NCBI GenBank assembly: GCA_009914755.4
Contig: CP086569.2
Span: 30,912,001 to 30,976,000, forward strand
Source: the human T2T-CHM13v2.0 reference genome, Homo sapiens
Reading direction: 5' to 3'
DNA length: 64,000 nt
Shown in pieces: positions 1-64,000 of this stretch. Numbering within the stretch: position 1 is the stretch's first letter; each line of letters opens with the position of its first letter. The notes beneath the pieces are model-generated. The model saw nothing but the letters and a program-made list of their open reading frames with translations, was not told the origin of the DNA and searched no databases. A program made the translations under genes and the position numbers.

Positions 1-117
1 GAATGGAATGGAATGGAATTTAATGGAATGGGATGGAATGGTATGGAATGGATAGTAATGGACTGGAGTGAAATGGACTGGAAAGGAATGGACTCAAATT
101 GAAAGGGCTCGAAAGGA
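1..117 (+). repeat. Partial 3' end of the preceding DYZ1-type HOR unit (offsets ~3446-3562)
   Basis: The sequence matches the last ~117 bp before the anchor in later units (..ggactggagtgaaatggactggaaaggaatggactcaaattgaaagggctcgaaagga). Confidence 0.8.
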
Positions 118-3100
118 ATGGAGTCAAATGGAATGGTCTGGAATGGAATGAACACGAATGTAATGCAATCCAATAGAATGGAATCGAATGGCATGGAATA
201 TAAAGAAATGGAATCGAAGAGAATGGAAACAAATGGAATGGAATTGAATGGAATGGAATTGAATGGAATGGGAACGAATGGAGTGAAATTGTATGCAGTA
301 GTAGGGAATAGAATGGAATGCAAGCGAAAGGAAAGGAATGGATTGGAATGGAATGGAATTCATTGGAATGGAAGGGAATGTAGTGTAATGGACAGGCCTG
401 GAATAAAGTGGAATGCTACGGTCTCGAATGGAATAAAAATGTATGGAATGGAATGCAATGAAACGGAATCGAATGTCATAGAATGTAATGGAATGCAAAA
501 AAATGGAATCCAAAATCATTGACTGGAAAGGCTGGGTGTCGAAAGGAATTGACTCCAATGGAATGGAATCGAATGGAATGGAAGTGAATAGAATCGAACT
601 AAATCGAATGGAATGGAATTGATAGGAACGGAATGGAAAGGAATGCAATGATTTGGCATGGAATGGAATCGAAAGGCATCGAATGGAATGGAATGGAATG
701 CAATGGAATGGAATGTATTAGAATGTAATGAACTTTAATGGAATGTACTCGAATGGATTCGACTGGAATGGAATGTTCTGGAAGTGAATGGACTCCAATG
801 GAATGGATTCCAAAGGAATGGAATCGTACGGAATGGAATCTAATGGAATGGAATTAAATGGAAATGAATCAAATTGAATAGCACGGAATTGAATTGAATG
901 GAATGGAATGCAATGGAATCTAATGAAACGGAAAGGAAAGGAATGGAATGGAATGGAATGGGCTGGAATGGAAAGGAATCGAAACGAATGGAATGGAATC
1001 GAACTGAAGAGACTGGAATGGAATGCACTGGAATGGAAGGGAGTGTAATGGAAGGTTCTCGAAAAAAATGGAATCGAATGGAATGGAATTGAATGGAACG
1101 GAATAGAGTCGAATGGAATTGAATGGAATGGAATGGACTAGAGTGAAATGGAATCGAACCACAAGGGATGGACAGGAATACAATGGTCTCGAATTGAATG
1201 GAATCGTATGGAATGGCATCAAACGGAATGGAATGGACAGCCACGGAATTGAATGCACTCGAATGCAATGGAGTCGAAACTAATGGACTGGAATAGAATG
1301 GACTCGACTGGTACGGACTCCAATGGAATGGAATCGAATGGAAGGGAATCGAACGGAATGGACTCGAAGGGAAAAGACTGCAATGGAAAGGTCTCGAATG
1401 GAATGGAAATTAATGGAATGGAATGGAATCGAATGAAATGGAGTCAAAAGGAATGGAATCGAATGGCAAGAAATCGAATGTAATGGAATCGCAAGGAATT
1501 GATGTGAACGGAACGGAATGGAATGGAATCCAAAGGAATGGAATAGAATGGAATGGAATCGAATGGAAAGGACTCGAATGGAAATCACTCGAATAGAATG
1601 CAATTTAATAAAATAGGATCAAATGTAATGGAATGGAATGGAAAGGAATCGAAACGAAAGGAATGGAGACAGATGGAATGGAATGGAACAGAGAGCAATG
1701 GTATAGAATGGAATGGAATCATCTGGAATGGAATTGAATGGAATGGAATAATATGAAATGGAATGGAATGGAATGGAATGGAATGCCCTTGAATTAAATG
1801 GACTGGAATGGAATGGACTCGAACAGAGTGGAATGGAAAGTGTTGAGATAGAATGGAATGGACTCCTTTGGAATGGTGTAGTATGCAATGCAATCGACTG
1901 GCAGGGAATCAAAAGGAATGAAATGGAATGGACTGGACTGGAATGCAATGGACTCGAATAGATTGGAAACGGAATGCAAAGGAATGGAATGGAATAGTAT
2001 GGAATGGAATGGAAAGGAATGGAGTGGAATAGACTAGAGTGGAATGGAATGGACTGGAAAGCAATGGACTGGAATGGAACTTTCTTGAATGGACTGGAAT
2101 CAAACGGAATGGAATGCAATGCAATCAAATGGCATGGAATAAAATTGAATGAAAGAGAATGAAATGGAATTGAATCGAATGGAATCGAATGGATTGGAAA
2201 GGAATAGAATGGAATGGAATGGAATGGACTCAAATGGAATGGACTAGAATGGAATGGATTCGAATGGAAGGCAAAGGAATGGAATCTATTGGAATGGACT
2301 GTAATGGAATGGAATGGAAGGGATTGGAATGGACTCGAATGGAATGGACTGCAATAGAAAGGATTCGAATGGAATGAAAAAGAATTGAATGGAATAGAAC
2401 AGAATGGAATCAAATCGAATGAAATGGAATGGAATAGAAAGGAATGGAATGAAATGAATGGAAAGGATTCGAATGGAATGCAATCGAATGGAATGGAATC
2501 GAACGGAATGGAATAAAATGGAAGAAAACTGGCAAGAAATGGAATCGAAATGAATGGAGTGTTATGGAACGGACTCAAAAGGAATTGAATGTAATAGAAT
2601 GGAGTGGAGTGGACTCGAATATAATGGACTGGAATGGAATGAAATCACATGGAATGGGAACGAATGGAATGGAATGGAAAGGAATGGAATCGAATGGAAA
2701 GGAATCGAATGGAAGGGAATGAAATTGAATCAACAGGAATGGAAGGGAATAGAATAGACGGTAATGGAATGGACTCGAATAGAATGGACACGAATGCTCA
2801 AATTGAATGGACTCGAATGGAATGGAAACGAAAGGAATGTCATCGAATGGAATTGAATCGATTGGAATGAAATCGCATAGAATGGAGTGGAATCAAATGG
2901 AATTGAATCGAAAGGAAAGGAAGCAAATGGACTGAAATGAAATGGAATGGAATTGAATGGAAAGTTATGTAATGGAATACAATGGAACGAAATTTCACGG
3001 AATGGAATCAAACTGAATGGAATCAAATCAATGGAATCAAATCAAATGGAATGGAAAGGAATTGAATGGAGTAGATTGGATGGGATGGGATTGGAATGAA

Positions 3101-3680
3101 ATGTACTGGAAAGGACTCGAATTTCATGAAACGGAATGGAATGAATTGGAACGGAATGGACTCGAATGGAATGGAATGTCAGGGAATGGCATCAAATGGA
3201 ATGGCATCAAATGGAATGGAATCGAATGCAATGGAATGCTATGGAATGGAATGGAATGCATTGGAATGGAATGTCCTCTAATGGAATGGATTCGAGTGGA
3301 ATGGAATCGAATATAATGGAGTCGAATGAAATGGAATTGAAAGGAATGGGATCGAATACAATGGAATATACTGGAATGTAATGTAATGAACTCGAATGTA
3401 ATTGACTGGAATGGAATGTACATGAATGGAATGCAATTGAATGGAAAGTAATCCAATGGAATAGAATCTAATGCAATAAAATCGACTCAGATAGAGTAGA
3501 ATGTAATGGAATGGAGTGCAGTGCAATGGAATGGAACGGAATGGAATGCAATGGAATGGAATGGAATGGGATGGAATGGAATGGAATGGAATGGGATGGA
3601 ATTGTATGGAATGGATAGTAATGGACTGGAGTGAAATGGACTGGAAAGGAATGGACTCAAATTGAAAGGGCTCGAAAGGA
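118..3680 (+). repeat. HOR unit 1 (3563 bp)
   Basis: Anchor to anchor; the phase is arbitrary and starts at ATGGAGTCAAATGG. GGCC at 395-398. It carries a unit-specific 'gtagtagggaatag' variant at offset ~180. Confidence 0.8.
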
Positions 3681-6600
3681 ATGGAATCAAATGGAATGGT
3701 CTGGAATGGAATGAACACGAATGTAATGCAACCCAATAGAATGGAATCGAATGGCATGGAATATAAAGAAATGGAATCGAAGAGAATGGAAACAAATGGA
3801 ATGGAATTGAATGGAATGGAATTGAATGGAATGGGAACGAATGGAGTGAAATTGTATGCAGTAGAAGAGAATAGAATGGAATGCAAGCGAAAGGAAAGGA
3901 ATGGATTGGAATGGAATGGAATTCATTGGAATGGAAGGGAATGTAGTGTAATGGACAGGCCTGGAATAAAGTGGAATGATACGGTCTCGAATGGAATAAA
4001 AATGTATGGAATGGAATGCAATGAAACGGAATCGAATGTCATAGAATGTAATGGAATGCAAAAAAATGGAATCCAAAATCATTGACTGGAAAGGCTGGGT
4101 GTCGAAAGGAATTGACTCCAATGGAATGGAATCGAATGGAATGGAAGTGAATAGAATCGAACTAAATCGAATGGAATGGAATTGATAGGAACGGAATGGA
4201 AAGGAATGCAATGATTTGGCATGGAATGGAATCGAATGGCATCGAATGGAATGGAATGGAATGCAATGGAATGGAATGTATTAGAATGTAATGAACTTTA
4301 ATGGAATGTACTCGAATGGATTCGACTGGAATGGAATGTTCTGTAAGTAAATGGACTCCAATGGAATGGATTCCAAAGGAATGGAATCGTACGGAATGGA
4401 ATCTAATGGAATGGAATTAAATGGAAATGAATCAAATTGAATAGCACGGAATTGAATTGAATGGAATGGAATGCAATGGAATCTAATGAAACGGAAAGGA
4501 AAGGAATGGAATGGAATGGAATGGGCTGGAATGGAAAGGAATCGAAACGAATGGAATGGAATCGAACTGAAGAGACTGGAATGGAATGCACTGGAATGGA
4601 AGGGAGTGTAATGGAAGGTTCTCGAAAAAAATGGAATCGAATGGAATGCAATTGAATGGAACGGAATAGAGTCGAATGGAATTGAATGGAATGGAATGGA
4701 CTAGAGTGAAATGGAATCGAACCACAAGGAATGGACAGGAATAGAATGGTCTCGAATTGAATGGAATAGTATGGAATGGCATCAAACGGAATGGAATGGA
4801 CAGCCACGGAATGGAATGCACTCGAATGCAATGGAGTCGAAACTAATGGACTGGAATAGAATGGACTCGACTGGTACGGACTCCAGTGGAATGGAATCGA
4901 ATGGAAGGGAATCGAACGGAATAGACTCGAAGGGAAAAGACTGCAATGGAAAGGTCTCGAATGGAATGGAAATTAATGGAATGGAATGGAATCGAATGAA
5001 ATGGAGTCAAAAGGAATGGAATCGAATGGCAAGAAATCGAATGTAAAGGAATCGCAAGGAATTGATGTGAACGGAACGGAATGGAATGGAATCCAAAGGA
5101 ATGGAATAGAATGGAATGGAATCGAATGCAAAGGACTCGAATGGAAATCACTCGAATAGAATGCAATTTAATAAAATAGGATCAAATATAATGGAATGGA
5201 ATGGAAAGGAATCGAAACGAAAGGAATGGAGACAGATGGAATGGAATGGAACAGAGAGCAATGGTATAGAATGGAATGGAATCATCTAGAATGTAATTGA
5301 ATGGAATGGAATAATATGAAATGGAATGGAATGGAATGGAATGCCCTTGAATTAAATGGACTGGAATGGAATGGACTCGAACAGAGTGGAATGGAAAGTG
5401 TTGAGATAGAATGGAATGGACTCCTTTGGAATGGTGTAGTATGCAATGCAATCGACTGACAGGGAATCAAAAGGAATGTAATCGAATGGATTGGACTGGA
5501 ATGCAATGGACTCGAATAGATTGGAAACGGAATGCAAAGGAATGGAATGGAATAGTATGGAATGGAATGGAAAGGAATGGAGTGGAATAGACTAGAGTGG
5601 AATGGAATGGACTCGAAAGCAATGGACTGGAATGGAACTTTCTTGAATGGACTGGAACCAAACGGAATGGAATGCAATGCAATCAAATGGCATGGAATAA
5701 GATAGAATGAAAGAGAATCAAATGGAATTGAATGGAATGGAATCGAATGGATTGGAAAGGAATAGAATGGAATGGAATGGAATTGACTCAAATGGAATGG
5801 ACTAGAATGGAATGGATTCGAATGGAAGGCAAAGGAATGGAATCTATTGGAATGGACTGTAATGGAATGCAATGGAAGGTATTGGAATGGACTCGAATGG
5901 AATGGACTGCAATAGAAAGGATTCGAATGGAATGAAAAAGAATTGAATGGAATAGAACAGAATGGAATCAAATCGAATGAAATGGAATGGAATAGAAAGG
6001 AATGGAATGAAATGGAATGGAAAGGATTCCAATGGAATGCAATCGAATGGAATGGAATCGAACGGAATGGAATAAAATGGAAGAAAACTGGCAAGAAATG
6101 GAATCGAAATGAATGGAGTGTTATGGAACGGACTCAAAAGGAATTGAATGTAATAGAATGGAGTGGAGTGGACTCGAATATAATGGACTGGAATGGAATG
6201 AAATCACATGGAAAGGGAAAGAATGGAATGGAATGGAAAGGAATGGAATTGAATGGAAAGCAATCGAACGGAAGGGAATGAAATTGAATCAACAGGAATG
6301 GAAGGGAATAGAATAGACGGTAATGGAATGGACTCTAATAGAATGGACACGAATGCTCAAATTGATTGGACTCGAATGGAATGGATACGAAAGGAATGTC
6401 ATCGAATGGAATTGAATCGATTGGAATGAAATTGCATAGAATGGAGTGGAATCAAATGGAATTGAATCGAAAGGAAAGGAAGCGAATGGACTGAAATGAA
6501 ATGGAATGGAATTGAATGGAAAGTAATGCAATGGAATAGAATGGAACGAAATTTCACGGAATGGAATCAAACTGAATGGAATCAAATCAATGGAATCAAA

Positions 6601-7224
6601 TCAAATGGAATGGAAAGGAATTGAATGGAGTAGATGGGATTGGATGAGATTGGAATGAAATGTACTGGAAAGGACTCGAATTTCATGAAACGGAATGGAA
6701 TGAATTGGAACGGAATGGACACGAATGGAATGGAATGTCATGGAATGGCATCAAATGGAATGGCATCAAATGGAATGGAATCGAATGCAATGGAATGCTA
6801 TGGAATGGAATGGAATGCATTGGAATGGAATGTCCTCTAATGGAATGGATTCGAGTGGAATGGAATCGAATATAATGGAGTCGAATTAAATGGAATTGAA
6901 AGGAATGGGACCGAATACAATGGAATATACTGGAATGTAATGTAATGAACTCGAATGTAATTGACTGGAATGGAATGTACATGAATGGAATGTAATCGAA
7001 TGGAAAGTAATCCAATGGAATAGAATCTAATGCAATAAAATCGACTCAAATAGAGTAGAATGTAATGGAATGGAGTGCAGTGCAATGGAATGGAATGGAA
7101 TGGAATGCAATGGAATGGAATGGAATGGAATGGAATGGGATGGAATGGGATGGAATGGATAGTAATGGACTGGAGTGAAATGGACTGGAAAGGAATGGAC
7201 TCAAATGGAAAGGGCTCGAAAGGA
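3681..7224 (+). repeat. HOR unit 2 (3544 bp), 'gaagagaat' subtype
   Basis: Anchor at 3681 (atggaatcaaatgg variant). The ORF pattern is collinear with unit 1. Confidence 0.8.
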
Positions 7225-9237
7225 ATGGAGACAAATGGAATGGAATGGAACAGAGAGCAATGGTATAGAATGGAATGGAATCATCTGGAATGGAATTGAA
7301 TGGAATGGAATAATATGAAATGGAATGGAATGGAATGGAATGGAATGCCCTTGAATTAAATGGACTGGAATGGAATGGACTCGAACAGAGTGGAATGGAA
7401 AGTGTTGAGATAGAATGGAATGGACTCTTTTAGAATGGTCTAGTATGCAATGCAATCGACTGGCAGGGAATCAAAGGAATGTAATCGAATGGATTGGACT
7501 GGAATGCAATGGACTCGAATAGATTGGAAACGGAATGCAAAGGAATGGAATGGAATAGTATGGAATGGAATGGAAAGGAATGGAGTGGAATAGACTAGAG
7601 TGGAATGGAATGGCCTGGAAAGCAATGGACTGGAATGGAACTTTCTTGAATGGACTGGAATCAAACGGAATGGAATGCAATGCAATCAAATGGCATGGAA
7701 TAAAATAGAATGAAAGAGAATCAAATGGAATTGAATCGAATGGAATCGAATGGATTGGAAAGGAATAGAATGGAATGGAATGGAATTGACTCAAATGGAA
7801 TGGACTAGAATGGAATGGATTCGAATGGAAGGCAAAGGAATGGAATCTATTGGAATGGACAGTAATGGAATGGAATGGAAGGGATTGGAATGGACTCGAA
7901 TGGAATGGACTGCAATAGAAAGGATTCGAATGGAATGAAAAAGAATTGAATGGAATAGAACAGAATGGAATCAAATCGAATGAAATGGAATGGAATAGAA
8001 AGGAATGGAATGAAATGGAATGGAAAGGATTCGAATGGAATGCAATCGAATGGAATGGAATCGAACGGAATGGAATAAAATGGAAGAAAACTGGCAAGAA
8101 ATGGAATCGAAATGAATGGAGTGTTATGGAACGGACTCAAAAGGAATTGAATGTAATAGAATGGAGTGGAGTGGACTCGAATATAATGGACTGGAATGGA
8201 ATGAAATCACATGGAATGGGAACGAATGGAATGGAATGGAAAGGAATGGAATCGAATGGAAAGGAATCGAATGGAAGGGAATGAAATTGAATCAACAGGA
8301 ATGGAAGGGAATAGAATAGACGGTAATGGAATGGACTCGAATAGAATGGACACGAATGCTCAAATTAAATGGACTCGAATGGAATGGAAACGAAAAGAAT
8401 GTCATCGAATGGAATTGAATCGATTGGAATGAAATCGCATAGAATGGAGTGGAATCAAATGGAATTGAATCGAAAGGAAAGGAAGCGAATGGACTGAAAT
8501 GAAATGGAATGGAATTGAATGGAAAGTAATGCAATGGAATAGAATGGAACGAAATTTCACGGAATGGAATCAAACTGAATGGAATCAAATCAATGGAATC
8601 AAATCAAATGGAATGGAAAGGAATTGAATGGAGTAGATTGGATTGGATGGGATTGGAATGAAATGTACTGGAAAGGACTCGAATTTCATGAAACGGAATG
8701 GAATGAATTGGAACGGAATGGACTCGAATGGAATGGAATGTCATGGAATGGCATCAAATGGAATGGCATCAAATGGAATGGAATCGAATGCAATGGAATG
8801 CTATGGAATGGAATGGAATGCATTGGAATGGAATGTCCTCTAATGGAATGGATTCGAGTGGAATGGAATCGAATATAATGGAGTCGAATGAAATGGAATT
8901 GAAAGGAATGGGATCGAATACAATGGAATATACTGGAATGTAATGTAATGAACTCGAATGTAATTGACTGGAATGGAATGTACATGAATGGAATGTAATC
9001 GAATGGAAAGTAATCCAATGGAATAGAATCTAATGCAATAAAATCGACTCAGATAGAGTAGAATGTAATGGAATGGAGTGCAGTGCAATGGAATGGAATG
9101 GAATGGAAAGCAATGGAATGGAATGGAATGGAATGGACTGGAATGGAATGGGATGGAATGGTATGGAATGGATAGTAATGGACTGGAGTGAAATGGACTG
9201 GAAAAGAATGGACTCAAATTGAAAGGGCTCGAAAGGA
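7225..9237 (+). repeat. Extra partial HOR copy (~2.0 kb, unit offsets ~1545-3558): a tandem partial-unit duplication
   Basis: At 7221-7240 the sequence 'aaggaatggag' is followed by 'acaaatggaatggaatggaacagagagcaatggtatag', which matches unit offset ~1545 (5221-5260), not the anchor. Downstream ORFs (7201, 7471, 7750, 7946, 8116, 8292, 8579) repeat those at 5182, 5282, 5732, 5943, 6113, 6289 about 2.0 kb later. Confidence 0.75.
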
Positions 9238-12200
9238 ATGGAGTCAAATGGAATGGTCTGGAATGGAATGAACACGAATGTAATGCAATCCAATAGAATG
9301 GAATCGAATGGCATGGAATATAAAGAAATGGAATCGAAGAGAATGGAAACAAATGGAATGGAATTGAATGGAATGGAATTGAATGGAATGGGAAGGAATG
9401 GAGTGAAATTGTATGCAGTAGAAGAGAATAGAATGGAATGCAAGCGAAAGGAAAGGAATGGATTGCAATGGAATGGAATTCATTGGAATGGAAGGGAATG
9501 TAGTGTAATGGACAGGCCTGGAATAAAGTGGAATGCTACGGTCTCGAATGGAATAAAAATGTATGGAATGGAATGCAATGAAACGGAATCGAATGTCATA
9601 GAATGTAATGGAATGCAACAAAATGGAATCCAAAATCATTGACTGGAAAGGCTGGGTGTCGAAAGGAATTGACTCCAATGGAATGGAATCGAATGGAATG
9701 GAAGTGAATAGAATCGAACTAAATCGAATGGAATGGAATTGATAGGAACGGAATGGAAAGGAATGCAATGATTTGGCATGGAATGGAATCGAATGGCATC
9801 GAATGGAATGGAATGGAATGCAATGTAATGGAATGTATTAGAATGTAATGAACATTAATGGAATGTACTCGAATGGATTCGACTGGAATGGAATGTTCTG
9901 GAAGTGAATGCACTCCAATGGAATGGATTCGAAAGGAATGGAATCGAACGCAATGGAATCTAATGGAATGGAATTAAATGGAAATGAATCAAATTGAATA
10001 GCACGGAATTGAATTGAATGGAATCGAATGCAATGGAATCTAATGAAACGGAAAGGAAAGGAATGGAATGGAATGGAATGGGCTGGAATGGAAAGGAATC
10101 GAAACGAATGGAATGGAATCGAACTGAAGAGACTGGAATGGAATGCACTGGAATGGAAGGGATTGTAATGGAAGGTTCTCGAAAATAATGGAAGCAAATG
10201 GAATGGAATTGAATGGAACGGAATAGAGTCGAATGGAATTGAATGGAATGGAATGGACTAGAGTGAAATGGAATCGAACCACAAGGAATGGACAGGAATA
10301 GAATGGTCTCGAATTGAATGGAATCGTATGGAATGGCATCAAACGGAATGGAATGGACAGCCACGGAATGGAATGCACTCGAATGCAATGGAGTCGAAAC
10401 TTATGGACTGGAATAGAATGGACTCGACTGGTACGGACTCCAATGGAATGGAATCGAATGGAAGGGATTCGAACGGAATGGACTCGAAGGGAAAAGACTG
10501 CAATGGAAAGGTCTCGAATGGAATGGAAATTAATGGAATGGAATGGAATCGAATGAAATGGAGTCAAAAGGAATGGAATCGAATGGCAAGAAATCGAATG
10601 TAATGGAATCGCAAGGAATTGATGTGAACGGAACGGAATGGAATGGAATCCAAAGGAATGGAATAGAATGGAATGGAATCGAATGGAAAGGACTCGAATG
10701 GAAATCACTCGAATAGAATGAAATTTAATAAAATAGGATCAAATGTAATGGAATGGAATGGAAAGGAATCGAAACGAAAGGAATGGAGACAGATGGAATG
10801 GAATGGAACAGAGAGCAATGGTATAGAATGGAATGGAATCATCTGGAATGGAATTGAATGGAATGGAATAATATGAAATGGAATGGAATGGAATGGAATG
10901 GAATGCCCTTGAATTAAATGGACTGGAATGGAATGGACTCGAACAGAGTGGAATGGAAAGTGTTGAGATAGAATGGAATGGACTCCTTTGGAATGGTGTA
11001 GTATGCAATGCAATCGACTGGCAGGGAATCAAAAGGAATGTAATCGAATGGATTGGACTGGAATGCAATGGACTCGAATCGATTGGAAACGGAATGCAAA
11101 GGAATGGAATGGAATAGTATGGAATGGAATGGAAAGGAATGGAGTGGAATAGACTAGAGTGGAATGGAATGGACTGGAAAGCAATGGACTGGAATGGAAC
11201 TTTCTTGAATGGACTGGAATCAAACGGAATGGAATGCAATGCAATCAAATGGCATGGAATAAAATAGAATGAAAGAGAATCAAATGGAATTGAATCGAAT
11301 GGAATCGAATGGATTGGAAAGGAATAGAATGGAATGGAATGGAATTGACTCAAATGGAATGGACTAGAATGGAATGGATTCGAATGATAGGCAAAGGAAT
11401 GGAATCTATTGGAATGGACTGTAATGGAATGGAATGGAAGGGATTGGAATGGACTCGAATGGAATGGACTGCAATAGAAAGGATTCGAATGGAATGAAAA
11501 AGAATTGAATGGAATAGAACAGAATGGAATCAAATCGAATGAAATGGAATGGAATAGAAAGGAATGGAATGAAATGGAATGGAAAGGATTCGAATGGAAT
11601 GCAATCGAATGGAATGGAATCGAACGGAATGGAATAAAATGGAAGAAAACTGGCAAGAAATGGAATCGAAATGAATGGAGTGTTATGGAACGGACTCAAA
11701 AGGAATTGAATGTAATAGAATGGAGTGGAGTGGACTCGAATATAATGGACTGGAATGGAATGAAATCACATGGAATGGGAACGAATGGAATGGAATGGAA
11801 AGGAATGGAATCGAATGGAAAGGAATCGAATGGAAGGGAATGAAATTGAATCAACAGGAATGGAAGGGAATAGAATAGACGGTAATGGAATGGACTCGAA
11901 TAGAATGGACACGAATGCTCAAATTGAATGGACTCGAATGGAATGGAAACGAAAGGAATGTCATCGAATGGAATTGAATCGATTGGAATGAAATCGCATA
12001 GAATGGAGTGGAATCAAATGGAATTGAATCGAAAGGAAAGGAAGCGAATGGACTGAAATGAAATGGAATGGAATTGAATGGAAAGTAATGCAATGGAATA
12101 GAATGGAACGAAATTTCACGGAATGGAATCAAACTGAATGGAATCAAATCAATGGAATCTAATCAAATGGAATGGAAAGGAATTGAATGGAGTGGATTGG

Positions 12201-12806
12201 ATTGGATGGGATTGGAATGATATGTACTGGAAAGGACTCGAATTTCATGAAACGGAATGGAATGAATTGGAACGGAATGGACTCGAATGGAATGGAATGT
12301 CATGGAATGGCATCAAATGGAATGGCATCAAATGGAATGGAATCGAATGCAATGGAATGTTATGGAATGGAATGGAATGCATTGGAATGGAATGTCCTCT
12401 AATGGAATGGATTCGAGTGGAATGGAATCGAATATAATGGAGTCGAATGAAATGGAATTGAAAGGAATGGGATCGAATACAATGGAATATACTGGAATGT
12501 AATGTAATGAACTCGAATGTAATTGACTGGAATGGAATGTACATGAACGGAATGTAATCGAATGGAAAGCAATCCAATGGAATAGAATCTAATGCAATAA
12601 AACCGACTCAGATAGAGTAGAATGTAATGGAATGGAGTGCAGTGCAATGGAATGGAATGGAATGGAATGCAATGGAATGGAATGGAATGGAATGGAATGG
12701 AATGGAATGGAATGGAATGGGATGGAATGGTATGGAATGGATAGTAATGGACTGGAGTGAAATGGACTGGAAAGGAATGGACTCAAATTGAAAGGGCTCG
12801 AAAGGA
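9238..12806 (+). repeat. HOR unit 3 (3569 bp), 'gaagagaat' subtype
   Basis: Anchor to anchor. Confidence 0.8.
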
Positions 12807-15800
12807 ATGGAGTCAAATGGAATGGTCTGGAATGGAATGAACACGAATGTAATGCAATCCAATAGAATGGAATCGAATGGCATGGAATATAAAGAAATGG
12901 AATCGAAGAGAATGGAAACAAATGGAATGGAATTGAATGGAATGGAATTGAATGGAATGGGAACGAATGGAGTGAAATTGTATGCAGTAGAAGGGAATAG
13001 AATGGAATGCAAGCGAAAGGAAAGGAATGGATTGGAATGGAATGGAATTCATTGGAATGGAAGGGAATGTAGTGTAATGGACAGGCCTGGAATAAAGTGG
13101 AATGCTACGGTCTCGAATGGAATAAAAATGTATGGAATGGAATGCAATGAAACGGAATCGAATGTCATAGAATGTAATGGAATGCAACAAAATGGAATCC
13201 AAAATCATTGACTGGAAAGGCTGGGTGTCGAAAGGAATTGACTCCAATGGAATGGAATCGAATGGAATGGAAGTGAATAGAATCGAACTAAATCGAATGG
13301 AATGGAATTGATAGGAACGGAATGGAAAGGAATGCAATGATTTGGCATGGAATGGAATCGAATGGCATCGAATGGAATGGAATGGAATGCAATGGAATGG
13401 AATGTATTAGAATGGAATGAACTTTAATGGAATGTACTCGAATGGATTCGACTGGAATGGAATGTTCTGAAAGTGAATGGACTCCAATGGAATGGATTCA
13501 AAAGGAATGGAATCGTACGGAATGGAATCTAATGGAATGGAATTAAATGGAAGTGAATCAAATTCAATAGCACGGAATTGAATTGAATGGAATGGAATGC
13601 AATGGAATCTAATGAAACGGAAAGGAAAGGAATGGAATGGAATGGAATGGGCTGGAATGGAAAGGAATCGAAACGAATGGAATGGAATCGAACTGAAGAG
13701 ACTGGAATGGAATGCACTGGAATGGAAGGGAGTGTAATGGAAGGTTCTCGAAAAAAATGGAATCGAATGGAATGGAATTGAATGGAACGGAATAGAGTCG
13801 AATGGAATTGAATGGAATGGAATGGACTAGAGTGAAATGGATTCGAACCACAAGGAATGGACAGGAATAGAATGGTCTCGAATTGAATGGAATCGTATGG
13901 AATGGCATCAAACGGAATGGAATGGACAGCCACGGAATGGAATGCACTCGAATGCAATGGAGTCGAAACTAATGGACTGGAATAGAATGGACTCGACTGG
14001 TACGGACTCCAATGGAATGGAATCGAATGGAAGGGAATCGAACGGAATGGACTCGAAGGGAAAAGACTGCAATGGAAAGGTCTCGAATGGAATGGAAATT
14101 AATGGAATGGAATGGAATCGAATGAAATGGAGTCAAAAGGAATGGAATCGAATGGCAAGAAATCGAATGTAATGGAATCGCAAGGAATTGATGTGAACGG
14201 AACGGAATGGAATGGAATCCAAAGGAATGGAATAGAATGGAATGGAATCGAATGGAAAGGACTCGAATGGAAATCACTCGAATAGAATGCAATTTAATAA
14301 AATAGGATCAAATGTAATGGAATGGAATGGAAAGGAATCGAAACGAAAGGAATGGAGACAGATGGAATGGAATGGAACAGAGAGCAATGGTATAGAATGG
14401 AATGGAATCATCTGGAATGGAATTGAATGGAATGGAATAATATGAAATGGAATGGAATGGAATGGAATGGAATGCCCTTGAATTAAATGGACTGGAATGG
14501 AATGGACTCGAACAGAGTGGAATGGAAAGTGTTGAGATAGAATGGAATGGACTCCTTTGGAATGGTGTAGTATGCAATGCAATCGACTGGCAGGGAATCA
14601 AAAGGAATGTAATCGAATGGATTGGACTGGAATGCAATGGACTCGAATAGATTGGAAACGGAATGCAAAGGAATGGAATGGAATAGTATGGAATGGAATG
14701 GAAAGGAATGGAGTGGAATAGACTAGAGTGGAATGGAATGGACTGGAAAGCAATGGACTGGAATGGAACTTTCTTGAATGGACTGGAATCAAACGGAATG
14801 GAATGCAATGCAATCAAATGGCATGGAATAAAATAGAATGAAAGAGAATCAAATGGAATTGAATCGAATGGAATCGAATGGATTGGAAAGGAATAGAATG
14901 GAATGGAATGGAATTGACTCAAATGGAATGGACTAGAATGGAATGGATTCGAATGGAAGGCAAAGGAATGGAATCTATTGGAATGGACTGTAATGGAATG
15001 GAATGGAAGGGATTGGAATGGACTCGAATGGAATGGACTGCAATAGAAAGGATTCGAATGGAATGAAAAAGAATTGAATGGAATAGAACAGAATGGAATC
15101 AAATCGAATGAAATGGAATGGAATAGAAAGGAATGGAATGAAATGGAATGGAAAGGATTCGAATGGAATGCAATCGAATGGAATGGAATCGAACGGAATG
15201 GAATAAAATGGAAGAAAACTGGCAAGAAATGGAATCGAAATGAATGGAGTGTTATGGAACGGAGTCAAAAGGAATTGAATGTAATAGAATGGAGTGGAGT
15301 GGACTCGAATATAATGGACTGGAATGGAATGAAATCACATGGAATGGGAACGAATGGAATGGAATGGAAAGGAATGGAATCGAATGGAAAGGAATCGAAT
15401 GGAAGGGAATGAAATTGAATCAACAGGAATGGAAGGGAATAGAATAGACTGTAATGGAATGGACTCGAATAGAATGGACACGAATGCTCAAATTGAATGG
15501 ACTCGAATGGAATGGAAACGAAAGGAATGTCATCGAATGGAATTGAATCGATTGGAATGAAATCGCATAGAATGGAGTGGAATCAAATGGAATTGAATCG
15601 AAAGGAAAGGAAGCGAATGGACTGAAATGAAATGGAATGGAATTGAATGGAAAGTAATGCAATGGAATAGAATGGAACGAAATTTCACGGAATGGAATCA
15701 AACTGAATGGAATCAAATCAATGGAATCAAATCAAATGGAATGGAAAGGAATTGAATGGAGTAGATTGGATTGGATGGGATTGGAATGAAATGTACTGGA

Positions 15801-16365
15801 AAGGACTCGAATTTCATGAAACGGAATGGAATGAATTGGAACGGAATGGACTCGAATGGAATGGAATGTCATGGAATGGCATCAAATGGAATGGAATCAA
15901 ATGGAATGGAATCGAATGCAATGGAATGCTATGGAATGGAATGGAATGCATTGGAATGGAATGTCCTCTAATGGAATGGATTCGAGTGGAATGGAATCGA
16001 ATATAATGGAGTCGAATGAAATGGAATTGAAAGGAATGGGATCGAATACAATGGAATATACTGGAATGTAATGTAATGAACTCGAATGTAATTGACTGGA
16101 ATGGAATGTACATGAATGGAATGTAATCGAATGGAAAGTAATCCAATGGAATAGAATCTAATGCAATAAAATCGACTCAGATAGAGTAGAATGTAATGGA
16201 ATGGAGTACAGTGCAATGGAATGGAATGGAATGGAATGCAATTGAATGGAATGGAATGGAATGGAATGCAATGGAATGGGATGGAATGGTATGGAATGGA
16301 TAGTAATGGACTGGAGTGAAATGGACTGGAAAGGAATGGACTCAAATTCAAAGGGCTCGAAAGGA
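12807..16365 (+). repeat. HOR unit 4 (3559 bp), 'gaagggaat' subtype
   Basis: Anchor to anchor. Confidence 0.8.
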
Positions 16366-19300
16366 ATGGAGTCAAATGGAATGGTCTGGAATGGAATGAA
16401 CACGAATGTAATGCAATCCAATAGAATGGAATCGAATGGCATGGAATATAAAGAAATGGAATCGAAGAGAATGGAAACAAATGGAATGGAATTGAATGGA
16501 ATGTAATTGAATGGAATGGGAATGAATGGAGTGAAATTGTATGCAGTAGAAGGGAATAGAATGGAATGCAAGCGAAAGGAAAGGAATGGATTGGAATGGA
16601 ATGGAATTCATTGGAATGGAAGGGAATGTAGTGTAATGGACAGGCCTGGAATAAAGTGGAATGCTACGGTCTCGAATGGAATAAAAATGTATGGAATGGA
16701 ATGCAATGAAACGGAATCGAATGTCATAGAATGTAATGGAATGCAAAAAAATGGAATCCAAAATCATTGACTGGAAAGGCTGGGTGTCGAAAGGAATTGA
16801 CTCCAATGGAATGGAATCGAATGGAATGGAAGTGAATAGAATCGAACTAAATCGAATGGAATGGAATTGATAGGAACGGAATGGAAAGGAATGCAATGAT
16901 TTGGCATGGAATGGAATCGAATGGCATCGAATGGAATGGAATGGAATGCAATGGAATGGAATGTATTAGAATGGAATGAACTTTAATGGAATGTACTCGA
17001 ATGGATTCGACTGGAATGGAATGTTCTGGAAGTGAATGGACTCCAATGGAATGGATTCAAAAGGAATGGAATCGTACGGAATGGAATCTAATGGAATGAA
17101 ATTAAATGGAAATGAATCAAATTGAATAGCACGGAATTGAATTGAATGGAATGGAATGCAATGGAATCTAATGAAACGGAAAGGAAAGGAATGGAATGGA
17201 ATGGAATGGGCTGGAATGGAAAGGAATCGAAACGAATGGAATGGAATCGAACTGAAGAGACTGGAATGGAATGCACTGGAATGGAAGGGAGTGTAATGGA
17301 AGGTTCTCGAAAAAAATGGAATCGAATGGAATGGAATTGAATGGAACGGAATAGAGTCGAATGGAATGGAATGGAATGGAATGGACTAGAGTGAAATGGA
17401 ATCGAACCACAAGGAATGGACAGGAATAGAATGGTCTCGAATTGAATGGGATCGTATGGAATGGCATCAAACGGAATGGAATGGACAGCCACGGAATGGA
17501 ATGCACTCGAATGCAATGGAGTCGAAACTAATGGACTGGAATAGAATGGACTCGACTGGTACGGACTCCAATGGAATGGAATCGAATGGAAGGGAATCGA
17601 ACGGAATGGACTCGAAGGGAAAAGACTGCAATGGAAAGGTCTCGAATGGAATGGAAATTAATGGAATGGAATGGAATCGAATGAAATGGAGTCAAAAGGA
17701 ATGGAATCGAATGGCAAGAAATCGAATGTAATGGAATCGCAAGGAATTGATGTGAACGGAACGGAATGGAATGGAATCCAAAGGAATGGAATAGAATGGA
17801 ATGGAATCGAATGGAAAGGACTCGAATGGAAATCACTCGAATAGAATGCAATTTAATAAAATAGGATCAAATGTAATGGAATGGAATGGAAAGGAATCGA
17901 AACGAAAGGAATGGAGACAGATGGAATGGAATGGAACAGAGAGCAATGGTATAGAATGGAATGGAATCATCTGGAATGGAATTGAATGGAATGGAATAAT
18001 ATGAAATGGAATGGAATGGAATGGAATGGAATGCCCTTGAATTAAATGGACTGGACTCGAACAGAGTGGAATGGAAAGTGTTGAGATAGAATGGAATGGA
18101 CTCCTTTGGAATGGTGTAGTATGTAATGCAATCGACTGGCAGGGAATCAAAAGGAATGTAATCGAATGGATTGGACTGGAATGCAATGGACTCGAATAGA
18201 TTGGAAACGGAATGCAAAGGAATGGAATGGAATAGTATGGAATGCAATGGAAAGGAATGGAGTGGAATAGACTAGAGTGGAATGGAATGGACTGGAAAGC
18301 AATGGACTGGAATGGAACTTTCTTGAATGGACTGGAATCAAACGGAATGGAATGCAATGCAATCAAATGGCATGGAATAAAATAGAATGAAAGAGAATCA
18401 AATGGAATTGAATCGAATGGAATCGAATGGATTGGAAAGGAATAGAATGGAATGGAATGGAATTGACTCAAATGGAATGGACTAGAATGGAATGGATTCG
18501 AATGGAAGGCAAAGGAATGGAATCTATTGGAATGGACTGTAATGGAATGGAATGGAAGGGATTGGAATGGACTCGAATGGAATGGACTGCAATAGAAAGG
18601 ATTCGAATGGAATGAAAAAGAATTGAATGGAATAGAACAGAATGGAATCAAATCGAATGAAATGGAATGGAATAGAAAGGAATGGAATGAAATGGAATGG
18701 AAAGGATTCGAATGGAATGCAATCGAATGGAATGGAATCGAACGGAATGGAATAAAATGGAAGAAAACTGGCAAGAAATGGAATCGAAATGAATGGAGTG
18801 TTATGGAACGGAGTCAAAAGGAATTGAATGTAATAGAATGGAGTGGAGTGGACTCGAATATAATGGACTGGAATGGAATGAAATCACATGGAATGGGAAC
18901 GAATGGAATGGAATGGAAAGGAATGGAATCGAATGGAAAGGAATCGAATGGAAGGGAATGAAATTGAATCAACAGGAATGGAAGGGAATAGAATAGATGG
19001 TAATGGAATGGACTCGAATAGAATGGACACGAATGCTCAAATTGAATGGACTCGAATGGAATGGAAACGAAAGGAATGTCATCGAATGGAATTGAATCGA
19101 TTGGAATGAAATCGCATAGAATGGAGTGGAATCAAATGGAATTGAATCGAAAGGAAAGGAAGCGAATGGACTGAAATGAAATGGAATGGAATTGAATGGA
19201 AAGTAATGCAATGGAATAGAATGGAACGAAATTTCACGGAATGGAATCAAACTGAATGGAATCAAATCAATGGAATCAAATCAAATGGAATGGAAAGGAA

Positions 19301-19914
19301 TTGAATGGAGTAGATTGGATTGGATGGGATTGGAATGAAATGTACTGGAAAGGACTCGAATTTCATGAAACGGAATGGAATGAATTGGAACGGAATGGAC
19401 TCGAATGGAATGGAATGTCATGGAATGGCATCAAATGGAATGGAATCAAATGGAATGGAATCGAATGCAATGGAATGCTATGGAATGGAATGGAATGCAT
19501 TGGAATGGAATGTCCTCTAATGGAATGGATTCGAGTGGAATGGAATCGAATATAATGGAGTCGAATGAAATGGAATTGAAAGGAATGGGATCGAATACAA
19601 TGGAATATACTGGAATGTAATGTAATGAACTCGAATGTAATTGACTGGAATGGAATGTACATGAATGGAATGTAATCGAATGGAAAGTAATCCAATGGAA
19701 TAGAATCTAATGCAATAAAATCGACTCAGATAGAGTAGAATGTAATGGAATGGAGTGCAGTGCAATGGAATGGAATGGAATGGAATGCAATGAAATGGAA
19801 TGGAATGGAATGGAATGGAATGGAATGGGATGGAATGGTATGGAATGGATAGTAATGGACTGGAGTGAAATGGACTGGAAAGGAATGGACTCAAATTGAA
19901 AGGGCTCGAAAGGA
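16366..19914 (+). repeat. HOR unit 5 (3549 bp)
   Basis: Anchor ATG at 16366. Shares the 'gggaatgaatgg' (GMGMNG) variant with unit 6. Confidence 0.8.
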
Positions 19915-22900
19915 ATGGAGTCAAATGGAATGGTCTGGAATGGAATGAACACGAATGTAATGCAATCCAATAGAATGGAATCGAATGGCATGGAATATAA
20001 AGAAATGGAATCGAAGAGAATGGAAACAAATGGAATGGAATTGAATGGAATGGAATTGAATGGAATGGGAATGAATGGAGTGAAATTGTATGCAGTAGAA
20101 GGGAATAGAATGGAATGCAAGCGAAAGGAAAGGAATGGATTGGAATGGAATGGAATTCATTGGAATGGAAGGGAATGTAGTGTAATGGACAGGCCTGGAA
20201 TAAAGTGGAATGCTACGGTCTCGAATGGAATAAAAATGTATGGAATGGAATGCAATGAAACGGAATCGAATGTCATAGAATGTAATGGAATGCAAAAAAA
20301 TGGAATCCAAAATCATTGACTGGAAAGGCTGGGTGTCGAAAGGAATTGACTCCAATGGAATGGAATCGAATGGAATGGAAGTGAATAGAATCGAACTAAA
20401 TCGAATGGAATGGAATTGATAGGAACGGAATGGAAAGGAATGCAATGATTTGGCATGGAATGGAATCGAATGGCATCGAATGGAATGGAATGGAATGCAA
20501 TGGAATGGAATGTATTAGAATGTAATGAACTTTAATGGAATGTACTCGAATGGATTCGACTGGAATGGAATGTTCTGGAAGTGAATGGACTCCAATGGAA
20601 TGGATTCAAAAGGAATGGAATCGTACGGAATGGAATCTAATGGAATGGAATTAAATGGAAATGAATCAAATTGAATAGCACGGAATTGAATTGAATGGAA
20701 TGGAATGCAATGGAATCTAATGAAATGGAAAGGAAAGGAATGGAATGGAATGGAATGGGCTGGAATGGAAAGGAATCGAAACGAATGGAATGGAATCGAA
20801 CTGAAGAGACTGGAATGGAATGCACTGGAATGGAAGGGAGTGTAATGGAAGGTTCTCGACAAAAATGGAATCGAATGGAATGGAATTGAATGGAACGGAA
20901 TAGAGTCGAATGGAATTGAATGGAATGGAATGGACTAGAGTGAAATGGAATCGAACCACAAGGAATGGACAGGAATAGAATGGTCTCGAATTGAATGGAA
21001 TCGTATGGAATGGCATCAAACGGAATGGAATGGACAGCCACGGAATGGAATGCACTCGAATGCAATGGAGTCGAAACTAATGGACTGGAATAGAATGGAC
21101 TCGACTGGTACGGACTCCAATGGAATGGAATCGAATGGAAGGGAATCGAACAGAATGGACTCGAAGGGAAAAGACTGCAATGGAAAGGTCTCGAATGGAA
21201 TGGAAATTAATGGAATGGAATGGAATCGAATGAAATGGAGTCAAAAGGAATGGAATCGAATGGCAAGAAATCGAATGTAATGGAATCGCAAGGAATTGAT
21301 GTGAACGGAACGGAATGGAATGGAATCCAAAGGAATGGAATAGAATGGAATGGAATCGAATGGAAAGGACTCGAATGGAAATCACTCGAATAGAATGCAA
21401 TTTAATAAAATAGGATCAAATGTAATGGAATGGAATGGAAAGGAATCGAAACGAAAGGAATGGAGACAGATGGAATGGAATGGAACAGAGAGCAATGGTA
21501 TAGAATGGAATGGAATCATCTGGAATGGAATTGAATGGAATGGAATAATATGAAATGGAATGGAATGGAATGCCCTTGAATTAAATGGACTGGACTCGAA
21601 TAGAGTGGAATGGAAAGTTTTGAGATAGAATGGAATGGACCCCTTTGGAATGGTCTAGTATGCAATGCAATCGACTGGCAGGGAATCAAAAGGAATGTAA
21701 TCGAATGGATTGGACTGGAAAGCAATGGACTCGAATAGATTGGAAACGGAATGCAAAGGAATGGAATGGAATAGTATGGAATGGAATGGAAGGGAATGGA
21801 GTGGAATAGACTAGAGTGGAATGGAATGGACTGGAAAGCAATGGACTGGAATCGAACATTCTTGAATGGACTGGAATCAAACGGAATGGAATGCAATGCA
21901 ATCAAATGGCATGGAATAAAATAGAATGAAAGAGAATCAAATGGAATTGAATCGAATGGAATCGAATGGATTGGAAAGGAATAGAATGGAATGGAATGGA
22001 ATTGACTCAAATGGAATGGACTAGAATGGAATGGATTCGAATGGAAGGCAAAGGAATGGAATCTATTGGAATGGACTGTAATGGAATGGAATGGAAGGGA
22101 TTGGAATGGACTCGAATGGAATGGACTGCAATAGAAAGGATTCGAATGGAATGAAAAAGAATTGAATGGAATAGAACAGAATGGAATCAAATCGAATGAA
22201 ATGGAATGGAATAGAAAGGAATGGAATGAAATGGAATGGAAAGGATTCGAATGGAATGCAATCGAATGGAATGGAATCGAACGGAATGGAATAAAATGGA
22301 AGAAAACAGGCAAGAAATGGAATCGAAAGGAATGGAGTGTTATGGAACGGACTCAAAAGGAATTGAATGTAATAGAATGGAGTGGAGTGGACTCGAATAT
22401 AATGGACTGGAATGGAATGAAATCACATGGAATGGGAACGAATGGAATGGAATGGAAAGGAATGGAATCGAATGGAAAGGAATCGAATGGAAGGGAATGA
22501 AATTGAATCAACAGGAATGGAAGGGAATAGAATAGACGGTAATGGAATGGACTCGAATAGAATGGACACGAATGCTCAAATTGAATGGACTCGAATGGAA
22601 TGGAAACGAAAGGAATGTCATCGAATGGAATTGAATCGATTGGAATGAAATCGCATAGAATGGAGTGGAATCAAATGGAATTGAATCGAAAGGAAAGGAA
22701 GCGAATGGACTGAAATGAAATGGAATGGAATTGAATGGAAAGTAATGCAATGGAATAGAAGGGAACGAAATTTCACGGAATGGAATCAAACTGAATGGAA
22801 TCAAATCAATGGAATCAAATCAAATGGAATGGAAAGGAATTGAATGGAGTAGATTGGATTGCATGGGATTGGAATGAAATGTACTGGAAAGGACTCGAAT

Positions 22901-23463
22901 TTCATGAAACGGAATGGAATGAATTGGAACGGAATGGACTCGAATGGAATGGAATGTCATGGAATGGCATCAAATGGAATGGCATCAAATGGAATGGAAT
23001 CGAATGCAATGGAATGCTATGGAATGGAATTGAATGCATTGGAATGGAATGTCCTCTAATGGAATGGATTCGAGTGGAATGGAATCGAATATAATGGAGT
23101 CGAATGAAATGGAATTGAAAGGAATGGGATCGAATACAATGGAATATACTGGAATGTAATGTAATGAACACGAATGTAACTGACTGGAATGGAATGTACA
23201 TGAATGGAATGTAATCGAAAGGAAAGTAATCCAATGGAATAGAATCTAATGCAATAAAATCGACTCAGATAGAGTAGAATGTAATGGAATGGAGTGCAGT
23301 GCAATGCAATGGAATGGAATGGAATGCAATGGAATGGAATGGAATGGAATGGAATGGAATGGAATGGAATGGAATGGGATGGAATGGTATGGAATGGATA
23401 GTAATGGACTGGAGTGAAATGGACTGGAAAGGAATGGACTCAAATTGAAAGGGCTCGAAAGGA
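19915..23463 (+). repeat. HOR unit 6 (3549 bp)
   Basis: Anchor to anchor. Confidence 0.8.
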
Positions 23464-26400
23464 ATGGAGTCAAATGGAATGGTCTGGAATGGAATGAACA
23501 CGAATGTAATGCAATCCAATAGAATGGAATCGAATGGCATGGAATATAAAGAAATGGAATCGAAGAGAATGGAAACAAATGGAATGGAATTGAATGGAAT
23601 GGGAACGAATGGAGTGAAATTGTATGCAGTAGAAGGGAATAGAATGGAATGCAAGCGAAAGGAAAGGAATGGATTGGAATGGAATGGAATTCATTGGAAT
23701 GGAAGGGAATGTAGTGTAATGGACAGGCCTGGAATAAAGTGGAATGCTACGGTCTCGAATGGAATAAAAATGTATGGAATGGAATGCAATGAAACGGAAT
23801 CGAATGTCATAGAATGTAATGGAATGCAAAAAAATGGAATCCAAAATCATTGACTGGAAAGGCTGGGTGTCGAAAGGAATTGACTCCAATGGAATGGAAT
23901 CGAATGGAGTGGAAGTGAATAGAATCGAACTAAATCGAATGGAATGGAATTGATAGGAACGGAATGGAAAGGAATGCAATGATTTGGCACGGAATGGAAT
24001 CGAATGGCATCGAATGGAATGGAATGGAATGCAATGGAATGGAACGTATTAGAATGTAATGAACTTTAATGGAATGTACTCGAATGGATTCGACTGGAAT
24101 GGAATGTTCTGGAAGTGAATGGACTCCAATGGAATGGATTCAAAAGGAATGGAATCGTACGGAATGGAATCTAATGGAATGGAATTAAATGGAAATGAAT
24201 CAAATTGAATAGCATGGAATTGAATTGAATGGAATCGAATGCAATGGAATCTAATGAAACGGAAAGGAAAGGAATGGAATGGAATGGAATGGGCTGGAAT
24301 GGAAAGGAATCGAAACGAATGGAATGGAATCGAACTGAAGAGACTGGAATGGAATGCACTGGAATGGAAGGGAGTGTAATGGAAGGTTCTCGAAAAAAAT
24401 GGAATCGAATGGAATGGAATTGAATGGAACGGAATAGAGTCGAATGGAATTGAATGGAATGGAATGGACTAGAGTGAAATGGAATCGAACCACAAGGAAT
24501 GGACAGGAATAGAATGGTCTCGAATTGAATGGAATCGTATGGAATGGCATCAAACGGAATGGAATGGACAGCCACGGAATGGAATGCACTCGAATGCAAT
24601 GGAGTCGAAACTAATGGACTGGAATAGAATGGACTCGACTGGTACGGACTCCAATGGAATGGAATCGAATGGAAGGGAATCGAACGGAATGGACTCGAAG
24701 GGAAAAGACTGCAATGGAAAGGTCTCGAATGGAATGGAAATAAATGGAATGGAATGGAATCGAATGAAATGGAGTCAAAAGGAATGGAATCGAATGGCAA
24801 GAAATCGAATGTAATGGAATCGCAAGGAATTGATGTGAACGGAACGGAATGGAATGGAATCCAAAGGAATGGAATAGAATGGAATGGAATCGAATGGAAA
24901 GGACTCGAATGGAAATCACTCGAATAGAATGCAATTTAATAAAATAGGACCAAATGTAATGGAATGGAATGGAAAGGAATCGAAACGAAAGGAATGGAGA
25001 CAGATGGAATGGAATGGAACAGAGAGCAATGGTATAGAATGGAATGGAATCATCTGGAATGGAATTGAATGGAATGGAATAATATGAAATGGAATGGAAT
25101 GGAATGGAATGGAATGCCCTTGAATTAAATGGACTGGAATGGAATGGACTCGAACAGAGTGGAATGGAAAGTGTTGAGATAGAATGGAATGGACTCGTTA
25201 GGAATGGTCTAGTAGGCAATGCAATCGACTGGCAGGGAATCAAAAGGAATGTAATCGAATGGATTGGACAGGAATGCAATGGACTCGAATAGATTGCAAA
25301 CGGAATGCAAAGGAATGGAATGGAATAGTATGGAATGGAATGGAAAGGAATGGAGTAGAATAGACTAGAGTGGAATGGAATGGACTGGAAAGAAATGGAC
25401 TGGAATGGAACTTTCTTGAATGGACTGGAATCAAACGGAATGGAATGCAATGCAATCAAATGGCATGGAATAAAATAGAATGAAAGAGAATCAAATGGAA
25501 TTGAATCGAATGGAATCGAATGGATTGGAAAGGAATAGAATGGAATGGAATGGAATGGACTAGAATGGAATGGATTCGAATGGAAGGCAAAGGAATGGAA
25601 TCTATTGGAATGGACTGTAATGGAATGGAATGGAAGGGATTGGAATGGACTCGAATGGAATGGACTGCAATAGAAAGGATTCGAATGGAATGAAAAAGAA
25701 TTGAATGGAATAGAACAGAATGGAATCAAATCGAATGAAATGGAATGGAATAGAAAGGAATGGAATGAAATGGAATGGAAAGGATTCGAATGGAATGCAA
25801 TCGAATGGAATGGAATCGAACGGAATGGAATAAAATGGAAGAAAACTGGCAAGAAATGGAATCGAAATGAATGGAGTGTTATGGAACGGACTCAAAAGGA
25901 ATTGAATGTAATAGAATGGAGTGGAGTGGACTCGAATATAATGGACTGGAATGGAATGAAATCACATGGAATGGGAACGAATGGAATGGAATGGAAAGGA
26001 ATGGAATCGAATGGAAAGGAATCGAATGGAAGGGAATGAAATTGAATCAACAGGAATGGAAGGGAATAGAATAGACGGTAATGGAATGGACTCGAATAGA
26101 ATGGACACGAATGCTCAAATTGAATGGACTCGAATGGAATGGAAACGAAAGGAATGTCATCGAATGGAATTGAATCGATTGGAATGAAATCGCATAGAAT
26201 GGAGTGGAATCAAATGGAATTGAATCGAAAGCAAAGGAAGCGAATGGACTGAAATGAAATGGAATGGAATTGAATGGAAAGTAATGCAATGGAATAGAAT
26301 GGAACGAAATTTCACGGAATGGAATCAAACTGAATGGAATCAAATCAATGGAATCAAATCAAATGGAATGGAAAGGAATTGAATGGAGTAGATTGGATTG

Positions 26401-27007
26401 GATGGGATTGGAATGAAATGTACTGGAAAGGACTCGAATTTCATGAAACGGAATGGAATGAATTGGAACGGAATGGACTCGAATGGAATGGAATGTCATG
26501 GAATGGCATCAAATGGAATGGCATCAAATGGAATGGAATCGAATGCAATGGAATGCTATGGAATGGAATGGAATGCATTGGAATGGAATGTCCTCTAATG
26601 GAATGGATTCGAGTGGAATGGAATCGAATATAATGGAGTCGAATGAAATGGAATTGAAAGGAATGGGATCGAATACAATGGAATATACTGGAATGTAATG
26701 TAATGAACTCGAATGTAATTGACTGGAATGGAATGTACATGAATGGAATGTAATCGAATGGAAAGTAATCCAATGGAATAGAATCTAATGCAATAAAATC
26801 GACTCAGATAGAGTAGAATGTAATGGAATGGAGTGCAGTGCAATGGAATGGAATGGAATGGAATGCAATTGAATGGAATGGAATGGAATGGAATGGAATG
26901 GAATGGAATGGAATGGAATGGGATGGAATGGTATGGAATGGATAGTAATGGACTGGAGTGAAATGGACTGGAAAGGAATGGACTCAAATTGAAAGGGCTC
27001 GAAAGGA
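23464..27007 (+). repeat. HOR unit 7 (3544 bp)
   Basis: Anchor to anchor. A 15-bp (three-pentamer) deletion at offset ~120 is shared with unit 8. Confidence 0.8.
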
Positions 27008-30000
27008 ATGGAGTCAAATGGAATGGTCTGGAATGGAATGAACACGAATGTAATGCAATCCAATAGAATGGAATCGAATGGCATGGAATATAAAGAAATG
27101 GAATCGGAGAGAATGGAAACAAATGGAATGGAATTGAATGGAATGGGAACGAATGGAGTGAAATTGTATGCAGTAGAAGGGAATAGAATGGAATGCAAGC
27201 GAAAGGAAAGGAATGGATTGGAATGGAATGGAATTCATTGGAATGGAAGGGAATGTAGTGTAATGGACAGGCCTGGAATAAAGTGGAATGCTACGGTCTC
27301 GAATGGAATAAAAATGTATGGAATGGAATGCAATGAAACGGAATCGAATGTCATAGAATGTAATGGAATGCAAAAAAATGGAATCCAAAATCATTGACTG
27401 GAAAGGCTGGGTGTCGAAAGGAATTGACTCCAATGGAATGGAATCGAATGGAATGGAAGTGAATAGAATCGAACTAAATCGAATGGAATTTAATTGATAG
27501 GAACGGAATGGAAAGGAATGCAATGATTTGGCATGGAATGGAATCGAATGACATCGAATGGAATGGAATGGAATGCAATGGAATGGAACGTATTAGAATG
27601 TAATGAACTTTAATGGAATGTACTTGAATGGATTCGACTGGAATGGAATGTTCTGGAAGTGAATGGACTCCAATGGAATGGATTCAAAAGGAATGGAATC
27701 GTACGGAATGGAATCTAATGGAATGGAATTAAATGGAAATGAATCAAATTGAATAGCACGGAATTGAATTGAATGGAATGGAATGCAATGGAATCTAATG
27801 AAACGGAAAGGAAAGGAATGGAATGGAATGGAATGGGCTGGAATGGAAAGGAATCGAAACGAATGGAATGGAATCGAACTGAAGAGACTGGAATGGAATG
27901 CACTGGAATGGAAGGGAGTGTAATGGAAGGTTCTCGAAAAAAATGAAATGGAATGGAATAGAATTGAATGGAACGGAATAGAGTCGAATGGAATTGAATG
28001 GAATGGAATGGACTAGAGTGAAATGGAATCGAACCACAAGGAATGGACAGGAATAGAATGGTCTCGAATTGAATGGAATCGTATGGAATGGCATCAAACG
28101 GAATGGAATGGACAGCCACTGAATGGAATGCACTCGAATGCAATGGAGTCGAAACTAATGGACTGGAATAGAATGGACTCGACTGGTACGGACTCCAATG
28201 GAATGGAATCGAACGGAATGGACTCGAAGGGAAAAGACTGCAATGGAAAGGTCTCGAATGGAATGGAAATTAATGGAATGGAATGGAATCGAATGAAATG
28301 GAGTCAAAAGGAATGGAATCGAATGGCAAGAAATCGAATGTAATGGAATCGCAAGGAATTGATGTGAACAGAACGGAATGGAATGGAATCCAAAGGAATG
28401 GAATAGAATGGAATGGAATCGAATGGAAAGGACTCGAATGGAAATCACTCGAATAGAATGCAATTTAATAAAATAGGATCAAATGTAATGGAATGGAATG
28501 GAAAGGAATTGAAACGAAAGGAATGGAGACAGATGGAATGGAATGGAACAGAGAGCAATGGTATAGAATGGAATGGAATCATCTGGAATGGAATTGAATG
28601 GAATGGAATAATATGAAATGGAATGGAATGGAATGGAATGGAATGCCCTTGAATTAAATGGACTGGAATGGAATGGACTCGAACAGAGTGGAATGGAAAG
28701 TGTTGAGATAGAATGGAATGGACTCCTTTGGAATGGTGTAGTATGCAATGCAATCGACTGGCAGGGAATCAAAAGGAATGTAATGGAATGGACTGGACTG
28801 GAATGCAATGGACTCGAATAGATTGGAAACGGAATGCAAAGGAATGGAATGGAATAGTATGGAATGGAATGGAAAGGAATGGAGTGGAATAGACTAGAGT
28901 GGAATGGAATGGACTGGAAAGCAATGGACTGGAATGGATCTTTCTTGAATGGACTGGAATCAAACGGAATGGAATGCAATGCAATCAAATGGCATGGAAT
29001 AAAATAGAATGAAAGAGAATCAAATGGAATTGAATCGAATGGAATCGAATGGATTGGAAAGGAATAGAATGGAATGGAATGGAATTGACTCAAATGGAAT
29101 GGACTAGAATGGAATGGATTCGAATGGAAGGCAAAGGAATGGAATCTATTGGAATGGACTGTAATGGAATGGAATGGAAGGGATTGGAATGGACTCGAAT
29201 GGAATGGACTGCAATAGAAAGGATTCGAATGGAATGAAAAAGAATTGAATGGAATAGAACAGAATGGAATCAAATCGAATGAAATGGAATGGAATAGAAA
29301 GGAATGGAATGAAATGGAATGGAAAGGATTCGAATGGAATGCAATCGAATGGAATGGAATCGAACGGAATGGAATAAAATGGAAGAAAACTGGCAAGAAA
29401 TGGAATCGAAATGAATGGAGTGTTATGGAATGGACTCAAAAGGAATTGAATGTAATAGATTGGAGTGGAGTGGACTCGAATATAATGGACTGGAATGGAA
29501 TGAAATCACATGGAATGGGAACGAATGGAATGGAATGGAAAGGAATGGAATCGAATGGAAAGGAATCGAATGGAAGGGAATGAAATTGAATCAACAGGAA
29601 TGGAAGGGAATAGAATAGACGGCAATGGAATGGACTCGAATAGAATGGACACGAATGCTCAAATTGAATGGACTCGAATGGAATGGAAACGAAAGGAATG
29701 TCATCGAATGGAATTGAATCGATTGGAATGAAATCGCATAGAATGGAGTGGAATCAAATGGAATTGAATCGAAAGGAAAGGAAGCGAATGGACTGAAATG
29801 AAATGGAATGGAATTGAATGGAAATTAATGCAATGGAATAGAATGGAACGAAATTTCACGGAATGGAATCAAACTGAATGGAATCAAATCAATGGAATCT
29901 AATCAAATGGAATGGAAAGGAATTGAATGGAGTAGATTGGATTGGATGGGATTGGAATGAAATGTACTGGAAAGGACTCGAATTTCATGAAACGGAATGG

Positions 30001-30551
30001 AATGAATTGGAACGGAATGGACTCGAATGGAATGGAATGTCATGAAATGGCATCAAATGGAATGGCATCAAATGGAATGGAATCGAATGCAATGGAATGG
30101 TATGGAATGGAATGGAATGCATTGGAATGGAATGTCCTCTAATGGAATGGATTCGAGTGGAATGGAATCGAATATAATGGAGTCGAATGAAATGGAATTG
30201 AAAGGAATGGGATCGAATACAATGGAATATACTGGAATGTAATGTAATGAACTCGAATGTAATTGACTGGAATGGAATGTACACGAATGGAATGTAATCG
30301 AATGGAAAGTAATCCAATGGAATAGAATCTAATGCAATAAAACCGACTCAGATAGAGTAGAATGTAATGGAATGGAGTGCAGTGCAATGGAATGGAATTG
30401 AATTGAATGCAATGGAATGGAATCGAATGGAATGGAATGGAATGGAATGGAATGGAATGGAATGGGATGGAATGGTATGGAATGGATAGTAATGGACTGG
30501 AGTGAAATGGACTGGAAAGGAATGGACTCAAATTGAAAGGGCTCGAAAGGA
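27008..30551 (+). repeat. HOR unit 8 (3544 bp)
   Basis: Anchor to anchor. Its 3' two-thirds (from ~28600) is near-identically repeated in unit 9/10 space. Confidence 0.8.
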
Positions 30552-33510
30552 ATGGAGTCAAATGGAATGGTCTGGAATGGAATGAACACGAATGTAATGC
30601 AATCCAATAGAATGGAATCGAATGGCATGAAATATAAAGAAATGGAATCGAAGAGAATGGAAACAAATGGAATGGAATTGAATGGAATGGAATTGAATGG
30701 AATGGGAACGAATGGAGTGAAATTGTATGCAGTAGAAGGGAATAGAATGGAATGCAAGCGAAAGGAAAGGAATGGATTGGAATGGAATGGAATTCATTGG
30801 AATGGAAGGGAATGTAGTGTAATGGACAGGCCTGGAATAAAGTGGAATGCTACGGTCTCGAATGGAATAAAAATGTATGGAATGGAATGCAATGAAACGG
30901 AATCGAATGTCATAGAATGTAATGGAATGCAAAAAAATGGAATCCAAAATCATTGACTGGAAAGGCTGGGTGTCGAAAGGAATTGACTCCAATGGAATGG
31001 AATCGAATGGAATGGAAGTGAATAGAATCGAACTAAATCGAATGGAATGGAATTGATAGGAACGGAATGGAAAGGAATGCAATGATTTGGCATGGAATGC
31101 AATCGAATGGCATCGAATGGAATGGAATGGAATGCAATGGAATGGAATGTATTAGAATGTAATGAACTTTAAAGGAATGTACTCGAATGGATTCGACTGG
31201 AATGGAATGTTCTGGAAGTGAATGGACTCCAATGGAATGGATTCAAAAGGAATGGAATCGTACGGAATGGAATCTAATGGAATGGAATTAAATGGAAATG
31301 AATCAAATTGAATAGCACGGAATTGAATTGAATGGAATGGAATGCAATGGAATCTAATGAAACGGAAAGGAAAGGAATGGAATGGAATGGAATGGACTGG
31401 AATGGAAAGGAATCGAAACGAATGGAATGGAATCGAACTGAAGAGACTGGAATGGAATGCACTGGAATGGAAGGGAGTGTAATGGAAGGTTCTCGAAAAA
31501 AATGGAATCGAATGGAATGGAATTGAATGGAACGGAATAGAGTCGAATGGAATTGAATGGAATGGAATAATATGAAATGGAATGGAATGGAATGGAATGG
31601 AATGCCCTTGAATTAAATGGACTGGAATGGAATGGACTCGAACAGAGTGGAATGGAAAGTGTTGAGATAGAATGGAATGGACTCCTTTGGAATGGTGTAG
31701 TATGCAATGCAATCGACTGGCAGGGAATCAAAAGGAATGTAATGGAATGGACTGGACTGGAATGCAATGGACTCGAATAGATTGGAAACGGAATGCAAAG
31801 GAATGGAATGGAATAGTATGGAATGGAATGGAAAGGAATGGAGTGGAATAGACTAGAGTGGAATGGAATGGACTGGAAAGCAATGGACTGGAATGGATCT
31901 TTCTTGAATGGACTGGAATCAAACGGAATGGAATGCAATGCAATCAAATGGCATGGAATAAAATAGAATGAAAGAGAATCAAATGGAATTGAATCGAATG
32001 GAATCGAATGGATTGGAAAGGAATAGAATGGAATGGAATGGAATTGACTCAAATGGAATGGACTAGAATGGAATGGATTCGAATGGAAGGCAAAGGAATG
32101 GAATCTATTGGAATGGACTGTAATGGAATGGAATGGAAGGGATTGGAATGGACTCGAATGGAATGGACTGCAATAGAAAGGATTCGAATGGAATGAAAAA
32201 GAATTGAATGGAATAGAACAGAATGGAATCAAATCGAATGAAATGGAATGGAATAGAAAGGAATGGAATGAAATGGAATGGAAAGGATTCGAATGGAATG
32301 CAATCGAATGGAATGGAATCGAACGGAATGGAATAAAATGGAAGAAAACTGGCAAGAAATGGAATCGAAATGAATGGAGTGTTATGGAATGGACTCAAAA
32401 GGAATTGAATGTAATAGATTGGAGTGGAGTGGACTCGAATATAATGGACTGGAATGGAATGAAATCACATGGAATGGGAACGAATGGAATGGAATGGAAA
32501 GGAATGGAATCGAATGGAAAGGAATCGAATGGAAGGGAATGAAATTGAATCAACAGGAATGGAAGGGAATAGAATAGACGGCAATGGAATGGACTCGAAT
32601 AGAATGGACACGAATGCTCAAATTGAATGGACTCGAATGGAATGGAAACGAAAGGAATGTCATCGAATGGAATTGAATCGATTGGAATGAAATCGCATAG
32701 AATGGAGTGGAATCAAATGGAATTGAATCGAAAGGAAAGGAAGCGAATGGACTGAAATGAAATGGAATGGAATTGAATGGAAATTAATGCAATGGAATAG
32801 AATGGAACGAAATTTCACGGAATGGAATCAAACTGAATGGAATCAAATCAATGGAATCTAATCAAATGGAATGGAAAGGAATTGAATGGAGTAGATTGGA
32901 TTGGATGGGATTGGAATGAAATGTACTGGAAAGGACTCGAATTTCATGAAACGGAATGGAATGAATTGGAACGGAATGGACTCGAATGGAATGGAATGTC
33001 ATGAAATGGCATCAAATGGAATGGCATCAAATGGAATGGAATCGAATGTAATGGAATGGTATGGAATGGAATGGAATGCATTGGAATGGAATGTCCTCTA
33101 ATGGAATGGATTCGAGTGGAATGGAATCGAATATAATGGAGTCGAATGAAATGGAATTGAAAGGAATGGGATCGAATACAATGGAATATACTGGAATGTA
33201 ATGTAATGAACTCGAATGTAATTGACTGGAATGGAATGTACACGAATGGAATGTAATCGAATGGAAAGTAATCCAATGGAATAGAATCTAATGCAATAAA
33301 ACCGACTCAGATAGAGTAGAATGTAATGGAATGGAGTGCAGTGCAATGGAATGGAATTGAATTGAATGCAATGGAATGGAATCGAATGGAATGGAATGGA
33401 ATGGAATGGAATGGAATGGAATGGGATGGAATGGTATGGAATGGATAGTAATGGACTGGAGTGAAATGGACTGGAAAGGAATGGACTCAAATTGAAAGGG
33501 CTCGAAAGGA
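30552..33510 (+). repeat. HOR unit 9, short variant (2959 bp); lacks unit offsets ~1010-1625
   Basis: Anchor spacing is 2959 bp. At ~31541-31568 'gagtcgaatggaattgaatgg' is joined directly to 'aatggaataatatgaaatggaatgg', which is normally ~615 bp downstream. Confidence 0.8.
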
Positions 33511-36500
33511 ATGGAGTCAAATGGAATGGTCTGGAATGGAATGAACACGAATGTAATGCAATCCAATAGAATGGAATCGAATGGCATGAAATATAAAGAA
33601 ATGGAATCGAAGAGAATGGAAACAAATGGAATGGAATTGAATGGAATGGAATTGAATGGAATGGGAACGAATGGAGTGAAATTGTATGCAGTAGAAGGGA
33701 ATAGAATGGAATGCAAGCGAAAGGAAAGGAATGGATTGGAATGGAATGGAATTCATTGGAATGGAAGGGAATGTAGTGTAATGGACAGGCCTGGAATAAA
33801 GTGGAATGCTACGGTCTCGAATGGAATAAAAATGTATGGAATGGAATGCAATGAAACGGAATCGAATGTCATAGAATGTAATGGAATGCAAAAAAATGGA
33901 ATCCAAAATCATTGACTGGAAAGGCTGGGTGTCGAAAGGAATTGACTCCAATGGAATGGAATCGAATGGAATGGAAGTGAATAGAATCGAACTAAATCGA
34001 ATGGAATGGAATTGATAGGAACGGAATGGAAAGGAATGCAATGATTTGGCATGGAATGCAATCGAATGGCATCGAATGGAATGGAATGGAATGCAATGGA
34101 ATGGAATGTATTAGAATGTAATGAACTTTAAAGGAATGTACTCGAATGGATTCGACTGGAATGGAATGTTCTGGAAGTGAATGGACTCCAATGGAATGGA
34201 TTCAAAAGGAATGGAATCGTACGGAATGGAATCTAATGGAATGGAATTAAATGGAAATGAATCAAATTGAATAGCACGGAATTGAATTGAATGGAATGGA
34301 ATGCAATGGAATCTAATGAAACGGAAAGGAAAGGAATGGAATGGAATGGAATGGACTGGAATGGAAAGGAATCGAAACGAATGGAATGGAATCGAACTGA
34401 AGAGACTGGAATGGAATGCACTGGAATGGAAGGGAGTGTAATGGAAGGTTCTCGAAAAAAATGGAATCGAATGGAATGGAATTGAATGGAACGGAATAGA
34501 GTCGAATGGAATTGAATGGAATGGAATGCACTAGAGTGAAATGGAATCGAACCACAAGGAATGGACAGGAATAGAATGGTCTCGAATTGAATGGAATCGT
34601 ATGGAATGGCATCAAACGGAATGGAATGGACAGCCACGGAATGGAATGCACTCGAATGCAATGGAGTCGAAACTAATTGACTGGAATAGAATGGACTCGA
34701 CTGGTACGGACACCAATGGAATGGAATCGAATGGAAGGGAATCGAACGGAATGGACTCGAAGGGAAAAGACTGCAATGGAAAGGTCTCGAATGGAATGGA
34801 AATTAATGGAATGGAATGGAATCGAATGAAATGGAGTCAAAAGGAATGGAATCGAATGGCAAGAAATCGAATGTAATGGAATCGCAAGGAATTGATGTGA
34901 ACGGAACGGAATGGAATGGAATCCAAAGGAATGGAATAGAATGGAATGGAATCGAATGGAAAGGACTCGAATGGAAATCACTCGAATAGAATGCTATTTA
35001 ATAAAATAGGATCAAATGGAATGGAATGGAATGGAAAGGAATCGAAACGAAAGGAATGGAGACAGATGGAATGGAATAGAACAGAGAGCAATGGTATAGA
35101 ATGGAATGGAATCATCTGGAATGGAATTGAATGGAATGGAATAATATGAAATGGAATGGAATGGAATGGAATGGAATGCCCTTGAATTAAATGGACTGGA
35201 ATGTAATGGACTCGAACAGAGTGGAATGGAAAGTGTTGAGATAGAATGGAATGGACTCCTTTGGAATGGTGTAGTATGCAATGCAATCGACTGGCATGGA
35301 ATCAAAAGGAATGTAATCGAATGGATTGGACTGGAATGCAATGGACTCGAATAGATTGGAAACGGAATGCAAAGGAATGGAATGGAATAGTATGGAATGG
35401 AATGGAAAGGAATGGAGTGGAATAGACTAGAGTGGAATGGAATGGACTGGAAAGCAATGGACTGGAATGGAACTTTCTTGAATGGACTGGAATCAAACTG
35501 AATGGAATGCAATGCAATCAAATGGCATGGAATAAAATAGAATGAAAGAGAATCAAATGGAATTGAATCGAATGGAATCGAATGGATTGGAAAGGAATAG
35601 AATGGAATGGAATGGAATGGACTCAAATGGAATGGACTAGAATGGAATGGATTCGAATGGAAGGCAAAGGAATGGAATCTATTGGAATGGACTGTAATGG
35701 AATGGAATGGAAGGGATTGGAATGGACTCGAATGGAATGGACTGCAATAGAAAGGATTCGAATGGAATGAAAAAGAATTGAATGGAATAGAACAGAATGG
35801 AATCAAATCGAATGAAATGGAATGGAATAGAAAGGAATGGAATGAAATGGAATGGAAAGGATTCGAATGGAATGCAATCGAATGGAATGGAATCGAACGG
35901 AATGGAATAAAATGGAAGAAAACTGGCAAGAAATGGAATCGAAATGAATGGAGTGTTATGGAACGGACTCAAAAGGAATTGAATGTAATAGAATGGAGTG
36001 GAGTGGACTCGAATATAATGGACTGGAATGGAATGAAATCACATGGAATGGGAACGAATGGAATGGAATGGAAAGGAATGGAATCGAATGGAAAGGAATC
36101 GAATGGAAGGGAATGAAATTGAATCAACAGGAATGGAAGGGAATAGAATAGACGGTAATGGAATGGACTCGAATAGAATGGACACGAATGCTCAAATTGA
36201 ATGGACTCGAATGGAATGGAAACGAAAGGAATGTCATCGAATGGAATTGAATCGATTGGAATGAAATCGCATAGAATGGAGTGGAATCAAATGGAATTGA
36301 ATCGAAAGGAAAGGAAGCGAATGGACTGAAACGAAATGGAATGGAATTGAATGGAAAGTAATGCAATGGAATAGAATGGAACGAAATTTCACGGAATGGA
36401 ATCAAACTGAATGGAATCAAATCAATGGAATCCAATCAAATGGAATGGAGTAGATTGGATTGGATGGGATTGGAATGAAATGTACTGGAAAGGACTCGAA

Positions 36501-37059
36501 TTTCATGAAACGAAATGGAATGAATTGGAACGGAATGGACTCGAATGGAATGGAATGTCATAGAATGGCATCAAATGGAATGGCATCAAATGGAATGGAA
36601 TCGAATGCAATGGAATGCTATGGAATGGAATGGAATGCATTGGAATGGAATGTCCTCTAATGGAATGGATTCGAGTGGAATGGAATCGAATATAATGGAG
36701 TCGAATGAAATGGAATTGAAAGGAATGGGATCGAATACAATGGAATATACTGGAATGTAATGTAATGAACTCGAATGTAATTGACTGGAATGGAATGTAC
36801 ATGAATGGAATGTAATCGAATGGAAAGTAATCCAATGGAATAGAATCTAATGCAATAAAATCGACTCAGATAGAGTAGAATGTAATGGAATGGAGTGCAG
36901 TGCAATGGAATGGAATGGAATGGAATGCAATGGAATGGAATGGAATGGAATGGAATGGAATGGAATGGAATGGGATGGAATGGTATGGAATGGATAGTAA
37001 TGGACTGGAGTGAAATGGACTGGAAAGGAATGGACTCAAATTGAAAGGGCTCGAAAGGA
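33511..37059 (+). repeat. HOR unit 10 (3549 bp)
   Basis: Anchor to anchor. Its first ~1 kb is near-identical to the first ~1 kb of unit 9. Confidence 0.8.
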
Positions 37060-40000
37060 ATGGAGTCAAATGGAACGGTCTGGAATGGAATGAACACGAA
37101 AGTAATGCAATCCAATAGAATGGAATCGAATGGCATGGAATATAAAGAAATGGAATCGAAGAGAATGGAAACAAAAGGAATGGAATTGAATGGAATGGAA
37201 TTGAATGGAATGGGAACGAATGGAGTGAAATTGTATGCAGTAGAAGGGAATAGAATGGAATGCAAGCGAAAGGAAAGGAATGGATTGGAATGGAATGGAA
37301 TTCATTGGAATGGGAGGGAATGTAGTGTAATGGACAGGCCTGGAATAAAGTGGAATGCTACGGTCTCGAATGGAATAAAAATGTATGGAATGGAATGCAA
37401 TGAAACGGAATCGAATGTCATAGAATGTAATGGAATGCAAAAAAATGGAATCCAAAATCATTGACTGGAAAGGCTGGGTGTCGAAAGGAATTGACTCCAA
37501 TGGAATGGAATCGAATGGAATGGAAGTGAATAGAATCGAACTAAATCGAATGGAATGGAATTGATAGGAACGGAATGGAAAGGAATGCAATGATTTGGCA
37601 CGGAATGGAATCGAATGGCATCGAATGGAATGGAATGGAATGCAATTGAATGGAACGTATTAGAATGTAATGAACTTTAATGGAATGTACTCGAATGGAT
37701 TCGACTGGAATGGAATGTTCTGGAAGTGAATGGACTCCAATGGAATGGATTCAAAAGGAATGGAATCGTACGGAATGGAATCTAATGGAATGGAATTAAA
37801 TGGAAATGAATCAAATTGAATAGCACGGAATTGAATTGAATGGAATCGAATGCAATGGAATCTAATGAAACGGAAAGGAAAGGAATGGAATGGAATGGAA
37901 TGGGCTGGAATGGAAAGGAATCGAAACGAATGGAATGGAATCGAACTGACGAGACTGGAATGGAATGCACTGGAATGGAAGGGAGTGTAATGGAAGGTTC
38001 TCGAAAAAAATGGAATCGAATGGAATGGAATTGAATGGAACGGAATAGAGTCGAATGGAATTGAATGGAATGGAATGGACTAGAGTGAAATGGAATCGAA
38101 CCACAAGGAATGGACAGGAATAGAATGGTCTCGAATTGATTGGAATCGTATGGAATGGCATCAAACGGAATGGAATGGACAGCCACGGAATGGAATGCAC
38201 TCGAATGCAATGGAGTCGAAACTAATGGACTGGAATAGAATGGATTCGACTGGTACGGACTCCAATGGAATGGAATCGAATGGAAGGGAATCGAACGGAA
38301 TGGACTCGAAGGGAAAAGACTGCAATGGAAAGGTCTCGAATGGAATGGAAATTAATGGAATGGAATGGAATCGAATGAAATGGAGTCAAAAGGAATGGAA
38401 TCGAATGGCAAGAAATCGAATGTAATGGAATCGCAAGGAATTGATGTGAACGGAACGGAATGGAATGGAATCCAAAGGAATGGAATAGAATGGAATGGAA
38501 TCGAATGGAAAGGACTCGAATGGAAATCACTCGAATAGAATGCAATTTAATAAAATAGGATCAAATGTAATGGAATGGAATGGAAAGGAATCGAAACGAA
38601 AGGAATGGAGACAGATGGAATGGAATGGAACAGAGAGCAATGGTATAGAATGGAATGGAATCATCTGGAATGGAATTGAATGGAATGGAATAATATGAAA
38701 TGGAATGGAATGGAATGGAATGGAATGCCCTTGAATTAAATGGACTGGAATGGAATGGACTCGAACAGAGTGGAATGGAAAGTGTTGGGATAGAATGGAA
38801 TGGACTCCTTTGGAATGGTGTAGTATGCAATGCAATCGACTGGCAGGGAATCAAAAGGAATGTAATCGAATGGATTGGACTGGAATGCAATGGACTCGAA
38901 TAGATTGGAAACGGAATGCAAAGGAATGGAATGGAATAGTATGGAATGGAATGGAAAGGAATGGAGTGGAATAGACTAGAGTGGAATGGAATGGACTGGA
39001 AAGCAATGGACTGGAATGGAACTTTCTTGAATGGACTGGAATCAAACGGAATGGAATGCAATGCAATCAAATGGCATGGAATAAAATAGAATGAAAGAGA
39101 ATCAAATGGAATTGAATCGAATGGAATCCAATGGATTGGAAAGGAATAGAATGGAATGGAATGGAATTGACTCAAATGGAATGGACTAGAATGGAATGGA
39201 TTCGAATGGAAGGCAAAGGAATGGAATCTATTGGAATGGACTGTAATGGAATGGAATGGAAGGGATTGGAATGGACTCGAATGGAATGGACTGCAATAGA
39301 TAGGATTCGAATGGAATGAAAAAGAATTGAATGGAATAGAACAGAATGGAATCAAATCGAATGAAATGGAATGGAATAGAAAGGAATGGAATGAAATGGA
39401 ATGGAAAGGATTCGAATGGAATGCAATCGAATGGAATGGAATCGAACGGAATGGAATAAAATGGAAGAAAACTGGCAAGAAATGGAATCGAAATGAATGG
39501 AGTGTTATGGAACGGACTCAAAAGGAATTGAATGTAATAGAATGGAGTGGAGTGGACTCGAATATAATGGACTGGAATGGAATGAAATCACATGGAATGG
39601 GAACGAATGGAATGGAATGGAAAGGAATGCAATCGAATGGAAAGGAATCGAATGGAAGGGAATGAAATTGAATCAACAGGAATGGAAGGGAATAGAATAG
39701 ACGGTAATGGAATGGACTCGAATTGAATGGACACGAATGTTCAAATTGAATGGACTCGAATGGAATGGAAACGAAAGGAATGTCATCGAATGGAATTGAA
39801 TCGATTGGAATGAAATCGCATAGAATGGAGTGGAATCAAATGGAATTGAATCGAAAGCAAAGGAAGCGAATGGACTGAAATGAAATGGAATGGAATTGAA
39901 TGGAAAGTAATGCAATGGAATAGAATGGAACGAAATTTCACGGAATGGAATCAAACTGAATGGAATCAAATCAATGGAATCTAATCAAATGGAATGGAAA

Positions 40001-40628
40001 GGAATTGAATGGAGTAGATTGGATTGGATGGGATTGGAATGAAATGTACTGGAAAGGACTCGAATTTCATGAAACGGAATGGAATGAATTGGAACGGAAT
40101 GGACTCGAATGGAATGGAATGTCATGGAATGGCATCAAATGGAATGGCATCAAATGGAATGGAATTGAATGCAATGGAATGCTATGGAATGGAATGGAAT
40201 GCATTGGAATGGAATGTCCTCTAATGGAATGGATTCGAGTGGAATGGAATCGAATATAATGGAGTCGAATGAAATGGAATTGAAAAGAATGGGATCGAAT
40301 ACAATGGAATATACTGGAATGTAATGTAATGAACTCGAATGTAATTGATTGGAATGGAATGTACATGAATGGAATGTAATCGAATGGAAAGTAATCCAAT
40401 GGAATAGAAACTAATGCAATAAAATCGACTCAAATAGAGTAGAATGTAATGGAATGGAGTGCAGTGCAATGGAATGGAATGGAATGGAATGCAATGGAAT
40501 GGAATGGAATGTTATGGAATGGAATGGAATGGATTGGAATGGGATGGAATGGTATGGAATGGATAGTAATGGACTGGAGTGAAATGGACTGGAAAGGAAT
40601 GGACTCAAATTGAAAGGGCTCGAAAGGA
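37060..40628 (+). repeat. HOR unit 11 (3569 bp)
   Basis: Anchor to anchor. Confidence 0.8.
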
Positions 40629-43600
40629 ATGGAGTCAAATGGAATGGTCTGGAATGGAATGAACACGAATGTAATGCAATCCAATAGAATGGAATCGAAT
40701 GGCATGGAATATAAAGAAATGGAATCGAAGAGAATGGAAACAAATGGAATGGAATTGAATGGAATGGAATTGAATGGAATGGGAAGGAATGGAGTGAGAT
40801 TGTATGCAGTAGAAGAGAATAGAATGGAATGCAAGTGAAAGGAAAGGAATGGATTGGAATGGAATGGAATTCATTGGAATGGAAGGGAATGTAGTGTAAT
40901 GGACAGGCCTGGAATAAAGTGGAATGCTACGGTCTCGAATGGAATAAAAATGTATGGAATGGAATGCAATGAAACGGAATCGAATGTCATAGAATGTAAT
41001 GGAATGCAAAAAAATGGAATCCAAAATCATTGACTGGAAAGGCTGGGTGTCGAAAGGAATTGACTCCAATGGAATGGAATCGAATGGAATGGAAGTGAAT
41101 AGAATCGAACTAAATCGAATGGAATGGAATTGATAGCAACGGAATGGAAAGGAATGCAATGATTTGGCATGGAATGGAATCGAATGGCATCGAATGGAAT
41201 GGAATGGAATGCAATGGAATGGAATGTATTAGAATGTAATGAACTTTAATGGAATGTACTCGAATGGATTCGACTGGAATGGAATGTTCTGGAAGTGAAT
41301 GGACTCCAATGGAATGGATTCAAAAGGAATGGAATCGTACGGAATGGAATCTAATGGAATGGAATTAAATGGAAATGAATCAAATTGAATGGCACGGAAT
41401 TGAATTGAATGGAATGGAATGCAATGGAATCTAATGAAACGGAAAGGAAAGGAATGGAATGGAATGGAATGGGCTGGAATGGAAAGGAATCGAAACGAAT
41501 GGAATGGAATCGAACTGAAGAGACTGGAATGGAATGCACTGGAATGGAAGGGAGTGTAATGGAAGGTTCTCGAAAAAAATGGAATCGAATGGAATGGAAT
41601 TGAATGGAACGGAATAGAGTCGAATGGAATTGAATGGAATGGAATGGACTAGAGTGAAATGGAATCGAACCACAAGGAATGGAGAGGAATAGAATGGTCT
41701 CGAATTGAATGGAATCGTATGGAATGGCATCAAACGGAATGGAATGGACAGCCACGGAATGGAATGCACTCGAATGCAATGGAGTCGAAACTAATGGACT
41801 GGAATAGAATGGACTCGACTGGTACGGACTCCAATGGAATGGAATCGAATGGAAGGGAATCGAACGGAATGGACTCGAAGGGAAAAGACTGCAATGGAAA
41901 GGTCTCGAATGGAATGGAAATCAATGGAATGGAATGGAATCGAATGAAATGGAGTCAAAAGCAATGGAATCGAATGGCAAGAAATCGAATGTAATGGAAT
42001 CGCAAGGAATTGATGTGAACGGAACGGAATGGAATGGAATCCAAAGGAATGGAATAGAATGGAATGGAATCGAATGGAAAGGACTCGAATGGAAATCACT
42101 CGAATAGAATGCAATTTAATAAAATAGGATCAAATGTAATGGAATGGAATGGAAAGGAATCGAAACGAAAGGAATGGAGACAGATGGAATGGAATGGAAC
42201 AGAGAGCAATGGTATAGAAAGGAATGGAATCATCTGGAATGGAATTGAATGGAATGGAATAATATGAAATGGAATGGAATGGAATGGAATGCCCTTGAAT
42301 TAAATGGACTGGAATGGAATGGACTCGAACAGAGTGGAATGGAAAGTGTTGAGATAGAATGGAATGGACTCGTTTGGAATGGTCTAGTAGGCAATGCAAT
42401 CGACTGGCAGGGAATCAAAAGGAATGTAATGGAATGGATTGGACTGGAATGCAATGGACTCGAATAGATTGGAAACGGAATGCAAAGGAATGGAATGGAA
42501 TAGTATGGAATGGAATGGAAAGGAATGGAGTGGAATAGACTAGAGTGGAATGGAATGGACTCGAAAGCAATGGACTGGAATGCAACTTTCTTGAATGGAC
42601 TGGAATCAAACGGAATGGAATGCAATGCAATCAAATGGCATGGAATAAAATAGAATGAAAGAGAATCAAATGGAATTGAATCGAATGGAATCGAATGGAT
42701 TGGAAAGGAATAGAATGGAATGGAATGGAATTGACTCAAATGGAATGGACTAGAATGGAATGGATTCGAATGGAAGGCAAAGGAATGGAATCTATTGGAA
42801 TGGACTGTAATGGAATGGAATGGAAGGGATTGGAATGGACTCGAATGGAATGGACTGCAATAGAAAGGATTCGAATGGAATGAAAAAGAATTGAATGGAA
42901 TAGAACAGAATGGAATCAAATCGAATGAAATGGAATGGAATAGAAAGGAATGGAATGAAATGGAATGGAAAGGATTCGAATGGAATGCAATCGAATGGAA
43001 TGGAATCGAACGGAATGGAATAAAATGGAAGAAAACTGGCAAGAAATGGAATCGAAATGAATGGAGTGTTATGGAACGGACTCAAAAGGAATTGAATGTA
43101 ATAGAATGGAGTGGAGTGGACTCGAATATAATGGACTGGAATGGAATGAAATCACATGGAATGGGAACGAATGGAATGGAATGGAAAGGAATGGAATCGA
43201 ATGGAAAGGAATCGAATGGAAGGGAATGAAATTGAATCAACAGGAATGGAAGGGAGTAGAATAGACGGTAATGGAATGGGCTCGAATAGAATGGACACGA
43301 ATGCTCAAATTGAATGCACTCGAATGGAATGGAAATGAAAGGAATGTCATCGAATGGAATTGAATCGATTGGAATGAAATTGCATAGAATGGAATGGAAT
43401 CAAATGGAATTGATTCGAAAGGAAAGGAAGCGAATGGACTGAAATGAAATGGAATGGAGTTGAATGGAAAGTTATGTAATGGAATAGAATGGAACGAAAT
43501 TTCACGGAATGGAATCAAACTGAATGGAATCAAATCAATGGAATCAAATCAAATGGAATGGAAAGGAATTGAATGGAGTAGATTGGATTGGATGGGATTG

Positions 43601-44172
43601 GAATGAAATGTACTGGAAAGGACTCGAATTTCACGAAACGGAATGGAATGAATTGGAACGGAACGGACTCGAATGGAATGGAATGTCATGGAATGGCATC
43701 AAATGGAATGGCATCAAATGGAATGGAATCGAATGCAATGGAATGCTATGGAATGGAATGGAATGCATTGGAATGGAATGTCCTCTAATGGAATGGATTC
43801 GAGTGGAATGGAATCGAATATAATGGAGTCGAATGAAATGGAATTGAAAGGAATGGGATCGAATAGAATGGAATATACTGGAATGTAATGTAATGAACTC
43901 GAATGTAATTGACTGGAATGGAATGTACATGAATGGAATGTAATCGAATGGAAAGTAATCCAATGGAATAGAATCTAATGCAATAAAATCGACTCAGATA
44001 GAGTAGAATGTAATGGAATGGAGTGCAGTGCAATGGAATGGAATGGAATGGAATGCAATGGAATGGAATGCAATGGAATGGAATGGGATGGAATGGTGTG
44101 GAATGGATAGTAATGGACTGGAGTGAAATGGACTGGAAAGGAATGGACTCAAATTGAAAGGGCTCGAAAGGA
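40629..44172 (+). repeat. HOR unit 12 (3544 bp), 'gaagagaat' subtype
   Basis: Anchor to anchor. Confidence 0.8.
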
Positions 44173-47100
44173 ATGGAGTCAAATGGAATGGTCTGGAATG
44201 GAATGAACACGAATGTAATGCAATCCAATAGAATGGAATCGAATGGCATGGAATATAAAGAAATGGAATCGAAGAGAATGGAAACAAATGGAATGGAATT
44301 GAATGGAATGGAATTGAATGGAATGGGAACGAATGGAGTGAAATTGTATGCAGTAGAAGAGAATAGAATGGAATGCAAGCGAAAGGAAAGGAATGGATTG
44401 GAATGGAATGGAATTCATTGGAATGGAAGGGAATGTAGTGTAATGGACAGGCCTGGAATAAAGTGGAATGCTACGGTCTCGAATGGAATAAAAATGTATG
44501 GAATGGAATGCAATGAAACGGAATCGAATGTCATAGAATGTAATGGAATGCAAAAAAATGGAATCCAAAATCATTGACTGGAAAGGCTGGGTGTCGAAAG
44601 GAATTGACTCCAATGGAATGGAATCGAATGGAATGGAAGTGAATAGAATCGAATTAAATCGAATGGAATGGAATTGATAGCAACGGAATGGAAAGGAATG
44701 CAATGATTTGGCATGGAATGGAATCGAATGGCATCGAATGGAATGGAATGGAATGCAATGGAATGGAATGTATTAGAATGTAATGAACTTTAATGGAATG
44801 TACTCGAATGGATTCGACTGGAATGGAATGTTCTGGAAGTGAATGGACTCCAATGGAATGGTTTCAAAAGGAATGGAATCGTACGGAATGGAATCTAATG
44901 GAATGGAATTAAATGGAAATGAATCAAATTGAATGGCACGGAATTGAATTGAATGGAATGGAATGCAATGGAATCTAATGAAACGGAAAGGAAAGGAATG
45001 GAATGGAATGGAATGGGCTGGAATGGAAAGGAATCGAAACGAATGGAATGGAATCGAACTGAAGAGACTGGAATGGAATGCACTGGAATGGAAGGGAGTG
45101 TAATGGAAGGTTCTCGAAAAAAATGGAATCGAATGGAATGGAATTGAATGGAACGGAATAGAGTCGAATGGAATTGAATGGAATGGAATGGACTAGAGTG
45201 AAATGGAATCGAACCACAAGGAATGGAGAGGAATAGAATGGTCTCGATTTGAATGGAATCGTATGGAATGGCATCAAACGGAATGGAATGGACAGCCACG
45301 GAATGGAATGCACTCGAATGCAATGGAGTCGAAACTAATGGACTGGAATAGAATGGACTCGACTGGTACGGACTCCAATGGAATGGAATCGAATGGAAGG
45401 GAATCGAACGGAATGGACTCGAAGGGAAAAGACTGCAATGGAAAGGTCTCGAATGGAATGGAAATCAATGGAATGGAATGGAATCGAATGAAATGGAGTC
45501 AAAAGGAATGGAATCGAATGGCAAGAAATCGAATGTAATGGAATCGCAAGGAATTGATGTGAACGGAACGGAATGGAATGGAATCCAAAGGAATGGAATA
45601 GAATGGAATGGAATCGAATGGAAAGGACTCGAATGGAAATCACTCGAATAGAATGCAATTTAATAAAATAGGATCAAATGTAATGGAATGGAATGGAAAG
45701 GAATCGAAACGAAAGGAATGGAGACAGATGGAATGGAATGGAACAGAGAGCAATGGTATAGAAAGGAATGGAATCATCTGGAATGGAATTGAATGGAATG
45801 GAATAATATGAAATGGAATGGAATGGAATGGAATGCCCTTGAATTAAATGGACTGGAATGGAATGGACTCGAACAGAGTGGAATGGAAAGTGTTGAGATA
45901 GAATGGAATGGACTCGTTTGGAATGGTCTAGTAGGCAATGCAATCGACTGGCAGGGAATCAAAAGGAATGTAATGGAATGGATTGGACTGGAATGCAATG
46001 GACTCGAATAGATTGGAAACGGAATGCAAAGGAATGGAATGGAATAGTATGGAATGGAATGGAAAGGAATGGAGTGGAATAGACTAGAGTGGAATGGAAT
46101 GGACTCGAAAGCAATGGACTGGAATGCAACTTTCTTGAATGGACTGGAATCAAACGGAATGGAATGCAATGCAATCAAATGGCATGGAATAAAATAGAAT
46201 GAAAGAGAATCAAATGGAATTGAATCGAATGGAATCGAATGGATTGGAAAGGAATAGAATGGAATGGAATGGAATTGACTCAAATGGAATGGACTAGAAT
46301 GGAATGGATTCGAATGGAAGGCAAAGGAATGGAATCTATTGGAATGGACTGTAATGGAATGGAATGGAAGGGATTGGAATGGACTCGAATGGAATGGACT
46401 GCAATAGAAAGGATTCGAATGGAATGAAAAAGAATTGAATGGAATAGAACAGAATGGAATCAAATCGAATGAAATGGAATGGAATAGAAAGGAATGGAAT
46501 GAAATGGAATGGAAAGGATTCGAATGGAATGCAATCGAATGGAATGGAATCGAACGGAATGGAATAAAATGGAAGAAAACTGGCAAGAAATGGAATCGAA
46601 ATGAATGGAGTGTTATGGAACGGACTCAAAAGGAATTGAATGTAATAGAATGGAGTGGAGTGGACTCGAATATAATGGACTGGAATGGAATGAAATCACA
46701 TGGAATGGGAACGAATGGAATGGAATGGAAAGGAATGGAATCGAATGGAAAGGAATCGAATGGAAGGGAATGAAATTGAATCAACAGGAATGGAAGGGAG
46801 TAGAATAGACGGTAATGGAATGGACTCGAATAGAATGGACACGAATGCTCAAATTGAATGCACTCGAATGGAATGGAAATGAAAGGAATGTCATCGAATG
46901 GAATTGAATCGATTGGAATGAAATTGCATAGAATGGAGTGGAATCAAATGGAATTGAATCGAAAGGAAAGGAAGCGAATGGACTGAAATGAAATGGAATG
47001 GAGTTGAATGGAAAGTTATGTAATGGAATAGAATGGAACGAAATTTCACGGAATGGAATCAAACTGAATGGAATCAAATCAATGGAATCAAATCAAATGG

Positions 47101-47716
47101 AATGGAAAGGAATTGAATGGAGTAGATTGGATTGGATGGGATTGGAATGAAATGTACTGGAAAGGACTCGAATTTCACGAAACGGAATGGAATGAATTGG
47201 AACGGAACGGACTCGAATGGAATGGAATGTCATGGAATGGCATCAAATGGAATGGCATCAAATGGAATGGAATCGAATGCAATGGAATGCTATGGAATGG
47301 AATGGAATGCATTGGAATGGAATGTCCTCTAATGGAATGGATTCGAGTGGAATGGAATCGAATATAATGGAGTCGAATGAAATGGAATTGAAAGGAATGG
47401 GATCGAATACAATGGAATATACTGGAATATAATGTAATGAACTCGAATGTAATTGACTGGAATGGAATGTACATGAATGGAATGTAATCGAATGGAAAGT
47501 AATCCAATGGAATAGAATCTAATGCAATAAAATCGACTCAGATAGAGTAGAATGTAATGGAATGGAGTGCATTGCAATGGAATGGAATGGAATGGAATGC
47601 AATGGAATGGAATGCAATGGAATGGAATGGGATGGAATGGTGTGGAATGGATAGTAATAGACTGGAGTGAAATGGACTGGAAAGGAATGGACTCAAATTG
47701 AAAGGGCTCGAAAGGA
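44173..47716 (+). repeat. HOR unit 13 (3544 bp)
   Basis: Anchor to anchor. Very similar to units 12, 14 and 15. Confidence 0.8.
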
Positions 47717-50700
47717 ATGGAGTCAAATGGAATGGTCTGGAATGGAATGAACACGAATGTAATGCAATCCAATAGAATGGAATCGAATGGCATGGAATAT
47801 AAAGAAATGGATTCGAAGAGAATGGAAACAAATGGAATGGAATTGAATGGAATGGAATTGAATGGAATGGGAACGAATGGAGTGAAATTGTATGCAGTAG
47901 AAGAGAATAGAATGGAATGCAAGCGAAAGGAAAGGAATGGATTGGAATGGAATGGAATTCATTGGAATGGAAGGGAATGTAGTGTAATGGACAGGCCTGG
48001 AATAAAGTGGAATGCTACGGTCTCGAATGGAATAAAAATGTATGGAATGGAATGCAATGAAACGGAATCGAATGTCATAGAATGTAATGGAATGCAAAAA
48101 AATGGAATCCAAAATCATTGACTGGAAAGGCTGGGTGTCGAAAGGAATTGACTCCAATGGAATGGAATCGAATGGAATGGAAGTGAATAGAATCGAACTA
48201 AATCGAATGGAATGGAATTGATAGGAACGGAATGGAAAGGAATGCAATGATTTGGCATGGAATGGAATCGAATGGCATCGAATGGAATGGAATGGAATGC
48301 AATGGAATGGAATGTATTAGAATGTAATGAACTTTAATGGAATGTACTCGAATGGATTCGACTGGAATGGAATGTTCTGGAAGTGAATGGACTCCAATGG
48401 AATGGATTCAAAAGGAATGGAATCGTACGGAATGGAATCTAATGGAATGGAATTAAATGGAAATGAATCAAATTGAATGGCACGGAATTGAATTGAATGG
48501 AATGGAATGCAATGGAATCTAATGAAACGGAAAGGAAAGGAATGGAATGGAATGGAATGGGCTGGAATGGAAAGGAATCGAAACGAATGCAATGGAATCG
48601 AACTGAAGAGACTGGAATGGAATGCAATGGAATGGAAGGGAGTGTAATGGAAGGTTCTCGAAAAAAATGGAATCGAATGGAATGGAATTGAATGGAACGG
48701 AATAGAGTCGAATGGAATTGAATGGAATGGAATGGACTAGAGTGAAATGGAATCGAACCACAAGGAATGGACAGGAATAGAATGGTCTCGAATTGAATGG
48801 AATCGTATGGAATGGCCTCAAACGGAATGGAATGGACAGCCACGGAATGGAATGCACTCGAATGCAATGGAGTCGAAACTAATGGACTGGAATAGAATGG
48901 ACTCGACTGGTACGGACTCCAATGGAATGGAATCGAATGGAAGGGAATCGAACGGAATGGACTCGAAGGGAAAAGACTGCAATGGAAAGGTCTCGAATGG
49001 AATGGAAATTAATGGAATGGAATGGAATCGAATGCAATGGAGTCAAAAGGAATGGAATCGAATGGCAAGAAATCGAATGTAATGGAATCGCAAGGAATTG
49101 ATGTGAACGGAACGGAATGGAATGGAATCCAAAGGAATGGAATAGAATGGAATGGAATCGAATGGAAAGGACTCGAATGGAAATCACTCGAATAGAATGC
49201 AATTTAATAAAATAGGATCAAATGTAATGGAATGGAATGGAAAGGAATCGAAACGAAAGGAATGGAGACAGATGGAATGGAATGGAACAGAGAGCAATGG
49301 TATAGAATGGAATGGAATCATCTGGAATGGAATTGAATGGAATGGAATAATATGAAATGGAATGGAATGGAATGGAATGGAATGCCCTTGAATTAAATGG
49401 ACTGGAATGGAATGGACTCGAACAGAGTGGAATGGAAAGTGTTGAGATAGAATGGAATGGACTCGTTTGGAATGGTCTAGTAGGCAATGCAATCGACTGG
49501 CAGGGAATCAAAAGGAATATAATGGAATGGATTGGACTGGAATGCAATGGACTCGAATAGATTGGAAACGGAATGCAAAGGAATGGAATGGAATAGTATG
49601 GAATGGAATGGAAAGGAATGGAGTGGAATAGACTAGAGTGGAATGGAATGGACTCGAAAGCAATGGACTGGAATGCAACTTTCTTGAATGGACTGGAATC
49701 AAACGGAATGGAATGCAATGCAATCAAATGGCATGGAATAAAATAGAATGAAAGAGAATCAAATGGAATTGAATCGAATGGAATCGAATGGATTGGAAAG
49801 GAATAGAATGGAATGGAATGGAATTGACTCAAATGGAATGGACTAGAATGGAATGGATTCGAATGGAAGGCAAAGGAATGGAATCTATTGGAATGGACTG
49901 TAATGGAATGGAATGGAAGGGATTGGAATGGACTCGAATGGAATGGACTGCAATAGAAAGGATTCGAATGGAATGAAAAAGAATTGAATGGAATAGAACA
50001 GAATGGAATCAAATCGAATGAAATGGAATGGAATAGAAAGGAATGGAATGAAATGGAATGGAAAGGATTCGAATGGAATGCAATCGAATGGAATGGAATC
50101 GAACGGAATGGAATAAAATGGAAGAAAACTGGCAAGAAATGGAATCGAAATGAATGGAGTGTTATGGAACGGACTCAAAAGGAATTGAATGTAATAGAAT
50201 GGAGTGGAGTGGACTCGAATATAATGGACTGGAATGGAATGAAATCACATGGAATGGGAACGAATGGAATGGAATGGAAAGGAATGGAATCGAATGGAAA
50301 GGAATCGAATGGAAGGGAATGAAATTGAATCAACAGGAATGGAAGGGAGTAGAATAGACGGTAATGGAATGGACTGGAATAGAATGGACACGAATGCTCA
50401 AATTGAATGCACTCGAATGGAATGGAAACGAAAGGAATGTCATCGAATGGAATTGAATCGATTGGAATGAAATTGCATAGAATGGAGTGGAATCAAATGG
50501 AATTGAATCGAAAGGAAAGGAAGCGAATGGACTGAAATGAAATGGACTGGAATTGAATAGAAAGTTATGTAATGGAATAGAATGGAACGAAATTTCACGG
50601 AATGGAATCAAACTGAATGGAATCAAATCAATGGAATCAAATCAAATGGAATGGAAAGGAATTGAATGGAGTAGATTGGATTGGATGGGATTGGAATGAA

Positions 50701-51265
50701 ATATACTGGAAAGGACTCGAATTTCATGAAACGGAATGGAATGAATTGGAACGGAACGGACTCGAATGGAATGGAATGTCATGGAATGGCATCAAATGGA
50801 ATGGCATCAAATGGAATGGAATCGAATGCAATGGAATGCTATGGAATGGAATGGAATGCATTGGAATGGAATGTCCTCTAATGGAATGGATTCGAGTGGA
50901 ATGGAATCGAATATAATGGAGTCGAATGAAATGGAATTGAAAGGAATGGGATCGAAAAGAATGGAATATACTGGAATGTAATGTAATGAACTCGAATGTA
51001 ATTGACTGGAATGGAATGTACATGAATGGAATGTAATCGAATGGAAAGTAATCCAATGGAATAGAATCTAATGCAATAAAATCGACTCAGATAGAGTAGA
51101 ATGTAATGGAATGGAGTGCAGTGCAATGGAATGGAATGGAATGGAATGCAATGGAATGGAATGCAATGGAATGGAATGGGATGGAATGGTGTGGAATGGA
51201 TAGTAATGGACTGGAGTGAAATGGACTGGAAAGGAATGGACTCAAATTGAAAGGGCTCGAAAGGA
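47717..51265 (+). repeat. HOR unit 14 (3549 bp)
   Basis: Anchor to anchor. Confidence 0.8.
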
Positions 51266-54200
51266 ATGGAGTCAAATGGAATGGTCTGGAATGGAATGAA
51301 CACGAATGTAATGCAATCCAATAGAATGGAATCGAATGGCATGGAATATAAAGAAATGGAATCGAAGAGAATGGAAACAAATGGAATGGAATTGAATGGA
51401 ATGGAATTGAATGGAATGGGAACGAATGGAGTGAAATTGTATGCAGTAGAAGAGAATAGAATGGAATGCAAGCGAAAGGAAAGGAATGGATTGGAATGGA
51501 ATGGAATTCATTGGAATGGAAGGGAATGTAGTGTAATGGACAGGCCTGGAATAAAGTGGAATGCTACGGTCTCGAATGGAATAAAAATGTATGGAATGGA
51601 ATGCAATGAAACGGAATCGAATGTCATAGAATGTAATGGAATGCAAAAAAATGGAATCCAAAATCATTGACTGGAAAGGCTGGGTGTCGAAAGGAATTGA
51701 CTCCAATGGAATGGAATCGAATGGAATGGAAGTGAATAGAATCGAACTAAATCGAATGGAATGGAATTGATAGGAACGGAATGGAAAGGAATGCAATGAT
51801 TTGGCATGGAATGGAATCGAATGGCATCGAATGGAATGGAATGGAATGCAATGGAATGGAATGTAATGAACTTTAATGGAATGTACTCGAATGGATTCGA
51901 CTGGAATGGAATGTTCTGGAAGTGAATGGACTCCAATGGAATGGATTCAAAAGGAATGGAATCGTACGGAATGGAATCTAATGGAATGGAATTAAATGGA
52001 AATGAAGCAAATTGAATAGCACGGAATTGAATTGAATGGAATGGAATGCAATGGAATCTAATGAAACGGAAAGGAAAGGAATGGAATGGAATGGAATGGG
52101 CTGGAATGGAAAGGAATCGAAACGAATGGAATGGAATCGAACTGAAGAGACTGGAATGGAATGCACTGGAATGGAAGGGAGTGTAATGGAAGGTTCTCGA
52201 AAAAAATGGAATCGAATGGAATGGAATTGAATGGAACGGAATAGAGTCGAATGGAATTGAATGGAATGGAATGGACTAGAGTGAAATGGAATCGAACCAC
52301 AAGGAATGGACAGGAATAGAATGGTCTCGAATTGAATGGAATCGTATGGAATGGCATCAAACGGAATGGAATGGACAGCCACGGAATGGAATGCACTCGA
52401 ATGCAATGGAGTCGAAACTAATGGACTGGAATAGAATGGACTCGACTGGTACGGACTCCAATGGAATGGAATCGAATGGAAGGGAATCGAACGGAATGGA
52501 CTCGAAGGGAAAAGACTGCAATGGAAAGGTCTCGAATGGAATGGAAATTAATGGAATGGAATGGAATCGAATGAAATGGAGTCAAAAGGAATGGAATCAA
52601 ATGGCAAGAAATCGAATGTAATGGAATCGCCAGGAATTGATGTGAACGGAACGGAATGGAATGGAATCCAAAGGAATGGAATAGAATGGAATGGAATCGA
52701 ATGGAAAGGACTCGAATGGAAATCACTCGAATAGAATGCAATTTAATAAAATAGGATCAAATGTAATGGAATGGAATGGAAAGGAATCGAAACGAAAGGA
52801 ATGGAGACAGATGGAATGGAATGGAACAGAGAGCAATGGTATAGAATGGAATGGAATCATCTGGAATGGAATTGAATGGAATGGAATAATATGAAATGGA
52901 ATGGAATGGAATGGAATGCCCTTGAATTAAATGGACTGGAATGGAATGGACTCGAACAGAGTGGAATGGAAAGTGTTGAGATAGAATGGAATGGACTCGT
53001 TTGGAATGGTCTAGTAGGCAATGCAATCGACTGGCAGGGAATCAAAAGGAATGTAATGGAATGGATTGGACTGGAATGCAATGGACTCGAATAGATTGGA
53101 AACGGAATGCAAAGGAATGGAATGGAATAGTATGGAATGGAATGGAAAGGAATGGAGTGGAATAGACTAGAGTGGAATGGAATGGACTGGAAAGCAATGG
53201 ACTGGAATGGAACTTTCTTGAATGGACTGGAATCAAACGGAATGGAATGCAATGCAATCAAATGGCATGAAATAAAATAGAATGAAAGAGAATCAAATGG
53301 AATTGAATCGAATGGAATCGAATGGATTGGAAAGGAATAGAATGGAATGGAATGGAATTGACTCAAATGGAATGGACTAGAATGGAATGGATTCGAATGG
53401 AAGGCAAAGGAATGGAATCTATTGGAATGGACTGTAATGGAATGGAATGGAAGGGATTGGAATGGACTCGAATGGAATGGACTGCAATAGAAAGGATTCG
53501 AATGGAATGAAAAAGAATTGAATGGAATAGAACAGAATGGAATCAAATCGAATGAAATGGAATGGAATAGAAAGGAATGGAATGAAATGGAATGGAAAGG
53601 ATTCGAATGGAATGCAATCGAATGGAATGGAATCGAACGGAATGGAATAAAATGGAAGAAAACTGGCAAGAAATGGAATCGAAATGAATGGAGTGTTATG
53701 GAACGGACTCAAAAGGAATTGAATGTAATAGAATGGAGTGGAGTGGACTCGAATATAATGGACTGGAATGGAATGAAATCACATGGAATGGGAACGAATG
53801 GAATGGAATGGAAAGGAATGGAATCGAATGGAAAGGAATCGAATGGAAGGGAATGAAATTGAATCAACAGGAATGGAAGGGAATAGAATAGACGGTAATG
53901 GAATGGACTCGAATAGAATGGACACGAATGCTCAAATTGAATGGACTCGAATGGAATGGAAACGAAAGGAATGTCATCGAATGGAATTGAATCGATTGGA
54001 ATGAAATCGCATAGAATGGAGTGGAATCAAATGGAATTGAATCGAAAGGAAAGGAAGCGAATGGACTGAAATGAAATGGAATGGAATTGAATGGAAAGTT
54101 ATGTAATAGAATAGAATGGAACGAAATTTCTCGAAATGGAAACAAACTGAATGGAATCAAATCAATGGAATCAAATCAAATGGAATGGAAAGGAATTGAA

Positions 54201-54799
54201 TGGAGTAGATTGGATTGGATGGGATTGGAATGAAATGTACTGGAAAGGACTCGAATTTCATGAAACGGAATGCAATGAATTGGAACGGAACGGACTCGAA
54301 TGGAATGGAATGTCATGGAATGGCATCAAATGGAATGGCATCAAATGGAATGGAATCGAATGCAATGGAATGCTATGGAATGGAATGGAATGCATTGGAA
54401 TGGAATGTCCTCTAATGGAATGGATTCGAGTGGAATGGAATCGAATATAATGGAGTCGAATGAAATGGAATTGAAAGGAATGGGATCGAATACAATGGAA
54501 TATACTGGAATGTAATGTAATGAACTCGAATGTAATTGACTGGAATGGAATGTACATGAATGGAATGTAATTGAATGGAAAGTAATCCAATGGAATAGAA
54601 TCTAATGCAATAAAATCGTCTCAAATAGAGTAGAATGTAATGGAATGGAGTGCAGTGCAATGGAATGGAATGGAATGGAATGGAATGGAATGGAATGGAA
54701 TGGAATGGAATGGGATGGAATGGTATGGAATGGATAGTAATGGACTGGAGTGAAATGGACTGGAAAGGAATGGACTCAAATTGAAAGGGCTCGAAAGGA
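51266..54799 (+). repeat. HOR unit 15 (3534 bp)
   Basis: Anchor to anchor. Confidence 0.8.
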
Positions 54800-57700
54800 A
54801 TGGAGTCAAATGGAATGGTCTGGAATGGAATGAACACGAATGTAATGCAATCCAATAGAATGGAATCGAATGGCATGGAATATAAAGAAATGGAATCGAA
54901 GAGAATGGAAACAAATGGAATGGAATTGAATGGAATGGAATTGAATGGAATGGGAACGAATGGAGTGAAATTGTATGCAGTAGAAGGGAATAGAATGGAA
55001 TGCAAGCGAAAGGAAAGGAATGGATTGGAATGGAATGGAATTCATTGGAATGGAAGGGAATGTAGTGTAATGGACAGGCCTGGAATAAAGTGGAATGCTA
55101 CGGTCTCGAATTGAATAAAAATGTATGGAATGGAATGCAAAGAAACGGAATCAAATGTCATAGAATGTATTGGAATGCAAAAAAATGGAATCCAAAATCA
55201 TTGACTGGAAAGGCTGGGTGTCGAAAGGAATTGACTCCAATGGAATGGAATCGAATGGAATGGAAGTGAATAGAATCGAACTAAATCGAATGGAATGGAA
55301 TTGATAGGAACGGAATGGAAAGGAATGCAATGATTTGGCATGGAATGGAATCAAATGGCATCGAATGGAATGGAATGGAATGCAATGGAATGGAATGTAT
55401 TAGAATGTAATGAACTTTAATGGAATGTACTCGAATGGATTCGACTGGAATGGAATGTTCTGGAAGTGAATGGACTCCAATGGAATGGATTCAAAAGGAA
55501 TGGAATCGTACGGAATGGAATCTAATGGAATGGAATTAAATGGAAATGAATCAAATTGAATAGCACGGAATTGAATTGAATGGAATGGAATGCAATGGAA
55601 TCTAATGAAACGGAAAGGAAAGGAATGGAATGGAATGGAATGGGCTGGAATGGAAAGGAATCGAAACGAATGGAATGGAATCGAACTGAAGAGACTGGAA
55701 TGGAATGCACTGGAATGGAAGGGAGTGTAATGGAAGGTTCTCGAAAAAAATGGAATCGAATGGAATGGAATTGAATGGAACGGAATAGAGTCGAATGGAA
55801 TTGAATGGAATGGAATGGACTAGAGTGAAATGGAATCGAACCACAATGAATGGACAGGAATAGAATGGTCTCGAATTGAATGGAATCGTATGGAATGGCA
55901 TCAAACGGAATGGAATGGACAGCCATGGAATGGAATGCCCTCGATTGCAATGGAGTCGAAACTAATGGACTGGAATAGAATGGACTCGACTGGTACGGAC
56001 TCCAATGGAATGGAATCGAATGGAAGGGAATCGAACGGAATGGACTCAAAGGGAAAAGACTGCAATGGAAAGGTCTCGAATGGAATGGAAATTAATGGAA
56101 TGGAATGGAATCGAATGAAATGGAGTCAAAAGGAATGGAATCGAATGGCAAGAAATCGAATGTAATGGAATCGCAAGGAATTGATGTGAACGGAATGGAA
56201 TGGAATGGAATCCAAAGGAATGGAATAGAATGGAATGGAATCGAATGGAAAGGACTCGAATGGAAATCACTCGAATAGAATGCAATTTAATAAAATAGGA
56301 TCAAATGTAATAGAATGGAATGGAAAGGAATCGAAACGAAAGGAATGGAGACAGATGGAATGGAATGGAACAGAGAGCAATGGTATAGAATGGAATGGAA
56401 TCATCTGGAATGGAATTGAATGGAATGGAATAATATGAAATGGAATGGAATGGAATGGAATGCCCTTGAATTAAATGGACTGGAATGGAATGGACTCAAA
56501 CAGAGTGGAATGGAAAGTGTTGAGATAGAATGGAATGGACTCCTTTGGAATGGTCTAGTATGCAATGCAATCGACTGGCAGGGAATCAAAAGGAATGTAA
56601 TCGAATGGATTAGACTGGAATGCAATGGACTCGAATATATTGGAAACGGAATGCAAAGGAATGGAATGGAATAGTATGGAATGGAATGGAAAGGAATGGA
56701 GTGGAATAGACTAGAGTGGAATGGAATGGACTGGAAAGCAATGGACTGGAATGGAACTTTCTTGAATGGACTGGAATCAAACGGAATGGAATGCAATGCA
56801 ATCAAATGGCATGGAATAAAATAGAATGAAAGAGAATCAAATGGAATTGAATCGAATGGAATCGAATGGATTGGAAAGAATAGAATGGAATGGAATGGAA
56901 TTGACTCAAATGGAATGGACTAGAATGGAATGGATTCGAATGGAAGGCAAAGGAATGGAATCTATTGGAATGGACTGTAATGGAATGGAATGGAAGGGAT
57001 TGGAATGGACTCGAATGGAATGGACTGCAATAGAAAGGATTCGAATGGAATGAAAAAGAATTGAATGGAATAGAACAGAATGGAATCAAATCGAATGAAA
57101 TGGAATGGAATAGAAAGGAATGGAATGAAATGGAATGGAAAGGATTCGAATGGAATGCAATCGAATGGAATGGAATCGAACGGAATGGAATAAAATGGAA
57201 GAAAACTGGCAAGAAATGGAATCGAAATGAATGGAGTGTTATGGAACGGACTCAAAAGGAATTGAATGTAATAGAATGGAGTGGAGTGGACTCGAATATA
57301 ATGGACTGGAATGGAATGAAATCACATGGAATGGGAACGAATGGAATGGAATGGAAAGGAATGGAATCGAATGGAATCGAATTGAAAGGAATCGAATGGA
57401 AGGGAATGAAATTGAATCAACAGGAATGGAAGGGAATAGAATAGACGGTAATGGAATGGACTCGAATAGAATGGACACGAATGCTCAAATTGAATGGACT
57501 CGAATGGAATGGAAACGAAAGGAATGTCATCGAATGGAATTGAATCGATTGGAATGAAATCGCATAGAATGGAGTGGAATCAAATGGAATTGAATCGAAA
57601 GGAAAGGAAGCGAATGGACTGAAATGAAATGGAATGGAATTGAATGGAAAGTAATGCAATGGAATAGAATGGAACGAAATTTCACGGAATGGAATCAAAC

Positions 57701-58140
57701 TGAATGGAATCAAATCAATGGAATCAAATCAAATGGAATGGAAAGGAATTGAATGGAGTAGATTGGATTGGATGGGATTGGAATGAAATGTACTGGAAAG
57801 GACTCGAATTTCATGAAACGGAATGGAATGAATTGGAACGGAATGGACTCGAATGGAATGGAATGTCATGGAATGGCATCAAATGGAATGGCATCAAATG
57901 GAATGGAATCGAATGTAATGGAATGGAATGCATTGGAATGGAATGTCCTCTAATGGAATGGATTCGAGTGGAATGGAATCGAATATAATGGAGTCGAATG
58001 AAATGGAATTGAAAGGAATGGGATCGAATAAAATGGAATATACTGGAATGTAATGTAATGAACTCGAATGTATTTGACTGGAATGGAATGTACATGAATG
58101 GAATGTAATCGAATGGAAAGTAATCCAATGGAATAGAATC
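54800..58140 (+). repeat. HOR unit 16, terminal and truncated (3341 bp; ends at unit offset ~3340), more degenerate than interior units
   Basis: The anchor is at 54800 and the array ends at 58140, just after '...gtaatccaatggaatagaatc'. Several point changes and small indels depart from the neighbour consensus (55100-55200, 55850-55960, 57340-57400, 57900-57930). Confidence 0.75.
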
Positions 58141-59188
<1,048 letters not shown>

Positions 59189-59749
59189 ATATTTTTTAAA
59201 TGAAAAAAAATTTCAAAGGTACTCTGCTTGGTACAATAGACAAATGTATAAACTGAGGAATAAAACATAACCATGAAAGCTACTTATAACTGCATATGGA
59301 AAATACAGAGGATAATTTTTTAAATAACATATTTTGAAAGCCTTAACTAGTAATTTGAAGAGTTGGCATTTGAAAGGCCAGTATGAATATACCTTCAAAG
59401 ACGCAACACAGGTTCCCCATGAGAAAAAGCAAACTCAGGGAAAATAAAACCACAAAGGTTCAATCTCTTCTGACCTTTGAAAGACACAGCACAGACAGTG
59501 GTCCTTAGGACGAAGAGCAGGAGACCCCTAATTCCGTCACCATGGCGATAGGGCATAAACATTGCTGGGTGAGGGCACAATCCACATTGTGAGGTCCAAG
59601 TGCTGCCAGGAAGACAGGAGTGCTTTTACATAGACCGAAAGGTCATTGAAGGCTCAGAGTTTTGTTTCAAGAACTGAATCCCAAGCCCACACGTTATTAG
59701 GCTGCGCTTCTTAAAACAAGTTATGAGATGGGAAAAAGGGCACCCACAA
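59189..59749. repeat. Non-AT-rich ~0.56-kb segment of the DYZ2-type unit (origin not recognisable by eye)
   Basis: Mixed-composition sequence (..aaatgaaaaaaaatttcaaaggtactctgcttggtacaat...gggcacccacaaacatacgtatac) recurs at 61609-62169 with few differences. Confidence 0.7.
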
Positions 59750-61608
<1,859 letters not shown>

Positions 61609-62169
61609 ATATTTTTTAAATGAAAAAAAATTTCAAAGGTACTCTGCTTGGTACAATAATCAAATGTATAAACTGAGGAATAAAACATAACCATGAAACC
61701 TACTTGTAACTGCATATGGAAAATACAGAGGATAATTTTTTAAATAACATATTTTGAAAGCCTTAACTAGTAATTTGAAGAGTTGGCATTTGAAAGGCCA
61801 GTATGAATATACCTTCAAAGCAGCAACACAGGTTCCCCATGAGAAAAAGCAAACTCAGGGAAAATAAAACCACAAAGGTTCAATCTCTTCTGACCTTTGA
61901 AAGACACAGCACAGACAGTGGTCCTTAGGACGAAGAGCAGGAGACCCCTAATTCCGTCACCATGGCGATAGGGCATAAACACTGCTGGGTGAGGGCACAA
62001 TCCACATTGTGAGGTCCAACTGCTGCCAGGAAGACAGGAGTGCTTTTACATAGACCGAAAGGTCATTGAAGGCTCAGAGTTTTGTTTCAAGAACTGAATC
62101 CCAAGCCCACACGTTATTAGGCTGCGCTTCTTAAAACAAGTTATGAGATGGGAAAAAGGGCACCCACAA
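61609..62169. repeat. Non-AT-rich segment of the DYZ2-type unit, copy 2
   Basis: Near-identical to 59189-59749. Confidence 0.7.

Positions 62170-64000
<1,831 letters not shown>

What the first reader, a model, noticed from the sequence alone, without database searches (positions are those of the whole stretch)
28600..34520. Near-identical 2,959-bp tandem duplication creating a 'short' HOR variant (novel junction at ~31,560)
The segment ~28600-31559 reappears as ~31560-34518. It shares private variants: the 'NVMEWTG' version of the 28618/31577 ORFs, 'ctttaaagg' at 31168 and 34127, 'gaatggactggaatgg' at 31391 and 34350, and 'atgaaatataaag' at 30626 and 33585. The only novel junction joins unit offset ~1010 to offset ~1625, inside 'aatggaattgaatggaatggaat'. 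The near-identity means either a very recent unequal sister-chromatid exchange or a local assembly error such as over-expansion.
Basis: seen in the sequence. Interest (0 to 1): 0.5.

Follow-up and report, generated by a model that had tools for sequence, protein, structure and literature searches.

The report
Recent partial-unit duplication in Y satellite
A 2,959-base piece of the human Y-chromosome DYZ1 satellite repeat sits twice in a row, the copies differing at one base; this is an ordinary, recent copying slip of the kind already known to reshape this satellite.

Summary
Window 28586-31568 matches 31545-34527 at a lag of exactly 2,959 bp, with 2,982 of 2,983 bases identical. The only difference is 30090 C against 33049 T. 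Homologous segments of the other 13 full units differ from each other and from these two copies by 13-107 positions (median over all 105 pairs: 61).

The window is (GGAAT)n-based satellite with a unit of about 3.55 kb and one HaeIII site per unit. At 58140 it abuts a 2,420-bp AT-rich repeat that contains Alu. This is the published organisation of human Yq12: DYZ1/HSat3 next to DYZ2/HSat1B.

The two copies share 14 private substitutions and a private 5-bp insertion. Near-identity stops exactly at the outer ends of the duplication. The single new junction (31545-31568) lies in a 24-bp direct repeat that flanks a 615-bp segment in nearly every unit.

The best reading is one recent out-of-register tandem duplication, by unequal sister-chromatid exchange or replication slippage at that 24-bp homology. 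At the published Yq12 mutation rate the point estimate is about 440 generations, with a very wide interval. An assembly artefact cannot be excluded without reads, but the one-base difference argues against a simple double traversal of one graph node. The phenomenon is already known, so interest is low.

The parts
28586..31544 (+). Copy 1 of the duplicated 2,959-bp partial DYZ1 unit ('A' segment). It carries the ancestral C at 30090.
   Evidence: 100% self-match, 99.966% to copy 2, and 97.3-98.9% to the other units over the full 2,959 bp.
31545..34503 (+). Copy 2 of the duplicated segment. It carries the derived T at 33049.
   Evidence: 1 difference from copy 1; at that column all 13 other units have C.
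31545..31568 (+). The only new junction. It is the 24-bp stretch GAATGGAATTGAATGGAATGGAAT, shared by the end-of-A context on its left and the start-of-A context on its right.
   Evidence: the junction 47-mer at 31534-31580 is unique in the window with up to 3 mismatches.
28586..28609 (+). Parental copy of the 24-bp repeat at the normal B-to-A boundary (left end of the duplication).
   Evidence: 16 of the 17 A-starts listed carry it exactly, the junction itself among them; the start at 5289 has one mismatch.
34504..34527 (+). Parental copy of the 24-bp repeat at the normal A-to-B boundary (right end of the duplication).
   Evidence: 15 of the 16 A-ends listed carry it exactly, the junction itself among them; the end at 17358 has one mismatch.
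27986..28585 (+). Upstream flanking 'B' segment (600 bp, with a 15-bp deletion). It is not part of the duplication.
   Evidence: 24 differing columns against the downstream B segment, so near-identity ends at 28586.
34504..35118 (+). Downstream flanking 'B' segment (615 bp). This is the segment missing between copy 1 and copy 2.
30420..30424 (+). Private 5-bp insertion GAATC, present again at 33379-33383. It is one of 15 private events shared by the two copies.
   Evidence: absent from all 13 other units in the window.

Best explanation
The window is human Yq12 satellite: a DYZ1 (HSat3) array with units of about 3.55 kb that ends at 58140 against a DYZ2 (HSat1B) array.

Each DYZ1 unit carries the same 24-bp sequence, GAATGGAATTGAATGGAATGGAAT, at both ends of a 615-bp segment B. 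The rest of the unit is segment A, about 2,959 bp. In one lineage a single event paired the 24-mer at the end of an A segment with the 24-mer at the start of that same A segment. The partner was either the sister chromatid (unequal sister-chromatid exchange) or the same template after a backward slip or template switch of the replicating strand.

The product is B-A-A-B. It holds an extra 2,959-bp A copy, one new A-to-A junction at 31545-31568, and one repeat interval of 2,959 bp instead of about 3,550 bp. Since then one C-to-T change (33049) has separated the copies. The structure has no function of its own; it is a footprint of satellite turnover.

Shown: the structure, the identity, the breakpoints, the shared private variants and the direction of the single difference. 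Inferred: the mechanism, the age and the Y-chromosomal origin.
For: **Duplication structure.**
- Lag-2,959 identity is 2,982 of 2,983 over 28586-31568 against 31545-34527.
- The pair differs at 1 column; every other unit pair differs at 13-107.
- The copies share 14 private substitutions and a 5-bp insertion that 13 other units lack. Twelve of the 15 private 21-mers are also absent from 185 kb of DYZ1 recovered from other samples.
- The flanking B segments differ at 24 columns, so identity stops exactly at the structural ends.
- Mapping the window onto one unit shows real jumps in unit offset only at about 7250 and about 31550 before the array ends at about 58150; the two other segment breaks in that output are mapping noise.
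- The junction lies in a 24-bp repeat conserved at both parental positions in nearly all units.
- At the one difference, copy 1 has the ancestral state.

**DYZ1 identity.**
- The repeat is pentamer-based.
- GGCC (HaeIII) spacing is 3,534-3,569 bp. Published figures are a modal fragment of 3,569 bp and a classical one of 3,564 bp (10.1101/2022.12.01.518658).
- From 58141 there is an adjacent 2,420-bp repeat, AT-rich with an antisense Alu. This matches the published description of DYZ2 (10.1101/2022.12.01.518724).

**Mechanism in the literature.** Unequal exchange is the published explanation for Yq12 dynamics, and sister-chromatid exchanges were seen in Yq12 in about 15% of Strand-seq libraries. 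About one de novo structural variant per Y transmission occurs there (PMC12240836).
Against: - No reads are available, so the assembly cannot be validated here.
- Exact breakpoint homology is only 24 bp, short for classical homologous exchange, so the precise mechanism is open.
- The junction 47-mer has no exact match in the metagenome or prokaryote-genome collections, whereas the canonical boundary 47-mer has 53 and 6 matching stretches. Nothing outside this window therefore corroborates the junction. This is expected for a single-copy variant among thousands of units.
- Several equal or longer out-of-register exact repeats exist in the unit, so nothing singles out this 24-mer as a special site.
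Confidence: 0.8

Rival explanations
1. Assembly artefact. The assembler walked a 2,959-bp loop once too often, or joined reads chimerically at the 24-bp repeat, and the real chromosome has B-A-B here.
For: The copies are near-identical (1 difference in 2,959) in a satellite known to be hard to assemble. Manual graph curation and errors in walking tandem-repeat loops are reported for Y assemblies (PMC13252187). No independent sequence contains the junction.
Against: The copies are not identical (30090 C, 33049 T), whereas traversing one node twice would give identical copies. The whole structure is only 5.9 kb and has distinctive flanks, 24 differing columns between the two B segments and 60-76 differences to the neighbouring A segments, so ordinary 15-20 kb HiFi reads would span it (inference). 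An artefact would also have to invent an out-of-register junction.
Confidence: 0.1
2. Two steps. First a very recent in-register duplication of a whole 3.57-kb unit (A-B-A), then deletion of the 615-bp B segment between the two A copies by recombination or slippage between its flanking 24-bp direct repeats.
For: The 24-bp direct repeats flank B in nearly every unit, so a 615-bp deletion is mechanically easy. In-register homogenisation does occur in the window: units 42237 and 45781 differ at 13 positions.
Against: It needs two rare events within the time in which only one substitution accumulated. No other adjacent pair in the window is closer than 13 differences. The final sequence is identical to that of the one-step model, so parsimony favours one step.
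Confidence: 0.07
3. An old short unit whose two flanking A segments were later homogenised by gene conversion.
For: Interlocus gene conversion is frequent in Yq12: 29% of de novo single-base changes there match non-orthologous sites (PMC12240836).
Against: The near-identical tract covers the entire 2,959 bp and ends exactly at the structural boundaries. A conversion tract of about 3 kb that coincides with both ends is improbable. The older off-register junction at about 7230 shows what an old variant looks like: at least 2.2% diverged from every other unit.
Confidence: 0.03

Closest known systems
DYZ1 (HSat3A6) array of human Yq12, with its known length-variant units
   Same: The repeat is GGAAT-based. 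The unit is about 3.55 kb with one HaeIII site, giving fragments of 3,534-3,569 bp. It is adjacent to a DYZ2/HSat1B array of 2,420-bp units with AT-rich, Alu and GC-richer parts. Units are 97-99% identical to one another. 'Considerable sequence length variation' of HaeIII fragments has been published.
   Different: I found no description of this particular 2,959-bp spacing or junction. The number 2959 is absent from the one supplementary file held for Hallast et al..
Satellite or HOR structural variants produced by unequal sister-chromatid exchange (Smith-type unequal crossover), as invoked for Yq12 and for alpha-satellite HOR variants
   Same: There are head-to-tail copies with a single new junction inside sequence shared by both parental sites, and the result is a unit-length variant embedded in a regular array.
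   Different: The exchange is out of register and rests on only 24 bp of exact identity. Typical in-register exchange between 98% identical units has kilobases of homology. The event therefore also fits replication slippage or microhomology-mediated template switching.
De novo Yq12 structural variants seen in pedigrees (Porubsky et al. 2025, PMC12240836)
   Same: They are kilobase-scale gains or losses inside Yq12 satellite arrays, occurring about once per Y transmission.
   Different: The reported events (2,416-4,839 bp) each affected whole DYZ2 units. This one is in DYZ1, involves a partial unit, and is not known to be de novo.
The 2.7-kbp and 3.1-kbp repeats of the Yq11/Yq12 transition zone (Hallast et al. 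2023)
   Same: They are shorter-than-DYZ1 tandem units on Yq related to DYZ1 or DYZ18.
   Different: Those are separate repeat families forming arrays: the 2.7-kbp repeat is only about 85% similar to DYZ1 by k-mer profile. Here a single interval is 99.97% identical to its DYZ1 neighbour, deep inside a DYZ1 array.

Membership tests
DYZ1 / HSat3A6 (human Yq12) | Built from diverged GGAAT/CATTC pentamers | tested here: met
   Autocorrelation peaks at multiples of 5; the TRF consensus units are AATGG-based; composition is A 40%, G 29%, T 22%, C 9%.
DYZ1 / HSat3A6 (human Yq12) | Nested unit of about 3.56 kb cut once by HaeIII (classical 3,564 bp; modal 3,569 bp in assemblies) | tested here: met
   GGCC spacings are 3563, 3569, 3559, 3549, 3534, 3544, 3559, [2959], 3549, 3569, 3544, 3544, 3549 and 3534; published values are.
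DYZ1 / HSat3A6 (human Yq12) | Alternates with DYZ2/HSat1B arrays (about 2.4-2.5 kb units: AT-rich region, ancient AluY piece, GC-richer part) | tested here: met
   From 58141 the period is 2,420 bp (84% self-identity), GC falls to 12-18% and alternates with 35-40%, and an antisense Alu lies at about 58900-59190. Sub-threshold hits to the mir-1268 model recur every 2,420 bp; that this family is Alu-derived is from my own knowledge.
DYZ1 / HSat3A6 (human Yq12) | Sequence match to a reference DYZ1 consensus, and location on the Y chromosome | not testable with these tools
   No human reference is available. Indirect evidence only: 59 contigs, 53 metagenome stretches (two named human gut metagenome) and 6 'bacterial' contigs, carry the canonical 47-mer and match window units at a median of 98.3%. 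This agrees with the published HSat3 contamination of databases.
Tandem duplication by unequal exchange or slippage | Two head-to-tail copies, one new junction, both outer boundaries canonical | tested here: met
Tandem duplication by unequal exchange or slippage | Copies more similar to each other than to any other unit, sharing derived variants | tested here: met
   1 difference against at least 33 to any other unit; 15 shared private events.
Classical NAHR (long-homology recombination) | Breakpoints inside an uninterrupted homology tract of roughly 100-300 bp or more (requirement recalled from general knowledge) | tested here: not met
   Exact identity is 24 bp; the 40 bp upstream and 36 bp downstream of the two parental sites are only loosely similar.
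Assembly over-expansion artefact | Copies exactly identical because the same graph node is traversed twice | tested here: not met
   One C/T difference, at 30090 and 33049.
Assembly over-expansion artefact | No spanning reads, or abnormal read depth | not testable with these tools
   No read data are accessible.

The most novel reading that the evidence does not exclude
The conserved 24-bp direct repeats on either side of the 615-bp B segment act as a recurrent breakpoint pair. B-less (2,959-bp) DYZ1 intervals would then arise repeatedly in different Y lineages, and this near-identical A-A pair would be the first step of a new, shorter higher-order unit that in-register exchange could now amplify. 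That would make the birth of a satellite HOR variant observable and datable.
Probability: 0.08. Interest if true: 0.3.

Novelty: already known. Interest (0 to 1): 0.1.

Why it matters
It matters little on its own. It is a clean, base-resolved example of how satellite arrays turn over: a partial-unit, out-of-register duplication with 24-bp breakpoint homology, datable from a single substitution.

If real, the junction 47-mer GGAATAGAGTCGAATGGAATTGAATGGAATGGAATAATATGAAATGG is a unique tag inside otherwise unmappable Yq12. It could serve as a lineage marker for a Y sub-haplogroup, or as a local check on assembly correctness. It does not change the understanding of DYZ1 or of unequal exchange.

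Tried and rejected
- **The repeat finder on 26-37 kb.** The pentamer background swamped it (hundreds of 60-70% 'copies'). Only families D6 and D7 were usable, with 99% copies spaced 3,544, 2,959 and 3,574 bp. I relied on lag analysis, blastn and MAFFT in scripts instead.
- **TRF.** Its period limit is 500, so it cannot see the 3.5-kb or 2.96-kb periods.
- **Junction in public collections.** There were 0 exact hits in metagenome contigs and genome contigs, and none at up to 2 substitutions in the 59 DYZ1 loci fetched. The control canonical 47-mer gave 53 and 6 stretches. The negative only shows that the junction is not a common subfamily. The viral-contig collection holds no DYZ1 boundary at all, so that result is uninformative.
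- **Rfam on 57-64 kb.** It gave only sub-gathering hits to mir-1268, an Alu-derived family by my own recollection; I used them merely as a pointer to the Alu piece of DYZ2.
- **Search for '2959' in the one supplementary file held for Hallast et al..** Nothing found.
- **Simple 615-bp deletion within three homogenised units.** Rejected because the flanking B copies differ at 24 columns.
- **The 24-mer as a uniquely long internal repeat.** Rejected because longer out-of-register exact repeats (28-29 bp) exist in the unit.
Rejected as coding: they are by-products of the stop-poor GGAAT frame.
Full report
**1. What the window is.** The 64-kb window is A/G-rich (A 25,763, G 18,336, T 14,300, C 5,601). 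It is built from diverged GGAAT pentamers: autocorrelation peaks at multiples of 5, and the TRF consensus units are AATGG-based. On top of this lies a higher-order period of about 3.55 kb, with best long lags of 3,544, 3,549 and 3,559.

Each unit has one GGCC (HaeIII) site, with spacings of 3,534-3,569 bp. This is the classical definition of the human Y satellite DYZ1. Published figures are a 3,564-bp HaeIII fragment and a modal 3,569-bp fragment in complete Yq12 assemblies (Hallast et al., 10.1101/2022.12.01.518658). [quoted passage not shown]

The array ends at 58140. From 58141 the sequence is AT-rich (GC down to 12-18%). It has a 2,420-bp period at 84% self-identity and an antisense Alu at about 58900-59190. 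Weak hits to the mir-1268 model recur every 2,420 bp; I recall that family as Alu-derived. This is the published structure of DYZ2/HSat1B, which alternates with DYZ1 in Yq12.

I could not compare the window with a human reference. As indirect support, the canonical DYZ1 boundary 47-mer occurs in 53 metagenome stretches, two of them named human gut metagenome. It also occurs in 6 nominally bacterial or archaeal contigs. These loci match the window's units at a median of 98.3%. This agrees with the HSat3 contamination of databases that Rhie et al. reported.

**2. The observation.** Neighbouring in-phase lags give about 0.65. The matching tract is 28586-31568 against 31545-34527, 2,983 bp with one mismatch: 30090 C against 33049 T. 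The structure is therefore two head-to-tail copies of 2,959 bp (28586-31544 and 31545-34503) plus a shared 24-mer.

I extracted the 15 homologous full-length 'A' segments of the window and aligned them. The two copies differ at 1 column. The other 104 pairs differ at 13-107 columns (median over all 105 pairs: 61), and other adjacent pairs at 13-76. The longest exact repeat in the window at lags of 1 kb or more is 1,504 bp at lag 2,959; the next is 1,317 bp at lag 3,544.

The copies share 14 substitutions and a 5-bp insertion (GAATC, 30420-30424 and 33379-33383) that none of the other 13 units has. Twelve of the 15 private 21-mers are also absent from the 185 kb of DYZ1 fetched from other samples. 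One of them, GAATGGACTGGAATGG, also occurs at 9131. The anchors at 27008, 30552 and 33511 are identical 40-mers.

**3. Anatomy of the event.** A canonical unit is B (615 bp) followed by A (about 2,930-2,960 bp). The same 24-mer, GAATGGAATTGAATGGAATGGAAT, starts both B and A in almost every unit. Every unit therefore carries a 24-bp direct repeat on either side of B.

Around the finding the order is B(27986-28585) - A1 - A2 - B(34504-35118). The A1-to-A2 junction (31545-31568) is this 24-mer, with end-of-A sequence on its left and start-of-A sequence on its right. The junction 47-mer is unique in the window even with 3 mismatches allowed. Mapping the window chunk by chunk onto a reference unit shows real out-of-register jumps only at about 7250 and about 31550 before the array ends.

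The same offset path could in principle come from a 615-bp deletion of B in the middle of three units. That would require all three units to have been near-identical already. They were not: the two flanking B copies differ at 24 columns (a 15-bp indel plus substitutions), the second most divergent B pair in the window. The neighbouring A segments differ from A1 and A2 at 60-76 positions. Near-identity thus begins and ends exactly at the structural boundaries, which is the signature of a single duplication of A.

**4. Polarity and age.** At the only difference, all 13 other units have C. Copy 1 (30090 C) therefore keeps the ancestral state and copy 2 (33049 T) is derived. The A1/A2 lineage accumulated 15 private events before the duplication and 1 after it.

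Porubsky et al. 2025 (PMC12240836) give a Yq12 de novo single-base rate of 3.86e-7 per bp per generation. With that rate, one difference in 2 x 2,959 bp gives a point estimate of about 440 generations, or about 13,000 years at 30 years per generation. The Poisson 95% range is 11-2,440 generations. With a euchromatic-type rate of 3e-8, a value I assumed from general knowledge, the estimate would be about 5,600 generations.

'Recent' is therefore right relative to the array, but the event need not be de novo. It is plausibly specific to one Y lineage. This dating is inference, and the single difference could itself be a consensus error.

**5. Mechanism.** Published work explains Yq12 dynamics by unequal sister-chromatid exchange, with gene conversion and replication slippage not excluded. 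Sister-chromatid exchanges were seen in Yq12 in about 15% of Strand-seq libraries. About one de novo kilobase-scale structural variant per Y transmission is seen there.

The present structure is what such an exchange gives when the partners are misaligned by 2,959 bp and resolve within the 24-mer. However, exact homology is only 24 bp and the flanks are merely pentamer-like. This is short for classical homologous recombination as I know it from the general literature. A replication slip or template switch between the two 24-mers gives the identical product, and the sequence alone cannot separate the two.

The 24-mer is not exceptional. Out-of-register exact repeats of 28-29 bp also exist within the unit.

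A second, older off-register junction at 7217-7244 has the same character. About 28 bp of imperfect homology joins unit offset about 2595 to about 571. Its truncated unit is at least 2.2% diverged from all others. Two of the window's roughly 16 DYZ1 unit intervals are thus length variants, in line with the 'considerable sequence length variation' of virtual HaeIII fragments reported for DYZ1.

**6. Rivals.**
- **Assembly over-expansion.** This cannot be tested without reads. The copies differ at one base. The structure is 5.9 kb with distinctive flanks, so it should be spanned by ordinary long reads (inference). An artefact would also have to create an out-of-register junction. I give it about 0.1.
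- **Two steps: whole-unit duplication, then B deletion.** This yields the same sequence but needs two rare events inside the time of one substitution (about 0.07).
- **Old variant homogenised by gene conversion.** This needs a conversion tract that coincides with both ends of the duplication (about 0.03).

**7. Independent occurrence.** The junction 47-mer has no exact match in the metagenome or prokaryote-genome collections. It is absent, even at up to 2 substitutions, from the 59 DYZ1 loci. The canonical boundary 47-mer served as a positive control, with 53 and 6 stretches. The junction is therefore not a common DYZ1 subfamily. This is uninformative about a single-copy variant among thousands of units. 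The viral collection contains no DYZ1 boundary.

**8. Verdict.** The feature is an ordinary, recent, out-of-register tandem duplication of a partial DYZ1 unit in human Yq12 heterochromatin. It was produced by the satellite turnover processes already described for this region. It has no function of its own and represents no new kind of element. Its practical value is as a unique tag or lineage marker inside Yq12, and as a spot where assembly correctness could be checked with reads.

Noticed in passing
window 4674-7287 (junction at 7217-7244): There is a second, older off-register junction in the same array. Unit offset about 2595 joins offset about 571 within about 28 bp of imperfect homology (CGAAAGGAATGGAG.CA.ATGGAATGG), giving anchor spacings of about 2,003-2,013 bp. 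The truncated unit is at least 2.2% diverged from every other unit, so unlike the 2,959-bp event it is old.
   Followed up: partly
window 58140/58141 to 64000: The DYZ1 array ends abruptly in mid-unit (unit offset about 2368). An AT-rich repeat of 2,420-bp period begins, with an antisense Alu piece at about 58900-59190, repeated at +2,420 and +4,840. This is a DYZ1-DYZ2 (HSat3-HSat1B) array boundary.
   Followed up: partly
window 42237-55792 compared with 21523-27985: Unit similarity is patchy. The four units from 42237 to 55792 form a more homogeneous sub-block (13-46 differences per 2.9 kb). Units 21523 and 25057 are the most divergent (66-107 differences). The nearest relative of the duplicated segment is the unit at 10846 (33 differences), not its physical neighbours (60-76).
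   Followed up: partly
window 27986-28585: The B segment immediately upstream of the duplication carries a 15-bp deletion and is the most divergent B copy in the window (19-25 differing columns against all others).
   Followed up: no
L054 (BMRF01000076.1), L055, L056, L057, L058, L059: Contigs deposited as Actinomadura cremea, two Streptomyces species, Senimuribacter sp., a Ca. Nitrosocosmicus MAG and a Polyangiaceae MAG are human DYZ1 satellite. For example, L054 (3,637 bp) is 99.4% identical to a window unit. These are human-male DNA contamination of prokaryotic assemblies, and several contigs are about one collapsed unit long.
   Followed up: partly
window 7612 and 48814: There are extra GGCC (HaeIII) sites beyond the one per unit. 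In a virtual or real digest they would split units into non-canonical fragments, for example 3,654 + 1,903 bp around 7612.
   Followed up: no
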